Source: Myxococcota bacterium
GTDB lineage: Bacteria > Myxococcota_A > UBA9160 > SZUA-336
Assembly (NCBI GenBank): GCA_965247115.1
Contig: CBDFGR010000003.1
Span: forward strand, 2,528,001 to 2,592,000
DNA length: 64,000 nucleotides
Reading direction: 5' to 3'
Made by a program: the position numbers and the translations under genes. The notes under the pieces were generated by a model, which saw only the letters and a program-made list of their open reading frames with translations, ran no database searches and had not been told where the DNA came from. Of the stretch, positions 1 to 64,000 are shown piece after piece. The stretch's first letter is position 1. The number at the start of each line of letters is the position of its first letter.

Positions 1-1556
1 GTCACCGTGGTACTGATCTGGCTGAAGCTCTGGCTCGCGACCGGGGGCGTCCCATTGACCGCAATGCGAATGCTCTCGACCATGAAGCCGTTCGGATTCG
101 CAGTGGTGAGCGTCGGGAAACAGAACTGGTAGCTGTACGCATCGAACTCGCTGATCTCGAACTCGATGTAGTCGCCCACATCAAGGTAGTCATCCAGGCC
201 GAAGCGCAGGGTGAACCTGTCGAGCGCCCCCGCGCTGTAGTTCTGCATGATCTGAGTGGGCGTGAGCGCCACGTTGTAGATGGCCACGTGCTTCATCTGA
301 CCCATCCAGAGCCGGTTGTCGCTGGTCTCGTTCCCGAGCACGAATGTGTAGGTTGGATCCCAGTTCACGAGAGACTCCGCAGCGAACTCGTCCACGTCAT
401 CTGTGAACTGGCCGTTCACGTAGATCCGTCGGCCGCTCGTCTGGTCGTACGTCGATACGACGTGCTGCAGCGTGGCCTGCAGGTCCTCGTCTGCGTCCGC
501 AGTCTCGAGTGCTGGCGTCCCGTTGATGCCGATGTTCGGGTCCATGTTGCGGTTCCGGAAGTTGTAGTTGTACAGGGACTGCCCCAGGGTGAAGTTCCGT
601 GCCCCGGTCCCCTGTGAATAGGTCACGATCCGGGCGGGTCCCTCTTGGATCACGTTTCCAGGCGTGATCCAGGCCTCGATCGAGTAGGCCTGGCTGCCGT
701 TCCCGCTCGCGATCATGTCGAACAGCTTCTGGCTATCCGTCGGGTTCGACGTCGCCTTTCCGCTGACGATGTTGATCCCGCCACCAGGGATCCACTCGGT
801 GCCCGTGAGGGTGAGATCCATCGCGGGCTGCACGCCCGACAGATCGCTCGTGACGTCTCCCTGCTCCTCCTCAAAGGTCCAAAGGGCAATGATGTTCCCG
901 TCAAAGCGCTGCACGTCGACCTGGGTCGCGTTTGCAAAGCTGTTGGTAAAGCTGGCAAGCACGCCGCCGGGCATCGCCGTGCCGGTGCCGGTGCCGCCGC
1001 CGGTCGTCCCCGTTGCGGGCGTGAAGCCGAACAGGTTGCCCCACTCGACGATCGCGGCCGACATCTCGGCCCCGTCCATGGCGCAGTCGCCGCTCCAGCA
1101 GAAGTGGTTGTCCGTGACCAGCCGCTCGACGAGCCGACTGGAGTCGGGCGTCGCAAAGTTGACCTTCTGGTTGTCCACGACCGCGCGATACGCGGTTCCA
1201 ACATCGGGATGCGCGATGTGCGGGAAGCCCGGTCCTGCGCCAGCGTGACAGTTCACGCAGTACAGCTCCGTCAGCGGATAGACCGTCTGCGCGAAGGCAG
1301 CCTCCGGGTCCATGATTCCGGTCGGTGTCGGCGTGGGGGTGAAGACCGGATCCGGAGCTCCGGCGACCGGGTCTCCAGCGACGGGATCCCCGGCGGCCGG
1401 GGCTCCAGCAACCGGACCCGAGGAGCCCGTTGACGCGGTCGTTGCTCCGGACGAACTCCCTCCGCTGCCGCCACCGCAGGCGGAGACGGCAAAGAGAAGC
1501 GCGACAACCAGAGCGCCTAGCTGTTTCGAGTGTGCTGAGTGAGTGAGAGCTCTCAT
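1..1556 (-). CDS. LamG/concanavalin-A-like domain lipoprotein with one CxxCH heme-c motif (3' end runs off the window)
   Basis: Absent from the ORF track because it has no stop in the window. Read by hand from ATG 1556 (GGAGG upstream): MRALTHSAHSKQLGALVVALLFAVSAC-GGGSGG lipobox, PVAGxP repeats, YCVNCH, then LamG-like IALWTFEE...YSIEAWITP...LQHVVSTYD...RIYVNG...VAIYNVALT. Confidence 0.8.
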   Translation of the reverse strand, partial: MRALTHSAHSKQLGALVVALLFAVSACGGGSGGSSSGATTASTGSSGPVAGAPAAGDPVAGDPVAGAPDPVFTPTPTPTGIMDPEAAFAQTVYPLTELYCVNCHAGAGPGFPHIAHPDVGTAYRAVVDNQKVNFATPDSSRLVERLVTDNHFCWSGDCAMDGAEMSAAIVEWGNLFGFTPATGTTGGGTGTGTAMPGGVLASFTNSFANATQVDVQRFDGNIIALWTFEEEQGDVTSDLSGVQPAMDLTLTGTEWIPGGGINIVSGKATSNPTDSQKLFDMIASGNGSQAYSIEAWITPGNVIQEGPARIVTYSQGTGARNFTLGQSLYNYNFRNRNMDPNIGINGTPALETADADEDLQATLQHVVSTYDQTSGRRIYVNGQFTDDVDEFAAESLVNWDPTYTFVLGNETSDNRLWMGQMKHVAIYNVALTPTQIMQNYSAGALDRFTLRFGLDDYLDVGDYIEFEISEFDAYSYQFCFPTLTTANPNGFMVESIRIAVNGTPPVASQSFSQISTTV

Positions 1557-1596
1557 CGATGCCTCCGAGGGGTTCCGGTGTGGGTACGACATGGCC

Positions 1597-2769
1597 TCAG
1601 TCCCCCATGCAGTACGCCGAGACCTCGGCGAACACGCGCTTCATGCTGTAGTTCTGCGCCTCGAAGACATCTGCGACGCGCTCGACCTCGGTGCGATCCG
1701 TCGGGTTGCCCGGTGGCTCCAGACAGATGTGTTCGAAGACCTTCTCCACCTGGCACTGCGAGAACGCGCGGCTCTGCGCGACCTCCTGCCCCAGGCTCTT
1801 GGGTCCGTTGCCTGACGATGCGGCGGCGCGCCAGCCGAGCATTGCGTTCGGTCCCTCGCGCCAGTAGTTCGTCCAGCTGTCATCGACGGTCACGTAGCCG
1901 AAGGGGAAGGCCCCCTCATTGATCAGGTACTTTGGCTGGACCATGCCAGGCGTGTAGATCACGCGCGAAACCGCGTCATCCCACTCGAAGTAGGCAAAGG
2001 CGCCGTTCAGCGGGTCCATGCCGTTGTGGCAGCCGACGCACTTGTTGTGAAAGATGCGACTATCGCCGCCCGGACTCCGCGTGACGTCCTGACGGACTCG
2101 ATCGGAAGACCGGGTGATGTCGTTCAGCGCCTCCATATCGCGGCACAGAAAGTTCATGCCCGTGAAGCGCCAGATTCGCCGGTTCGTTCCCGCCTTGAGA
2201 AAGGCTTCGCCAGCGGCCCGAGTCGTCAGAACTCCCGCCGTATCCGCGGCGGTGAGCTGGGCATCGAGTAGTGCGGACTGCGCCATCGGAACGAGCATCG
2301 CGGGATCGCTCAGATCCACGCGGTTCTGCTCGAGATCCTCGTAGTGGGCGTTGTCCGTGTGTGCGTACGGGGTGTTCGACGCGCCTGGTCCACCGACATA
2401 GACCAGATCCGCCGTCAGCACGTCCGTGAACGGACGGTCGTCGCGGATGATCCCGATCGCGGTCGCCGTGTAGTCGTTCAGCGGCGCGAATACGGTCTGT
2501 GCCTCGTTGGTCCAAGGCGTGATGAAGTTCTTCAGCGCCGAGCTGTAGAAGAGCGGATGCTCCATCGCGCGATAGGCGGCGCCAATCGCGTCTCCGTTGA
2601 GCACCATGCCCTCTAGCAGGTCGAGCTCGGCCGACGTAGGAGGTACGCCAACCAGACGATCGTGAATGCGCTTCGCCTGCTCGCGAGGTCCCGCTGCAGC
2701 GGGCAGCGCGAAGGCGAGGGTCAGGGCGAGCACGGCAGCACTAGCCTGCCGGCGACTCGGATATGTCAT
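1597..2769 (-). CDS. Exported hypothetical protein with a CxxCH motif (putative c-type cytochrome)
   Basis: 390 aa, signal peptide (LPAAA-GP), KCVGCH motif, directly upstream of the LamG gene. Confidence 0.75.
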   Translation of the reverse strand: MTYPSRRQASAAVLALTLAFALPAAAGPREQAKRIHDRLVGVPPTSAELDLLEGMVLNGDAIGAAYRAMEHPLFYSSALKNFITPWTNEAQTVFAPLNDYTATAIGIIRDDRPFTDVLTADLVYVGGPGASNTPYAHTDNAHYEDLEQNRVDLSDPAMLVPMAQSALLDAQLTAADTAGVLTTRAAGEAFLKAGTNRRIWRFTGMNFLCRDMEALNDITRSSDRVRQDVTRSPGGDSRIFHNKCVGCHNGMDPLNGAFAYFEWDDAVSRVIYTPGMVQPKYLINEGAFPFGYVTVDDSWTNYWREGPNAMLGWRAAASSGNGPKSLGQEVAQSRAFSQCQVEKVFEHICLEPPGNPTDRTEVERVADVFEAQNYSMKRVFAEVSAYCMGD

Positions 2770-3030
2770 CTCATTCTCCCCATGCCCCGTCGAGATCCAG
2801 GGCTGAGGTGACTTATCGGTCGCTCACGTGGACAACTTGTGACTCTTTTGGAGTTTTTTTGAAGGCAGCGTTCTTTCGACGACAGACCGCGACACTAGCG
2901 TCGTAGCTGCACCCGAAGATCGAGCCAGACTGCCGTTGCCGCCACTCGGGAAGGCGCAGATTACACATCCCGTGTGGCCCGGCCGACAAAGAGGGTGGAG
3001 GCGGCCCTTAGGCGAAGTAAGGAGCAGGTC

Positions 3031-3543
3031 ATGGGCTACCGCACACGATCAACGGTGCTCACGTGGACGTTGGCAGCAGCGCTGGCGCTGGCTGCACAGC
3101 CAGGCCTCGCACTGGAAGCAGGTCAGCGTGCGCCGCAGTTCGCCGTGGACTCCCTGCTGGGGGACAAGGGCGTGGCGCTGAGCGCGTACCGCGGCAAGGT
3201 CGTCTACCTCGACTTCTGGGCCTCCTGGTGCGCCCCGTGTCTGATCGCCCTTCCCGAGCTCGAGAAGTTGCGGAAGGAGTTTCCAGCGGCGCAGTTCCAG
3301 GTGCTCTCCGTGAACCTCGACCGCGACCTGGACAAGGCGCGCCGCTTCCTGCGCGACAACGACGTGAACTATCCCAGTGGCACCGATCCAGAAGGCCGCA
3401 TCGCGGACAGCTACGGCCTCGACACCATGCCCTCATCGTACCTGATCGATAGCAAGGGCGTCGTTCGCTACGTGCATCGCGGCTTCCGCGCCGGTGACAT
3501 CGACGAGATCCGGCAGCACATCCGGAAGCTGCTGAGACGCTGA
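3031..3543 (+). CDS. TlpA-family thioredoxin-like disulfide reductase
   Basis: YRGKVVYLDFWASWCAPC motif, signal peptide, AAGGAG before ATG 3031. Confidence 0.9.
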   Translation: MGYRTRSTVLTWTLAAALALAAQPGLALEAGQRAPQFAVDSLLGDKGVALSAYRGKVVYLDFWASWCAPCLIALPELEKLRKEFPAAQFQVLSVNLDRDLDKARRFLRDNDVNYPSGTDPEGRIADSYGLDTMPSSYLIDSKGVVRYVHRGFRAGDIDEIRQHIRKLLRR

Positions 3544-3980
3544 TGCGTCGGCTCCGCCCCCTCGTCGCCATCGTCCTGGTGGGAGGAATGTTCTCGCTGA
3601 CAGGCTGCCTCTGGGGTGGCGACAACGAGCGCAAGAGCTACTGGCGTCGCGTAGAGAGGATGGCCGACAGTCACAGCTCAGAACGCGCAGGGAGCTCCGC
3701 GCCGACGCGCGCGAGGGAGCGCAGCTCCTCGCGTGAGTCCGAGCGCCCGAGACGCCTCACCCACGAGGGGGGCACGAGGACGCGCGCGTTCCTGGATTTC
3801 CTGCTCGTCCACGGCTGGCTCGTGCGAGTCAAGCCCTGGGAACGCGATCTGGTCGCACTGAAGGAAATGGGGTGGGAGCCGGACTCCCTCCAGTCGCTGC
3901 GGCGGACTCACATCTACTTCAGCAAGGAAGCCTCCCTCGTCGGGGGCAGCGCGGGCGGTGGCGGCTGCGGCTGCAACTGA
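3543..3980 (+). CDS. DUF4266-domain lipoprotein
   Basis: LTGC lipobox; C-terminal VKPWER...HIYFSKEAS..GGGCGCN signature. Confidence 0.85.
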   Translation: MRRLRPLVAIVLVGGMFSLTGCLWGGDNERKSYWRRVERMADSHSSERAGSSAPTRARERSSSRESERPRRLTHEGGTRTRAFLDFLLVHGWLVRVKPWERDLVALKEMGWEPDSLQSLRRTHIYFSKEASLVGGSAGGGGCGCN

Positions 3981-4001
3981 GCGCATTCGGAGGGGCGAGG
4001 G

Positions 4002-5273
4002 ATGAGGGTGAGGGCACGGCGCAGGCAACAGCGTAGGGAACAGGCTCGCGCGCTCCGGCGTCTGCGCGGGAGCCCGACCTTCCGCGCGCTCTGGTCCGGC
4101 GCAATGGCACTTGCGGGTCCAGCGGGCGCGGCGCTGGCCGACTCGCCGGCCGATCGCTGGTCCGTCGAGTACAACCACAGCTTTTACAAAGAGGACGATC
4201 TGGACATCGCGAAGGGCCTCGTGGGCGGCGAGACCGGCCGCTACGAGATCGAGATGCAACAGTTCAGCGTCCGGGCCCCGTTCTCTGACCGCTGGGATCT
4301 CGCCCTGGACATCGTCATCGAGGAGATGTCCGGCGCGAGTCCGATGTACGTGGTTCCGGACGCGGCGGGACAGCCCGTACAGGTGATGAGCGGCGCCTCG
4401 ATCGAAGACGAGCGAAGGGACTTCCTGGTCACCTCGAACCGCTACTTCGACAACGGCCGCCTCGGCTTCTCCGGCGGGCACTCGAGCGAGAAGGACTACT
4501 CCGCCATCAACGCGGGCATCGACGGCGAGACTCACTTCAATGAGGGGAACACGACCCTCTCTGCCGGGCTCGGGATGTCCTTCGACACGATCGAGCCGAC
4601 CGATGCCGCCCTCTTCACCACCCGCCCCGACGAGGAGGACAAGCAGACCTACTCTGTGCTCGTGGGTCTTTCGCAGATCCTCAATCGCGCGACCTTGCTA
4701 CAGACGAGTCTTACGTACCAGTACGGGACGGGATACCTGTCCGACCCGTACAAGCAGGTCTTCGTGCTCGGAGGAATCTTCCTGCCCGACGAGCGGCCCG
4801 ATGTCCGGCACCAGTTCGCATGGCTCTCGCGCTTCCGTGGGCACGTACGCGAGCTAGCCGGCACGCTGCACGCCGACTACACGTTCTCCTGGGACGACTG
4901 GGGTATCAACGCGAACACCTTCGAGATTGCCTGGTACCAGAAGCTGGGCGAGAACCTGCTGATCGTCCCCTCCGCACGCTACTACGCTCAGTCGCAGTCG
5001 AGCTTCTACGTCCCGTACTTCGCGACCCCTCCGCCGGTCGGCAGCACCTACTCGAGCGATTACAGGTTGTCGTCGTACGGTTCCCTCGAGCTCGGGATCA
5101 AGGCGGAGTACACGGCGAGCGGGAGATGGACGCTGGATCACGACATCATCCTCACCCTGACCTGGGATCGCTACTTCTCGAGTGAGGACCTGTCCCTGCA
5201 GGATCATGCGCAGGAAGCGCCAGGGCTCGTCTCGTACTCCGTCTTTACGGTTGGCATCGGGCTGCGTTGGTGA
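4002..5273 (+). CDS. DUF3570 outer-membrane beta-barrel protein, probable ApbE flavinylation substrate
   Basis: Two SGAS motifs (EEMSGAS, QVMSGAS), GYLSDPYK, YSSDYRLS, C-terminal aromatic residue; lies between DUF4266 and apbE. Confidence 0.85.
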   Translation: MRVRARRRQQRREQARALRRLRGSPTFRALWSGAMALAGPAGAALADSPADRWSVEYNHSFYKEDDLDIAKGLVGGETGRYEIEMQQFSVRAPFSDRWDLALDIVIEEMSGASPMYVVPDAAGQPVQVMSGASIEDERRDFLVTSNRYFDNGRLGFSGGHSSEKDYSAINAGIDGETHFNEGNTTLSAGLGMSFDTIEPTDAALFTTRPDEEDKQTYSVLVGLSQILNRATLLQTSLTYQYGTGYLSDPYKQVFVLGGIFLPDERPDVRHQFAWLSRFRGHVRELAGTLHADYTFSWDDWGINANTFEIAWYQKLGENLLIVPSARYYAQSQSSFYVPYFATPPPVGSTYSSDYRLSSYGSLELGIKAEYTASGRWTLDHDIILTLTWDRYFSSEDLSLQDHAQEAPGLVSYSVFTVGIGLRW

Positions 5274-5274
5274 G

Positions 5275-6255
5275 ATGCGGCTGGGCCGCTACGAATTCCG
5301 CGCGATGGGGAGTCCGTGCGAGCTCAAGCTCTACGGCGCAGCGGGGGACGCCCTCGATCCCGTAGCCGAGGCTGGAATTCGCGAGGTTCGGCGTCTCGAA
5401 CGCAAGTACTCGCGCTATCGCGACGACAGCCTGCTCAGTGCGATCAACCGCAGCGCTGGAGACCCGCAGGGAATCGACGTTGATCCCGAGACGTCGGGCT
5501 TGCTCGACTTTGCGGAGACTTGCTTTCGGCACAGCGAGGGCCTCTTCGACATCACGTCGGGAGTGTTGCGCCACGTGTGGGACTTTCGGTCCGGTCGGCT
5601 CCCGACGCGACAAGCAGTGAATGCCGTGCGCAGCCGGATCGGCTGGCAGCGCGTGCACTGGAAGCGCCCGCGCCTGGTGCTTCCCGATCACGACATGGAG
5701 CTCGACCTGGGCGGCCTCGTAAAGGAGTACGCCGTCGACCGCTGTGCCGAGCGCTGCCGGGCTCTGGGAGTGAGTCGCGGCCTGGTCGATCTGGGGGGCG
5801 ACCTGGCGGCGATCGGCCCCCACCCGGACGGCCACCCCTGGATCGTTGGCATCCGCGACCCGCGACGGCCCCGAGAGGCGCTGGCCTCCATCCCCGTCGG
5901 CCGGGCCTGTGTCGCGAGCAGCGGAGACTACGAGCGCTTCATGATCGTCGACGGCGTGCGCTACGGACACATCCTCGATCCGCGAACGGGCTGGCCCGTA
6001 AGCGGTCTTGCGGGAGTCAGCGTTGTCGCCCCGCTCTGCCTGATCGCGGGCACAGCCTCCACCATCGCCATGCTCAAGGGCGAACGCGACGGCAGCGCCT
6101 GGCTGGACTCGCTCGGCCTGGCAAACCTCCGCGTCACCCAGTCCGGCGTAGTCTCAGGAACGCTCCAGAAAAGCACTCGAACACCACTCTCCCGTTCCAC
6201 TAACGAAGGGAGCGTCCGATGCGGAAGCGGTGGCCGTTCGGATCCTCGATCGTGA
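5275..6255 (+). CDS. apbE: FAD:protein FMN transferase ApbE
   Basis: FRAMGS, FDIT, LDLGGLVKEYAVD, DLGGD, ASSGDYER and HILDPRTG motifs. Confidence 0.92.
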   Translation: MRLGRYEFRAMGSPCELKLYGAAGDALDPVAEAGIREVRRLERKYSRYRDDSLLSAINRSAGDPQGIDVDPETSGLLDFAETCFRHSEGLFDITSGVLRHVWDFRSGRLPTRQAVNAVRSRIGWQRVHWKRPRLVLPDHDMELDLGGLVKEYAVDRCAERCRALGVSRGLVDLGGDLAAIGPHPDGHPWIVGIRDPRRPREALASIPVGRACVASSGDYERFMIVDGVRYGHILDPRTGWPVSGLAGVSVVAPLCLIAGTASTIAMLKGERDGSAWLDSLGLANLRVTQSGVVSGTLQKSTRTPLSRSTNEGSVRCGSGGRSDPRS

Positions 6256-6541
6256 ACTCGCGCATGCGCCAGGGTTTGTTTCCGATCTCCGACAGGATCC
6301 TCGCACCTCGCTCGCGACACACGGCATAGAGGAAATCCGCGTCGTCGACCCTGACGCAGCAGCACATGCTCGACCAGGGAGGATCGGATCGCTCCAGGAA
6401 GATCTCGCTGTTCCCGAGCTGGACCGCGCCGAAGCGTTCCCCATCGGTATAGGTGATCTCAAAGTCCAGGATCTCGCGGAACCACTGCTGCGCCTGCGCC
6501 ACATCGGCAACCGGCAGCTGCGGCGTGATGGTCTTCCACAC
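6200..6541 (-). CDS. VOC/glyoxalase (bleomycin-resistance-like) protein
   Basis: ITPQLPVADV...KPWRMREFTIEDPNGHRFRIG. Confidence 0.85.
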   Translation of the reverse strand: MWKTITPQLPVADVAQAQQWFREILDFEITYTDGERFGAVQLGNSEIFLERSDPPWSSMCCCVRVDDADFLYAVCRERGARILSEIGNKPWRMREFTIEDPNGHRFRIGRSLR

Positions 6542-6544
6542 GGT

Positions 6545-7147
6545 TTAGGAGGCCGGAGCCTCGTCCGCGACTGTCAGCGCCTCCTGCAGGCAACACAGCA
6601 GACGACCGTAGAGACCGATCTTCAGGCCCTCGAGCACGGCGAAGCCGATGAGCGCGAAGATGCTCGAGGTGAGCGCGAGAGCCACCGCGCTGAGCTCCAA
6701 CGAGCCATCCGCCAGGTGCATCGAAAGGAAGAGCACGAGCAAGCCGCCAGTCGTCCCGATGAACCCGATCGGTGGCAAGATGTTCGAGTACATGGAAATG
6801 CGTCGGGCGTAATTGGCGTCGTACTCATTCACCACGTACTGGCGAGTCGCGTCGATCACAAATTCCATCGGATAGCTCTGGTCATCGCGAACCGACTTGC
6901 GCAGGACCCGGAGCATGAGCACAGAGATCGGCTTCACGTGGTGGCGCCCGCCCTTGGTCCCGCCCTCCCGCAGAGCGCGACGCAGCGCGCTCGGTCCCAG
7001 GCTGCGCGTGGCAACCCGTGCCTCGAAGAAGATCTTGAGGCCGCGGTAGAAGGGAATCCAGACGGCGAGCAACGAGCAGGCGCTCACGAGCGCCGTGGTG
7101 GCGACCTCACCGGAGAACATCGAACCGATGTCCAGCTCGTCGAACAT
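6545..7147 (-). CDS. MotA/TolQ/ExbB proton-channel family protein
   Basis: One N-terminal TM plus NILPPIGFIGTTGGL and ALALTSSIFAL TM pair; start taken at MFDELD. Confidence 0.8.
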   Translation of the reverse strand: MFDELDIGSMFSGEVATTALVSACSLLAVWIPFYRGLKIFFEARVATRSLGPSALRRALREGGTKGGRHHVKPISVLMLRVLRKSVRDDQSYPMEFVIDATRQYVVNEYDANYARRISMYSNILPPIGFIGTTGGLLVLFLSMHLADGSLELSAVALALTSSIFALIGFAVLEGLKIGLYGRLLCCLQEALTVADEAPAS

Positions 7148-7151
7148 GCGA

Positions 7152-7730
7152 CTAGCCGTGCGGGAGCGGCTCAGGCCAACGACCGGGTCGGCTGCCACTC
7201 TCCCGCTCGCCCAGGGCGCGCAGAGCATCGAGCATGGTGCTCTGCTCCCCCAACGGATACTCCACCAGCATGCTGGCGCGTCCCTCGAAGCGGCGCTGGA
7301 TATCGTCGATGGCCCGTAGAGCGCGGCGACGCTCGCCCAGCTCGATCAGGACCTCGGCCGCGACGAAGCGCATGCCGGCCTCCAGGGTCGTGAGAGCGGG
7401 CTCCTCGCTCGCCGCAGCGCCGCTGAGTAGCGGCTGCACGTGTCCGTCCAGGAACAGGAGCACGAACTCCTCGAAGCGTGCGTTCGGACCCTGTGGGTGC
7501 AGGCGCAGGCTCGCCAGGGTGGCACCGAAGTGCGCCAGGTCACGAGACGCGCGCTGCATCTCGCGCTTTCGCTGCTCCAGAGCCTCGCCGGTGAGCGCGA
7601 CCGTCGACTCGCCGCTGGTCACTTTGATGGGCTCGAGCTTCACCGGGGTCGCGAGGCAGGACGCGAGACCCAGGGCGAGCAACCCGAGCAGTGCCCCGCT
7701 TTGCCAGCGGCGTGCTTCGAACGCGCTCAT
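7152..7730 (-). CDS. Hypothetical lipoprotein
   Basis: LGLASC lipobox, GGAGGAG before ATG 7730, tightly packed in the operon. Confidence 0.7.
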   Translation of the reverse strand: MSAFEARRWQSGALLGLLALGLASCLATPVKLEPIKVTSGESTVALTGEALEQRKREMQRASRDLAHFGATLASLRLHPQGPNARFEEFVLLFLDGHVQPLLSGAAASEEPALTTLEAGMRFVAAEVLIELGERRRALRAIDDIQRRFEGRASMLVEYPLGEQSTMLDALRALGERESGSRPGRWPEPLPHG

Positions 7731-7754
7731 GCGAACGTCTCCTCCGGTCATAGG

Positions 7755-9824
7755 CTAGGACTCGCTCTCGTGGTAGAGCCGCCGCAGCAGCTCGTGCACG
7801 GGATGGTCGCGCTGCCCGGCCAGCGCCCGCGCCAGCTCGTTCTCGTCGAGCACGGCCTTGTACAGCGGCAATGCGCGCGTGCGGGCCTCGATCTGACGTT
7901 CCAGTCGAGTCAGCGTTCCGGAAGTCTCCGAGAGCTCGCGGGTAACGTCGTGGAGATTCGTCGGAGGCGTCCAGCTCGAGTCGTCCGGGGGAGCAGCAGG
8001 CGCGGCCGGAGGCGCGTCGCCTTTCATCCGCTCGCGCGTGGCGGTGAGCAGGGCGACGCGCTCGACGAGCAGCTGCCTACGTGTCCGCAGCTCCTCGAGG
8101 CTGGTCTCCAGGTCCATCAGGCCGGAGCCCTCTGCGTAGCCCAGGTACATGACCGCGAGCCCATCCGCGAGGGCTCGGCGCATGACACGCAGGCGTGTCG
8201 ACTCCGGCGCGTTGTTCTGGATCCAGGCGTCCAGCACGCGGGAACGAGCCGTGGCGTCCGCAATGGGCTGCACGAGCTCCAGGTAGTTGTTCGCGCGCCC
8301 CCGCCGATCCAGGGCAGCGCGGACAGCCGGCCACAGCTCGTGGTCGAAGGGGAAGATGCGCAGCGCCTGCACGTAGCGCTGGGTGGCGAGGCCAAGCTCG
8401 GTCCCTGTCGACGCGGCAGAGGGATATGCGAGAAACGCATCGCCGTAACCCCGGGCCGCGTCGTAGGCCGCAAAGTAGGCCGAGTCAGGCACACCCTCGC
8501 GACGTTCGCCGGTCACGTAGCGCTGGAAGAAGTCGAGGTAGTGGGCGTAGATGCTGGCCGCGCTGCGAACATGATGGGGTGCGCGGTGGGGTGCCTCGAG
8601 ACTGCGCGACAGGTGGAAGGCCGCCGCGTTGAGGCTGGCCTCCTGGATCTCCTGCCAGAGCCTGCGCATGCCGTCCAGGTAGCCCTTGCGGCCGCTGCCG
8701 CGGTAACCGAGTCGCTCCCAGCCGCCCTCCGGCGCCTCGTATAGCGCGTCGTACACCTGCATGGCCTTGGAGATCGTGAAGGGGGTCTCCACCTCTCGAT
8801 CCACCCCGAGGCGCTGCTTGGCGGCGTACATCTCACCGAGCTGGCGCAGCCCCCGCGTGAACACAGCGGTGTGTCCCTGTACCGTGCGCGATCGCTCCAT
8901 CGCATCCTGGTAGGCGCCGGTGGAGACGTGGAACACCTCCATGGCGTCGGGACTGAGCCCCTCCGCGGCGAGCAGGGAGCGGGCTCGGTCGTGCACCTTG
9001 CGCGCCTCAAAGAGTGCCAGTGTGAAGGTCAGACTTCCGCTGTCGGACTCCGGGCCGTTCAGGCGACGCACGATCCGGTCCAGGTACCCGAAGGACGAGG
9101 CCTCCTTCGGGACCACGCCCGGATGCTGGCCCACACGGCCGTCGTGCAGCATGCGCACCACCGCGCCGAGCGCATCGAGTCCGCGATCCAGCCGCATCTC
9201 CTGCGTGCGGATCAAGATCAGTCGAGTCAGATTCTCGAACACATACGGCAGAGCCGAGGCAAAACCCGCGCTGGCCGAGTGGCTGAGGGAGAGCGTTCGC
9301 AGCGTCTCGTACGGAGCTTCGAGTGGCGTGACCACGTGCAGCCACAGGTCCAGCACGTGCACCACGAAGGCGCCAGGGTCGCGGGCTTCCAGGGCCTCGT
9401 GCGCGAGGATGTAGTGGTACCAGTAGCGGTTCTCGTGCCGTCCGAGGTGCGCGTCGAGGTCGCGGACGGCGGCCACACTGACGTCCAGCGGATGCGAGTC
9501 GCCGCTCGCCAGGTAGAGCAGCAGGTAGGCGATTGCTTTGCGGCGCAGCGCGTGCTCGTCCAGGTCGCGGCGCGCCTCGAACTCCTGGGCCAGGTAGGCC
9601 TCGAGCGTCATGCCGGCCTGCGTTCCATACTCGTCGAGTCGCCCGCGCAGCGCCTCGGGCTCTGCGGACGAGTAGACGTAGGCGTAGTCGAGGTACGCAC
9701 CCCAGGGATTCTCGGTCTCCGTCCAGGCCGATCCCGGTAGCGAGCACAGGACCAGCAGGGCCAGGGACGCCAGGATCCACTCCCGCGTCTCCAGCAGCGC
9801 CCTCCACGCAACGGGAATCTTCAT
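7755..9824 (-). CDS. Large exported alpha-helical hypothetical protein
   Basis: About 690 aa ORF with signal-like N-terminus and coiled-coil C-terminus; sits within the operon. Confidence 0.75.
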   Translation of the reverse strand: MKIPVAWRALLETREWILASLALLVLCSLPGSAWTETENPWGAYLDYAYVYSSAEPEALRGRLDEYGTQAGMTLEAYLAQEFEARRDLDEHALRRKAIAYLLLYLASGDSHPLDVSVAAVRDLDAHLGRHENRYWYHYILAHEALEARDPGAFVVHVLDLWLHVVTPLEAPYETLRTLSLSHSASAGFASALPYVFENLTRLILIRTQEMRLDRGLDALGAVVRMLHDGRVGQHPGVVPKEASSFGYLDRIVRRLNGPESDSGSLTFTLALFEARKVHDRARSLLAAEGLSPDAMEVFHVSTGAYQDAMERSRTVQGHTAVFTRGLRQLGEMYAAKQRLGVDREVETPFTISKAMQVYDALYEAPEGGWERLGYRGSGRKGYLDGMRRLWQEIQEASLNAAAFHLSRSLEAPHRAPHHVRSAASIYAHYLDFFQRYVTGERREGVPDSAYFAAYDAARGYGDAFLAYPSAASTGTELGLATQRYVQALRIFPFDHELWPAVRAALDRRGRANNYLELVQPIADATARSRVLDAWIQNNAPESTRLRVMRRALADGLAVMYLGYAEGSGLMDLETSLEELRTRRQLLVERVALLTATRERMKGDAPPAAPAAPPDDSSWTPPTNLHDVTRELSETSGTLTRLERQIEARTRALPLYKAVLDENELARALAGQRDHPVHELLRRLYHESES

Positions 9825-9838
9825 CTCTGGCTCGGCTC

Positions 9839-11182
9839 CTAGCGGCTGGACGGGTTCAGGCACTCGAGGGCGAGAGAAAGCTCCGTGCAGCGGTCGCCCA
9901 AGCTCCGCGACTCAGCGCGCTCCACGGAGAGCAGGAACGCGTTGAGGTTCCGGGTCTCGAGGAATCGATAAATACCCGCCTCACTTACGCATTCCTTCTG
10001 CGTAGTAACGGCCGCGATGACCTTCTGCTTGAGGGAATCCTCGCGTCGGTCGGTCTCACAGGCCGCAAGCGATCCGAGCGGAACCCCGCGCAGGCGGCTG
10101 ACCCTTCCGCTGCGGCGCGTTCGCGCGCTCATGTTGCCGTTCGTCCGTCCCACCAGCGGCGCGAGTGCGGGATCCGGCGAGCTCGGCAGTGCTGGAGCGG
10201 TGGGAAGGGGCGGAGCCAGGGCACCGGGCGCGAGCGAGGTGGCCGAGCCCCTTCGCGCCATGCGTGGGGCTCGGGGCGTAGCTCGGGAGGACTCGAGCGA
10301 CTCCGCTGGGAGAGCGGCGGGCCCGGCCGTGATCTGGGGGATCGGCGGTCTGCCCGTGTCGACCCTGGCGACCTGGCGTCGAGCCCTTGCTACGCGTGGT
10401 GCAGCCTCCGCGACCGCGGAGCTCTCGCCGCTAGGCGCGGCCAGCCCGAAGCTCGGAGGGGCTGGCGCTCGCGAAGCCACAGTCGGCCGCAGCCGCTGGG
10501 TCCGGTTCGAAGCTCTGGCCACGTCCCGGAACTCGGCAGGTCGCGAAAGAGGAGCGAGATCCGGAGCCGGGAGTGGGACAGATGGCGCCGTACGTCGGGA
10601 GGGCTGTCGGTGCTCGGGCGGCGGCTCTGGCCTCCTTGGCGCAGCGGCCAGAGCGTCAATGCGAAGTTCGGGTCGCTGTGGCGCCAGGTCGGGCCGTCTG
10701 GGCACGGGCCGGGCGGCGGGTCTCGGTTCGGGCACGACCCGCTGCGCCTCTGGGGCCAGCGGCGGGACGACTTCCAGCATCTTTGGCGGCTCGGGCTCGG
10801 GAACCGACCGCTCAGGGGGCGGCGGTGGGACGGGAGCCGGCACAGGTCTGCGAGCGGGAGGGGGTGGTTCCCGCGCTACCACGAGCTCCGCCGGTTCTGG
10901 CTCCGGCGTCTGGAACGCCACGATCTGGACGCCACCCGTCTCGGAGTCGAGCCTGACCACGGTAAGGGCCGTAGCGATGGCCAGCATGGCAAACAGCGCA
11001 AAGATGCCCGTACTCGTCGCCGCCCGGCGCAGGCTGGGCCTGCTGGGGGCCTGGACGAGCTCCCAGACGCAGTAGCCCAGCCCAGCCCACAGGGGGAGCA
11101 CCGGACGCGATGGGTAGGGCACCGCGCAGATCGGGAGTCGCGCGGCCCCGTAGCCGAAGCAAGCCTCGACCGGCTGCCTCAC
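9839..11182 (-). CDS. Single-TM proline-rich periplasmic protein (TonB/TolA-like architecture) with a 4-Cys C-terminal domain
   Basis: TM segment GIFALFAMLAIATALTVV, PEPEP and PPPP linker, folded C-terminal domain with four Cys; overlaps the stop of the ExbD-like gene. Confidence 0.65.
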   Translation of the reverse strand: MRQPVEACFGYGAARLPICAVPYPSRPVLPLWAGLGYCVWELVQAPSRPSLRRAATSTGIFALFAMLAIATALTVVRLDSETGGVQIVAFQTPEPEPAELVVAREPPPPARRPVPAPVPPPPPERSVPEPEPPKMLEVVPPLAPEAQRVVPEPRPAARPVPRRPDLAPQRPELRIDALAAAPRRPEPPPEHRQPSRRTAPSVPLPAPDLAPLSRPAEFRDVARASNRTQRLRPTVASRAPAPPSFGLAAPSGESSAVAEAAPRVARARRQVARVDTGRPPIPQITAGPAALPAESLESSRATPRAPRMARRGSATSLAPGALAPPLPTAPALPSSPDPALAPLVGRTNGNMSARTRRSGRVSRLRGVPLGSLAACETDRREDSLKQKVIAAVTTQKECVSEAGIYRFLETRNLNAFLLSVERAESRSLGDRCTELSLALECLNPSSR

Positions 11183-11622
11183 AAGCGCTCCGGCCGCCTC
11201 GCTACCGTAGCCCGTCGGTTCTGGGGCCAGACCTCCTCGAGTGCAGTGGCCGCATCCAGCAGATCCTGACTGCGGGAGTCCTGATGTGGAGCAAGCAAGG
11301 GCTTCGCCGCTCCCTCTTCTCGCAGCTCGACGATCCGAGTCAGCAGGGCCCTCCGCTCGAGACGGTCTCCCTCGCCAGGGAAGCCAGGTGGGAGCAGCTC
11401 GAAGGGAGGGACGGCACCTGGCGGATGGACACGGACCTGCCAGGCGTCACCGGCTCCCCTGGAGACGGAGTCTGCGGAGTCCTGGTCGACCTCGGGCAGC
11501 AGGATCTCGCCCAGCTGGGGCGCGTCGGGAACGACCAGCTGTGTCATCGCAATCAGCAGCAGGAACGCGAGATCCACGAACGAGAACAGCCACGAGGGGG
11601 CATTTGCGCTCTCTACCGCCAT
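11179..11622 (-). CDS. ExbD/TolR-like biopolymer transport protein
   Basis: SWLFSFVDLAFLLLIAM TM segment with the conserved Asp, then a small periplasmic domain. Confidence 0.7.
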   Translation of the reverse strand: MAVESANAPSWLFSFVDLAFLLLIAMTQLVVPDAPQLGEILLPEVDQDSADSVSRGAGDAWQVRVHPPGAVPPFELLPPGFPGEGDRLERRALLTRIVELREEGAAKPLLAPHQDSRSQDLLDAATALEEVWPQNRRATVARRPERL

Positions 11623-11694
11623 GGAGGAGTACAGCGGCTGGAGAGGCGAGGGGCTTGAGCGCTCTGAGAGCGCGGCCGGCGTGCGGCTGGAGAC

Positions 11695-14139
11695 CTACCT
11701 CTCGAGCTGATCGATCAGGACCAGGGGCTCCAAATCCGTCTCGTAACGGACCTCACGGGCAACCCGCTGGGCTGCCTCCTCGGACGCATAGGGCCCGAGC
11801 TGTACGAAGTGGACCGGCTCGTCACCCTCCGGGCGCGAGAACACGGTCCCGTCGTAGCCGAGATCGATCAGCAGCTGCAGCAGCCCGATGGCGTCGTGGG
11901 AGTCGTAGAAGAACGCGGCCTGCACGAGAAAGGGGCCGCCGTCCCCGTCGGCCTGCAGCGCCTCGAGCTCCTCTCGGCGCACGCGCTCACGCTCCCGCTT
12001 CTGTGCGCGCAGGTCGGGCAGGAGCGCGACCGGATGCCGCTCGTCGTGCCGCTCCAGCTCGCGCCGCACCGGATTGGGATCGTTCGGGAGCTCTACCCCC
12101 GCGTCGAGCGCCGCCTGACGCTCCGCGAGCTCCTCGGCGGAGTAGCCCGCACTCGCGCCGTCCCGGAACCGCTCGCGCCGCTCCAACGTCAACTGCTCCA
12201 GGTCCTCCGGATCGCGCACAATGTGCGGCGTGAGGATGATCAGCAGGTTCACCTTGCGCACCGTGTCGCTGGTCGTCTTGAATAGCCAGCCCACGATCGG
12301 GATGTCCCCCAGGAACGGCACCTTGCTCTCCGCCACCCCCTGGGTCTCCGAGATGATCCCACCCAGCATCACCGCCTCGCCGTCGCGGACGTAGACCGTA
12401 TTCTCGACCTGGCGGTGGCGCGTCGTCGGACCGAGCTCGTCATCCGTCGACTCCACCTCGCTGATCTCCTGGAAGATCTCGAGGCGCACCGTGTCCCCCT
12501 CGCTGATCTGGGGCGTCACGCGAAGAGTCACGCCGACGTTCTCGCGCGCAATGTTCTGAGAGGTCTGAAAGCCGCCTGCAGCAGAGGGATCGGCCGTCTC
12601 GAGCAGTGTCGTCGGGATCGGGATCTCCTCCCCGATGATGATCTCGGCCTCCTCGTTGTCCGCCGTGAGGATCACCGGCGCAGAGATCAGGTTCGTGTTC
12701 GCATCGTTCCTGGATGCGATCAGCAGGCCCTGAAAGATGGGTACGTTGCCGATTCCCGGTACGAAGATCTGCTTCCCGAGCACGGCCGCGGTGAAGTCCC
12801 CGGCCGTCGACCCGATCAGACCCTCGCCTTTGTTGATCGGGGGGATTCCGGTGGGCTCGCCGAGCGCGCCCGGAGTATCGACTCCGACCGAGAAGAAGCC
12901 CTTGCTGGTGCTGTTCTGGTAGAGCCAGGCAAGTCCCAGGCTCTGGCTGTCGGTGATGTCCACCTCCAGGATGAGCGCTTCGACCATCACCTGTGGCCTG
13001 CGGATGTCGAGGGCAGCGATAACGTCGCTGACGGTCGCGAAGCCTTCTGAGCTGGCCTCGATGATCAAGGAGTTCGTGGGCCCGTCGGCGGTGAAGCGGA
13101 CGCCCGCTCCGAGCTCAGAAATCGCCGCAGCCGCCGCCGCCGAAGCTCCACGCAGCGCCGTCCCGGGGGGTGCAGCCGTCAGCGCAGCGAGCGTCTGCGC
13201 CATCTCCTCGGCGTCTGCGTTCTGGAGGCGGTACACGTGAATCCGTCCAGAGCCCTTGCGCTCGTAATCGAGCAGTCGAATCAGCTTTTCGATCTCGCGG
13301 ATCATGGTCCGCGTCGCTACCACGATGACGGAGTTCGTACGCTCGTCTACCAGGAAGCGCGGCTCTCCCGCAATGCCGACCGCAGCTACCCGTGCCGCGG
13401 CCCGCTGGGCGGCGGGCCTGGCTCGAGGAGCTCTCGCGGCCGGCGCTCCGCGTGTACCCTCGGAAAATCTCTCCTTGAGCTGGGCGACGAGGACCGAGGC
13501 ATCCGCGTACTCGATCGGCACGATCTTTACCTGCTCGCGATACGTCTCGATGTCGATCTGCCCGATGATCGTGAGCAGACGCCGGATGTTGGCGGCGCTG
13601 TCCGTGATGATGAGCGAGTTCGTCGGCTGATACGCAATCAGGCTCGCCGCTCTCGAGATCAGGGGCCGCAGCGTGTTACTGATCGCGTCCGCCTTCACGT
13701 AGCTGAGCGGGATGAGTCGGGTGACGTAGAGATCCCGGTTCGGTACGGCGACCTGGCTCGGCAAGGTCTCGATCGCCGACGCCTTGGCCTCGCTGATCTG
13801 CACGATCTTCAGGGTGCCGCCAGGGCCGGGTACGGTGGTCAGCCCCCTGACCTGAAGAATCGACTCGAAGACACGATAGGCCTCGTCGATCGTGACGGGC
13901 GTCGGTGAGATCACGGTCACCCGGCCGCTGACACGATCCTGGTCGTACAGGAAGTTCTTGCCCGTGAGCTCGGCGATCATGGCGATCACATCGGTGAGCT
14001 CGGTGTTCTGAAAGTCGAGCGTTACCGGCTCGCCCGGACGGGCTTGTGCGCGTGCCACGAGCGGTACGCTCGCCAGCAGCAGCACGAGCAAGATCGGAGT
14101 GGCGCGGATCACGTCATTCCATCGCGAGGCACGCTGCAA
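11695..14139 (-). CDS. gspD: Type II secretion secretin GspD with C-terminal SPOR domain
   Basis: N0 (VTLDFQNTEL..GKNFLYD), repeated N domains (DERTNSVIV, DGPTNSLII), secretin core (RRPQVMVEALILEV, KVPFLGDIPIVGWLFK), SPOR-like tail (FLVQAAFF...FVQLGPYASEEAA). Confidence 0.9.
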   Translation of the reverse strand: MQRASRWNDVIRATPILLVLLLASVPLVARAQARPGEPVTLDFQNTELTDVIAMIAELTGKNFLYDQDRVSGRVTVISPTPVTIDEAYRVFESILQVRGLTTVPGPGGTLKIVQISEAKASAIETLPSQVAVPNRDLYVTRLIPLSYVKADAISNTLRPLISRAASLIAYQPTNSLIITDSAANIRRLLTIIGQIDIETYREQVKIVPIEYADASVLVAQLKERFSEGTRGAPAARAPRARPAAQRAAARVAAVGIAGEPRFLVDERTNSVIVVATRTMIREIEKLIRLLDYERKGSGRIHVYRLQNADAEEMAQTLAALTAAPPGTALRGASAAAAAAISELGAGVRFTADGPTNSLIIEASSEGFATVSDVIAALDIRRPQVMVEALILEVDITDSQSLGLAWLYQNSTSKGFFSVGVDTPGALGEPTGIPPINKGEGLIGSTAGDFTAAVLGKQIFVPGIGNVPIFQGLLIASRNDANTNLISAPVILTADNEEAEIIIGEEIPIPTTLLETADPSAAGGFQTSQNIARENVGVTLRVTPQISEGDTVRLEIFQEISEVESTDDELGPTTRHRQVENTVYVRDGEAVMLGGIISETQGVAESKVPFLGDIPIVGWLFKTTSDTVRKVNLLIILTPHIVRDPEDLEQLTLERRERFRDGASAGYSAEELAERQAALDAGVELPNDPNPVRRELERHDERHPVALLPDLRAQKRERERVRREELEALQADGDGGPFLVQAAFFYDSHDAIGLLQLLIDLGYDGTVFSRPEGDEPVHFVQLGPYASEEAAQRVAREVRYETDLEPLVLIDQLER

Positions 14140-14243
14140 AGGTCGCCCGCATGCGAGCGTGCTTCAAGTGCAGACGCACGTGTCGCTGCTGGCTCACGCG
14201 GAACGAAGAGTCCTCGGATGCTGCAGGCGTTCGCCGAAACGAC

Positions 14244-15476
14244 TCAGCCGTCCGGGTACAGTCCGAGGGCGACGCGGCCGACGTACTCGCGCGCCTCCGT
14301 GGGCGAGAAGGGCTGCATGAACGGCCCCGCACGCACGTCTCTATACAGGCGGGAGAGCTCGTGCCCGCTCATGAAGGCGCCACCTCCGCACACATCCATA
14401 GCCCGCGAGACGATGCGAATCGCGTTCTGGTTTACGATCCACTTGGCGCACTGGTAGTCCCGCATACAAGCGTGCGCGGCCTCCAAGCTCGGGGTCTGGT
14501 CACCGAGCTCGTCGAGGAAGCCGTCGAGCTTCTGCGTCGTGTGAGTGAGCGCGGCCTGCGCGCCAGCGAGCTCGATGTCGATCTCGCCGAGCAGGTGCTG
14601 CACTCCGGCCGCATGCGCGAGCGCGCCGTCGTGCTTCGGCTTGGTCTGAGTGTGCGCGCCAGCGACGGCCAGCTCGCGCGCGCGTTCCGCAATCCCGAGG
14701 AAGACACCCACTAGTGTGATGTTCCCGAGCGTTCGGCCCATCAGCACGCCGGGGTTCCAGCGGCCCCAGCTGCCCGCGATCTGGACGCCGCCTTCGGGCA
14801 CCCTGCAGTCGCGTAGTGCGACCGACTGGCTGCCCGAGGCGCGCATGCCGAGGGCATCCCAGTCATTCTGTGGCTCGAAGCCAGGCGCGTCGGTGGGAAC
14901 GAATGCGAAGCCGATCTGATCACCCCGTGGGTCCGCGATCCGCACGTTCAGGGCGCAGAGATTCGCGGCCGGCGACAGCGTGACGAAGATCTTCCGCCCC
15001 TCGAGAGTCCAGCCCTCATCCGTTCTTGTCGCCGTTGTGCGTGGGCGGAGGAAGTCGGTCCCCGCCTCGGTCGCAGTCGCGCAGATCACGAGCTCGCCGG
15101 CTGCGATCGCGCGCAGCGTCGCTCCGTTGCGCTCCGCAGTAGCGCCATCGTCGCGCGCTCGCGCCGTGCGCCACGCCTGGACCAGGATGCGGCTCACGGC
15201 CAGGTGCATGTTGAGGGCGATGGCGGTCGACGGGTCCCCGCGGCCAAGGCGCGCCAGCCCGATCGCCCAGTCGTGCACGGAAACCAGGCCGAGCCCACCC
15301 AGCTCCCCGGGAACGAACGCTGCGATTGCCCCGCTTTTCTTCAGCTCCTCGAAGCTCTCGCCTGGAAACGAGCCGGCGGCATCGTGCTCGGCAGCACGAG
15401 CCCGGAAGGAGTCGACGTGGCCTTCGGCAATCCCAACGAAGCGCCGACCCGCTTCAGTGCAAGGGTGCAGCTCCAC
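14244..15476 (-). CDS. Acyl-CoA dehydrogenase family protein
   Basis: ATEAG, LEGRKIFVT, WDALGMRASGS, CGGGAF..LSRLYRD; GTG start with RBS. Confidence 0.9.
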   Translation of the reverse strand: MELHPCTEAGRRFVGIAEGHVDSFRARAAEHDAAGSFPGESFEELKKSGAIAAFVPGELGGLGLVSVHDWAIGLARLGRGDPSTAIALNMHLAVSRILVQAWRTARARDDGATAERNGATLRAIAAGELVICATATEAGTDFLRPRTTATRTDEGWTLEGRKIFVTLSPAANLCALNVRIADPRGDQIGFAFVPTDAPGFEPQNDWDALGMRASGSQSVALRDCRVPEGGVQIAGSWGRWNPGVLMGRTLGNITLVGVFLGIAERARELAVAGAHTQTKPKHDGALAHAAGVQHLLGEIDIELAGAQAALTHTTQKLDGFLDELGDQTPSLEAAHACMRDYQCAKWIVNQNAIRIVSRAMDVCGGGAFMSGHELSRLYRDVRAGPFMQPFSPTEAREYVGRVALGLYPDG

Positions 15477-15984
15477 CCGTCTCCCTCTCGCGCACTGGCT
15501 GTCGGCGCTCCGCCTGTCTGCGATGGGCAACTAGCAGGTCGGCCCACCAGGTGCCCATCACGCTCGCGAAGGCGGGGCGGTCCAGCCCGTGCCGCGCTGG
15601 ATCCTCGAGCGGGACGCGATCCCAGCCGCGGTGCTCGACCGTGACGCGGGTCCCACGCTCCACCGCCTCGAAGCGGACCTCGACTTCGGTTTGCTGGCCG
15701 GCCGGGCGCCCCTCGGCCCTGGACTCCCACACGATGCGCTCTGGCGGCTCCCAGACGAGCAGCCGGCCGACTTCGAGCGAGGCGCCGCTCTCGTCGTAGA
15801 CCTCGAGGAAGCGTCCGCCGACGCGTGGCTCGAAACACATGGTGCACGACCGTTCCACAGCGTGGCGATAGCGAGGCCCTCGCCCCCACCAGGAGTCGAC
15901 CTCGTCGGTGAACACCTCGAACGCCGTGCCCGGATCGACGGAGACCAGCGTGGTCACCGTAACGCTGTCGGTGGCGGAGCTCAC
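15454..15984 (-). CDS. SRPBCC (AHSA1/START) domain protein
   Basis: AFEVFT..WW, VWEPPERIV, TEVEVRFE..GTRVTVEHRGW. Confidence 0.85.
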   Translation of the reverse strand: MSSATDSVTVTTLVSVDPGTAFEVFTDEVDSWWGRGPRYRHAVERSCTMCFEPRVGGRFLEVYDESGASLEVGRLLVWEPPERIVWESRAEGRPAGQQTEVEVRFEAVERGTRVTVEHRGWDRVPLEDPARHGLDRPAFASVMGTWWADLLVAHRRQAERRQPVRERETGGAAPLH

Positions 15985-16325
15985 GCCCGCTTGCCTGTTC
16001 GCGTACGCTCCGCCTGTGATTTGAAGGCGTCGAGCTGGTCGGTCCAGAACGCCTCAACGTGGTCGAGCCACTCGTGGAGGTCTGCGAAGCGCTCGCGGCG
16101 CAGTCGATAGATCCGAACGCGGGCGTCGTGCTCGACCCGTTCCTCCTCGACCAGACCGCGCCTGCGCAGCATCCGCAGGTGCCGACTCATGGCCGGGGCG
16201 CTCACCTGAAACGCGGCGGACAGCTCGCCCGCTCGATGAGGCCGCTCGCGCAAGAGCTCCACGACCCGGCGACGAGTCGGATCGGCAAGCGCAGCCAGCG
16301 TGTTGTCGAGATCGCTTGCGAGCAC
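15981..16325 (-). CDS. ArsR/SmtB family transcriptional regulator
   Basis: LAALADPTRRRVVELL...MSRHLRMLR..GLV. Confidence 0.92.
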   Translation of the reverse strand: MLASDLDNTLAALADPTRRRVVELLRERPHRAGELSAAFQVSAPAMSRHLRMLRRRGLVEEERVEHDARVRIYRLRRERFADLHEWLDHVEAFWTDQLDAFKSQAERTRTGKRA

Positions 16326-16334
16326 CCTGTCCTC

Positions 16335-16772
16335 CTACTCCGTCGGGACGATGTCCTCAGGCGCTACGTCGCGCAGGTGCGTCGAGAAGATCCAGCGATG
16401 TCCCTCGGGATCCACCGCGCGGTAGGTGCGGTCACCGTAAGGCTGATCTTCGAGGTCGGTGACCACGGCACCGGCAGCCTTGGCCGTGGCGTGGTGGGTG
16501 TCCACGTCGTCGACGTAGCACATGATCTGGGAGTGATGCGCTGGCAAATCGCGCGGGCTTGCGAGACCCATCTCCTCGTAGACGGAAGCGAGCATCACGA
16601 TGCTGTCCCGATACCCGAGCTCGGCGTGCCCGACCCTGCCGTCTGGCATCGGCACGCGATACCGCTCCTCGAAACCGAAGGCCTTGCAGAGGAACTCGAT
16701 CGCAGCCGGGGCCTCCGCGTAGGTGATGTAGGGGATGATGCGCTGCATACCTTTCGGGGGGTTCTGAGCCAT
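16335..16772 (-). CDS. VOC family protein
   Basis: IIPYITY..AIEFLCKAFGF...DQPYGDRTYRAVDPEGHRW. Confidence 0.88.
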   Translation of the reverse strand: MAQNPPKGMQRIIPYITYAEAPAAIEFLCKAFGFEERYRVPMPDGRVGHAELGYRDSIVMLASVYEEMGLASPRDLPAHHSQIMCYVDDVDTHHATAKAAGAVVTDLEDQPYGDRTYRAVDPEGHRWIFSTHLRDVAPEDIVPTE

Positions 16773-16776
16773 CGCC

Positions 16777-17178
16777 CTATTCTCCTTCGGGACCGAGCTT
16801 GCTGGAGAAGTGCCAGTGCAGCCCCTCCGGGTCCTCGGCAGTGTACTGACGCTCCCCATAGGGCTTGTCCTCGAGCGCGGCGCTGATCTTGGCGCCGGCC
16901 GCTCGTGCTATGGCGTAGTGTGCTCCCACGTCGTCCACGTAGCACATGATGCTGCTGTGGCGGACCGCCGCGTCACGCAGGGGCACAGGCTTGCCCTCGT
17001 CGTCGAGCGGGGTCCCGAGCATGACCACGTTGTCCTGGTAGCCGACCTCCGCGTGCATGAGCGAGCCGTCTCCGCGCGCCATTCGCATGCGCTCCTCGAA
17101 GCCGAAGGCCTTGCACAGGAACTCCAGCGCCGCCGGGCCGTCTTCGTAGTAGACGTAAGGAATGATCTTCTGGCTCAC
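16777..17178 (-). CDS. VOC family protein (tandem paralog)
   Basis: IIPYVYY..ALEFLCKAFGF...DKPYGERQYTAEDPEG. Confidence 0.88.
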   Translation of the reverse strand: MSQKIIPYVYYEDGPAALEFLCKAFGFEERMRMARGDGSLMHAEVGYQDNVVMLGTPLDDEGKPVPLRDAAVRHSSIMCYVDDVGAHYAIARAAGAKISAALEDKPYGERQYTAEDPEGLHWHFSSKLGPEGE

Positions 17179-17260
17179 GAAAGGGCCTCCTCTATTCTAG
17201 GAAGGTCCTTCACTACCACGTCAATCATTAACCGTCAAGTTAACAAAAGAATCGCGATCC

Positions 17261-17842
17261 TCAGTCCATCCGGTAGCGGAGGAAGCTCGAGATGATGAGC
17301 TTGTCGGTCGAGACAGGGACGTTGCCCCGATGCATGTGCGTCCATGCCGTGGGGAAGAGGATGCCAAGGCCCGCGCTGGGAGCGACCTTCAGCCGCTGGT
17401 AATAGAACTCGGTCTCGCCGCCGCGCTCCACGTCGTTCAGATAGATGATGAGTGCCACGAGCCGGCTCTGGGCCTCTTTCGAGAGCGCGTCGAAGTGCCA
17501 TTCGAAGCGCCCCCGCCCCTCCGGGTACATCTGGATCTTGTAGCCCGTCCCCTCGACGGGGTAGACGCCCAGGCTGGGATGGTCCGGGAGGTATGTCTCG
17601 AGCGCCTTGGACACTGCGCCATGCACGCGCGGATAGACGTCCGCCCAGGCGCCCTCCGGCAGGATCGGGAGATCGAGGCTGACCTTGTCGGGGCCCTCTT
17701 GCGGGCCCTCGTCGGCGTGGAGCACCTGGCCAGCCTGCGACTCATCGGAGCTGTAGAAACGGGCAACGATTTCCTCGCAGAGAGCCGGCTCCAGCAGCTC
17801 CTCGACGCACGTGATGAACTCGGTCGTTCCCCGGAAACGCAC
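17261..17842 (-). CDS. 2OG-Fe(II) oxygenase
   Basis: WHFD...IIYLNDVERGGETEF...THMHRG...K. Confidence 0.88.
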   Translation of the reverse strand: MRFRGTTEFITCVEELLEPALCEEIVARFYSSDESQAGQVLHADEGPQEGPDKVSLDLPILPEGAWADVYPRVHGAVSKALETYLPDHPSLGVYPVEGTGYKIQMYPEGRGRFEWHFDALSKEAQSRLVALIIYLNDVERGGETEFYYQRLKVAPSAGLGILFPTAWTHMHRGNVPVSTDKLIISSFLRYRMD

Positions 17843-17876
17843 GCCCCTGCTTCGGTCCTCGACGACCGCGGCTTTA

Positions 17877-18338
17877 CTACGTCGCGTAGCTCAGGGGCAA
17901 GGCGGTCGTGTACTTGATTCGCTCCATCGCGAAGCTCGTGCTCACGTCGTAGAGCTCGACGGCCGTGATCAAGCGCTTGTACACGAGATCGTAGGCCGCG
18001 ATGTCCGGAACGACGACCCGTAGGAGGTAATCGACCTCCCCGCTCATGCGGTAGAACTCGACGACCTCAGGGATGTCGACGACCGCCCGCGCGAAGCGCG
18101 CGAGCCAGTCAGGCTCGTGGTGGCTCGTCCGAATCGCCACGAAGGCGGTCAGTGGCAGGTTCAACTTCTCGGGATTGAGGAGCGCCACGCGGCGCTGGAT
18201 GACGCCAGAGGCCTCGAGCCTCTGGACCCTCCTCCAGCAGGGCGTCGAGGTGAGCCCGACACGCGCGCCGAGCTCGTCGAGGGTCAACAGAGCGTTCTCC
18301 TGGACGCATTCCAGGATCTGACGATCGATCTCATCCAT
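17877..18338 (-). CDS. decR: Lrp/AsnC family regulator, DecR-like
   Basis: GLTSTPCWRRVQRLE, EFYRMSGEVDYLLRVVVPDIAAYD, TSFAMERIKYTTALP. Confidence 0.8.
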   Translation of the reverse strand: MDEIDRQILECVQENALLTLDELGARVGLTSTPCWRRVQRLEASGVIQRRVALLNPEKLNLPLTAFVAIRTSHHEPDWLARFARAVVDIPEVVEFYRMSGEVDYLLRVVVPDIAAYDLVYKRLITAVELYDVSTSFAMERIKYTTALPLSYAT

Positions 18339-18353
18339 GGAAGTCTCTCCCAC

Positions 18354-18468
18354 TCGATCAAGGATCTATCGGTAAATTTTCCTACCCTATCGCCGATATA
18401 GTAGAAAAATTGGAAGTACATTTCGCCACTCTCCGGGTATCTTTTCTGCCATTGGGTGGGGGCCTCGG
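18354..18468. promoter_or_regulatory. AT-rich divergent promoter region, probable Lrp/DecR operator
   Basis: Visibly AT-rich (gtaaattttcctac, gtagaaaaattgg) between divergent regulator and dioxygenase genes in GC-rich DNA. Confidence 0.5.
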
Positions 18469-19053
18469 ATGAGCGCAAACCTTGAATCCGTCTCGTCTGC
18501 ACCGGCACTTCCCTTCGGACTTCGGGGCATGCTCGCAGAGCTCGACGCGTACCGGGAGCCGATTCCCCTGGCGGTTCTCTGCGTGGCCCTGCAGCGGCTC
18601 GCCGTGGCTATCGGCGACCTCGTTCCGTTCGCCTGCTTCGACGAGCGCTGCTATCGCCGCACGAGACTCCATCTCGGGCCCGCCTACGAGGCTCTCCTGC
18701 TGTGCTGGCGAGCGGGACAGCGCAGCCCCATTCACGATCACCGTGGCTCGCGCTGTGCCTTCCGGGTGATAGAGGGCGTCGGCGCCGAGTCCGTGTTCGA
18801 ACGCAGCAATGCAGGACTGATCTATCCGACGATCACGACCGGGCACCCGCAAGGGTCCGTCTGTGCAGCCGAGGACAGCGACATTCACCAGGTCTCGAAC
18901 CTCCAGCCGGGCGAGGACCTTGTCACCCTCCATGTCTACTCCCCACCGCTCCACCTCATGAACACCTACTCCCTCACGGACTCGTTTGTCCGGGAGGTAG
19001 CGTCCGGTGAGCTAGACCCCGAGGTCTGGCTGCGAGCGGGAGAGGGGATCTAG
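18469..19053 (+). CDS. Cysteine dioxygenase (type I thiol dioxygenase)
   Basis: YRR, SPIHDH...IHQV 3-His site, TLHVYSPP. Confidence 0.88.
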   Translation: MSANLESVSSAPALPFGLRGMLAELDAYREPIPLAVLCVALQRLAVAIGDLVPFACFDERCYRRTRLHLGPAYEALLLCWRAGQRSPIHDHRGSRCAFRVIEGVGAESVFERSNAGLIYPTITTGHPQGSVCAAEDSDIHQVSNLQPGEDLVTLHVYSPPLHLMNTYSLTDSFVREVASGELDPEVWLRAGEGI

Positions 19054-19054
19054 G

Positions 19055-20305
19055 TTGTTGCCCATTCCTCCTCGGTCGGTGGCCTCGGCCGATCCGTACA
19101 AGAACCCTGAGCTCTTTCGCTGGGCGGGAAGCATGGAGGGGCTTCCAGCCACTCCTGCCGCCGTCAGCGGGCGCGCTCGGTCCCCGTGGCAGGAGCGCGG
19201 GAACCAGCTGCTCGAAACGGTCGGGAGCATCCTCCCCGGCGTATCGATCGCCATCGGACTGGCGTTGGTGGGCCGGTTCGCGGCCGACCGGGCCGGCACG
19301 TCGCTGCTCGGCTTCGCGGAGTCCCCCGTCAGCCCGATCCTCGTCGCGATCTTGCTCGGACTGCTGATCCGCAACACGATCGGGATTCCCGTTGTCTACG
19401 ACGCCGGGCTGCAGCTCTGCCTGAAGCGGATCCTGCGCGTCGGCGTGGCGCTGCTCGGAATCCGCCTGAGCTTGAGTGCCGTGGGTTCCATCGGGCTACT
19501 GGCCCTTCCCATCGTCGTCACGTGCATCGCGACCGCGTTGCTCCTGGTGAGCGCGGTGAATCGCGCCGCGGGCCTGTCCCGACGACTCGGAACGCTCGTG
19601 GCCGTCGGCACCGCGATCTGCGGCAACACGGCCATCGCGGCAACGGCGCCGCTCATCCGGGCCGATGAGGACGAGACGAGCTACGCCATCGGCTGCGTCA
19701 CGCTCTTCGGACTCCTCGCGCTGCTCACGTACCCCTTCCTGTCTCACTGGCTCTTCGCCGGCGACCCTCGGCTCGCCGGGCTGTTCCTCGGGACCGCGAT
19801 CCATGACACCGCCCAGGTGGCGGGAGCGGGCCTGCTCTACGTCCAGCAGTTTGGAGCGCCCGAGGCGCTCGACACGGCAACGGTGACAAAGCTCCTCCGC
19901 AACCTGCTCATGCTCCTGGTGATCCCGCTGATGGGCGTCCTGTACGCCCGCTCCACGCCCGAGCAGACGACACGCTCCAGGCCGCGCTTCCTGCAGATGG
20001 TCCCGCTGTTTGTGTTCGGTTTCTTGGCGCTGGCACTTCTGCGCACGGTGGGCGACGTCGGGGCGACTCCTCTGGCGGGGCTCCTGTCCGAAGAGGACTG
20101 GCAGGGATTCATCCACACCGCCTCTCTCGGGTCGGCGTGGTGCCTGACCGTGGCCATGGCGGCGGTCGGCCTCGGAACGAATCTTCAGCGCCTGAAGATC
20201 CTCGGACTCAAGCCACTCGCGGTCGGCCTGACGGCGGCCCTGATCGTCGGCGTCGTCAGCGCCGCACTGATCCACCTCCTCGGTCCGTGGATTGGCTCAG
20301 CGTGA
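19055..20305 (+). CDS. YeiH family putative sulfate exporter
   Basis: Multiple TMs, GTAICGNTAIAA, GTAIHDTAQV, TVTKLLRN. Confidence 0.88.
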   Translation: MLPIPPRSVASADPYKNPELFRWAGSMEGLPATPAAVSGRARSPWQERGNQLLETVGSILPGVSIAIGLALVGRFAADRAGTSLLGFAESPVSPILVAILLGLLIRNTIGIPVVYDAGLQLCLKRILRVGVALLGIRLSLSAVGSIGLLALPIVVTCIATALLLVSAVNRAAGLSRRLGTLVAVGTAICGNTAIAATAPLIRADEDETSYAIGCVTLFGLLALLTYPFLSHWLFAGDPRLAGLFLGTAIHDTAQVAGAGLLYVQQFGAPEALDTATVTKLLRNLLMLLVIPLMGVLYARSTPEQTTRSRPRFLQMVPLFVFGFLALALLRTVGDVGATPLAGLLSEEDWQGFIHTASLGSAWCLTVAMAAVGLGTNLQRLKILGLKPLAVGLTAALIVGVVSAALIHLLGPWIGSA

Positions 20306-20374
20306 CCTGCTCGAGGCCGCTCCCCCGGTAGCGCTAGCCGATCGCCCTTCGCGGCGTCTCGCCGGCGAGCGCGA

Positions 20375-20812
20375 TCAACGCGGGGTGAGGCGGAAGAGCA
20401 AGGCGTTCTCTCGCTCCCGGCTCGAGGGCTCCCAGTCGTACTTGCTCTTGAGTGCCGCGATGAAGCTCTCCTTCTCGGCGTCGTCCTCGACGCGGACCGC
20501 GCGCAGCTCGTAGATCGTCTCGCCGACGCGCAGCCGCACGTTTGGATCCTCGGCGATGTACCCCACCCAGCGCGCGTCGCCGCCACCGGATGCGAGGTAG
20601 AAGCGGTCGCCGATTCCGGTGCCCCAGAGGTTGACCGAGTACGGGTCGGAAGGTCGGGTCTCGAGCTGGACGGTGTCCCGTGCATCTGCAAAGGACCAAT
20701 CGTCGGGCAGATCGGCTGCGAGGTTGCCCGACAGGGGTCCGCCGGGGAAGGGGCCCATCGGCCCACAGGCCAGCACGAGCGCGGAGATGGCCAGGAGGAC
20801 AGTCACCCTCAT
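20375..20812 (-). CDS. DUF2255 / split-barrel-like lipoprotein
   Basis: VLAC lipobox, GPFPGGPLSG, PYSVNLW, DPNVRLRVG. Confidence 0.7.
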   Translation of the reverse strand: MRVTVLLAISALVLACGPMGPFPGGPLSGNLAADLPDDWSFADARDTVQLETRPSDPYSVNLWGTGIGDRFYLASGGGDARWVGYIAEDPNVRLRVGETIYELRAVRVEDDAEKESFIAALKSKYDWEPSSRERENALLFRLTPR

Positions 20813-20816
20813 CGTT

Positions 20817-23213
20817 TCATGCGCCTCCGAGCAGACGGAACACCTGCTGGGGTCGGCTGATTCCCTTGAGCTCGAGGGTGCCCGCCGGCTCTGTCTCGAA
20901 ACCGTTCTTGAGCTCGGCGAGCACGCTCCCGCTCACCAGAACCTCGCCGCCGTCGGACGCGTCCGAGAGCCTGGCCGCCAGGTTGGTCACGTTGCCGATC
21001 ACGGCATAGTCTCGCCGTCCCTCGTAGCCGATGAAGCCGACCGTTGCGTAGCCCGTGTGGATGCCAAAGCCGACGTGGATATCGTAGCCCTTGCGTTGCC
21101 AGCTCTGGCGCAACCCCTCCACGTCTGCCCGCATCGCGATCGCCATGTGCCCAGCGCGCTGGACGTGATCCGGCTGCTCGACGGGATCGTTGAAGAAAAC
21201 CATGAATCCGTCGCCGGTGAAGCGTTCGAGCGTTCCGCCGTACTCCGCAATGCGAGCTCCGAGGGAATCGTGGTACTCGGCTAGCGTGGCAATGACCTCT
21301 TCCGGCTCGGCGCTCTCCGAGAATGACGTGAACCCGCGCAGGTCCGCGAAGAACACCGTCACCTGCTTGCGCCCAGTCTTCAGCTCTGCCGCACCACCCT
21401 CTGCCATGATCTGGTCGATGATCTGGGGTGAGAAGAAGCGCTTGAGATCCTGAATCTCGGCCTCCCGGGATTGAAGCTGCTGGATCGCCTCGACGCGCGA
21501 GAGAGCCTGTACGGCCTGCTGCCCCACACTGGAGAGCGCCTGGATCTCCGGCGCTTCATACGGGTCGCCAGTCGTCGCTGCTCCGACCGCCAGACCCCCG
21601 ATTACGCGACCCTCACGCAAGATCGGCACCAGCAGCTCTGCGTCGAGCCGGTCAAAGCCGGCATAGCAGTCCGCCTCGATGTTCGAGTACTGGGGCTCGA
21701 CGGCGATCTGGTCGCGAAGGATCTCCTTGCGCGTGGTCTCCATCAGCTTGATGAGCGTCTCTCCCGCCAGGGACGGCTCGCGCTCGAGGGGCAGACCCCC
21801 TGCGGCGCGCACGCGCTCGTCGGGACCGGCCGCGCCGGGAAGCAGGAAAGCGACGCTCGAGCGAGCATTGCACAGTCGCGGCGGGGCGCTCGCAACGGCG
21901 TCGAGCAACTCCTCGACGCTTGCCGGCAACGCCATCTCGGCACCGACTTCCTGCAGGAGCTCGGGGAAGCGAGCGCGCTTGGGGTAGATGCGCGCGGCCA
22001 GTCGGCGCTGAAAGCGCGGCCACCAGTAGAGCAGCGGGAAGAGCAGCAGCGACAGGGCGTAGGCTTGCACGGCCATGAGCACCAGGCCAATTCCCGTCAG
22101 GACTGTAGCGACCGCCGCGTAGGTGACGGCTTGCCTCGCGGCCGCACGGGCGTTCACGAGATTCTGACGCACCGAGATATAGCCCAACGGCAGGAAGAAG
22201 AACGCCATGGCCCAGTAGACCAGTCGCATGTCGAGTGCGAACCACTCCGTGGTATCGCGCAGGAGGGCCGCAGCTGCCGGAGGACTGCCGCCGAGAACAG
22301 CAGCGACGAGCAGGATGCGAGCGCGCTGCGCCACGAGAGGATCGCGCGTTCGGAAGCCGAGCGCGCTCGCGCGCACGATGAAAACGAGCACGGCGGCCGC
22401 CAGCAGAATCGTGTCCAGCGTTCCGATGTGACGGAACGGACCCCACCAGCCCAGTAAGAAGCCTTCCACCTGGAGCGCGCTGTGGAGGCCACCGACGCCG
22501 TAGAGGGCGAAGACCATGGAGCGTCGTCGGAGCAGCGGGTGAACGACGGGGAAGGCGAGCGCGGCGTGCAGCACGGAGAAGGGGATCAGCCCGGCCAGAC
22601 CGCTCAGGTAGATGCCCGGGAAGGTCGAGTCACCCTCCGGAAGGAGGGTGACCGTGACGAGGCTGCCTGTCACGCTGGCCAGCGTCAGGATCGCCCAGCT
22701 GGTCGCTTCGTAGGGACGCAGCGCGAAGCTCGTGACCGCCGTGGCCATGAAGATCAACGCCAGCAGGTCGATCAGGCCGTGCGTGAAGAGCGCGTCCTGC
22801 CAGGTCCACTCCGCCACGGGAATCGTGAGCTCGTGCACTTCCCCCCAGCGCTCGAAGCGGATCGTGTTGCTCGCGCCAGCCTCTCGGACCGCGAGCGCAT
22901 GCGACTGACGCTCGAAGTTCATGGGATCTACAGCGATCCCGTTGATGGCCAGCGCCCGCCCACCCCCGCGCAGCCCCATCTCGCTGGAGTCGAGCCGGGA
23001 GGGCGAGACCATCCCATGGAGGTCGGCGATCCAGCCGACGTCCGGCCGGCCGATGCGCTCCATCTTGTCCTGCGCCGAGAGACCCAGTGCGACCGCGTAG
23101 ACCACGAGCAGCGCGAAGAACAACAGCTTTTGGCCGGCACTACCGCTGAGAATGCCCAAGGCGTTCTCCTCCACTGGTAGTGTAAACTCCTGCCGGTAGG
23201 CAGGCATACTCAC
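20817..23213 (-). CDS. Membrane-bound class III adenylate/guanylate cyclase with GAF domain
   Basis: Multi-TM N-terminus, GAF-like LLVPILREGRVIGGL, FADLRGFT, TGDG, IGNVTNLAARL. Confidence 0.9.
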   Translation of the reverse strand: MSMPAYRQEFTLPVEENALGILSGSAGQKLLFFALLVVYAVALGLSAQDKMERIGRPDVGWIADLHGMVSPSRLDSSEMGLRGGGRALAINGIAVDPMNFERQSHALAVREAGASNTIRFERWGEVHELTIPVAEWTWQDALFTHGLIDLLALIFMATAVTSFALRPYEATSWAILTLASVTGSLVTVTLLPEGDSTFPGIYLSGLAGLIPFSVLHAALAFPVVHPLLRRRSMVFALYGVGGLHSALQVEGFLLGWWGPFRHIGTLDTILLAAAVLVFIVRASALGFRTRDPLVAQRARILLVAAVLGGSPPAAAALLRDTTEWFALDMRLVYWAMAFFFLPLGYISVRQNLVNARAAARQAVTYAAVATVLTGIGLVLMAVQAYALSLLLFPLLYWWPRFQRRLAARIYPKRARFPELLQEVGAEMALPASVEELLDAVASAPPRLCNARSSVAFLLPGAAGPDERVRAAGGLPLEREPSLAGETLIKLMETTRKEILRDQIAVEPQYSNIEADCYAGFDRLDAELLVPILREGRVIGGLAVGAATTGDPYEAPEIQALSSVGQQAVQALSRVEAIQQLQSREAEIQDLKRFFSPQIIDQIMAEGGAAELKTGRKQVTVFFADLRGFTSFSESAEPEEVIATLAEYHDSLGARIAEYGGTLERFTGDGFMVFFNDPVEQPDHVQRAGHMAIAMRADVEGLRQSWQRKGYDIHVGFGIHTGYATVGFIGYEGRRDYAVIGNVTNLAARLSDASDGGEVLVSGSVLAELKNGFETEPAGTLELKGISRPQQVFRLLGGA

Positions 23214-23233
23214 CTGCGCTCAGCTCTGGTTCC

Positions 23234-24628
23234 TCATCGTCTCAGGCTTCGGCCGCCAAGGAACGGGGCCCTGCGGTCGATCTGCCAGGTCTCGTCCAAC
23301 CCGCCGAAGTCGAAGCTCCCGCGACTGGCGACGTGCCCGGCAGCAGCGCGGTGATTGCGGTCGAAGTCTCTCAGCCGACAGAGGAAGCGCTTGCTGAACG
23401 GACGCGAGAGCTGCAACAGGCCGAACGACACCTCCTCGGGTCGTGCCCGGCGCGCGCGCTGCAGCCAGCGATTCGCCGCTCGAAAGACCGCATAGTTCTG
23501 GAGCCAGGCTTCGATGAAGAAAGCGGCTCGGACGAGCTGATCCAGGAGCGGCGTCCGCGGCAGACCGAGATAGGTCGCCAGCGCGTAGCGGTCTGCGTGC
23601 AAGTCGGTGTTCGCAACACTGGCCGGGGCTTCGTCCTTGAGAAAGTAGCGAATCAGGCTCGCCGGCAGCCGACGCGCGGAACGAAACCTGTACAGCGGCC
23701 AGGGCAGGCAGTCGTGCAGGAACTGCAGCAGCGCCGCCATCATCACCTGCCCGGCCTCGTTCGGCTGGTCGAGCTCGATCTGCCGCTCCTTGATGCTCTC
23801 GCTGAGCCGCCTTGCCTCTTCGATGTCATACGGCAAGAGGTCAGCATCCACTCCGAGGTGGCGGCCCACGGCGCACCAGATGTCCAGATAGGCCTGCTGA
23901 GTTTCCGCGTCGACGACAACGTGAAGCTTGCGCAGCCCTTCCAGCGTGAGAAGGGCGAACGCCATCAGGGTGCCAGCCGTATCCTCGTCGTTGATCGGCT
24001 CGCCGAGGGATCCGACATCCCAGCCCGTACTGATCTCGTTCTTGAGCAGGTAGCGCAGAGCCCCGTGCATCAGACGGACCTTCCGAGCCTCGCGCGTTCC
24101 CTTGCCGTTCCAAGCCAGGCCGCCGGGCGTGAGCACCTGCAAGACGAACTGGGTGGTCTCGGCCAGGCGGCGGTGCGGATCGTTCAACAGAAATCCGCTG
24201 CCTCGCAGCACGGTCACCCCGCGGTGTGCCGCATACGCGGAGGGCAGAGAGAACGCCGCCAGGCTCAACAGGATCTTGACCCCATGCTCGCGAAACAGCG
24301 CGTAGCCCAGCTGCGCCGAGGGGCTGACGGGGACGTTGGCAGGCTCCGCGAAGCGGCTATGCACATGCCCGTGGTCCGAGTACCAATCGCGTTTCTGGAG
24401 TGAGCTCAGGAGCTCCTCCCGGCAGCCATGCGTCTCGGTCTCGAGGCTCTCGACAGCTGCGGGAAAGTCGAAGTCGGTGAACTCCTGAAGCAAGCCGCGA
24501 ACGGCGGAGCCGGGCGACGAGCCTGCGGGGCGCGTTTCCACCACGTGGCACATGACGGCGTCCGACCAGACGTCGACCTCGAGGCGTTTTTGATTCAGGT
24601 CGACACCAGCGAACGGTCTTGTGACCAT
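23234..24628 (-). CDS. DUF2236 (MpaB/Lcp-like) oxygenase
   Basis: SLPSAYAA, RRLAETTQF, KVRLMHGALR, GEPINDED; start uncertain. Confidence 0.8.
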   Translation of the reverse strand: MVTRPFAGVDLNQKRLEVDVWSDAVMCHVVETRPAGSSPGSAVRGLLQEFTDFDFPAAVESLETETHGCREELLSSLQKRDWYSDHGHVHSRFAEPANVPVSPSAQLGYALFREHGVKILLSLAAFSLPSAYAAHRGVTVLRGSGFLLNDPHRRLAETTQFVLQVLTPGGLAWNGKGTREARKVRLMHGALRYLLKNEISTGWDVGSLGEPINDEDTAGTLMAFALLTLEGLRKLHVVVDAETQQAYLDIWCAVGRHLGVDADLLPYDIEEARRLSESIKERQIELDQPNEAGQVMMAALLQFLHDCLPWPLYRFRSARRLPASLIRYFLKDEAPASVANTDLHADRYALATYLGLPRTPLLDQLVRAAFFIEAWLQNYAVFRAANRWLQRARRARPEEVSFGLLQLSRPFSKRFLCRLRDFDRNHRAAAGHVASRGSFDFGGLDETWQIDRRAPFLGGRSLRR

Positions 24629-24736
24629 CGGAGGGAGAATTCTCCCATAGGGCCGAGTAGGTGGGAAGACCACCGCCTCGGCGGATCAGCTCGGCGTGTG
24701 AGAGAATGTCCCCGGCCGTGGGCTGGAGATCGTCGC

Positions 24737-26521
24737 GTGCCGACAGCGGAAGAGCTTCACCAGAGACCCGAAAAGACCACTCGCAGGTTGTCGGGGATCC
24801 TGAGTGCCGACGCCGTCGAGTACTCCCGCCTGATGGCGCGAGACGAGGACCAGACCATCCGCTCGCTGAAGGCCGCTCGCAACTTGCTGGGAGGCTTGAC
24901 CCTCCAGCACGGCGGACGCGTGGTCGACGCTGTGGGGGACAACCTGCTGGTCGACTTTGGCAGCGTGGTCGACGCCGTCGCATGCGCAGTTGCCTTTCAG
25001 AACGAGCTGGCCAAGCGCAACGAGGACATAGAACAGACCAGGCAAATGCGCTTCCGGATCGGCATCAACCTGGGTGATGTGGTCGTCGACGGCGATGAGA
25101 TCTACGGGGACGGGGTGAACATCGCGTCCCGGATTCAGGCACTGACGGAGCCCGGCGGCGTATCCGTGTCCGGTGGCGCCTACGAGCAGGTAGCCGGGAA
25201 GCTCGGGCTGCGCTTCGAGGACCTGGGGGAGTGTCAGGTCAAGAACATCCCGAGGCCGGTTCGCGTCTACAACATCGAGTTCTCCGACGAGCACGAGACC
25301 GCCGTTCGGCATACGGTGCCCGGATTTGCTGGACGACCTGCGATCGCCGTCCTGCCCTTCGACAACATCAGCGAGGATCCGAATCAAGCGTACCTCGCCG
25401 ACGGCCTGACCGAGGACCTCATCACGAGGTTGTCTGCCTGGCGGCGCCTCCCCGTCATCGCCCGGAACTCCACATTCGTCTACAGGGGCGCCGTAAACGT
25501 GCAGCAGGTGAGCCGGGAGCTGGGCGTCCGGTACGTCGTCGAGGGCAGCGTTCAGAAGACGGCGGAACGGGTTCGGGTGAGCGCCCAGCTGATCGACGCG
25601 ACCAGCGGTCACCACGTTGTCGCAGCACGCTACGACCAGGAGTTGCGCGACCTCTTCGAGCTGCAGGACGAGGTCACGGAACGAATCGTCGAGGCGATCG
25701 AGCCGGAGATCCGCCAGTACGAGCCGGAACGCGCGGCGCGGCAGGATCCGAGCAGCCTCGAAGCCTGGGACTGCGTGCAGCGCGCCGTGTGGCACCTCAT
25801 GCGGTATACGAGAGCGGACAACCAGAGGGCCGACTCGTGGCTGGGTCGCGCAAGCCAGCTTGCGCCCTTCTTTGCTCCCGCGCAGTACTTCTCGGCACTC
25901 AACGCACTGCACGCGGTCTTCTACGGCTGGACCGACTCGCCCGCTAAGAAACTCGACGCAGCGCTGGTGAATGCCGAGCGGGCCGCGGCTCTGGACGGGA
26001 ACGATTCTGCCGGCCACTCCATCCTGGGCGTGGTCTGCCTCTTCTTCGGGCAGGTGGACCGATCGCTCGAAGAGCATAGACGCGCGATCGAGCTGGACCC
26101 GAGCTTTGCGCTGGCCTACTGGGGACTGGGTCAGTCGCTCGTGTCTGCCGGCCGTCGTCCTCACGATGCGATCGCGATGATCGAGAAGGCCATCAGGCTC
26201 AGCCCGGCAGACGCGCTCACGAACGAGTTCCTCGCCGACATCGCGCTGGCGCAGTTCCAGGCGACCCGCTACGAGGACGCGCTGGCGAGCGCAAGGCGGA
26301 GCCTGCAGCTGAGTCGTGGTGCCAGTGCCTACCGGGCCTGGCCGCTGCTGGTGTCCAGCTACTCGCAGCTGGGGCGAGCGAAAGAGGCGAGCGCAGCGCT
26401 CGCAGAAGCCGAGCACATATCCCTGGCCACGATCGAAACCCTCCTCGGACGCATCACTGGAGACGCGGAGCTCAAAGAACGTCTGCTCGAAGGCCTGCGA
26501 AAGGCCGGGCTCAGCTCGTAG
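24737..26521 (+). CDS. Adenylate cyclase with TolB-N-like and TPR domains
   Basis: RRLSGILSAD, FRIGINLGD, GDGVNIASR, PAIAVLPFDN, TPR repeats; GTG start after GGAGA. Confidence 0.9.
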   Translation: MPTAEELHQRPEKTTRRLSGILSADAVEYSRLMARDEDQTIRSLKAARNLLGGLTLQHGGRVVDAVGDNLLVDFGSVVDAVACAVAFQNELAKRNEDIEQTRQMRFRIGINLGDVVVDGDEIYGDGVNIASRIQALTEPGGVSVSGGAYEQVAGKLGLRFEDLGECQVKNIPRPVRVYNIEFSDEHETAVRHTVPGFAGRPAIAVLPFDNISEDPNQAYLADGLTEDLITRLSAWRRLPVIARNSTFVYRGAVNVQQVSRELGVRYVVEGSVQKTAERVRVSAQLIDATSGHHVVAARYDQELRDLFELQDEVTERIVEAIEPEIRQYEPERAARQDPSSLEAWDCVQRAVWHLMRYTRADNQRADSWLGRASQLAPFFAPAQYFSALNALHAVFYGWTDSPAKKLDAALVNAERAAALDGNDSAGHSILGVVCLFFGQVDRSLEEHRRAIELDPSFALAYWGLGQSLVSAGRRPHDAIAMIEKAIRLSPADALTNEFLADIALAQFQATRYEDALASARRSLQLSRGASAYRAWPLLVSSYSQLGRAKEASAALAEAEHISLATIETLLGRITGDAELKERLLEGLRKAGLSS

Positions 26522-27455
26522 CGATCGCTCCGCTGGGTCGCGCGCCGGAGGATCCGAGCTTCGTAGCCGCGTTGTCCATGCTCTCGCAGCAGAGTCGAGC
26601 CGGCTCGAACGCTTCGCCCCACCGGCGGGCCTTGAAGTTGACCGTTGCGAGCCGCTCTCCGAGAAATCGGGTTTCCAGTTTGGCGTCGAGACCGGAGCCG
26701 TCCTCGGCGGGTAGGAGCTCGATCGTCTCGTTGAGAGTCGGGATGCGCAGCATGGCGAACGTCTCGCCCCGCGGGAGGAGCCAGTAGATGCCCGTGTCAC
26801 GCGAACGCCGGTCGGCGGTCGAGTTGCGAAGCCCGCCGCCCGGCAAGTTTGAGAGAGCGAACACCCAGGTGAGGTTTCCGCGCGGAAGGGGAACGGTCGA
26901 GGCGATGTGCGCGTACTCGCGTCCCTCTGTGATCGACTTGTAGAACTTGTAGGAGCCAACGATCATTGGCCTTCCGGTGTGACGCGAAACCCGCACCCAG
27001 GCCCTGTAGTCGGGCGTGTCATCCAGGTCCGCGTCCACCAGCTCGATCGAGCTGTCCAGAGGGGTAAACACCCCCTCCCCGAGGTCCGGCGGGAGCTCCA
27101 GAGCGCGAGCTTCGCTCAGCTGGCGTTGGAACGCGCGCGCCAGAGGGCGCAGCCACGTCCTCCGATTCGGATTCGCGTCCACGCCCAGGGTGAACGTGGA
27201 GGTCTCCTCGTAGAAAGCCGCGATGACGGGATCGATGCGCGTGGGCTCGAAACCACTCGCTCGGAAGGAGGCAAAGTCGTCGACCAGGCCTGCCGCTCCC
27301 TCTGGCTCAAGGATCTGGCCTCGAACCGCCGCTGCAAGGCGCACGAAGAAGTCGCTGTCGACGAGGTCGCGATCGAGATGGAACGCGGTGGCGAAGGAAA
27401 ACCACGGGAACTTCAGGCCCCATCCGTTCCGACTCAGGAGAAACGATGCAGGCAC
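26511..27455 (-). CDS. Hypothetical protein (YndJ-like C-terminal region)
   Basis: IDPVIAAFYEETS, RAWVR, TVPLPRGN; GTG start with GGAGG. Confidence 0.6.
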   Translation of the reverse strand: MPASFLLSRNGWGLKFPWFSFATAFHLDRDLVDSDFFVRLAAAVRGQILEPEGAAGLVDDFASFRASGFEPTRIDPVIAAFYEETSTFTLGVDANPNRRTWLRPLARAFQRQLSEARALELPPDLGEGVFTPLDSSIELVDADLDDTPDYRAWVRVSRHTGRPMIVGSYKFYKSITEGREYAHIASTVPLPRGNLTWVFALSNLPGGGLRNSTADRRSRDTGIYWLLPRGETFAMLRIPTLNETIELLPAEDGSGLDAKLETRFLGERLATVNFKARRWGEAFEPARLCCESMDNAATKLGSSGARPSGAIATS

Positions 27456-27493
27456 TGGCCCTCCGGAATCGAGTGAGTCTGCAACTGAGCGCG

Positions 27494-29026
27494 CTAGCGG
27501 ACCGGGGCAGTCAAGCCTTCGTCTATCATCCGGGCGGTCAGCTCGGGCGTCCGGGTCAGGGCCCGCTTGGTGAACGGGCTCCAGAGCAGCCGCAGGATGT
27601 CCGCCCACTTCATGTGCCGACTGAACTGGCGCAACAGCCGGAAGGTCTGGAGCGGTCGGAACGTGAGCCGCTTCGCGAACAGCAGCATATACCCCTTCTG
27701 GCGCGCCCGGTTGACGACCTCGCTCGGCAGCACCGTCGGGTCGATGTCGGAGCACTTGAACCACTTGCTCCAGTCGCGAGCGTCGTCGATGATCCCCCGT
27801 CTGATGTACTCCCCCCAGAGCGGGGTCCCCCGGTAGACGCAGAGCCGGTTGAAGCCGAACGTGTCCAGCTTGAGCTTGGCCGCGAAGCGGAAGCTCTGCA
27901 CGATGTCGGCCTCTGTCTCGTCGGGCGAGCCGATCAGGAAGAAGCCGTGCGCGGTCGCGATCCCGCTGCGCTTCGCCTCGGCCACGGCCTTCTCGATCTG
28001 CTCCAGGTTCTGCATCTTCTTCAGGCGCTCGAGCACCTTCTGCGTGCCCGACTCCACGCCGAAGGCCAGGAAGCCGCAGTTGGCCTGCGCCATGAGCGGG
28101 AACTGATCGACGGCCACGGAGTCTACGCGACCCTCGCAGCCCCAGCGGAACTCCAGCTTGCGATCGATGATGCCCTGGCAGATCTCCTCGATGCGCTTCC
28201 GCTTCAGCAGGAAGTGGTCATCGGTCAGGTAGATGGAGCGGTAGCCCTCGTCGCTCAGCTGCTGCATCTCGCCCAGCACGTGCTTAGGCGAGCGGTGGCG
28301 CCACTTGCCGTCGGCGAGTGCGGGGATGTCACAGTAGACACAGGGATAGGGACAGCCCCGCGACGTCTGCATCGTGCAGAAGCGGTCGAGCGAGAGTACA
28401 GCCGGGACGTCGAGGGGCATCGACTCGATGTAGTCGATCGGCAGGCTCTTGCGGTCCGCGTAGGGGAAACGGTCCAGATCGCGGAGGATCGGCCTGGCCG
28501 GATTCTCAACGATCTCGTCGCCCGAGCGCCAGACCAGGCCCGCGACGGCGCCCGGATCGTGCACGTGATCCAGGTAATCGGGAAGCAGGTCCTCGCCCTC
28601 TCCACGTCCCACGCAGTCGGCATATGGGCAATCCGCCAGCATCTGCCGCGCGTTCATCGTCGCGTATACCCCCCCGAGGATGATCGGGATGTCCGGGGCC
28701 ACCTCCTTGAGCCGCCGCGCCATGCTGTAGGTCGCTGGATAGGAGGTTGTGGAAAGGAAGGACAGTGCGATAACGTCGGGCCGCTCTTCGGTCACCGCCC
28801 CAGCGATGTCGGCCTCTCGCATCCGCGGGTGACACGTGTCGAACATCCGGACCTCGTGACCGTGTTCGCGCACGACCGGAGCCAGCGTCTCGATCCCGAT
28901 CGGAGGGAACGCCATCACCTTGATGCGGCCGTCGACCTCGCCGCCACCCAGCTCCTGGGGCAGGAGCGCGTAGTAGTCCTCGTCCCGAACGTAGATCAGA
29001 AAGATCTTCACTGAGCCGCCTCCCAT
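27494..29026 (-). CDS. B12-binding domain radical SAM protein
   Basis: PIILGGVYAT, GEGE, TSRGCPYPCVYC, FGVESGTQ. Confidence 0.93.
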   Translation of the reverse strand: MGGGSVKIFLIYVRDEDYYALLPQELGGGEVDGRIKVMAFPPIGIETLAPVVREHGHEVRMFDTCHPRMREADIAGAVTEERPDVIALSFLSTTSYPATYSMARRLKEVAPDIPIILGGVYATMNARQMLADCPYADCVGRGEGEDLLPDYLDHVHDPGAVAGLVWRSGDEIVENPARPILRDLDRFPYADRKSLPIDYIESMPLDVPAVLSLDRFCTMQTSRGCPYPCVYCDIPALADGKWRHRSPKHVLGEMQQLSDEGYRSIYLTDDHFLLKRKRIEEICQGIIDRKLEFRWGCEGRVDSVAVDQFPLMAQANCGFLAFGVESGTQKVLERLKKMQNLEQIEKAVAEAKRSGIATAHGFFLIGSPDETEADIVQSFRFAAKLKLDTFGFNRLCVYRGTPLWGEYIRRGIIDDARDWSKWFKCSDIDPTVLPSEVVNRARQKGYMLLFAKRLTFRPLQTFRLLRQFSRHMKWADILRLLWSPFTKRALTRTPELTARMIDEGLTAPVR

Positions 29027-29097
29027 TGCTCCTGATTTCGCGGCGGGCAGTATAGTGCGTGCTGCGCTGCCCCGCTCTTAGCCCGCTAGCGCCTCGA

Positions 29098-29967
29098 CTA
29101 GATCGCACCAATCCGCTGGCCAATCTCCGCGTACTTGTCGAGCCAACGCAGCACCGTGTCCTTGTCTTCCGTCGGGCAACGCGTAACCGAACGTTTCACG
29201 AAGCTGTAGTCGGCGAATTTCCTCAGATCGTCCTCAGATGTCTCAAACTCATCGAAGAGCGAGATGGGAACCGTCTCCGGGTCGCGCCCGGCAGCTCTCA
29301 AGCGGACATGCAAATCAGCAACGTCCGCATTCAGATCATCGTGGAAAGCCGGGAGCGGGATCCAACCATCTGCGTAATCGACCACGCGTTGCCTCCCCCA
29401 TTTCGATGCGAGAGTCCCGAGAAGCAGGGGCGGGTGGGGTTGCTGAAGAGGTTTCGGGTAAGACCACACACGATCGAAATTCACGTAGTCGCCGTGAAAA
29501 GTCGCCTCGGCCTGGGTCCACAATGCCTTCATCGCCTTGATCCGCTCCTCCACTACGCGCCAGCGCGTGTCGTACGCTGTACCGTGATTTTCCATCTCCT
29601 CCCGGTTCCAGCCGGCGCCAATCCCGAACAAAAAGCGCCCGTCCGAGAGTCGATCGACCGTCGCAACGGTTTTGGCGAGCACCAGTGGCTCCCGTTGGCT
29701 TACGAGACAGACTCCGGTAGCGACCTTGATGGTGCTGGTCACGATCGCCGCCGCCACGCAGCTGGCAAACGGATCCGAAATGTGAGCGTATTCTTTCGGT
29801 AGCTCAGCATCCTCATCATAGAAATCGAAGGGAGTCTCCCGGCTAGCCGGAATGTGCGTGTGCTCCGGGAACCACACCGACTCGAAACCACGCTCTTCCG
29901 CAGCGATCGCCAGGTCGTCGGCGCGGATCGAATACTCGGTGTTCAGAGTAAGGATTCCGAGCTTCAT
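29098..29967 (-). CDS. LLM-class F420-dependent oxidoreductase
   Basis: AEERGFESVWFPEHTHIP, DRLSDGRFLFGIGAGWN, PKPLQQPHPP. Confidence 0.9.
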   Translation of the reverse strand: MKLGILTLNTEYSIRADDLAIAAEERGFESVWFPEHTHIPASRETPFDFYDEDAELPKEYAHISDPFASCVAAAIVTSTIKVATGVCLVSQREPLVLAKTVATVDRLSDGRFLFGIGAGWNREEMENHGTAYDTRWRVVEERIKAMKALWTQAEATFHGDYVNFDRVWSYPKPLQQPHPPLLLGTLASKWGRQRVVDYADGWIPLPAFHDDLNADVADLHVRLRAAGRDPETVPISLFDEFETSEDDLRKFADYSFVKRSVTRCPTEDKDTVLRWLDKYAEIGQRIGAI

Positions 29968-30007
29968 TCTCTCTCCGGGGCTACGCGTACGGGAGCGGCA
30001 GCCTGCC

Positions 30008-30460
30008 TCACGCGGCGCGGCGGGCCGCCTGCTGCTGTTCCCACTGCTCCTGTGCCTCGGCCCAGCCGTGGGGTCGCTGTCCGCCGTCCGGAGTCTTCCA
30101 TCCGATCGGGCCGACCATCTGCAGCATGAACACGGTTTCCTCGGGCATCGTCGTGCGATCGTGGATCGCGCCGGCGGCCTCGTAGATGAAGCCGCCGCCC
30201 CGAGCGCTCGTTCCGCCAGCTTCCTTTCCGCCACGGGCCTCGATCTTTCCCTCGAGGATGTAGCCCTCGGCCGGCCCGTGGTGCACGTGCGGGGCGAAGG
30301 TCGAGCCCGCCGGGCAGCGGAACAGCACGGTCCAGGAACCGATCTCCGGGGACACGTGCAGCAGCTTCCACTGCACTCCGCCCGTGTGAAAGTCCTCGCA
30401 GAAATCCTCCCACTCGACATGGTCGGTCTGGACGTACTCGTCGGTGGCTCTCTGTTTCAT
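30008..30460 (-). CDS. ChrR-like cupin (2,4'-dihydroxyacetophenone dioxygenase family)
   Basis: FAPHVHHGPAEGYILEG...YEAAGAIH. Confidence 0.8.
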   Translation of the reverse strand: MKQRATDEYVQTDHVEWEDFCEDFHTGGVQWKLLHVSPEIGSWTVLFRCPAGSTFAPHVHHGPAEGYILEGKIEARGGKEAGGTSARGGGFIYEAAGAIHDRTTMPEETVFMLQMVGPIGWKTPDGGQRPHGWAEAQEQWEQQQAARRAA

Positions 30461-30485
30461 CCTGTTTCTCCTCGTCTGTCTTGTA

Positions 30486-31619
30486 TTAGAGCGTGATGTC
30501 CCGTTGCCAGTACTCATCACCCTCCTGGCTGATCTCCGCGCGGGCCTGCTCGTTCCACACGCCCTCGCCGATGTAGGTTCCCTTGTACGCGTAAGGCACT
30601 TCGTCAGGGTAGCGCTGCCGGCGGGCATCGATCGCGAGTGGAATCATGCGCGTTCGGCGAAGGACGTAGTCCTCGGAGTACGTGATGGACTTGATGTTCC
30701 CTCCTCCGGGGCACCTGAACGCGTGGACATTGGTCGTCTCCGCGCCGATTGCGGAGCTGCGCTTGTGGAAGCCGAGCACCATGGTGACTCTTCGTGTGGG
30801 GGATCGGTTCGGATAGGAGCCATGAAGAGAGCTTCGGTTCACCATGCCGCAGTCTCCCGGAGCCAGCTGCATGGGAACCGCGTCCGGTAGCCGCTCGGCG
30901 ACTGGGGGGAACTTGCCATCGTTGGCGAGCAACCACCGTCGCTGGCTTCCTGGTACCACCCAGAGGCAGTTCTCCGGAGTGCCATGGCTCCAGGACACGG
31001 ACAGGTTGAAGCCGTGTGTCTTGCCCGACCCGTCCGGTTGCTCCAGGCTCTCTCCGCCCTCGGTCCAATGCGTCCTGCCGTCCTGGTGCCAGGGCGTGGG
31101 AGGACCCTCACCCACCCCTTTGTGGAACACGCTCTCGTGGAAGGGGATGAAATCCGGCCCGTTGACGCTCTCGACCATCTTCAGGATCTGCGGATGCCCG
31201 TACACCCGCAGGGCCGAGTCCATGATCATGAGAGGATGCGACACCAGCCCGACGACGGCCGGAGTATCGGTCTCCGTCGAGCGCTCTTCAGAGCCCTCTC
31301 GCCGAAACAATTCGTCCGCTGACATGGAGTAGTAACCGGCGAACCTCACCGGCCGGCCGTGCTTGTCGATCTCGCTGTCCACGGACACCGGCGCGTTGTC
31401 CAGCACCTGATCGAACTCGAATGCCAGCTCTTCGATCTCTTCCTGCGAAAGCACGCCGGTGAAGACGTAGAAGCCAGTGCGGTGGTAAGCGTCGAGAATG
31501 TCCTGCGCGAGGCGGCCATGCTCGTCGAAACGCATCGGTCCGCGGTTGCCGAGCTTCTGGGCGCGCTCGCGGCCAGTCTGGCAGTACTCTTGCCAAGGAG
31601 TTTCGTTCAGGCGCGTCAC
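30486..31619 (-). CDS. Phytanoyl-CoA dioxygenase (PhyH) family protein
   Basis: TPWHQDG, ENCLWVVPGS, LHGSYPNRS..RR. Confidence 0.88.
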   Translation of the reverse strand: MTRLNETPWQEYCQTGRERAQKLGNRGPMRFDEHGRLAQDILDAYHRTGFYVFTGVLSQEEIEELAFEFDQVLDNAPVSVDSEIDKHGRPVRFAGYYSMSADELFRREGSEERSTETDTPAVVGLVSHPLMIMDSALRVYGHPQILKMVESVNGPDFIPFHESVFHKGVGEGPPTPWHQDGRTHWTEGGESLEQPDGSGKTHGFNLSVSWSHGTPENCLWVVPGSQRRWLLANDGKFPPVAERLPDAVPMQLAPGDCGMVNRSSLHGSYPNRSPTRRVTMVLGFHKRSSAIGAETTNVHAFRCPGGGNIKSITYSEDYVLRRTRMIPLAIDARRQRYPDEVPYAYKGTYIGEGVWNEQARAEISQEGDEYWQRDITL

Positions 31620-31666
31620 GTTGGCCCCTCCCAAGTCCGACGAGAGTACCACGTCCGGGCGGCTGG

Positions 31667-32863
31667 CTACTTGTCCAGCAGCGCCTCGTAGCGGTGGTCG
31701 GTGAGGGTCTTAAGGAACGCGAGTACTGCACTCTCCAGTGTTTCGTCGGCGAGGGGTTGTCCCCTTCCCAGCAAGTCCAGATCCAGGTTCTCTTTGACCT
31801 CTGGTTCAGCCCAGGGCTGACCGGTTTCCGGATTTACGCGGATCTTTTCGTTTACCACCAAGTACTTGGTGTAGAAGCGGATCACCGTACGAAGGTCCTG
31901 GAATACACCGTTGTGCATGTACGGGCCCGTCACGGCGACGTTCCGCAAGGTCGGCACCCTGAACTTGCCTGCGTAGCTCGAATCCTGAATCGCGGGATGT
32001 TCCAGAAGACCTACATCCCGGTGCCCCGTACCCATACCATTCCTTTTTCGCACGGCCTCGTTGGCCGGGACCCCGATGTTGTAGTAGCGGTAGTCGGTAA
32101 AGGTTTCACCGGCAGGATAGCTCGATGTATTCAGCTGGTGGCAGTTGGTGCAATTGATCATACCCGACACAAAGAACAGCCGGCCCAGCTCTTCTTCTTT
32201 TGTCAACGCATACTCACCCCGCAGATAGCGGTCATAACGGGAATCGAACGGCGCGAACTCCTCTGTTTTTTCAAATGCCTCGATACTCCGTGCGACCGCG
32301 CGGTAAGCACGTTCCGTATCGTCGAAAACAGACTGCCCAAACAGGCTCCGAAATGAGGCGATGTAGCCAGGATTTTCCATGACCCGCGCGACGACGCTCG
32401 CCGTGTCAGCCATTCCCATCTCGATGGGATTCACAAAAGGCTCCGCGGCCTGCGCCGCCAGGGTGGCTGCGCGGCCGTCATGGAACTGACCACCCAAATA
32501 GATCCCTTCTTCGGCTTCTTCAAATTCGGGCGTTAGAACCGCATAGGTCAGGGTCGAGGCATTCCTGTCTCCTAGCGAACGGCCGTCATCACCCAGGGAA
32601 ACCGCTGCGGCAACGCCATTGTCTCGACCATCGGTGAAGGCCAGCGCAGGGTCGTGACATGAAGCGCAGGACTGAGTGCGGTTATGAGACAGGCTGGTGT
32701 CGAAAAAGAGCTGTCGTCCGAGTACCGCAAGCTCGCTTCGGTCCGGCGACGGCAAAATCGCTTCCGTCCCGCCGGCAGCCTGACTAACAGACCGGGCGCA
32801 CAGCAGCACCACGACAATCCCCTCGGCAATCACCAGAAACCGCAGTGTTGACCGAAACGTCAT
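31667..32863 (-). CDS. Di-heme cytochrome-c peroxidase / MauG family
   Basis: LGRQLFFD..CASCH, QFHDGRA, CTNCH, FRVPTLRNVAVTGPYMHNG; visibly lower GC than flanks. Confidence 0.92.
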   Translation of the reverse strand: MTFRSTLRFLVIAEGIVVVLLCARSVSQAAGGTEAILPSPDRSELAVLGRQLFFDTSLSHNRTQSCASCHDPALAFTDGRDNGVAAAVSLGDDGRSLGDRNASTLTYAVLTPEFEEAEEGIYLGGQFHDGRAATLAAQAAEPFVNPIEMGMADTASVVARVMENPGYIASFRSLFGQSVFDDTERAYRAVARSIEAFEKTEEFAPFDSRYDRYLRGEYALTKEEELGRLFFVSGMINCTNCHQLNTSSYPAGETFTDYRYYNIGVPANEAVRKRNGMGTGHRDVGLLEHPAIQDSSYAGKFRVPTLRNVAVTGPYMHNGVFQDLRTVIRFYTKYLVVNEKIRVNPETGQPWAEPEVKENLDLDLLGRGQPLADETLESAVLAFLKTLTDHRYEALLDK

Positions 32864-32883
32864 AGACCGCTGACTTGCTCCCG

Positions 32884-33342
32884 CTAACGCGGATCCAGCC
32901 GGAAGAGTATGTAGTCTTTGAGGAAATCGGGCCCCCACTCCACGCCTCCCCCGGCGATGACGCCGCGATACTTCTGGAGGTATGCTTCCCCGACTCGGGT
33001 TTTCGTCGCCAGGTCGGCGATGCGCGTGGCGCGGAGCACGAAGACATCGTCGCGGACCCGGAGATGCACGTCGGGCGCACTGGCGATATTGCGGACCCAG
33101 CCGGAGTCCTCTTCACCGCTGACCCAGAGCACGTCCGCCGCTTTCACGGCCCAGAGGTTCACCACCCGCGGCACGAGGCTAACCGTGCGCAGCTGAACCT
33201 CGTCCGGGATCTCGACCTCGTTCCAGGATGAGGGGGAGGCGACTTCCGTGCCACCCAGTCGAACGCCAGGCATTTGCCCGATCGGGCCGCACGCAGAGAG
33301 GACGAAGACAAGGGTCGTCGAGACGAGCGTCATGTACTTCAC
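32884..33342 (-). CDS. DUF2255 / split-barrel-like lipoprotein (paralog of 20375-20812)
   Basis: LSAC lipobox, GQMPGVRLGG, PRVVNLW, PDVHLRV, LFRLDPR. Confidence 0.7.
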   Translation of the reverse strand: MKYMTLVSTTLVFVLSACGPIGQMPGVRLGGTEVASPSSWNEVEIPDEVQLRTVSLVPRVVNLWAVKAADVLWVSGEEDSGWVRNIASAPDVHLRVRDDVFVLRATRIADLATKTRVGEAYLQKYRGVIAGGGVEWGPDFLKDYILFRLDPR

Positions 33343-33558
33343 GTCGGAAGCCTACCGCATCACTCGGCTCATCTTGGCCGCCAGAGTGGCAGCGGACCGC
33401 CATAGGGTCAAGCACAGCCGTGATCGCGGAGGAAGCCGCCGTCACACATCCGGTCGGTGAGGTGGTGCATGAGCCAGGACGCGCGCTCGGGCCCGTAGTC
33501 GGCCTCGGTCTCGTAGACTGTGCGCATTCAAGCCAATCACTCGGACAAGGGGTGCTAT

Positions 33559-34407
33559 ATGGGACTCACGGATGAAGTAGCCATCGTCACGGGATCCACC
33601 AGAGGAATCGGCGCAGCGATTGCTGAAAAACTCGGGAGGGAAGGCGCGAAGGTCACGGTCACCGGTCGAAGTGAGGACTACGGGAACGCAGTCCTGTCGA
33701 CGATCCGCGACAACGGTGGCGACGCGATCTTCGTGCGGACCGATGTCACCCACGAGGAGGAGATCCGGGCAGCCATCGCTGCCACTGTCGCGACGTTCGG
33801 GAGACTTACCGTCCTGGTAAACAACGCCGCACCGACCGAGCTTACGGTTGGCCCCGAGGCCATCGATGGACGGGTCGAGCATCTCACGAATCAAGGCTGG
33901 GATATCCTTTTTACGGCTTGCCTCAAGAGTGCCTTTTGGGGCTGCAAGCACGCGATTCCGGAGATTGCCAAGGCCGGGGGCGGCTCGATCGTGAACATCG
34001 GGTCCACGGCCGCCATTCGGGGTGTAGACGGGCAGGGGATCTACTCGGCAGCCAAGGCCGCGATGCACGCGCTCACGCGGTCCGTAGCGGTTGAGAACGC
34101 GGATTCCTATATCCGCTGCAATTGCATCTTGCCGGGGTGGGTGCCGAACCTGGAACGGGGTGACTCCCGAGTGGACCGTGGCGCACTGGTACAAGATCCC
34201 GAGTTCGGCGCCGCCATGCGGTCGTTCCAACCGTGGCCCCGCTGGGGATACCCCGACGACGTTGCGAACGTCGTCGCCTTCTTCGCTTCGAGAGAAGCAG
34301 AATTCGTGACCGGCACCGTCTTGCCCGTTGACGGCGGCGCCATGTGCAGGATGCCCATTCCAAAGATGACCAGGGAGTACTTCGACGAGCTCGAGGACCC
34401 GGCATGA
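33559..34407 (+). CDS. SDR family oxidoreductase
   Basis: TGSTRGIG, VNNA, YSAAK. Confidence 0.92.
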   Translation: MGLTDEVAIVTGSTRGIGAAIAEKLGREGAKVTVTGRSEDYGNAVLSTIRDNGGDAIFVRTDVTHEEEIRAAIAATVATFGRLTVLVNNAAPTELTVGPEAIDGRVEHLTNQGWDILFTACLKSAFWGCKHAIPEIAKAGGGSIVNIGSTAAIRGVDGQGIYSAAKAAMHALTRSVAVENADSYIRCNCILPGWVPNLERGDSRVDRGALVQDPEFGAAMRSFQPWPRWGYPDDVANVVAFFASREAEFVTGTVLPVDGGAMCRMPIPKMTREYFDELEDPA

Positions 34408-34510
34408 GGTGTCGACGACGGGTCGCTCGGCGCGTGCAGACGAAGACCGCCGTCTCTTCGAGCGCATGTCGTGCTAGCTTCGGCGCGGCGCGAAGTCGGA
34501 CACGCGCTCC

Positions 34511-36061
34511 CTAACCCTGGTCCGCGAAGAGTTGCTCCAGATGTTCGGCGGTGAGCGGTTGGGTGAGCTTGGAGACCGACCAGGTGACCGCGACCGAGAC
34601 GATTTCGCCCATCGAGGCGCAGGACCACGGGTTCGGCGCTTCCGCCGCAAGCCAGGCCGCGACCGACTGCAAAGTACCGGGCCCGAACTGCTCGGGCTGA
34701 ATCAGGCCGGCGTGTGTGATGCCGAAGATGGCCGCACCGCTCACCAGGCCCCAGAGAGCGCCCGTGCGGGTGACACCGGACCAGAGCGCGCCCAGCACCA
34801 GGGGGCCGGCGAAGGCCGCCATCAGGCCGCCGTTCCCGATCCAGACGAGCAGGGCGATGTTTGTGTCCTGCAGGGCCCAGGCCAGAGCCGTGCAGAGCAG
34901 CATCACCACAACCGTGCTCACGCGGCTGAGCAGGAGCACGTGTCGGTCGACGACCGCATCCGCAAGGTTCTTGCGGAACCGCGGGACAATGGTACAGCGG
35001 TAGAGATCGTTCGCGATGATTTGCGAGGAGCTCACAACCAGCCCGTCGGCGGTCGACATGACCGCCGCCAGGATGCCCACGCCAATCAGTGCCGCAAACC
35101 AGCCCGGGAAGAGCTCGATGAACAGGGCGGGCAGGGCGAGGTTGCCGTTCGAAAGCTCCGGTCCCAGCACGCCGCGCGCCAGGATGCCGCCGACGCCCAG
35201 ACCCGCGATCATGAAACCCAGCAGCGAGGCAAAGATCACGAAGCGAATGCGATCGCGATCGTTCTGGAGAGCCCAAATCTTGTTGCCCAGATGCGGGAGC
35301 AGACCCAGTGGCAGGTGCGAGAGGACGATCGCGAGAATCGCCCACCACGAGTGGTAGAGCACGTACGTCGGATTGATCACGCGGACCAGATTCGGGTCCT
35401 GCTCCTTCAGGTTTTGCACCAGGCCGGGAAATCCGCCGTCCACGCCGTAGGCCACCGCGAAGAGCGCGATGGTGCCGATCGCCAGCACGACCATCACGGC
35501 GCCCTGAATCCCGTCGGTCAGGATGTCGGCGTGGGCGCCGCCGAGCACCACGTAGATCAGCAACACACCTCCGGTGATCAGCAACGCCCAGGCGGAGCTC
35601 AGGCCCAGCATCATCTCGAACATCACCAGGCCCGCGACCAGCTGGCCCGCCAGGTAGAAGAGCAGCAACAGCGAGAAGATCGACACCAGGATGCGGATCA
35701 GGTCGGAGTTGTAGCGCTCGCCGAGATATTCGGGGATCGAACGGCTGCCGTAGACGTGCCCGGCCCGGCGCACCAGCCGAATACAGATCAGGACACCCAG
35801 GTAGACACCGACCGGGTACAGCACGCTCGACCAGATCGCGGAGAGGCCGGCGGTGTAGGAGATGCCGGGGAGGCCCAGGAAGGTCGCCCCGCTCGCGACT
35901 GTCGCCGCGAACGCGAATGCCAGGAACAGCGGCCCGTAGCTGGAGCGAGCCGTCGCGAAATCGTCAGCGGTGCTGACGCGCCGCTGGCCCACGACGCCGA
36001 TTCCGACCATCAGGGAGATGTAGAGCAACAGAAAGGTCCAAGACCACCCGACGAGGTCCAC
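34511..36061 (-). CDS. Sodium:solute symporter family protein
   Basis: ASGATFLGLPG, TDGIQG, AAVMSTADG; many TMs. Confidence 0.92.
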   Translation of the reverse strand: MDLVGWSWTFLLLYISLMVGIGVVGQRRVSTADDFATARSSYGPLFLAFAFAATVASGATFLGLPGISYTAGLSAIWSSVLYPVGVYLGVLICIRLVRRAGHVYGSRSIPEYLGERYNSDLIRILVSIFSLLLLFYLAGQLVAGLVMFEMMLGLSSAWALLITGGVLLIYVVLGGAHADILTDGIQGAVMVVLAIGTIALFAVAYGVDGGFPGLVQNLKEQDPNLVRVINPTYVLYHSWWAILAIVLSHLPLGLLPHLGNKIWALQNDRDRIRFVIFASLLGFMIAGLGVGGILARGVLGPELSNGNLALPALFIELFPGWFAALIGVGILAAVMSTADGLVVSSSQIIANDLYRCTIVPRFRKNLADAVVDRHVLLLSRVSTVVVMLLCTALAWALQDTNIALLVWIGNGGLMAAFAGPLVLGALWSGVTRTGALWGLVSGAAIFGITHAGLIQPEQFGPGTLQSVAAWLAAEAPNPWSCASMGEIVSVAVTWSVSKLTQPLTAEHLEQLFADQG

Positions 36062-36453
36062 GCTTCCCCCTAGAGTCCGGTGAGCGCGCTATTCTATAAC
36101 AAACCGGGCGTTCCAGATGGGGGCCTCCTACGCCAATCTGCTTTCCCATCCGAACACGCCTGTCGTCCCCATCTAGGCACTTGGGACAGTACGGACCGCT
36201 CGATCAGGCTCAAGTCAACAGACGTTGTGATCCAGCGCCATGGCGCGCCCGGAGGTTCGTATTCTCCTCACGAAGGCGCGTGTTCTCGTCTGCGTGCTCT
36301 GCACCTGCCAGCGCGTCCTTGAAGTTTCAGAGGACCTTTGCTGTGTGCTTGATCGCATCGAGCCCACTCATCTCGTTTTGCCTTTCGCACACTCCTCGCA
36401 CACCCAACAGATGCTGGGGAGGAGAGGCGGCGCACCTAAGTGGTCGTAGTGCT

Positions 36454-36498
36454 TGGTGAGCGCGGCCGGGATCGAACCGGCGACCGGCGGATTAAGAG
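36454..36498 (-). tRNA. 3' half of tRNA-Lys(CTT); integration att site, not a functional tRNA
   Basis: Minus strand CTCTTAA-TCCGCC-GGTC-GCCGG-TTCGATC-CCGGC-CGCGCTC-ACCA: anticodon loop, T-arm and CCA end. The 5' half is absent. Confidence 0.88.
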
Positions 36499-36579
36499 CG
36501 TGATCGATACTCCCGAGAGGGGCTCTACGCGGCGCTTAGAGCGTGACGATGGGGAATCAGGGTCCCCCAGAGACCCCCG

Positions 36580-36603
36580 AACGTCCACTTTAACGTCCAC
36601 TTT
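36580..36603 (+). repeat. Tandem 12-bp direct repeat AACGTCCACTTT x2, putative integrase arm-type sites
   Basis: Perfect duplication about 80 bp inside the att fragment. Confidence 0.65.
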
Positions 36604-36756
36604 GGACGACAACGATGAGCAGCCAGCAGAGTCAGAGCCCGAGGGTCCATCGGAGGAGTGATGGCCCGCTGCTACGCCCAGGATACTCAGCGCGGTCTCC
36701 CGATGGGTAAAAAGGAACTGATGACTGATTTAACAGAAGCAAGTTCAGGAGACTGA

Positions 36757-37749
36757 GTGCTGGTCCGTGGCGACGCTCGAGCGATTCCTCTGGCCGACCA
36801 GGTGGCCGACTGCGTCGTGACCAGCCCTCCGTACTGGGGCCTGCGGACCTACGAGCTCGACGGCCAGATCGGCCTCGAGGAGACGCCCGCTGAGTACCTC
36901 GAGGAGCTCCTGGCCGTGTTCCGGGAGGTACACCGCGTCCTGAAGCCAGAGGGGACGCTCTGGCTCAACCTGGGCGACTGCTACGTCTCTGCCCCGAGCA
37001 GTGGCCACGGCTGGGACAAGAGCACGCTGACGCAGCCGAAGAGCCGCGAGCGCAAGATCCAGCACGCGCAGAGGGACTCGCGGCTCGAGGGCCGGAAGCT
37101 CGAGGGCCTCAAGCCAAAGGACATGGTCGGGATGCCCTGGACGGTCGCGCTCGCGCTGCGCAACGAGGGTTGGTATCTGCGGCGGGACATCATCTGGCAC
37201 AAGCTATCGCCAATGCCCGAGGCAGTGAAAGATCGTCCAACGTCTGCGCACGAGTACCTGTTCCTGCTGGCCAAGTCTCGCCGCTACTACTACGACGCAG
37301 AGGCGATCAAAGAGCCAGCCGTCACCGCCGGCCGTGTGTCTCCCCGCCGGGTCAACCCAAAGGCCAAGGTTCCAGCTGGTTGGGACACGCGACCAGGTTC
37401 CCACCGTCACCTCACAGGGCGCTATCCGGCCCCAAAGCAGAACGCCGGAACTGCCGCGCGCATCGCCAACTCTGTCGAGACTCGAAGTGCGCGCACTGTC
37501 TGGAGCCTGGCCACAGAGCCCTACCACGGCGCGCACATGGCCGTCTTCCCCACCGAGCTCGCGAAGCGCTGCATCCTCGCGGGCTGTCCGGCCGGCGGGC
37601 TTGTGTTCGATCCATTCGTCGGATCGGGGACGACTGTGAAGGTCGCGATCGAGCTCGGCCGCCGAGGCCTCGGGATGGACCTCAAGCACGACTACCTGCA
37701 CGACCAGGCGCGGGAGCGGATCAAGACAACGGTGGGGATGGGGTGGTGA
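36757..37749 (+). CDS. Phage site-specific DNA methyltransferase (N4/N6, beta class)
   Basis: VTSPPYW catalytic motif precedes DPFVGSGTT SAM-binding motif; LKPKDMVGMPW insert. Confidence 0.93.
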   Translation: MLVRGDARAIPLADQVADCVVTSPPYWGLRTYELDGQIGLEETPAEYLEELLAVFREVHRVLKPEGTLWLNLGDCYVSAPSSGHGWDKSTLTQPKSRERKIQHAQRDSRLEGRKLEGLKPKDMVGMPWTVALALRNEGWYLRRDIIWHKLSPMPEAVKDRPTSAHEYLFLLAKSRRYYYDAEAIKEPAVTAGRVSPRRVNPKAKVPAGWDTRPGSHRHLTGRYPAPKQNAGTAARIANSVETRSARTVWSLATEPYHGAHMAVFPTELAKRCILAGCPAGGLVFDPFVGSGTTVKVAIELGRRGLGMDLKHDYLHDQARERIKTTVGMGW

Positions 37750-37783
37750 CGGTCATCCATCCCGGCGTTCCTGAGGAGGGAAA

Positions 37784-38107
37784 GTGAAGCGAACCTTGCT
37801 CGCCCTCGTGCTCGTCGCGTGCGGTCCGGATCTGCCAGAGCTTCCGGAGCCAGCACCCAAGAAGTTTGAGCTTACCAACGAGCGAAAGTGCGTCGCGATC
37901 CAGATGTGCGGGCGCCTCTGTGAGAAACGTAAGGGCATGGAGATGCTGGAGTTCCGTGGTGACATCGGCATCTCCTGGGCGTGTCACTGCAACGGCTACG
38001 GGCTGTTCCACTTCAAGGACCCCGAGCACATCATCTTTCCCGATGGCCTGACTGTCGCTGACTGTGCGCCGACGGGTGTCCACAGCGTGGGTCAGGAGGA
38101 GAAGTGA
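37784..38107 (+). CDS. Small Cys-rich phage lipoprotein
   Basis: MKRTLLALVLVAC lipobox, six further Cys, GAGGAGG RBS. Confidence 0.75.
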   Translation: MKRTLLALVLVACGPDLPELPEPAPKKFELTNERKCVAIQMCGRLCEKRKGMEMLEFRGDIGISWACHCNGYGLFHFKDPEHIIFPDGLTVADCAPTGVHSVGQEEK

Positions 38108-38187
38108 TGACAGATCAGGAGCCCACACCGGAAGAGGCGCAATTGCAGACGGGCAGCCAACCCGTCGCAGGTGAGAGCGATGGCTGA
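38107..38187 (+). CDS. 26-aa mini-ORF between two junction sites
   Basis: AGGAGG RBS, TGATG overlap, MTDQEPTPEEAQLQTGSQPVAGESDG; its stop overlaps the start region of the next gene. Confidence 0.45.
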   Translation: MTDQEPTPEEAQLQTGSQPVAGESDG

Positions 38188-38566
38188 GCCGCTGGATCTG
38201 GACGAGCTGGCAAAGGCTTACCGCTACTTCTGCCCCAAATGTGATTGCTATCACTGGAGCGGATGCGTCACCGACGAGATTATGGACAACCTTGTAGCCG
38301 AGTTGCAGAAGACGAGGCAGCTACTCCGCGCCGCCGCGGATCGACACTTGACCAACCAGCTCGCCGAGGCCCGCGAGGACACGGAGAGGCTGGACTGGCT
38401 GGAGCATGAGCACAGCTACGTCGGTGGCAATTATGGCGAACCTGCCTGGTCCTGCTGTCGTGACGAGCTTGGCAATCGTCAGCTTTTCCACGGTAGCAAC
38501 GCCCGCGAAGCCATCGACGCAGCAATGCAGGCGGGCATCCATCCCGTCGGTACGGAGGGAGATTGA
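38180..38566 (+). CDS. Phage hypothetical protein
   Basis: CPKC..C motif; EDTERLDWLE and AREAIDAAM segments of the kind common in small phage proteins. Confidence 0.75.
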   Translation: MAEPLDLDELAKAYRYFCPKCDCYHWSGCVTDEIMDNLVAELQKTRQLLRAAADRHLTNQLAEAREDTERLDWLEHEHSYVGGNYGEPAWSCCRDELGNRQLFHGSNAREAIDAAMQAGIHPVGTEGD

Positions 38567-39708
38567 ACGGTGTGGCTCTATGTGCCGGGGTTGGAGGACT
38601 TGAGCTGGGACTCAAGCTTGCCCTCGGACCACGGTATCGCTGTGTGGGTTACTGCGAGCGGGACGCCTACGCAGCGGCCTGTCTCGTGGCGCGGATGGAA
38701 GACCAGGCCTTGGATCGCGCGCCTATCTGGGACGATCTTGCGACCTTCCCAAGCGGCCTCTTTAGCGGTGAGGTGGCTCTCATCTCTGCCGGTTTCCCAT
38801 GCCAGCCGTTCAGCGTGGCCGGGGACCAGCGGGGCGTAGACGATGACCGCTGGCTCTGGCCCGACATTGCCCGCATCGTTCGCGAGGTGGGACCCCGCTA
38901 CGTGTTCCTGGAGAACGTGTCAGGCCTCCTTGGTCACGGACTGGGACACATTCTCGGAGACCTGGCCGGGCTCGGGTTCGATGCGGAGTGGAGTGTGTTC
39001 AGTGCAGCCGGAAGCGGAGCACCGCACCTCAGGCGGCGCGTCTTCATCTTGGCCTACTCCCGGCGTGCCAAACGGGGGACGGACCATGAAGCCCGAGGAC
39101 ATTCTGGCGAAAGGAAAGACCGACAAGGGGAAGCGCCAAGTCGGGCTGGAAAATGCCGTCAGGATGTTCCCGACGCCCAGCGCCCAGACCTACGGGACGA
39201 ATCAGGGCGGCGGGATGGGCCGGGTGGGTCCGGTGCGCGAGAGCCTGGAGACGATGGCGCGGAACGGGAGATGGCCCACGCCGACCGCAGGCGACGCGAA
39301 GCAGAGCGGAGCGGCAGCGTACTCAACAGAGAGTGGGAGACACGCCGGAACGACCCTGACGGATGCGATCAGGATGTGGCCGACCCCGGCGGCGAGAGAC
39401 TGGAAGTCCGGTCGGTCAAATCTGATCGGGACGAATGCTCGACCGTTGAGCGAGGTGGTCTTGGTGTGGCCGACGCCCCGAGCAGCCGACAGCATCAAGG
39501 GGCGCAGGACCCCGGAGGGGGCGGCGAAGGAGCGGGCAAGAACGAACGGCCCGGATCTTCCGGCGATGGCTGGTGGCTCACTGAACCCGACATGGGTCGA
39601 GTGGCTGATGGGGTTCCCTCTCGGATGGACCGATTGCGCTGCCTCGGTAACGGAGTCGTACCGGCTGTGGCTGCGAGGGCATTCCGAGTGCTGAGCGCTC
39701 GTCTGTAA
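38563..39708 (+). CDS. C5 DNA cytosine methyltransferase, alpha chain
   Basis: Motifs I LCAGVGG, IV AGFPCQPFS, VI LENV, VIII PHLRRRVF, X RLRCLGNGVV. Confidence 0.92.
   Translation: MNGVALCAGVGGLELGLKLALGPRYRCVGYCERDAYAAACLVARMEDQALDRAPIWDDLATFPSGLFSGEVALISAGFPCQPFSVAGDQRGVDDDRWLWPDIARIVREVGPRYVFLENVSGLLGHGLGHILGDLAGLGFDAEWSVFSAAGSGAPHLRRRVFILAYSRRAKRGTDHEARGHSGERKDRQGEAPSRAGKCRQDVPDAQRPDLRDESGRRDGPGGSGAREPGDDGAEREMAHADRRRREAERSGSVLNREWETRRNDPDGCDQDVADPGGERLEVRSVKSDRDECSTVERGGLGVADAPSSRQHQGAQDPGGGGEGAGKNERPGSSGDGWWLTEPDMGRVADGVPSRMDRLRCLGNGVVPAVAARAFRVLSARL
38843..39694 (+). CDS. Overlapping alternative-frame beta chain of the C5 methyltransferase
   Basis: Five W/FPTP repeats and a motif IX-like LNPTWVEWLMGFPLGWT, entirely inside the alpha gene. 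Confidence 0.7.
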   Translation: MTAGSGPTLPASFARWDPATCSWRTCQASLVTDWDTFSETWPGSGSMRSGVCSVQPEAEHRTSGGASSSWPTPGVPNGGRTMKPEDILAKGKTDKGKRQVGLENAVRMFPTPSAQTYGTNQGGGMGRVGPVRESLETMARNGRWPTPTAGDAKQSGAAAYSTESGRHAGTTLTDAIRMWPTPAARDWKSGRSNLIGTNARPLSEVVLVWPTPRAADSIKGRRTPEGAAKERARTNGPDLPAMAGGSLNPTWVEWLMGFPLGWTDCAASVTESYRLWLRGHSEC

Positions 39709-39795
39709 AGGGTGCTGGAGCGGCTTCCCCGAGTATGCGTGCGGTCAGTGCCTGGAGGTGCCGACGGATAAGACACCCGTCAGTCAGGAGAAGCT

Positions 39796-39993
39796 ATAAG
39801 CAACGTTGTCAATCTAGATTCGCAGCGCCCGCACCTAGTGATCGACAGCTCCGGATTTGGTGGGTCAGTCCGCGTCTACCCGGTGGCCTACTTCGAGGAT
39901 CTCGTAGCAGGTAAGCCGGTTGAGCCCATCCCGGACGATGCTCTACGACAAATCATTGCTGAATGGCTGCTAAGCCGACAGGAATTCGAGTAA
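39796..39993 (+). CDS. Phage hypothetical protein with ATA (mutated or non-canonical) start
   Basis: AGGAG RBS then ATA AGC AAC: (M)SNVVNLDSQRPHLVIDSSGFGGSVRVYPVAYFEDLVAGKPVEPIPDDALRQIIAEWLLSRQEFE. Fills the gap between neighbours exactly; missed by the ORF track. Confidence 0.55.
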   Translation: MSNVVNLDSQRPHLVIDSSGFGGSVRVYPVAYFEDLVAGKPVEPIPDDALRQIIAEWLLSRQEFE

Positions 39994-39995
39994 TA

Positions 39996-40202
39996 ATGGG
40001 ACTCTACGAGGATCTCGCACAGAGCCATCGTAGCTTACGGCGTGGCCAAGTCTGGTGCCGAACCTGCGGGGCTACCCGCAACGTCGATCCCGCAGAGTGT
40101 CTCGGCAAGGGTTGGCCGAAGTGTTGCGGCTACACAATGACGATCGACGCACCTGATGAGCGACCGACGGAGAAGACGACCGTCAGTCAGGAGAAGCCAT
40201 GA
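39996..40202 (+). CDS. Small zinc-ribbon phage protein
   Basis: VWCRTCG...WPKCCGYTM. Confidence 0.7.
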   Translation: MGLYEDLAQSHRSLRRGQVWCRTCGATRNVDPAECLGKGWPKCCGYTMTIDAPDERPTEKTTVSQEKP

Positions 40203-40507
40203 CGCCGGAGCGCAGGGCCGAACTCTACGACTCGATCAGCAATCCCTGTGCCGCCTGCGGATCGGGTGTCACGGCGTCCTGCTTGGAAACTAACGGTTGC
40301 GCGCCACGCGAGAAGCAGATTGGGCGCCTCGCAGACGAGTTCAGAGCTGCTGTCCTGGCCGAGCGAGAGGCGTGCGCGAAAGTGGTAGATCCAGGGTGGC
40401 ATGATTTCCACTCTTGTAACGAGAAGTGCTTCAGAGGGAGGACCATCGCGGCCGAGATCCGCAACCGACCGACGGATACAGACACCGCGGGTCAGCAGGG
40501 CGAGTGA
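40199..40507 (+). CDS. Phage hypothetical protein
   Basis: AVLAEREACAKV...IAAEIR motif, ATGA overlap, RBS. Confidence 0.75.
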   Translation: MTPERRAELYDSISNPCAACGSGVTASCLETNGCAPREKQIGRLADEFRAAVLAEREACAKVVDPGWHDFHSCNEKCFRGRTIAAEIRNRPTDTDTAGQQGE

Positions 40508-40749
40508 GCCACCCCCCGAAGCGGCCTTGGGACTGGCAGTGGGACAATCGGCGGATCTGGATCGGCGCCAAGGGCACATGGTCTGACTATGCATGTGAGA
40601 TCAGGTTCCAAGACAAGCCCGATGCCGAGGCAAGCGCCGAGCACATCGTCCGCTGCGTGAACTCCCACGACGCTCTCGTAGAGATCGGAGGTAGCGAAGA
40701 CACGGAACTCATCGATACCGAAGAGATGGCGTTAGACAGCGCCGCATGA
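40504..40749 (+). CDS. Phage hypothetical protein, possibly 3'-truncated
   Basis: MSHPPKRPW...ASAEHIVRCVNSHDALVE, a common small-phage-gene pattern; GTGA overlap. Confidence 0.6.
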   Translation: MSHPPKRPWDWQWDNRRIWIGAKGTWSDYACEIRFQDKPDAEASAEHIVRCVNSHDALVEIGGSEDTELIDTEEMALDSAA

Positions 40750-40767
40750 CTATAGTAATCATCGTGC

Positions 40768-43338
40768 GTGTTGATGACCGCTGAACGGACGAACGTGACC
40801 GGCGACGCGCGGTTAGAGCATCGCCGACAAAGAAACGGCCGCGCCAATGCGCGGACGAAGGATTGGGAGCACACCGCCTTGGCCGCTTTGCTCTGCACTA
40901 TCCTGGCCTGTGCTAGCGGAGGAGGAGGAGGAAGTGGGCTGCCGTCGATGGATCCGTCACCACCGGATCCACCGGACCCGCCGAACCTGGAAGATCTGGC
41001 GCAGGACTTCTCCCAGGTTTCGGAATTCCGGAACCAGCCCGCTCTGAGCCGGATCAAGGCCAACTATGCCTATGCGCGCGGCGCCACGGGCGCGGGCGTA
41101 ACGGTCGGGGTCATCGACAGTGGTATCGACAGCACCCACCTGGAATTCGAAGGCCCGGGTAAGCTGCACCCGGATTCTGGCTTCTACGATGACTATGACT
41201 CTGGGACGAAGACTCTTCTTACTATCAGCGAACCCACAAGAAGCGAAATTATTCACGGAACCGTGGTGAGCGGCGTTCTCGCGGCGAACCGAAATCCCGC
41301 ACTGACAGACGATGTAAGCATGCACGGTGTCGCGTTCGATGCCCAACTGCTCTCAGTAGGGATCTCGCTCGGGTCCAGCGGTGGAACCTACATCCCCATC
41401 GATCTCAGCAACCCTGGCGATGACCCCTTGCTTGATGAGTTCCCTGCGGCGATTTTTCGCGAAGTGAATTCGCGCGCCGCCACGGTCAATCTCAGCATTG
41501 GGTTCCCTGGCGGGATCGAGCGCTATAGCGAAAGAGAGATCCGCGACGCCTTTCCCCGCTCGATCGAGGCCGTGGCCCAAGCGACGATCCCGGCCGCCGA
41601 GCGGACCATCTACGTATGGGCGGCCGGCAATGCTCGCAACCAACCGCATGCCGACGGGACTCTCGAGCTCGCCGAGTCAGTCGAGATCCTTGCCGGATTA
41701 CCCCACCGGATCCGCGAGCTGCGGGGGCACTCCCTCGCCGTCGTCGCAGTGGACACAGAGACCGGCGTGATCGCGGACTTCTCGAACCGTTGCGGCATCG
41801 CCTATAGCTTCTGCCTGGCCGCACCCGGGACGGACATCAGAGGCCCTTTCCCTGACATCGACGATACCGGAGATGTTTTCTACGCGGACCGTAGCGGCAC
41901 CTCGCTGGCGGCTCCACTGGTGACAGGCGCCGTCGCGCTGCTGACTCAGCGCTACCGAGATCAGCTCGGTGCCTCCGAGATCGTGGCTCGTCTGCTCGAA
42001 ACGGCGAACGATACCGGGATCTACGCCGACCTTGACATATATGGGCAGGGACTGCTCGACCTCGACGCCGCCACGCGGCCACGCGGCCAGACCCGGCTGC
42101 TCACGAGCGGAGCGCTCGCCGGTCCGGCCACCGCCGAAGAGCTCAGCTCCCTGGCGAGTAGCCCTGCGTTTGGCGATGCGCTCGAGCGCGGACTCGCCAA
42201 CCACGAGATCGCCGCCTTCGACGCGCTCGACGCCCCTTTCTTTCGGCCGCTGGGCACGTATCTCAAGACTCCCGCCGCTGCGCGCACCCGTGTCGAGGAT
42301 CGCCTCTGGACGCTTGGCATCGATGCGCGCGGTCCGGCGTGGAATCGGCCCGGATCCCCAGAGTTGCGAATGCGCGTCGATCGCGTACCGATTGGCTACG
42401 GAGACTCTGCTCGACGGAGACGCCTGGGGGCGCTGGGCTCACCGAAGGCCACCGAGGACCGGCTTGGTGCACTCTCTTACTCCCGCCAGGTCGGCGTCGG
42501 CCGGGCGTTCCTGGGACTGCGCAGCCACCCCGGCTGGAGCTTCGGTCTGTACGCGGCGGGTGTAGTCGAGCCCGGGACCTTCAGCGACGATGGCGTATTC
42601 GCCAGCCCTTTCCTTGCGTTGGCGCGCGACGGAGGCGTCGCGGGACTAGAGCTACCGCTGATCGCGGGAGCAATCCGAGTAGCCGCCTTCCGCGGCGCAG
42701 CGCAGTGGGGTGAGCGCCGCGATCCGGACGATGGCCGCAGTGCCGGGGCCATGCTGGAGTACCGGCTTCCGGAGCGTTCCGGCTCTGGCGCGACCCTCCA
42801 GGCTGGCTGGCTGCAAGAGTCCGAGCGCCTGATGGGTAGCCGCTCGAGGGGCGCGTTCGGTGCCCTGCGCGGCCGCACTGCGTTCGCGGGTGTGTCTGCT
42901 CATGTCCAGCTGGGCGCGCGCTGGACCGTGTTCGCCACTGCGCATGCCGGCTGGACCCGCCCGGAGATCTCCGGGCGGGGATTGCTTCGCCGCTTGTCCC
43001 CGCTCTGGACGAGCTCGTTCGGGCTGGGGATCACCGGCCGGAGCGTCTGGGACCGGCGCGACCGCCTGTCGCTGCGACTTTCGCAGCCGCTGCGCGTGGA
43101 ATCGGGTCAGCTCTCGCTGCGCTGGGCCACGGGTCGTACGCGGGACCGACGAGTGCGTACCGATGAGCTAGCGCTGAGTCTGGAGCCCTCGGCGCGCCAA
43201 ATCGACTTGGAACTCGTCTATGCGCGCCCGTGGGCCGGAGGGTCGGCCCACTTCGCCGCAGTCGCCGTGCACGATCCAGACCACACCCGCGACGCGGCCG
43301 AGCTCGCGCTGCTCTTCCGGTACGGCTGCAAGTTCTGA
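40768..43338 (+). CDS. S8 subtilisin-family serine peptidase, lipoprotein with autotransporter-like C-terminal barrel
   Basis: VGVIDSG, HGTVV, WAAGN, SGTSLAAP, YGQGLLDL; start uncertain. Confidence 0.9.
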   Translation: MLMTAERTNVTGDARLEHRRQRNGRANARTKDWEHTALAALLCTILACASGGGGGSGLPSMDPSPPDPPDPPNLEDLAQDFSQVSEFRNQPALSRIKANYAYARGATGAGVTVGVIDSGIDSTHLEFEGPGKLHPDSGFYDDYDSGTKTLLTISEPTRSEIIHGTVVSGVLAANRNPALTDDVSMHGVAFDAQLLSVGISLGSSGGTYIPIDLSNPGDDPLLDEFPAAIFREVNSRAATVNLSIGFPGGIERYSEREIRDAFPRSIEAVAQATIPAAERTIYVWAAGNARNQPHADGTLELAESVEILAGLPHRIRELRGHSLAVVAVDTETGVIADFSNRCGIAYSFCLAAPGTDIRGPFPDIDDTGDVFYADRSGTSLAAPLVTGAVALLTQRYRDQLGASEIVARLLETANDTGIYADLDIYGQGLLDLDAATRPRGQTRLLTSGALAGPATAEELSSLASSPAFGDALERGLANHEIAAFDALDAPFFRPLGTYLKTPAAARTRVEDRLWTLGIDARGPAWNRPGSPELRMRVDRVPIGYGDSARRRRLGALGSPKATEDRLGALSYSRQVGVGRAFLGLRSHPGWSFGLYAAGVVEPGTFSDDGVFASPFLALARDGGVAGLELPLIAGAIRVAAFRGAAQWGERRDPDDGRSAGAMLEYRLPERSGSGATLQAGWLQESERLMGSRSRGAFGALRGRTAFAGVSAHVQLGARWTVFATAHAGWTRPEISGRGLLRRLSPLWTSSFGLGITGRSVWDRRDRLSLRLSQPLRVESGQLSLRWATGRTRDRRVRTDELALSLEPSARQIDLELVYARPWAGGSAHFAAVAVHDPDHTRDAAELALLFRYGCKF

Positions 43339-43402
43339 AACTAAGTCAGATCGGTCGTAAGATCCGAGTGGTAGGTTGAAGTCGGACCGACTGGAGGAAG
43401 AG

Positions 43403-44701
43403 ATGATGAAAGCGGCAGTGTTCCTACTAATTCTGATACTTACCACAATGGATTCATCGGCAGAGGAGACTCCCACGCTCCTAAGCAACCCAGGTGACTA
43501 CAAGTCTGACAGTCACTTCCATCTGCTTGATTTCTTGCAAAACGGAGAGTTCCTGAATACGGATGGCAAGTTTCCGGGTACAGAGTGGGGCCTGACCACG
43601 AGCGGTCGTTATTCGACGCTTCCCTTTGGGGAGAGAGGGAGAAGAATTGAAGCGCTGCTTCGGGGAATGGAAGCGGCGAGAGTGGACCACGTCATGGTGT
43701 CGGGAATGCCATTTGTCAAGAAGTGGTCGGAGAATGAGCCCTTCATGAGACCAAAGTATTACCTCGACAGCAGCTCAACAGTAAAGCGTGCACGCGATAC
43801 CGACATCACCATTGCCCACGCCATTCTCGACTATCAGAGAAAACATGCTGACGACCCTGCCCAGCTCTCAGAACTCCGAAAGATACATCCGTTCATCACG
43901 GGTTTTGATGGAACCGATCTTGGTGCGGTCGATCTCATCGTGAAACGGATCAAGGAGTTCCCTGGAATCTGGCAAGGGATAGGCGAGGTGATGTCGCGCC
44001 ATGATGATCTCACGAGTCTGACTCTCGGGGAAAGACCTCGTGCCGACCACCCGGCGCTCGTGCGTGTCTGCCGGTTCGCAGGAAAACACTTTCTTCCGGT
44101 AAGCATTCATCACAACATCGCGCCGATCTCGAGAAATCCGACTGAAATCCAGGCACCACTCTATCTCGACGAGCTGGTTCGACTGTTTCGTCACTGTCGC
44201 TGGAAAGATGGTGACCGAGATTACACAACTCGGTTTATCTGGTGCCATGCGGGCATCAGCAGACGAATCAACATTGAGAATCTCCCGTTCTGGATAGAAG
44301 CGGTCCTCAAAGACTCGGGAGATCAAGTTTCCATCGATCTGTCGTGGGTTGTCTTAGCCGACTACATATATGAGGATCTGGACCGGTGGGTCCGATTGAT
44401 AAAGCAGTACCCAGATCGATTCATGATCGGATCGGACGCAGTTGGTGGTGCCAGTAAGCTCAAACAAGAGCTCAGCAACTTTGACCCGCTGTTGGCGAAG
44501 TTGCCCTCGGATATCAGAGTCAAAGTCGCTCATGCCAACTTCGCCAATCTGATGCAAGAAATGGCAGCAATGAGGGCGAAGGCAGGGCTGGGAGAAGAGG
44601 GGATCGTATTGGACTACGAATACGAGTTTCCGGAGTATGGCAATACTGGACGGCTGTCCAAATCGGAGTCTTTTACTCGTTCCAGAGAGGAACTCGAATA
44701 G
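43403..44701 (+). CDS. Exported amidohydrolase family protein
   Basis: DSHFH, GIGEVMSRHD, IHHN, IWCHAG, FMIGSD; lower GC. Confidence 0.85.
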   Translation: MMKAAVFLLILILTTMDSSAEETPTLLSNPGDYKSDSHFHLLDFLQNGEFLNTDGKFPGTEWGLTTSGRYSTLPFGERGRRIEALLRGMEAARVDHVMVSGMPFVKKWSENEPFMRPKYYLDSSSTVKRARDTDITIAHAILDYQRKHADDPAQLSELRKIHPFITGFDGTDLGAVDLIVKRIKEFPGIWQGIGEVMSRHDDLTSLTLGERPRADHPALVRVCRFAGKHFLPVSIHHNIAPISRNPTEIQAPLYLDELVRLFRHCRWKDGDRDYTTRFIWCHAGISRRINIENLPFWIEAVLKDSGDQVSIDLSWVVLADYIYEDLDRWVRLIKQYPDRFMIGSDAVGGASKLKQELSNFDPLLAKLPSDIRVKVAHANFANLMQEMAAMRAKAGLGEEGIVLDYEYEFPEYGNTGRLSKSESFTRSREELE

Positions 44702-44843
44702 GATGACTAGGTTCTGATGCCATTCACAAACCTTGTGCTAGTAGACCAATCCCCCTTTGAGATGCTCTCCTGACCAGAAAGTCCGCGTTGATAGGCAAGC
44801 TTGTGCCCTATTCGGCGCTGTCAGCTGTGTGGAGGAAAAGAGC

Positions 44844-45808
44844 ATGAGATGCGTTGTCTCATTTTTGACTTGCGTGATCGCAATAAGTCCATTCTCCAGC
44901 AGTCTGGCGCGGGCTGGTTCGGGCTTGTATCTCAGCAGCGAGTTGGGAGCCAACTTCGCCCCGTCCGTGGATACCACCGGCAGCAGCAACGACCGGGCCA
45001 GCGTATGCGATGAGTTCATCAATCCAATGTTCTCCACAGTCACGCAAACTCCGGGATACGCCAGCTACAACTGTACGGGCCCCAATCGCGGTGCGACTGG
45101 AGACTGGAAGAACAAGTTCGACCGTGCCGAGGGCATTCTAGCCGGAGCGGCGCTGGGGTATCGCCTGAGCGATAAATATCCGGATAGTCTTCTGGGCCGG
45201 TTCCGTCTTGAGTTGGAGTATTTCTACCGGAACTCGGAGTATGATGAGACTTCCGACATCCCTGGTGCAGCGGGCGAGAGCGGCGACAAGCTCGTCCAGG
45301 AAATTCGGACAGCGACGGACCGGATAGATAGCATCACCTCTCACAACCTATTCGGGAACCTGTACTTCGACTTTGTGAACAGCAGCCGTTTTACCCCTTA
45401 CGTCGGTTTTGGGGTCGGCGTCGGCTTCACCGACATGGACTATGGAAGTGTGTGGACGCGGAACTCCGATGTAAACAGGATCACCACGGAGGAAGGTCTG
45501 CCCAACGCGGCCGAGATTCGCCAGAATCTGGCCGGAACATCCAGCTTCGCGCACACCGAACTCAGCGACACGCTCTTCGGCTATCAGGTGCTGTTCGGGG
45601 TCGATTATGCGCTGACGGAGTCAATATCTCTTGGCGTTAAGGGCCGCTGGATCCACTTTGATTCCTTCAGGGGCCGTATTGTCTGGGATCCCTGCGGAGT
45701 CACGGACCCAACTTGCGGAGCGACGGATCGGAACCAGTGTCGGGTAGGATCAAGACCAACGATATCGAGATGTTCGGGGTCAGCGTGAATCTCAAGTACC
45801 ACTTCTAG
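44844..45808 (+). pseudogene. Opacity/OmpA-like outer-membrane beta-barrel protein with a 1-bp frameshift near 45690
   Basis: FRLELEY, FTPYVGFGVG, FGYQVLFGVDY. Adding one C at CCC 45690-45692 gives WDPLRSH...FGVSVNLKYHF-stop, a canonical barrel end. Confidence 0.75.
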
Positions 45809-45994
45809 GCAGATCCGTGTCCGACCGTTTCGGCTGGATCTCATTTCTCCTTGAATATCGAACGCCGAACTGAGGGGGGGGTCAGTTTCCACGATGCGAC
45901 GGAGGCCCTCTACCGGACGGTGCACGGGAGAACCATCGACCTCTGCGCGGACCACACGCAAACCAAAGTGGGCATGCATCCACCCTGTTTGTAC

Positions 45995-48661
45995 TCAGAA
46001 CTCGGCGGAGATGCGTACGTACCAGAAGGCGCCGTTGTAGTCCCAGGGCGTGCTCTCGGGGTGGAGATTGCCCTGTCCCAGTGTCTCGCCGACGGGAGCC
46101 CTGGGGACCTGGTCAAAGATGTTCTGCATGCCCACGTTCAAGCGATAGTGGTCATAGAAAGCGTAGCCGATCTCGGCATCGGCAATCCACTCGCCGTCGA
46201 AGGAGTCGAGATAGTCGTCACCAGAACTCGACGCGCAGCTGTTGCTTTGGAACCGACAGGCCTTCCAGTCGTCGAAGTAACTGAGCCGCAGCAGGGCGCT
46301 CCATTGGCCGATCCGGTGACGACCGATGAGTACTAGGCGGTGCTCGGGATTCAGGTCCTCGATCTCTACCTCGCGCCGGCGCGTGAGCAAGTTTACGCTG
46401 AGCGGCTGGTCGAGCAGGGCCTTGCCGGGAAACGAAATGACCTGTCGCGGCGGCGAGAACTCGTCGAGCTCCGTCTTCGTCCAGTTATAGGCCAGGCTGA
46501 CATCCGTTTTGTTGTCGCTGTCCCAGTCGTGCGACCAGGTAAGCACCAGGTCGATGCCGCGCGTGCGGGTGTCGAAGTCATTGGCGAAAAACTTAATCTC
46601 CTTGAGCTCGCCCACTCCCGCGAAAACGTCCTGATCTTTGATCAGACGCGCGATCTCGTCGGTGATCGAGATATTCCCGGTCAGCGCGATGCGGTCTTCG
46701 ATGAGAATGTCGAAGTAGTCGAGCGTCAGATTCAGATCCTCGGCGAGCTCGATCACGACGCCAAACGAGAAGCTGAAGGCCTCCTCCTCTGTGAGCTCCT
46801 CGCCGCCCAGGGCCGACGCGACCGGATCCGTGGGTGGGAGCTGGCCCGACTCGATCAGACCGCCATCGCCGGAGAACGTCGTGGTCAGGAGGCGGAGATT
46901 CGCCTGCCCCGGCGAAGGCGCGCGGAAGCCCGTGCTGGCCGTCGAGCGTAGGGAGATCCGGTCCGCGACCCGCCACAGCGCGGAGAGCTTGCCCTTGAGG
47001 GTGTCGCCGAAGTCGTCGTAGAAATCTTCGTAGCGCACGGCCACGCCGAGCAGAAGCGTGTCGATCACGTCCGCTTCCAGATCCAGGTAGAGCGCGTAGT
47101 TCGGCCGGTCCCACGCGCCTGCGAACTTCGGGTTCAGGCCCTGATAGCCGTTGGAGCCGACGCTGAAACCTTCCGCGCTGTATGCACCCGGCTCGTATGA
47201 CTTCGGGTCTCCGGGCTTGGTTTCAAAGGTCTCCTCGCGCCATTCTGCGCCCCAGGCGATGTTAAGCGGAGACGTAAGGAAGCCCAGCTCCAGCGGGTAC
47301 GCGAACTCGAGGTTGAGCGAGACTTCCGTCTGGAGGTAGTCCCGCGGGCGGAACGAGGTCGGCGTGTCTGGCCCCAGCGAGGCGTTGATCGTGTTGTACA
47401 GGAAGAACTCAATGTTACTGTGGCCATAGCTCACACTGGCATCCCAGCGCAGTCCGCTGGCGAACTCGCCTCGCACGCCCGCGACCCCGCTCCAGTCGGT
47501 GATATCCGCCCCAAAGCGCGGCGTGAAGCCGCCGGGGAAATACTCGTTGAACAGGAAGCACCGGCCCGAGTTGGCGTCCACGAAACTCTCTACGGTGGCA
47601 AAATCGGCCGCCAACGGCGGCAGCCCGGCGGCGCAATCGACGGCGTCGGTCGGATCGAGATCAGCGACCACACGCTCCGTGCCGCTGCGAAACACGCCGC
47701 TACGCGCGCTGGAGGTGCCCGGAGCTCGGAAGAAGAAGCCCCCCTCATTCGTACGCTCGGCGTAACCGCCAAAGGCGTACGCCTCAACTCCACTACCGAG
47801 CTCGATGCCGGAGTTGACAAAGAAGCTCCACGCGTTTTCTACCTCGGGGCTGCCCCAGATCTGTGCCAGGCTCGCGATGGGATAGCCCCGTCGAATCAGC
47901 TCCGCGGCATTGGCGCGCGTTCCACTGCGTACGGTCGGCTCGGCGTCGCGGTACTCCATGCTCAGGTTAAGAAAGCCGGCTTGGGTCAATGGCAGACCAA
48001 TGTTGCCAGCAATCTGCAGCGTCTCGCCGTCGTTGCGCTGGAGAAACTCGCCGTAGCGCGCCTCAAGGGAGATGCCCTCATTGGCGTCCTTCAGCCTGTA
48101 GTTAAGCACACCGGCGATGGCGTCGGAGCCGTACTGTGCCGAGGCTCCATCCCGGAGCAGCTCGATCTGCTCGATGGCGATGGTCGGGATCACGCTCAGG
48201 TCCGGTCCCTGCGAACCCGTGTTGAGCGATGTGCCGAGCAACGCGATCACGCCAGAGCGATGGCGGCGCTTGCCGTTGACGAGCAGGAGCGTGTTATCCG
48301 GCGGCAGGCCTCGCAGCGTGGCGGGGCGTACCAACGTCGCCTCGTCGTCGATCCCGTGCCGTTGCACATTGTACGATGGAGACAGAGTGCGCAAGATGTC
48401 ATCCATGTCGGTGCCTGCCTGCGCACGCAGGTCCTCCGAGCCCAGCACGTCGATCGGCGCGGGCGACGCCAGCACCGAGCGGGGGGCCCGGCGCGAGCCC
48501 ACTACCACGATGGCCTCGATCTTCTCGGGAGGCTCCGGCGCATCGATCGAGTCCTCCTCCGCCTGTGCCTCAGCCATGGGCAACCCGCCGAGTGCGAACA
48601 CCAAAACGAGCGTGCCCAAGCCCCCCCTGGTAGCGCGCAGCGTTTCTGGCGCTTCTCGCAT
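45995..48661 (-). CDS. TonB-dependent receptor
   Basis: IEAIVVVGSR TonB box, LLVNGKRRH, LRDGASAQYGSDAIAGV, NIFD, terminal F. Confidence 0.93.
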   Translation of the reverse strand: MREAPETLRATRGGLGTLVLVFALGGLPMAEAQAEEDSIDAPEPPEKIEAIVVVGSRRAPRSVLASPAPIDVLGSEDLRAQAGTDMDDILRTLSPSYNVQRHGIDDEATLVRPATLRGLPPDNTLLLVNGKRRHRSGVIALLGTSLNTGSQGPDLSVIPTIAIEQIELLRDGASAQYGSDAIAGVLNYRLKDANEGISLEARYGEFLQRNDGETLQIAGNIGLPLTQAGFLNLSMEYRDAEPTVRSGTRANAAELIRRGYPIASLAQIWGSPEVENAWSFFVNSGIELGSGVEAYAFGGYAERTNEGGFFFRAPGTSSARSGVFRSGTERVVADLDPTDAVDCAAGLPPLAADFATVESFVDANSGRCFLFNEYFPGGFTPRFGADITDWSGVAGVRGEFASGLRWDASVSYGHSNIEFFLYNTINASLGPDTPTSFRPRDYLQTEVSLNLEFAYPLELGFLTSPLNIAWGAEWREETFETKPGDPKSYEPGAYSAEGFSVGSNGYQGLNPKFAGAWDRPNYALYLDLEADVIDTLLLGVAVRYEDFYDDFGDTLKGKLSALWRVADRISLRSTASTGFRAPSPGQANLRLLTTTFSGDGGLIESGQLPPTDPVASALGGEELTEEEAFSFSFGVVIELAEDLNLTLDYFDILIEDRIALTGNISITDEIARLIKDQDVFAGVGELKEIKFFANDFDTRTRGIDLVLTWSHDWDSDNKTDVSLAYNWTKTELDEFSPPRQVISFPGKALLDQPLSVNLLTRRREVEIEDLNPEHRLVLIGRHRIGQWSALLRLSYFDDWKACRFQSNSCASSSGDDYLDSFDGEWIADAEIGYAFYDHYRLNVGMQNIFDQVPRAPVGETLGQGNLHPESTPWDYNGAFWYVRISAEF

Positions 48662-49025
48662 TCCTCTTCCCTCAGAGAGCGGCTTTGCCGGATAGTCCGT
48701 TGACGGCAGGGTACTGTAACGGACACGTAACGCACGACTCCCAAAAGCCGGAGAAACTCCGGAGGCGTCGAAGGGATCGGGCAAGCTCCTTTGTGCTGCC
48801 GTTGTCGCGGGCTACAGGCTTGCGCGCACCGGTATGGGGCGGAAGGCGGCCGCGGGCCTCTCGCTCGTGTCTGCACGGCCCCTGCCACGTGGCCGGCAGG
48901 AACCGTCGCGTCGAGGGTCCGTCCGACCCTACCCGCATGGACGGGGTCGATGGCGCGGGCGGCGTTTCCGTGGTATTGCTGGGGCAACCGCGGAATACCG
49001 CTCCCCATTTGCCAGGAGGGTCGCA

Positions 49026-49637
49026 ATGCCCGTGACCAACTTGTCGGATTTGCGCACCTTGTACCCGCCGCCGAAGGCGCAGGCCGGGCTCAAGGTCTTG
49101 GACTACCTGGACGTCCACTGCAGGGACTTTATCGCGCTCTCCCCGTTCTACGTAATCAGCTCTGCCCGAGCGGACGGCCGGGCCGACGCCTCGCCCCGGG
49201 GAGACCCGCCGGGATTGCTGGCGACGGTGTTGGACCCGAAGACCCTGCTTTTGCCGGATCGGCCGGGAAACCGTCAGGTTGACACGATGCAGAACCTGTT
49301 GGAGCGGCCCTATGTGGGGTTGCTGTTTTTCGTTCCAGGAATGACGGAAACCTTGCGCGTCAACGGCAAGGCGGAAATAGCAACCGATCCGGAATTGCTG
49401 GCGCCGTTGGCGGTGAGAGATAGAGCGCCGGTTTCCGGCCTGATAGTCACGGTAGAGGAGGCCTTCCTCCATTGTGCCAAGGCCCTGATCCGGGCTCGCC
49501 TTTGGGATGTTGACAGTCAGATCAACCGCTCGAACTATCCTACCTACGGCCAGGTGCTGGCGGAGCAGATCGCTGGATCCGACGGCGCCAAGATCGACGC
49601 CGGGGAAGCCGCGAGCTGTCGGGACGAACTCTATTAA
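49026..49637 (+). CDS. Pyridoxamine 5'-phosphate oxidase-like FMN-binding protein
   Basis: DASPRGDPPG, LPDRPGN, ETLRVNG, FLHCAKALIR. Confidence 0.9.
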   Translation: MPVTNLSDLRTLYPPPKAQAGLKVLDYLDVHCRDFIALSPFYVISSARADGRADASPRGDPPGLLATVLDPKTLLLPDRPGNRQVDTMQNLLERPYVGLLFFVPGMTETLRVNGKAEIATDPELLAPLAVRDRAPVSGLIVTVEEAFLHCAKALIRARLWDVDSQINRSNYPTYGQVLAEQIAGSDGAKIDAGEAASCRDELY

Positions 49638-49781
49638 CGGGCTCTCGGTGAGGGCACCCGCGGAGCGTCCGGTGGATGGATCGGTTTCGAATTGCACTGG
49701 GTCGGCCGTGGAGAATTCGGAGCTTGACGCCGCCCAAGCTCCCGATGGTAGGATGACGACCTCAAACAACGGGAGGACGAC

Positions 49782-50177
49782 ATGGACCTGAGCCAGTCTG
49801 CGTTTTCTGTCAGCCACGCTGCCGACGCAAAGGTAGAGAACTTCGATCCGGACGGCATCTTCAAGATACGCGACTTGGGCGTCAAAGGGGTCACAGACGG
49901 GAATGTGGAGGCCCGCATTCTATCGGCGGCTCAACCGTGTCCCGGCAACCTTGGGCGGCACCGACACGATGTTGAACTCCAGGTGTTTTATGTGCTCAAG
50001 GGGTGGGCCAAGTTCCATTTCGAAGGCACCGGTGAGGTTGAGGTGACGGCAGGCTCCTGCGTGAACATGCCCGCAGGCATCGTCCACGACTTGCTGGAGC
50101 ACACCGAGGATTTTGAGTTCCTCGAGATCATCGCGCCATCCCAGCACGACACGGAGTGGATAAAGGCGGTGGAGTAG
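49782..50177 (+). CDS. Cupin domain protein
   Basis: RDLGV, HRHDVELQVFYVLKGW, PAGIVHD. Confidence 0.85.
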   Translation: MDLSQSAFSVSHAADAKVENFDPDGIFKIRDLGVKGVTDGNVEARILSAAQPCPGNLGRHRHDVELQVFYVLKGWAKFHFEGTGEVEVTAGSCVNMPAGIVHDLLEHTEDFEFLEIIAPSQHDTEWIKAVE

Positions 50178-50302
50178 ACCGACCCCTCGAATAAGGGGCC
50201 AGCCTTTCCGGGTCCCCCGGGGAGGGGCCTCGCGCCCGGATGGCATTCTAGTGCCTTCCGGTTTACCACCTCGCCAGATTCTGAGTGTCCTGGTCGTCGA
50301 TT

Positions 50303-50542
50303 CTACCAGTCCGCCTGCAGCGCGTAGCAGCGGCACTGGCAGATCTCGACGGCGCACTCCCCGTTCTCCGTGATCCATGGCTCGCGCACGCACGGGATGC
50401 GGCGCGCGGCCGTCATCCTGGAGCCGAGCATCTCGCCGCAGATCTGGAAGCAGTCGCCGCTCTTCTGCCGGTCTGACGCCGGGATCGTCCCGCAGGCGAC
50501 CAGAGCTCCGAGGCAGAGGCCGAGTACGCCGAGCCGCATCAT
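50303..50542 (-). CDS. Small Cys-rich lipoprotein
   Basis: MMRLGVLGLCLGALVAC lipobox, seven further Cys, ATGA overlap. Confidence 0.6.
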   Translation of the reverse strand: MMRLGVLGLCLGALVACGTIPASDRQKSGDCFQICGEMLGSRMTAARRIPCVREPWITENGECAVEICQCRCYALQADW

Positions 50543-50682
50543 GGCCCCGGGGGGTCCGGATCGAGCGCGAGGCTGGCTACGAGCAGCACGATCGTCACTG
50601 CGAAGGCGCCGACGCACAGGGAGCCGAGCGCGATCCCCGCAACTCTGCGCGCGGGGCTCAGCGCGGAGCTGGCGCACATCAT
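50539..50682 (-). CDS. Small single-TM protein
   Basis: MMCASSALSPARRVAGIALGSLCVGAFAVTIVLLVASLAL; ATGA overlaps at both ends. Confidence 0.5.
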   Translation of the reverse strand: MMCASSALSPARRVAGIALGSLCVGAFAVTIVLLVASLALDPDPPGP

Positions 50683-51095
50683 CGAGTCTCGGACGCCAGC
50701 GCCCTCATCCAGCCTGGCATCGCCATGCCGTGGCGGCAGCACTCGGCGGCTTCCGGTCCGCAGGTGTCGTAAGCGCCGAAGTTCCCGCCCAAAAAGACCG
50801 CGCGGTGGTAGAGGAACCGGATCCAGCGCCAGCGCCACGGGAGCGATGTGCGGATGTTCTCTCTGAGCTCCCCATCGGCGTCGTTCTTGCGCTGCCACGT
50901 CATCGAGCCGGCCGGGTGACAGCGGGTGCAGTACCTCCAGTCGTGGATCCGGCAGGCCCAGCGGAAGTCGAAGCCGAAGAGCTCGTCCGGCGAGCTCGAG
51001 CAGCCGTCGTCCCGAAAGTGCTCCGGGATCTCTGCGAGCGTCCGCTTCGCCTCCTCCGGGATCGGCCGCTGCGATCGGCCGCTTAGAAGCCCCAT
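50679..51095 (-). CDS. Phospholipase A2-like protein
   Basis: DGCSSSPD...FDFRWACRIHDWRY...AD motif pattern of prokaryotic PLA2. Confidence 0.65.
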   Translation of the reverse strand: MGLLSGRSQRPIPEEAKRTLAEIPEHFRDDGCSSSPDELFGFDFRWACRIHDWRYCTRCHPAGSMTWQRKNDADGELRENIRTSLPWRWRWIRFLYHRAVFLGGNFGAYDTCGPEAAECCRHGMAMPGWMRALASETR

Positions 51096-51113
51096 TCCCT
51101 TCTCACCCCCCGC

Positions 51114-51386
51114 TCACTCATCGACCGTGACGCGGCCCGTGATCGGGACCTCGTCCGTTACGGCAGCGGGTTTGTCGCTGCATCCGACCCGCGGGACCTC
51201 GTCCGTTACAGCAGCGGGTTTGTCGCTGCATCCGACCCGCAGGGCGTTGCCCATGACCTCGAGCTCGGCCTCGGCGCCGCCCTCAAAGCCGCAGACATCC
51301 CACATCACCCAGCCGTGCTCTCCTGGCCCGATATGCATCGCACAGGCGGGCAGGAGCAGCATCAACGCGATCATCGCGATCCCCAT
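51114..51386 (-). CDS. Lysis-region lipoprotein (spanin-like position)
   Basis: LLLPAC lipobox, immediately downstream of the endolysin. Confidence 0.6.
   Translation of the reverse strand: MGIAMIALMLLLPACAMHIGPGEHGWVMWDVCGFEGGAEAELEVMGNALRVGCSDKPAAVTDEVPRVGCSDKPAAVTDEVPITGRVTVDE
51144..51239. repeat. 48-bp tandem duplication (1 mismatch)
   Basis: 51144-51191 and 51192-51239, encoding RVGCSDKPAAVTDEVP twice. Confidence 0.9.
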
Positions 51387-51806
51387 TTATGATCCCTCCG
51401 ATACGGTCGACTTGTCGTCGAATTCCAGATGAACGTGACCGACGAGGACGCGCTCTCCCTTGCGTTCTCCGGTCCGGATCTCATGCAGGTGCTCTTCGTA
51501 GACGACGTCGTACCGGCGCTTGCCGTGCTTCGCCTCGAGGCGGCCCTGGATCCGGCCAGCCCATGCCGGGCCTTCGATCTCCCACGGCTTCACCAGGTTC
51601 CACACTCGGATGTCGAAGGCCTGGTCGTCGTAGTGCCGGCTACCCTTCTTGTGCTTCCCATCGTTCGCGCTCGTGATCACGATGCGGCCGTCGGTCATCA
51701 CGGGCGCGGTGTCCTGCGCCGCGTGGAGCATCGCAACCACCTCGGGCTCGAAGTGGCCAGCGTTCAGCTGCACGTCGCCGTTCTTGATCTGGAGCATGGA
51801 CCGCAT
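51387..51806 (-). CDS. Peptidase M15-type endolysin
   Basis: ITSANDGKH..GSRHY..QAFDIR...HVHLE zinc motif. Confidence 0.8.
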   Translation of the reverse strand: MRSMLQIKNGDVQLNAGHFEPEVVAMLHAAQDTAPVMTDGRIVITSANDGKHKKGSRHYDDQAFDIRVWNLVKPWEIEGPAWAGRIQGRLEAKHGKRRYDVVYEEHLHEIRTGERKGERVLVGHVHLEFDDKSTVSEGS

Positions 51807-51853
51807 GGAGCACCTCCTGGTCGACCACGCCTCAGCCGGAAGCGGCGATCAGA

Positions 51854-52144
51854 TCACCTCGGTTGAAGGCACTCCTGCCACGTGCGCCCCGTCTCCAGCA
51901 CGCACTCCTCCGCCTCGTCTAGCATCTTCTGGCGCATCTTCTGCTGCTCGATGTAGGTCATTACTTCGCCGAAGACCTTGTTCTGGACTTCGACCTGGGA
52001 GGCGAGAGCCCCACCGATCTGCTCGTGCACCTTCGCCGCGGACTCTTCGAAGGCAACGCGCTGCCCACCCCAGTAGAAGAGGCTTCCCGTCGGCGTAATG
52101 ATCGCGAACGCCGCGCCCACGACCTTTCCCCATCCGTTCAGCAT
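51854..52144 (-). CDS. Membrane protein, putative holin
   Basis: N-terminal TM plus coiled coil, directly upstream of the endolysin. Confidence 0.5.
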   Translation of the reverse strand: MLNGWGKVVGAAFAIITPTGSLFYWGGQRVAFEESAAKVHEQIGGALASQVEVQNKVFGEVMTYIEQQKMRQKMLDEAEECVLETGRTWQECLQPR

Positions 52145-52161
52145 GTCCGCCTCCTCAGGAT

Positions 52162-52464
52162 CTACTGCACAAGCCTGGCGATGGTTCCGATCAGTGTGAG
52201 CCGCGTTCCGTGGCGGGCGGGGAATTCCGCGAACGGATCGGCGTAGAACTCCACGCCGACCAGGGCGTTGCCACCCGCGTGCTCGATCCTCGACTTACTG
52301 AGCGAGATCAGGCAGCGGAAGCCCGAGTCCGTCCTCTCTCCTCTTGAGGAGCGGGGCTCGTCGGGTACGAAGACCGACAGGTTCAGGTTCCCGAAATAGC
52401 TCGCCGCGTGGCGTCCGCTCACCCAGGGGCTGGTGTAGAACTCGATCTCGGTCTGCTCCACCAT
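52162..52464 (-). CDS. Hypothetical protein, YbjQ-like
   Basis: AGGNALVGVEF...LIGTIARL. Confidence 0.5.
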   Translation of the reverse strand: MVEQTEIEFYTSPWVSGRHAASYFGNLNLSVFVPDEPRSSRGERTDSGFRCLISLSKSRIEHAGGNALVGVEFYADPFAEFPARHGTRLTLIGTIARLVQ

Positions 52465-52489
52465 CCCAACTCCGTCGGGGGATCAATCC

Positions 52490-53350
52490 CTAGAAGCTCG
52501 TCCTTCCCCAGCCCCACCAGGTGGCACCGTCGTAGTAGAAGAAGGCGATGTTCCCCTTGTTCGCTCCGGTGTTCCAGCTGGGTTCGGAGCCTCCTTCCCA
52601 GGTCACGGTCGGCCAAGTCACGGCGCGGCCACCCGTCGCGTCCTGGATCATCCGTACGGCAACCTGTGCAGGCCCGCGCGGCGCAACGAAGGTGAAGGTC
52701 ACGGCTTCGGTCAGCGTGATCTTCGCCTTGTGACCGACCTTGAAATCGATCGTCGCCGCGCCGCCTGAGGAGGTGATGCTCTGCTCGTTCAGCAGTGTCT
52801 GCGTGAACGCGGTATCGAGCTGATCCGCAAGCTCCCCGAGGAAGGTCAATGCCTCGAGATCCCCGACCCTCACCTTGTTGAAGTTTAGGAGCGTCGAGAA
52901 GTCCGTCACGATGGCGTACTCGCGCTCGTTGAGCGTGGACTCCTGGTAGTTCCCGGTAAGGGTGAAGTTGTCCGTCCCGATCGTGCTCGAGAGGTAGTAG
53001 AGGATTCCGGAGTTCTCGATCGAGAAGGGATCCCCGGCGGCGACGCTCGACGAGAAATCTAGCCCGTTGGACGCGGTCGCCAGCGTGTCGATGACGACCG
53101 TCGTCCCCGACCCTCCCCCCGTGATCGTATCGCCGGCAGCAGGGAGCGCTCCGGAGGTTCGGTAGAAGAAGAGCTGCGAGCCGCCCGTGTCGTCGCGTAC
53201 GAAGACGCCAACTCCATCCACAGCCCAGGACAGGGCTTCGGCTGCAGTGAAGGGACCGCCGACCTTCGATACGTAGTCGACCGTCCAGATGTGGCGCACG
53301 ACAGCCGAGCCGTTCTGGACGCGGACCGTACCTTGGTTGAGCTGTGCCAT
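52490..53350 (-). CDS. Tail fibre-associated protein
   Basis: GTVRVQNGS N-terminus, QDATGGRAVTWP..W C-terminal domain. Confidence 0.75.
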   Translation of the reverse strand: MAQLNQGTVRVQNGSAVVRHIWTVDYVSKVGGPFTAAEALSWAVDGVGVFVRDDTGGSQLFFYRTSGALPAAGDTITGGGSGTTVVIDTLATASNGLDFSSSVAAGDPFSIENSGILYYLSSTIGTDNFTLTGNYQESTLNEREYAIVTDFSTLLNFNKVRVGDLEALTFLGELADQLDTAFTQTLLNEQSITSSGGAATIDFKVGHKAKITLTEAVTFTFVAPRGPAQVAVRMIQDATGGRAVTWPTVTWEGGSEPSWNTGANKGNIAFFYYDGATWWGWGRTSF

Positions 53351-53599
53351 CTACGGGGTCCTTGCTCTCGGCCTACGGCGGTTCCTAATCTTCGTCTTGA
53401 TCTGGTCCCTCGTCTGCCCGGTAGCCGTGGCCAATTCGTCGACGAGGACGTCCAAGACGGCGTACCCTTCTAGGTCCTCGTCTGTGGCGTCGGTGGTGAG
53501 GAGGAGATTCGCGGTCCACTCCGCCTCGATCTCGTCGATCTCGGCCTGCCTAAGATTGACGCGAATCCCGTTTACCATCCTGTGAGTGGCGGTGGCCAC
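53351..53599 (-). CDS. Phage hypothetical protein (fibre-associated)
   Basis: HRMVNGIRVNL..EI.E.EAEW. Confidence 0.65.
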   Translation of the reverse strand: MATATHRMVNGIRVNLRQAEIDEIEAEWTANLLLTTDATDEDLEGYAVLDVLVDELATATGQTRDQIKTKIRNRRRPRARTP

Positions 53600-53601
53600 G
53601 A

Positions 53602-55545
53602 TCAGGGTCCTCCGATCCCGAACAGCCGAATGCGTCCCGAGCTCATGTTGCCCGAGCTCATCAGGATCCGGATGTCCGTGATCTGGGACCCGCTGCTCTG
53701 ATTACCGCCAAAGAGCGAAGTCTGCGAGGTGTTGCCCGCCGCGTCCTGCACACCCGTCCCGATGATCCCGAAGCACGGTCCTCCTGACGCCATCCCGTAT
53801 ATCTGGAACTTACAGTTCCAGCCCTCGCCCGTAGCCGTGCCCACTCCCTCATTCACCGTACTGCCATTGAGGGCAATTGCGGTGGCACTGTTAAGCTGTC
53901 GAGTACCCAACCCGAATTCGTTGTGGTTCAGGCACCGCCAACTATACGTAGTGGTCGTGAGAAAATTGCTGCCACCATCAGTACTGACACGTACCCACAC
54001 GAATGTATCATCAGTAGCCGGTACAAGATCCTCGATGAAGACCTCATAGGCACCGTACCCCTGGTCGATGTCGAAGTCCGCAGTAGCCGTGCTGCTCAGA
54101 GCGGTGTTAACGAGTTGCTCGCCCTGGGTCATCTTGATCATCTCGTCCAGGCTGAGCGTGCCCAACGTGATGCGAGAGGCTGTGATGGTTCGGGTGGCTA
54201 TATCTCCCGCAACGATGGTCGCTGCCGCAATCTGAGTTGTGGTGATCGTTCCAGCGACGAGCTTTCCACCTGTGATCGTCGCGCTGGCGATGTTGGCGGC
54301 CTGAATCGTGTTCGCCGCGATTTGCGTGGTGGTGATCGTCGCGGCCGCGATCTCTGTGGCAGTGATCGTATTCGCTGCGATCTTGGCGGCGGTAATCGTG
54401 TTGGCGGCGATCTCGCCAGCGGTGATCGTGAGTGCGAGAATCTCGGCCGCAGTGATTGTGTTCGCCGCAATGTTGCCGGCGAGGATCGTGTTCGCCGCGA
54501 TCTCATTCGTCGTGATCGTGGCGGCGAGGATCTCGGCCGCCGTGAGCGTGTTGGCCAGGACATGCGCGGCCGTGATCTCGTTCGGCCCGATGTGGACCCC
54601 GAGGATCTCGTCGAGGCCGACGAACTCCGAGACTGCCAGCGCCCGGGCATCGAACGAGTCCCACAGGTAGACCATGGACTCTGCCGGCGCCGGCGTGTTG
54701 AGACGGGGACCGAAGGTCGCGTAAGCGGAACCCGAAGGGGCAGTCGCGCGGACCGACACGGTGCCCCAGGAGCCGACCGGAGGTTCTATCGCCCCGCCGG
54801 TCGTCTCTCCGAGGGATGCCCCGTCCTTGTCGTAGAAGATGATGGACGCGCGAGCGTAAGACCCATTGGAATCGGCTACGAGGCGAACCCGGCCCTGGAC
54901 GGCAAACCCCTCGCCCTCGGCCGCCTCGATGAACTTGCCGGAGACGAACGCTCCCTTCGAACCTCCTGGGGCGTTCGCTTCGGCGCGGGCGGTCGAAGTC
55001 TGCCCGGAAGACTGGAACCGGCCCATCTGGAGGCCGTGGAAGGGCGTACTGGCGCCTTCCGTCGCGACCACATCCCACGTGCCGCCGCCCGACGTCGTCG
55101 CCCATTGGTCCGAAAGGTTGGTCCCCTCAAACGAGGGGTCCGCGACCAGATTGTCGAGTCTTGCGATACCGAGCTGCTCGAGCGTGACGCTCAAGTCGGC
55201 GATGTCTTGGTCGACGAGCGACGCCGTCGTGTGCGAGAGCTCGGAGCTGACATTCAGCAGCGCCGGGTTCTCGGTGAAGTCGTCGTAGGCGGCGACCTTC
55301 AGGTAGTAGGTCGTCCCCGGCTCGACATCGATGATCGCCGGCTTCGCGTTCCCCCGGTAGACGAGAGTCGTCTCGTCGGTGGCAAAGCCCGGGCTCTTGC
55401 TCATCCAGACCAGGATCCCGGCCCAGTCCGCGTCCACGGGTGTCGCGTAGCGGAGGAAGAGTGTCTCGAACGTCGAGGTGATCTGGACGTTGCTGAGCGC
55501 CCGCGGTGCCGGGTTCTGCACCGTCAGGAGCGTGAACTCGCTCAT
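53602..55545 (-). CDS. Tail fibre: FN3-like, carbohydrate-binding-like and decapeptide-repeat domains (probably the frameshifted 3' part of TipJ)
   Basis: GTTYYLKVAAYD, NLVADPSFE, about 15 ANTITAAEIA-like repeats. Confidence 0.8.
   Translation of the reverse strand: MSEFTLLTVQNPAPRALSNVQITSTFETLFLRYATPVDADWAGILVWMSKSPGFATDETTLVYRGNAKPAIIDVEPGTTYYLKVAAYDDFTENPALLNVSSELSHTTASLVDQDIADLSVTLEQLGIARLDNLVADPSFEGTNLSDQWATTSGGGTWDVVATEGASTPFHGLQMGRFQSSGQTSTARAEANAPGGSKGAFVSGKFIEAAEGEGFAVQGRVRLVADSNGSYARASIIFYDKDGASLGETTGGAIEPPVGSWGTVSVRATAPSGSAYATFGPRLNTPAPAESMVYLWDSFDARALAVSEFVGLDEILGVHIGPNEITAAHVLANTLTAAEILAATITTNEIAANTILAGNIAANTITAAEILALTITAGEIAANTITAAKIAANTITATEIAAATITTTQIAANTIQAANIASATITGGKLVAGTITTTQIAAATIVAGDIATRTITASRITLGTLSLDEMIKMTQGEQLVNTALSSTATADFDIDQGYGAYEVFIEDLVPATDDTFVWVRVSTDGGSNFLTTTTYSWRCLNHNEFGLGTRQLNSATAIALNGSTVNEGVGTATGEGWNCKFQIYGMASGGPCFGIIGTGVQDAAGNTSQTSLFGGNQSSGSQITDIRILMSSGNMSSGRIRLFGIGGP
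54135..54615 (-). repeat. 30-bp coding tandem repeat (ANTITAAEIA-like decapeptide, about 15 units)
   Basis: Seen directly in the translation; boundaries approximate. Confidence 0.8.
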
Positions 55546-58500
55546 CCCAAGGCGCCGCGATGTCGATAGCCGACCTGGATCTGGAACTGGCGCAGGATCG
55601 TCTTGCCCCGACGCGCAGCGTCCGCTCGCTGCTTCTCGATCGTGTAGGTGTACTCGGGGTTCCGAACGCTGTCCTCGCGAACGATCTCGTCCGCGCCGGC
55701 CAGGTCGACGATCCGGACCAGGTAGGAACTCCGGGAGTCGAACGGGAGGTCGTCGCCGCCAGGCTGGGCGATCGGGTCAGGGATTCCGTCCGGGGCGTTG
55801 AGACGCCACGTGAAGTGCGCGTCCCGCCCCTCGAAGTCCGTATCGTTCCCTTGCCCCAGGAGCTGCAGGCCCGTCACCTTGAACGTGGGAGTGGGGACTT
55901 CCGCGCTATTGAACGAAACCTCCGTCTTCGTCACGAAGGCAGAGAAGACACCGCCTGGCGAGAGCGAGCGAGCGCGCACGTCGTAGCGGGATCCATCGAC
56001 CAATGGTCCGATGCGCACGTGGTCCGCAGTCCCTGGTAAGAGCGGTTCGACCGTCCACTCGCCAGGCAATTCCGGCGGGATCGGGTGCTCACGCCACTGG
56101 ATCTGCACGTGAGCCGCTTCGATGCCGGTCTTGGAGGTCGGGATCGAGATCTCCACGAGAAGTCGGTCTCCCGCCACTACAGCGTTGCCAAGCGTCGGGA
56201 CCGGAGGGGCATCAAACTTGTCGTGGCTGATCTGCGACTCGAGCTCCGGGATGGGGCCGGTATCCGAGTCGTAGACAGCCTCGGCGTAGGGGATCAGCAC
56301 AAGCTTCGCGCGAACTCCGTCGAGCGGCTCGATGCGCTTGAGGAGCATCGGAAAGGTCCCGATCACGGTCTCCACGACGTAGACCTGGTCCCCGACGACG
56401 GGCTGGTCCTCTGTGTTGGGAATCGGTGTGGAGAAGGTGACGAGCGTCCCCGGGGTCGCCGGGTTCGTGATGCCCTGGAGCGCCGTTGCCCCGGGAGGGC
56501 TCGAGGCCGAGAGTTGGAGTCGTGCCGAATAGGTCTTCGCCGCCTCGTACTGGATCTCCTCATCGAGCACGACCGACACGACGTCCGTCCCCGAGGTGTT
56601 CACGGTCTGGATCCGGCCGTAGCCGACGCCCACCTTCATGACGTCGTCCACGAGCTCGACACGGTCGCCGACCTGGGCAGTGAGGTATTCCCAGTCCATT
56701 TCCCGCTCGACGCGTTCCGAGCGGAGCCGGCCCTGAGCGATGTGAAAGCGGCCGTGGCGCCAGAGACGGGCCGGGTTGGTCTGTCCCGGCACGCGGATGA
56801 CCTCGAATTTGGAGGCGACGGTCGTGCCGCCGGCGCCATCCTCCGAGAAGCCGTCGTCGTACACGACGAGCTCGTCCGGCTCGTACTCCTTCTCCTCGTT
56901 CAGGAACGGTAGCTTGACGGCATGGGGCAGGTCCACGAAGTCCCGCTGGCCTCCCGTCCCGGCTGTGTTCCGGGGAGACACGTGCATCGAGGCGACGGGC
57001 TTCTTCTCGTCGATCGCGACGGAGTACTTCCCGTCGATCTGCGTGAAGAACCCTCGGCCCGCCGACATGATCTGGCGCAGCGACTCGATCCGCCGGCGCT
57101 CGACGTCGTGCACGGCGTCGTAGCGCCAGTTTTCGGCCTCACAGAAGGCCGCCCAGGACTGGAGCTTCGTGAGATCGACCCGCGAGAGAGGCACAGGGCG
57201 GGAGTTCGAGGAGCCACGCAGGACCTCGAGCGCCGCCCAGGCGGGGTTCCCGCCGAACTCGACGAGCGGAGCCGTGATGCCCTCCGCATCCGCGGTCGGG
57301 TGGGTGGGGTCGTAGGCGGGCAGCATCGCGCGCGCGAGGCAGTTAAAACTCTCGATCGTTCCCGAGAGCTGGTCGGTCGCCTTGATGCGCAGCGCGATCT
57401 TCGCGAGCCCGTCGAGCTTGATCGGGTCCTCGCTGCGGATCGAGCGCAGCACGACCCAGATCGCCTCGTCGTTCTCCACCCCAGAGGCCACGGCGGAGAA
57501 GGTCGAGCGGACCCGGACGTCGTACTGCCCCGAGGCCACGTCCCACGTGAACCCGATCGAGAAGGGCGTGTCTGTCTGTCGGACGATCTCCCAGGTGTCA
57601 TGGATCGCGAGGCCCCCGATGCGGGGCGAGCCCTGCCCCGCCGGGATGCGCTGGACGCCTGCGGGCGTGCCCTTGATCGAGGACACGTCCTCCCAGGGAT
57701 CCCCGCTCCCGGTGAGCCGAAACTGCAGCTCGAACCAGCGCCAGCCGAAGCCGACGGTCCCCCGGTTGTTCCTGCGGCTGAGACCCCGCAAAAAACGGAC
57801 GTCGACCCCGATCTGGTCCACTGCGATGTCCGTGGTGCGCGTGTGCCAAGGCCCGCCGATCGCCGCCTGCACGCCGAGCGTCGTCTGGTTGTCCTGGAGC
57901 TTGACTCCGACGCCCTCCTCCTCGATCTGGGACGAGTAGAGCGTGATGGGCGGCGCGCCGGGGAAGCCCTGCCGCACCTCGGTCTCGACGTCGTCGTAGT
58001 CGCTGAGCGCGGTCTTCCCGATCCGGAACTGGTCTTCCGGCAGCTCGAGCGGGCCGAAGCCGGGAACGAACAGCAGCCGGAGGTAGTGGTCGTCGCCGAC
58101 CACCTCCGTCACCGGATTCAGGAAGAACGGCTTGATCCGGTGAGTCCCGAAGTGACGCCAGATCACGCCCCGTGCCAGCTGGTTCCGCGCACCCGAGAGC
58201 GTCGGGCTCGACCGCTGGTCAATCCCGTCCCCGCCGTCATCGGGTCGGGAAAGCGCATTGATGATGAGATGCGTCGCCAGGCTGACAGCGACATAGACGC
58301 CGACTTTGATTGCCGTCGCGGCCAAACCGGTAGCTCCGGTCGCCTTGATTATGAAAGAGCTGATCGCTGCGCTAATCGGATCCGTGCCTGGTTGCGCGAT
58401 GACGCTTACGAATGATCCCGGCTCAGGCCAGAGATCCCCAGATCTTCGCGGAATGGGTAGGTCGTCGATGACGAATCGCAACTGGCTCGTGGGCACGGTG

Positions 58501-58640
58501 CCGAAGCCCACACGCTGCGCGATCTCGCGCAGGCTCAGCCCTGGCTCAAGATCGAAGAACGCGCGCTGGGAAGTGAGCGGATGCTCAACTGCTACGACGC
58601 GGATCGAATCCGGATGTAGCTGTGGATCATGGGTTGCCAC
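55542..58640 (-). CDS. Host-specificity / tail tip protein TipJ-like
   Basis: LSGARNQ, GFGPL, GQYDVRVR, ALRIKATDQLSG, NPAW. Confidence 0.9.
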   Translation of the reverse strand: MATHDPQLHPDSIRVVAVEHPLTSQRAFFDLEPGLSLREIAQRVGFGTVPTSQLRFVIDDLPIPRRSGDLWPEPGSFVSVIAQPGTDPISAAISSFIIKATGATGLAATAIKVGVYVAVSLATHLIINALSRPDDGGDGIDQRSSPTLSGARNQLARGVIWRHFGTHRIKPFFLNPVTEVVGDDHYLRLLFVPGFGPLELPEDQFRIGKTALSDYDDVETEVRQGFPGAPPITLYSSQIEEEGVGVKLQDNQTTLGVQAAIGGPWHTRTTDIAVDQIGVDVRFLRGLSRRNNRGTVGFGWRWFELQFRLTGSGDPWEDVSSIKGTPAGVQRIPAGQGSPRIGGLAIHDTWEIVRQTDTPFSIGFTWDVASGQYDVRVRSTFSAVASGVENDEAIWVVLRSIRSEDPIKLDGLAKIALRIKATDQLSGTIESFNCLARAMLPAYDPTHPTADAEGITAPLVEFGGNPAWAALEVLRGSSNSRPVPLSRVDLTKLQSWAAFCEAENWRYDAVHDVERRRIESLRQIMSAGRGFFTQIDGKYSVAIDEKKPVASMHVSPRNTAGTGGQRDFVDLPHAVKLPFLNEEKEYEPDELVVYDDGFSEDGAGGTTVASKFEVIRVPGQTNPARLWRHGRFHIAQGRLRSERVEREMDWEYLTAQVGDRVELVDDVMKVGVGYGRIQTVNTSGTDVVSVVLDEEIQYEAAKTYSARLQLSASSPPGATALQGITNPATPGTLVTFSTPIPNTEDQPVVGDQVYVVETVIGTFPMLLKRIEPLDGVRAKLVLIPYAEAVYDSDTGPIPELESQISHDKFDAPPVPTLGNAVVAGDRLLVEISIPTSKTGIEAAHVQIQWREHPIPPELPGEWTVEPLLPGTADHVRIGPLVDGSRYDVRARSLSPGGVFSAFVTKTEVSFNSAEVPTPTFKVTGLQLLGQGNDTDFEGRDAHFTWRLNAPDGIPDPIAQPGGDDLPFDSRSSYLVRIVDLAGADEIVREDSVRNPEYTYTIEKQRADAARRGKTILRQFQIQVGYRHRGALG

Positions 58641-58978
58641 AGGCGCGTCCTATACGGCTCGAGCACGGAGCCCGCGGGCTTCCGTGTGTGGAGCATGAGG
58701 TTCTCTGCGACGATCACTCCGAGATGAGACAGCCAGCCGTGGGCCCTGAAGATCACGAGATCCAGAAGGTCTGGTGCGTCCACCGTCTCGTACTTCAGCG
58801 CCTCCTCGGAGATCAGTTGGTCCAACAGGCCCCGATCATCGACGTCGTATTCAAGCGATGGAAGGTCCCTGCCCAATTGCTCCGCCACAACCCTTCTTGT
58901 GAGTTGCCAGCAATCGGATTCCGCAAATGGGATCCCGACGTACTCGTTCACCCATTCGGGCGGATGCCTTGGGAGCAT
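58592..58978 (-). CDS. NlpC/P60 tail protein
   Basis: YVGIPF..DCWQL...HLGV....MLH. Confidence 0.85.
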   Translation of the reverse strand: MLPRHPPEWVNEYVGIPFAESDCWQLTRRVVAEQLGRDLPSLEYDVDDRGLLDQLISEEALKYETVDAPDLLDLVIFRAHGWLSHLGVIVAENLMLHTRKPAGSVLEPYRTRLWQPMIHSYIRIRSAS

Positions 58979-58986
58979 CTCTGGCT

Positions 58987-59454
58987 TCAGAAGGCGCCCG
59001 GCGTCGTCTTGGGATCGAAGTGATAGCCGGGATAGGCATCGTTCAGGAAGTCGTCGATCAGAAGATCGACCTCGACACGGAGCTCCGAGTAGCGTGCCTG
59101 CCCCCAGCGGAAGAGGAACGGGCCGTGCTGGACCGTGGTCGGGTCCGAGATCGACACGAAGTCGACCTGCGTCTGAGGGGCGGAGGACGTCGTGCGAATC
59201 GCGTCGATCAGATCCCGCAGCACATTGTCGACCACGAGCGTGCCGCGGGGCTCCCCCTCGGAGAAGTCGGCAGGCAGCGTGATGGCGACGTCGCGCGCAA
59301 TCCATGTCTCACCCCCGGGTCCGACCACGTCCTCGGTGTTGTCCACCAGCCGCACCGGCTCTGGGAGCTCGTCGTGTGTGATCGTGACGAGGGTCAGGAT
59401 TCCCTCTGTCGAGCGCGGCTTCAGCGTCTCCCGGGTGAACGCGTCGGTGGGCAT
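58987..59454 (-). CDS. DUF1833 family tail protein
   Basis: LTLVTITH..L.EPVRLVDNTED...FDPKTTPGAF. Confidence 0.8.
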   Translation of the reverse strand: MPTDAFTRETLKPRSTEGILTLVTITHDELPEPVRLVDNTEDVVGPGGETWIARDVAITLPADFSEGEPRGTLVVDNVLRDLIDAIRTTSSAPQTQVDFVSISDPTTVQHGPFLFRWGQARYSELRVEVDLLIDDFLNDAYPGYHFDPKTTPGAF

Positions 59455-59456
59455 CG

Positions 59457-59822
59457 CTATGCCGGCAGCCTGACGACAGCGAACTCGATGTTGACGTTGT
59501 CGGCCTCGAAGTGGAGCTTGTTGGTGGTCTGCCTCCAGCCAGAGGTCTTGTAGGGTCCGAAGATCCGGATGCCCGGGCGTCCCCCTACCGCAGCGGGCAC
59601 AGAGGCGGTGGCATCGCGCGTACGGTGCAGCGAGTCCGGGATCGACGTGATCGTCACGTTGTGCGCGCCGCCCGTATCGACATTCTGGGCGATGATCATC
59701 TCGGTTCCGGTGAGCGCCGTCTCCTCCTTGTTCGTGACATCGGCCGCGACAAAGGGGAGATTCTTGCCTGTATAGTCGACGTTCGCGCCCGCGACGACAG
59801 CCGTGTGACTCTTGCGTGCCAT
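59457..59822 (-). CDS. Phage structural hypothetical protein
   Basis: 121 aa ORF with RBS, tightly packed in the tail operon. Confidence 0.7.
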   Translation of the reverse strand: MARKSHTAVVAGANVDYTGKNLPFVAADVTNKEETALTGTEMIIAQNVDTGGAHNVTITSIPDSLHRTRDATASVPAAVGGRPGIRIFGPYKTSGWRQTTNKLHFEADNVNIEFAVVRLPA

Positions 59823-59834
59823 CCAATCCCCTCG

Positions 59835-60194
59835 CTACGGCAAGATCACGAGCGGCATGATCGTTCTCCAGATCGGCCCATCCCGATGCGTAGAGATCGA
59901 TGTCCACTCCGGCGGGCTTTCAAAGGCGAGGGACACGGTCGAACCGTCGACCGGGTCCTTCCAGTCGAAGGGCTCCGCTCCCTCTTTCAGGGTCGTAATG
60001 AAGAACGTGTCGAAGGTGACGCGCTGCGGATTGGTCAGAACGATCGGGATCGAGACGGACTGAAGGACGACCGTCGCACGGCGCCTGGTCTTGAACGGCC
60101 CGACCGCAACGGGAGAGCGCAGGAGCGCAGACCTACGTGTATGGCGGAGTCCGAGGAAAGGACTCGGAGGTAGCGAGCCAGGCCACGCCGTCAC
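59835..60194 (-). CDS. Minor tail (distal tail / gpM-like) protein
   Basis: AWPGSLP, GPFKTRRR, TLKEGAEPFDWKDP. Confidence 0.8.
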   Translation of the reverse strand: MTAWPGSLPPSPFLGLRHTRRSALLRSPVAVGPFKTRRRATVVLQSVSIPIVLTNPQRVTFDTFFITTLKEGAEPFDWKDPVDGSTVSLAFESPPEWTSISTHRDGPIWRTIMPLVILP

Positions 60195-60229
60195 TAGCGT
60201 CTCGTTGCCCGCCGCGGCACGTCGAAGGC

Positions 60230-62899
60230 CTAATCCGTCGCCTGACCGAGCCTGCCGCTCTGCATGCTTCGGGAGGCGACGTTCTCGATCACGATCTCGA
60301 TGTCGCGGCCGAAGGCGGATTGGCGCTCTCGGACGGACTCTACGTCGACGGGCTGGCCGTTGTTGATGACCGTCACGTTGACACGCGATGTGCTCAGGCC
60401 GGAGCTCTCCAGCTGACCAAACTTCCGAGAGAGGGGAACGACGGCTTCGGGACCCTTCTCGCCGATGAGGGCCAGCGTCGGGCGCGTGACAAGGCCACCT
60501 TCGGCGAAGCCGAAGATCTTCTTGATCGCGCCGCCGATGCCCCCTCCACCGCTGGCCCCAGCAGTCGCACCAGCGCCCTGTCGGGCAACCCCAAACGCAC
60601 CGAGTACAGAATTGACGACGCCCTTTGCCAGCCGCTGAGCCGCGATCCGCTGGATACCCCTGAGGACACTCCCTACGAAGTCGGCGAACGCGTTCTCCCC
60701 CTTCTTGACGCTCACGATCAAGTCGGCAAAGGAGTCTTCGAAGGTCCGTGCGACGCGCGTGCCAGCATCCCCGAGCTCCGTCACCTTGTCCGTCGTCTCT
60801 TCGGTCTTAGGAACGACCGACTCGATAGCGGCCGTTGCGTCCTCTGCCATCTTGTCCAATGAGAAGGCGGCAGCATCTGCGACGGGAATCAGGTCCACGA
60901 TCGCGTCCTTCGCGCTCTTGATGGCGCCGACCAGGCCCTCCTGGATGCCCTTGGCTCCGCTCGAAACGAAGCCATCGATCTGGTCGAACGCGCTCTCGGC
61001 CCGCCCGGCGATGTCGTCGAACGCTCCCTCGACGCGAGAGAGGTGCACCTCCGCAATCTCGACTCCCCCGCCGATCTTCTCCGCGATCGCAGCCTTGATC
61101 TCATCGAACTTCTCTGCAAAGCCAGGAACGAACCGCCCGGCGATATCGAGGACTCTCTCGAACAGATCACGGAAGAAGCCGAGGACGTTGTCGATCAGCT
61201 TCCTCACGGGCTCGACGACAATCGTGTTGAACCTGTCGACGAGCCATTCGCGCACCACGGCGACGGTTTCAAAGACGACCTCCGCGACACTGCGGCCCCA
61301 TCCGGCGAAGGCCAGCGCCCAGTCCTTGAGCGTGTCGACCACGTTCGAAGCGACTCTGGAGATCGTGTCGCCGAACTCCGCCCACAGAGCCATCGCCACG
61401 CCAATAGCAATCGTGACGGGGTTGAAGGCGACTACGATTACGGCCGCAGTCTTGGCGACGCCCAGGATGGCAGAGACGACGGGGCCGAGGACCTCGACGA
61501 CCCGCGCAGCGACCGCGCTGATCTCATCTTTGAACAGTAGCCAGGCAGCGGTCAGACCGGCGACGGCACCCACGGCAAGCCAAACCGGGGTACTGATAAG
61601 AACGATCTTGGCGGCGATGAAAGCAAACGCGGTTCCTGCGGCAGAAGCGGCAAAGGCGGCCGCTGTCCCGATGGCGGCGAGGCCCGTCGCCATCAGCCCG
61701 AGCACGATCAGGACCGGCGGAATCACGATCGCGAGGCCTGCCGTGATCAGGACGACGCTCTGCATCTTGGGGCTCAACGATCGAAACTTCTCGGCGAGCT
61801 CCCCGGCAAGCTCCCCGAGTCGCTTCACTGCGGGGACCAGGATCGGAACCAGCACTTCGCCGAGGCGAATCGCCGCCACCTTCACGTTTGCGAGCGCCTG
61901 GCCGAGCTGGAACTTTGCAGTCGCGGCGAAGACCTCGAACGCCCTGTTTACGTCCTCGACCCCCGCAGTCCTCAAGCTCTCGAAGATCTCCTTCACCTTC
62001 TCAGCCTGATCTCCGATCAGCGCGAAGGCGCCGGTAGCCGCCCGGACGTTTCCGAAGATGGCGTTCATCGCGTCCGCGTTGTCTCCGAATGTCTCCTTGA
62101 GGGTGGTAAGGACCGCGAGCAGCCCCTCGCTCTGAATCTGATCGCGCAAGTCCTGAACGCTCAGACCCATCTGGGCGAGTGCCTCCTGCGCGTCGGTCGC
62201 AGGTGCATCGAGCGTAGTCAGCAGGGCCTTGAGAGATGTCACGGACAGCTCGGCACTCAGGCCGATACGTGTCATCCCCGCGAGCGCGGCGCCGACCTCG
62301 TTAAACGTGATGCCGACCTTTGAGGCGATCGGAAGAACCTGGCCGAGTGCGCCTGCCAGAGAATCCGCCTCGAGCTTGCCCTCTCGGATAGTCGCTACCA
62401 GGATGCCGACAGCATCTCCCGCGTTGAGATTCTGCGAGCGGAACGCGTTCATTGCGGAGGTCGCCGCGTCTGCGACCTGGGCCGTATCACCGAGCCCAGC
62501 ACCCGCCGCCTTGGCAGACACCGTGAGCGTCTCCATCGCCTCCGCACCACGCAGACCGGCCGACGTGATGAAGAACATTGCCTCTGCGAGTTCCTGCGGT
62601 CCCTTTCCAACCGCGGGAGCGAGCTGGAGGATCTGTTCCCGCCACTCCTGCACCTGGTCCCCGGCGACTCCCACTAGCCCAATGATCGTTGACAGAGTCG
62701 CGTCGAAGTCGACGGCGAACTTCGTCGCGACGACCCCCGCGCCGATCAGCGGCGCGCTCACCGCGAGCGTCATCTTCCGGCCGATCGACTCCATGCGCCG
62801 ACCGGCCTGCTCGATCTGCCGAGATGACGCGCGGAGACCCCGGGCAAACTGTCGCGTATCGAGCGAGAGGATCGCCTTCAGGACACCGACATCAGGCAT
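60230..62899 (-). CDS. Tail tape measure protein
   Basis: TP901-type core, FAEGGLVTRPTLALIGEKGPEAVVPL. Confidence 0.93.
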   Translation of the reverse strand: MPDVGVLKAILSLDTRQFARGLRASSRQIEQAGRRMESIGRKMTLAVSAPLIGAGVVATKFAVDFDATLSTIIGLVGVAGDQVQEWREQILQLAPAVGKGPQELAEAMFFITSAGLRGAEAMETLTVSAKAAGAGLGDTAQVADAATSAMNAFRSQNLNAGDAVGILVATIREGKLEADSLAGALGQVLPIASKVGITFNEVGAALAGMTRIGLSAELSVTSLKALLTTLDAPATDAQEALAQMGLSVQDLRDQIQSEGLLAVLTTLKETFGDNADAMNAIFGNVRAATGAFALIGDQAEKVKEIFESLRTAGVEDVNRAFEVFAATAKFQLGQALANVKVAAIRLGEVLVPILVPAVKRLGELAGELAEKFRSLSPKMQSVVLITAGLAIVIPPVLIVLGLMATGLAAIGTAAAFAASAAGTAFAFIAAKIVLISTPVWLAVGAVAGLTAAWLLFKDEISAVAARVVEVLGPVVSAILGVAKTAAVIVVAFNPVTIAIGVAMALWAEFGDTISRVASNVVDTLKDWALAFAGWGRSVAEVVFETVAVVREWLVDRFNTIVVEPVRKLIDNVLGFFRDLFERVLDIAGRFVPGFAEKFDEIKAAIAEKIGGGVEIAEVHLSRVEGAFDDIAGRAESAFDQIDGFVSSGAKGIQEGLVGAIKSAKDAIVDLIPVADAAAFSLDKMAEDATAAIESVVPKTEETTDKVTELGDAGTRVARTFEDSFADLIVSVKKGENAFADFVGSVLRGIQRIAAQRLAKGVVNSVLGAFGVARQGAGATAGASGGGGIGGAIKKIFGFAEGGLVTRPTLALIGEKGPEAVVPLSRKFGQLESSGLSTSRVNVTVINNGQPVDVESVRERQSAFGRDIEIVIENVASRSMQSGRLGQATD

Positions 62900-63230
62900 C
62901 GCGGTCTTTCCTCCTCAAGCCGAACCCGGAGAAGGCGCGCATCAGCTTCTCTTTCATCCGTTCTGCCTCAAAGGGCCGGCTTCGCCGGGGCATGAAGTCA
63001 TCGATCTCGAAGGCCGGCGACCCTTTCGCTCGGTGCGCGTTCGCATAGAGCGCCGCTTGGAGTGCGCTCCGGGACCACTCATCCCCGAAGGGCTCGAGGT
63101 CCCACATGGCCTGCCACTCCGTGAACTCAGACGCCGACACCCGTCGCCGGAGTTCGGCGACGGTCATCCCGAGGGCTAGGGCGAGCCGGAACTCGAATCG
63201 GGCGTCTCGGTAGAAGCGGAGCCTTTTCCC
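62892..63230 (-). CDS. Tail assembly chaperone GT, -1 frameshift extension
   Basis: -1 frame after the slippery site reads RLRFYRDARFEFRLALALGMTVAELRRRVSASEFTEW...EPFG. Confidence 0.85.
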   Translation of the reverse strand, partial: GKRLRFYRDARFEFRLALALGMTVAELRRRVSASEFTEWQAMWDLEPFGDEWSRSALQAALYANAHRAKGSPAFEIDDFMPRRSRPFEAERMKEKLMRAFSGFGLRRKDRDA

Positions 63231-63649
63231 GCCTCGAGCTCTGCCTCCTTCGTCATGCCGGAGAGCTGTCGGACGACATTCGCGATCTTCTGGATCGCGT
63301 GCCCGCTCTTCTCTCCGAGCCGCGCGACCGCCTCTTCGGAGACCTCGCCAGTCGCCGCGTCCGAGAAGAGTGGGCGGCCGTCAGCGTCAATGGCCGCCAT
63401 CGCGACGATGCGCGCGTCCTGGTCCAGCGGTACGCGCACGCGGACAGTCTGGCCCTCGACCTCCTGATCCATCGAGATCCCGTCGCCCTCTTTCATCATC
63501 TCGGCCTGGATCTGCGATCGTTCGTACTGCGAGAGCTCGCGGACGAGCACGACGAGACCGTCCCACTCGTCGACCTTGACCTCCTCGCGCTTCAAGTCCT
63601 GGATGCCAAGGATTTGGTCGGCATCTGCATAGGTTCCATTCGGCTGCAT
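63176..63649 (-). CDS. Tail assembly chaperone G
   Basis: DLKREEVKVDEWDG.VLVRELS, ends EAGKG at the slippery site. Confidence 0.85.
   Translation of the reverse strand: MQPNGTYADADQILGIQDLKREEVKVDEWDGLVVLVRELSQYERSQIQAEMMKEGDGISMDQEVEGQTVRVRVPLDQDARIVAMAAIDADGRPLFSDAATGEVSEEAVARLGEKSGHAIQKIANVVRQLSGMTKEAELEAGKGSASTETPDSSSGSP
63224..63230 (-). other. Programmed -1 frameshift slippery heptamer G-GGA-AAA
   Basis: XXXYYYZ pattern at the end of chaperone G (lambda uses GGGAAAG). Confidence 0.85.
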
Positions 63650-63658
63650 GTCCGCTCC

Positions 63659-64000
63659 TTACGGTGTGAACGTCACGTCGCTGATCACCTTCAGCGTGAC
63701 CGCCGTACGCATTGCGCTCGCGGGATCCCCAGACGGGTTGAAGCTCGTGAGAATCGCAGCGAAGTCGAACTGGAACGCCCCGGCGTCGGGCAAGACGATC
63801 TTCCAGTTCTTCTTCCCCGCCTTCCAAGCAGAGATCAGCCCGGTGGACGAATCGTGAGTGGGATCGGCGGGCAGGAGGTTTACTTCAAACGTCAGTTCGC
63901 CTCCGTCGCTCGCGCCCTCGATGTAGTCCTTGAGCCCGGCCGAATCCATGTGCGTGACCTCGATCGTGTCGGTCGTCAGATTTGGCCCGCCCCAGGTCAC
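63659..64000 (-). CDS. Major tail tube protein (5' end outside the window)
   Basis: DTIEVTHMDS..KDYIEGASDGGELTFEVN. Confidence 0.88.
   Translation of the reverse strand: MTWGGPNLTTDTIEVTHMDSAGLKDYIEGASDGGELTFEVNLLPADPTHDSSTGLISAWKAGKKNWKIVLPDAGAFQFDFAAILTSFNPSGDPASAMRTAVTLKVISDVTFTP

Follow-up and report, generated by a model that had tools for sequence, protein, structure and literature searches.

It has long been asked how temperate phages exchange individual accessory genes and keep them intact, the candidate answers being linker-guided exchange and random joining followed by selection. The question is raised here by an array of small prophage genes in a 64,000-nucleotide stretch of a Myxococcota bacterium genome (the window), at the junctions of which an initial annotation had described a palindromic site and proposed a gene-cassette system. 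This one genome holds seven such arrays, with both the parents and the exact hybrid junctions of exchange events, so that the linker model becomes testable on defined 40-bp sites with a short list of enzymes. The placement, the reading frame and the translation of a gene are all solved by one unit. The cargo includes three orphan DNA methyltransferases, which likely protect against restriction.

The junction unit and the genes of the window array

The junction unit is about 40 bp long and consists of 10-bp inverted arms around a 7-bp spacer, followed by an RBS and an overlapping stop/start. It forms an in-frame coding tail of 11-14 codons on the preceding gene, the core site of 27 bp lying inside the ORF. 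All eight copies listed initially are present on the forward strand at their positions, and in the window copies the next start codon does lie 12-16 nt past the right arm. The inverted arms were recovered, but the 7-9-7 layout attributed to them is better parsed as 8-7-8, which can be extended to 10-7-10. In 7 of 23 flanks, CGA is the codon ahead of the site, as against 0.9% of phage codon usage. The palindrome is imperfect only, none of 27 copies being perfect and the best reaching 7 of 8 pairs. The spacer has a fixed length, as had been claimed, but its sequence is constrained and groups into families (CATCCAT in 8, CAGCCAA in 4 and TCCCAAC in 3 of the 27 copies). When spacer lengths were compared, the background was similar at all lengths. 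The site had been placed at nearly every gene junction; about 8 of the 12 junctions carry it, those at 36757, 39697, 39996 and 40750 being without. At six mismatches or fewer from a post-hoc consensus, the window array contains 6 copies (500 shuffles give a mean of 0.08 and a maximum of 2), and the remaining 59 kb of the window contains 1.

The unit is conserved at the DNA level, proline being encoded in it by CCC in 18 of 19 cases, as against a usage of 27%. The C-terminal tail is absent from outside homologs (0/119 and 0/38); codon choice and this absence rule out a conserved peptide as the selected feature. An RNA hairpin was also ruled out, since just 5 of the 27 copies are predicted to form one in context and the arms show no more covariation than shuffled controls. 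The two halves of the dyad have a roughly mirrored pattern of conservation (r 0.69, p 0.06, n 8). No unit carries a promoter-like site: the only one found in 4.5 kb, at 40733, lies outside the units, although the host promoter consensus may differ. An ordered spacer scaffold was rejected, because five units of array B have one and the same spacer and the arrays differ in order.

The array begins at the attachment site (all features below are on the forward strand unless stated). The attR (36454..36498, reverse strand) is a 45-bp duplicate of the 3' half of tRNA-Lys(CTT), starting from the first anticodon-loop base and matching the tRNA at G000:C3:2634150-2634194 at 100%. The integrase ORF (C3:2634071-2635462) crosses the att site in the same frame as ORF 36454..36661; in the excised phage, with its attP, the latter would form the 3' end of the tRNA-Lys integrase gene. 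This ORF closes in a degenerate unit (36623..36661, PWM score 3.5), the right arm of which holds a breakpoint relative to sister array D. An N6/N4 DNA methyltransferase gene follows (36757..37749; PF01555, E 1.6e-46; phrog_67), whole, deleted or IS-cut copies of which occur at differing positions in five sister arrays. The initial claim that each site is the in-frame tail of an upstream ORF held for 17 of 17 scoring gene ends, but the next unit (37746..37787, spacer CATCCAT) is a 13-codon mini-ORF of its own; it is the left parent of recombinant C2:239884. A 107-aa ORF (37784..38107), lipoprotein-like by its sequence and without any family match, closes in unit 38069-38107. Unit 38146, with spacer CAGCCAA, ends a 26-codon mini-ORF (38107..38187), after which another gene comes next in sister arrays B and C; short-read unitigs fork at 38164. 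A 128-aa ORF (38180..38566) with a weak match to phrog_13871 (E 0.005) closes in unit 38528-38566, again with spacer CATCCAT.

The C5 DNA methyltransferase cassette (38563..39708; PF00145, E 8.9e-35), which is overlapped by a second ORF (38843-39694, phrog_1008), shows site-to-site presence/absence between sister arrays B and C. It is followed by the 3' fragment of a Cys-rich gene (39697..39799), which is longer in array F; this 5'-truncated fragment was joined by an off-site deletion and closes in unit 39761. The 403-bp cassette at 39761..40163 has two ORFs, one matching phrog_30574 and starting with ATA after unit 39761, and the other encoding a 68-aa Cys-rich protein (39996-40202); it is missing site-to-site in array F. 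The unit at 40164..40202 extends the 68-aa protein in frame beyond its natural C-terminus, the 119 outside homologs mentioned above being without this tail. A 102-aa ORF (40199..40507) closes in unit 40469-40507, with spacer TACAGAC. The last ORF of the array (81 aa, 40504..40749) and a gene of arrays D, E and F have a 49-bp patch and a unit family in common. The late genes of a lambda-like prophage (tape measure, tail; PHROG matches) occupy 49782..64000 on the reverse strand, and its head genes, a Sak4-SSB-Cas4 exonuclease set, xis and an integrase at tRNA-His lie past the window.

Distribution of the units and cassette-like behaviour

With a matrix built solely from the 7 window copies, a genome scan gave 17 matches of at least 21 bits, all 17 in prophage arrays. 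The proposal also withstood comparison with host genes: 17 of 5,133 called gene ends score at least 12, all of them in arrays and in frame, and none in the host. Altogether the unit occurs 35 times in the seven prophage arrays, which are att-adjacent and to which it is confined, and at no host gene end; some 20 unrelated genes share the same DNA unit at their ends. The first unit closes the int gene, and the other early-gene ends are without it. The carrier prophages differ in their integrases and targets (Lys, His, Leu, Gly, SeC) and in virion type, and no single enzyme is therefore linked to the sites. Genes for RecT-exoVIII and Sak4-SSB are present in carrier prophages; no second recombinase was found in the array of the window or among 75 prophage proteins scanned.

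Outside this genome no array was detected. Two patterns gave no match in viral contigs; pattern scans of metagenome and genome contigs gave 25 single matches and 39 matches, and a matrix re-scan of these 64 loci yielded no junction array; nor did 47 further loci. Among relatives (40 genomes, then 224 genomes of the class) matches were scattered and of the same order as with a reversed-pattern control; one junction-like match precedes a host gene labelled thiolase-like from its sequence. Two other genomes of the genus have nothing but tRNA pieces in common. Protein-led searches of viral contigs found no relative, blastn against a phage collection no match and Rfam nothing real, and a search of the openly accessible literature no description of the element.

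The unit behaves like a cassette boundary, as 15 of the 41 distinct breakpoints between sister prophages fall in units and three recombinants are precise from site to site; synteny breakpoints thus coincide with the sites as the initial annotation had anticipated. The units make up 5.3% of 23.9 kb, which corresponds to an enrichment of p 1e-9 (9e-6 counting either partner); the breakpoints do not count as independent events, and part of the enrichment comes from selection for intact genes. The three recombinants show exact gain or loss of 403, 1,064 and 4,006 bp, and their junctions are exact half-and-half hybrids of other sites, with crossover intervals of 8, 11 and 13 bp of perfect identity. 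The longest perfect runs of the three parent pairs are 13, 11 and 18 nt, as against a median of 5, and 14.5% of pairs reach 11; the 40164/39761 crossover does not lie within the longer 18-bp run. Identical spacers were joined in two of the three.

The switch points are scattered across unit positions 1-35. C1:41693 and C2:238859 have a rare left arm in common from position 1, C3:1182390 switches in the tail, window 36747 and C2:1297038 switch at the RBS, and the spacer is lost in C2:236770 and C2:133945. About 6 in-unit switches are imprecise or off-core, and about 10 of 16 fit a cut at the spacer edge, including every one of the CATCCAT family. Poor palindromes were used in recent exchanges, such as that of 37746 (4 of 8 pairs). 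Three deletions in array B (243, 405 and 114) are multiples of 3 (chance about 0.04), in line with selection against polarity. The off-site junctions are not microhomology deletions (0 nt in the four tested), and a general microhomology pathway is therefore unsupported.

Neither a circle nor a new site-to-site joint was seen in same-sample contigs (four runs of one sample, in contigs that drop rare forms). A joint from 39696 to 38526 was traced to the sister site in the chromosome, with the depth of a single copy, and does not represent a circle. An assembly artefact was ruled out, because short-read unitigs fork at four sites, and five off-site deletions recur in them.

Possible routes of gene exchange

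The reading that we tentatively favour, at close to an even chance, is that the unit is a gene-end linker, at which genes have been gained, lost and reordered among the seven sister arrays, likeliest by short-homology recombination between similar copies, and exchanged in frame because they are translationally coupled. The linker closes one accessory gene in frame and gives the next an RBS and an overlapping stop/start. The early operon may extend into the array, being read from int through attP once the phage is excised. A crossover between two copies would leave both ORFs in frame and coupled, and its products would therefore be viable; off-site joins would break genes. Exchange might proceed by phage annealases (RecT-exoVIII or Sak4-SSB) or by replication slippage, with same-spacer partners favoured, and insertions would duplicate the unit and give rise to the spacer families. 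The dyad may act as a hotspot, either bound by a protein or folded into a hairpin, and may have arisen from an att core. The enrichment of breakpoints in units, the uniform frame of the scoring gene ends, the deletions in multiples of 3, the homology runs of the parent pairs, the spread of the switch points, the use of poor palindromes, the mixed integrases and the resident RecT and Sak4 support the linker. Against it, the crossover intervals fall below the minimum homology of 23-27 bp given for Red-beta (PMC3945230), and the missed 18-bp run, the spacer-edge switches, the symmetric conservation of the dyad and the lack of microhomology at the four off-site junctions also count.

It is possible, at somewhat lower probability, that a tyrosine recombinase uses the units as its core sites, likeliest an integrase of these phages that targets tRNA anticodon arms and would here act on attB-like mimics; cassettes would be cut out and inserted, and the spacer families would be compatibility groups. 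The 10-7-10 layout with an asymmetric spacer fits such sites, and so do the DNA-level conservation without covariation and the identical spacers in two of the three recombinants. At three mismatches or fewer, the arm consensus matches 12 places in the genome, namely 11 array sites and, in register, the anticodon arm of tRNA-Lys(TTT). This match reaches 17/20 (P = 0.003, shuffled arms versus the best of 52 tRNAs), although it was spotted post hoc, and CGG-N9-CCG is present in 13 of the 52 tRNAs. The attR of the window begins at the anticodon loop, the int gene itself ends in the first unit, the linked integrase uses secondary sites with an altered 7-nt overlap, and an integrase relative of about 43% identity sits at tRNA-Lys(TTT) in 1 of 14 loci. 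On the other hand, the real target of the linked integrase, tRNA-Lys(CTT), scores 14/20 (joint fourth of 52), the T found right of the overlap (position 16) in all its targets occurs in 0 of 20 sites, and no att duplicate of tRNA-Lys(TTT) of at least 20 bp exists in the genome. No intact copy is present, and the imprecise or off-core switches also speak against core sites. Lambda-type integrases, moreover, require arm-type sites. The fuller version, a phage-borne integron analogue in which the prophage's tRNA-targeting integrase would recombine in-frame tRNA-Lys anticodon-arm mimics at gene ends and so shuffle anti-restriction genes and other accessory cargo in an array starting at the int 3' end, the spacer families serving as compatibility groups, seems doubtful; if an integrase does perform the exchange, phages would have an integron-like system of their own.

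That the dyad is mainly regulatory, a repeated operator or an ESAS-like translational coupler, with recombination as a by-product of many similar copies, appears unlikely. The fixed distance to the start codons, the roughly symmetric conservation of the inner CGG/CCG, the uniform frame and the stop/start overlaps agree with it, and ESAS provide a precedent for RBS-adjacent inverted repeats (PMC3203893), but few hairpins are predicted, covariation equals that of shuffled controls, no unit has a promoter-like site, and copies beside unrelated genes share spacers, which indicates copying by recombination. The operator or translational control suggested initially is unneeded as a sole role, although translational coupling probably contributes to what the unit does. 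Very unlikely is the absence of any special element, with random joining and selection for intact genes placing breakpoints at gene ends and the motif being an inherited gene tail. The 26 of 41 breakpoints that lie off-site and the location of every site at a gene boundary would suit this, but the unrelated genes ending in the same unit and the lack of the tail in outside homologs do not, and the half-and-half hybrid sites largely refute it.

Comparison with known systems

In integrons (IntI/attI/attC), a recombinase gene lies beside co-oriented units of one gene each, which are promoterless, end in an imperfect palindrome and are gained or lost precisely. The present array shares the int-adjacent, co-oriented, promoterless, site-closed genes and their precise gain and loss, but its site is 27 bp long and inside an ORF. 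The integron integrase profile TIGR02249 gave 28 matches, the best at 78 bits against a cut-off of 265. The ends of attC are RYYYAAC...GTTRRRY, and the mismatch seen initially was confirmed (RYYYAAC in 1 and GTTRRRY in 0 of 23 sites). With no intI and no attC, the system is not an integron. The term gene-cassette system is borne out by the confinement of the unit to array gene ends and by the breakpoints, but an integron-like mechanism is not: no integron integrase exceeded the cut-off, the window array and the 75 prophage proteins scanned yielded no second recombinase, the same-sample contigs yielded no circle, and some in-unit switches are imprecise or off-core.

The dif site has an 11-6-11 layout with XerC and XerD arms and is AT-rich. 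The units do not have this layout (the initial annotation had noted a mismatch to the dif consensus), and no dif-like site was found in the host with the motif tried. Compared with the pdif/dif modules of Acinetobacter plasmids (PMC13141974), the present site is GC-rich, 10-7-10, co-oriented and coding. Like the SAS/ESAS of cluster K mycobacteriophages, it is an inverted repeat that directly precedes an RBS-like motif at numerous small genes unrelated to one another; ESAS have 17-bp arms and variable spacers, with no gene exchange reported in the available text (PMC3203893), whereas the present unit has 10-bp arms, a fixed 7-bp spacer and visible exchange. Anticodon-loop attB cores of tRNA-targeting tyrosine integrases (bioRxiv 10.1101/2020.11.02.365908) likewise have a symmetric core around a 7-nt loop, and the stem-7-nt-loop-stem-GGTC layout is found in the units in the post hoc match to tRNA-Lys(TTT); these, however, are many degenerate in-phage copies without a T-arm, and resemble the actual target of the linked integrase less closely.

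The linker reading has a parallel in the PeSL cassettes of the T4-type phages RB49 and phi1, in which a repeated dyad plus RBS lies at non-essential gene junctions and indels and replacements break at the copies, no dedicated recombinase being found according to the text available (PMC2839356). The same source summarises the Botstein-Campbell 'linker' model. PeSL-like mini-circles were not seen in the same-sample contigs of the four runs, in which rare forms drop out. Gene gain and loss break at a repeated junction element here as well (15/41). PeSLs are intergenic units with a sigma-70 promoter and a terminator in lytic phages (PMC2839356); in contrast, no sigma-70-like promoter or stable intergenic terminator stem-loop was found in the present unit, which lies inside ORFs and is coding, promoterless and translationally coupled, with a fixed 7-bp spacer, in an att-adjacent position in temperate phages.

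Structure and distribution of the junction unit

All eight copies of the palindromic site listed in the initial annotation were found to be present at their coordinates in the window's array of small prophage genes (array W). The consensus of the unit is GACCGACGGG-N7-CCCGTCGGTC, followed by an AGGAG-type RBS and then by a stop codon overlapping the following start. The arms are inverted, as had been claimed, but palindromy is imperfect in every one of the 27 copies; the spacers, which do differ between copies, are grouped into families in this set. They do not form an ordered scaffold, since a single spacer is used five times in array B and the succession of spacers varies from array to array. 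Conservation across the 10-7-10 unit is roughly symmetric (r 0.69, p 0.06), and covariation in 18 aligned sites was the same as in shuffles. Since 18 of the 19 proline codons in the units are CCC, as against a usage of 27%, the codon choice points to conservation at the DNA level.

The seven clear window copies were turned into a matrix, which was run on the whole source genome (5.17 Mb in three contigs, C1 to C3, the window being C3:2528001-2592000) and gave 30 matches of at least 17 bits, 20 of which lie inside prophage arrays; the 17 matches of at least 21 bits are all in prophage arrays, and the scan proposed with the annotation came out in its favor. The matrix was then refined by training on array sites and scored on 5,133 script-called gene ends, 17 of which reached at least 12, every one of them in an array and in frame. 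The window array and its six sisters carry 35 sites of at least 12 bits in total, and searches of 224 genomes of the class and of three public collections turned up no second array. Two mutually similar intergenic 10-7-10 near-palindromes beside island att sites (C2:32275 and C3:2330775) show four mismatches to the array consensus, a similarity that may be due to chance.

Arrays and their carriers

The window array begins at a 45-bp tRNA-Lys(CTT) attR (window 36454). The ORF of the tRNA-Lys integrase crosses att in the same frame as the window ORF ending in the degenerate unit at 36623, so that, after excision of the phage, the array would directly follow int, which is the position of the b region of lambda. 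The window array is followed on the right by host-like cargo genes, then by the lambda-like genes for the tail (late genes, window 49782-64000) and the head, and beyond these by Sak4, SSB, an exonuclease with a Cas4 domain, xis, and an integrase at tRNA-His (C3:2613504). The host-like genes (about 9 kb, window 40768-49600), which include one for an S8 peptidase and others predicted to encode outer-membrane proteins or receptors, separate the array from the lysis region. The Lys integrase (C3:2634119) is 70 kb away from the attR and inverted; since the att ends of the window prophage, tRNA-Lys and tRNA-His, do not match, an inversion between prophages, or a misjoin, is suggested. Within the array, two long ORFs overlapping in different frames (window 38563-39708 and 38843-39694, both on the + strand) match the phage methyltransferase families phrog_363 and phrog_1008, and the inner one carries repeated WPTP motifs.

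The sister arrays are B (C1:37.3-41.7 kb), C (C2:133.7-138 kb), D (C2:235.4-240 kb), E (C2:762 kb), F (C3:1,176-1,183 kb, interrupted by an IS), and K (C2:1,297 kb). Arrays W, B, C, D, E, and F each begin beside an att site or a tRNA. Their carriers include one prophage with a P22-like portal and another with a T7-like connector, and some encode RecT-exoVIII. The cargo includes methyltransferases of three types, of which the N6-methyltransferase is the first gene in W, B, and C and the last in D, as well as DUF5131, HTH, and Gp49/HigB-like genes and a number of ORFans. An 8.4-kb element at tRNA-Gly (C2:133607-142004), labeled here a remnant or satellite, has an integrase and an array without recognised virion genes. 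The region C2:235.4-279.4 kb, which has a P22-like portal, resembles a complete prophage of 44 kb, and a gene labeled from its sequence as ATP-dependent-ligase-like occurs near array D. Loci L001, L003, L005, L014, and L015 and window 49782-64000 comprise lambda-like, P22-like, and T7-connector-type virion modules, with near-identical lysis-region, integrase/RecT, and array modules in common. The genome is very rich in islands: it gave 32 matches to tyrosine recombinases and contains numerous tRNA 3' halves in duplicate.

Gene movement and its possible mechanisms

Comparison of the array sequences demonstrates that the unit is a real element at which genes have been gained, lost, and reordered. 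Stringent alignment of the arrays gave 41 distinct breakpoints, 15 of which are inside units covering 5.3% of 23,928 nt. The coincidence of breakpoints between sister prophages with the sites, which the initial annotation had put forward as a test, is upheld for these 15 (p 1e-9, or 9e-6 counting either partner, the breakpoints not being independent because each deletion yields two). Two further breakpoints fall within degenerate units under the threshold, and the 26 other than those 15 correspond to the ends of IS elements, the edges of arrays, and deletions that truncate genes; microhomology was absent from all four off-site junctions tested. Three deletions in array B (243, 405, and 114 bp; C1:41613-41574 and C1:39492) are all in frame and without microhomology.

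Each of three junctions is an exact hybrid, made up of halves from two sites elsewhere. C2:136012, which lacks a 1,064-bp C5-methyltransferase cassette, joins the left half of C1:40267 to the right half of C1:39203 (13-bp interval); C2:239884, which differs from array B by 4,006 bp, joins those of window 37746 and C1:37310 (11-bp interval); and C3:1182930 those of window 39761 and window 40164 (403 bp; 8-bp interval). One protein has two different C-terminal tails, depending on the following gene. In a 68-aa ORF, the unit begins near the residue where homologs stop, and the unit-encoded tail occurs in 0 of 119 homologs of this ORF and 0 of 38 of a second gene. Contigs assembled from the short reads of four runs, all on a single sample that is probably the source, contain five of the off-site deletions as well and have branch points at 37764, 38164, 38536, and 40164, which rules out long-read errors as the source of the array junctions; no circles or new site-to-site joints were found in these contigs, which drop rare forms.

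As the mode of exchange, we tentatively favor linker exchange by short homology. An in-register crossover between units would swap the tails and leave the stop on the next start, and translational coupling could account for the uniform frame whichever enzyme is involved. In the length of perfectly shared sequence, all three parent pairs of the hybrids rank among the highest 15%, the switch points extend over unit positions 1-35 (about 6 of 16 being off-core or imprecise by hand count), recent exchanges involved degenerate copies too, and no integrase is common to all the carriers. The prophages encode the candidate annealases RecT and Sak4-SSB; annealing of single strands is described for Sak4 together with its SSB (PMC5928155). 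The hybrid intervals of 8-13 bp count against short homology, being below the Red-beta minimum, quoted as 23-27 bp in PMC3945230.

Site-specific recombination, with the units serving as sites of a tyrosine recombinase, ranks close behind as a possible but less probable reading. It is consistent with the 10-7-10 layout, the rough symmetry of conservation, and a spacer-edge cut compatible with about 10 of the 16 switches. The only non-array place with at most three mismatches from the arms is the anticodon arm of tRNA-Lys(TTT), in register (17/20 identity, P 0.003, post hoc), where 1 of 14 related-integrase loci is found. The Lys(CTT) integrase has also used secondary sites with a changed overlap: insertions of the tRNA-Lys integrase at non-tRNA sites (C2:235392 and C2:279331; also C3:5939 and C1:1403) have a 7-nt overlap at both att ends, 2 nt off the tRNA loop. 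Against site-specific recombination, identity to the real target of the Lys(CTT) integrase is 14/20, T at position 16 occurs in 0 of 20 sites, and no att duplicate of tRNA-Lys(TTT) was found; nor was any IntI, and the three serine recombinase matches are all away from the arrays. It seems unlikely that an integrase will prove to be the exchange enzyme.

Comparison with known systems

The layouts of lambda, dif, and attC were used as yardsticks in the comparison with att cores, for which we drew on bioRxiv 10.1101/2020.11.02.365908. The gain, loss, and reordering of genes support the gene-cassette system initially proposed but not its integron-like mechanism, and no IntI was found; the initial view that the site does not match attC or dif agrees with these results, the unit being distinct from both integrons and pdif modules as the latter are described in PMC13141974. 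The likeness to ESAS (PMC3203893) is in position only. The literature searches brought up no description of the junction unit. The shuffling of PeSL linkers in T4-type phages, as presented in PMC2839356, resembles it in working mode, but the unit is not a PeSL, since it has no promoter and is not intergenic. The unit is a variant of linker-mediated phage shuffling and is unusual among linkers because it is coding and coupled, lies next to att, and resembles an att core.
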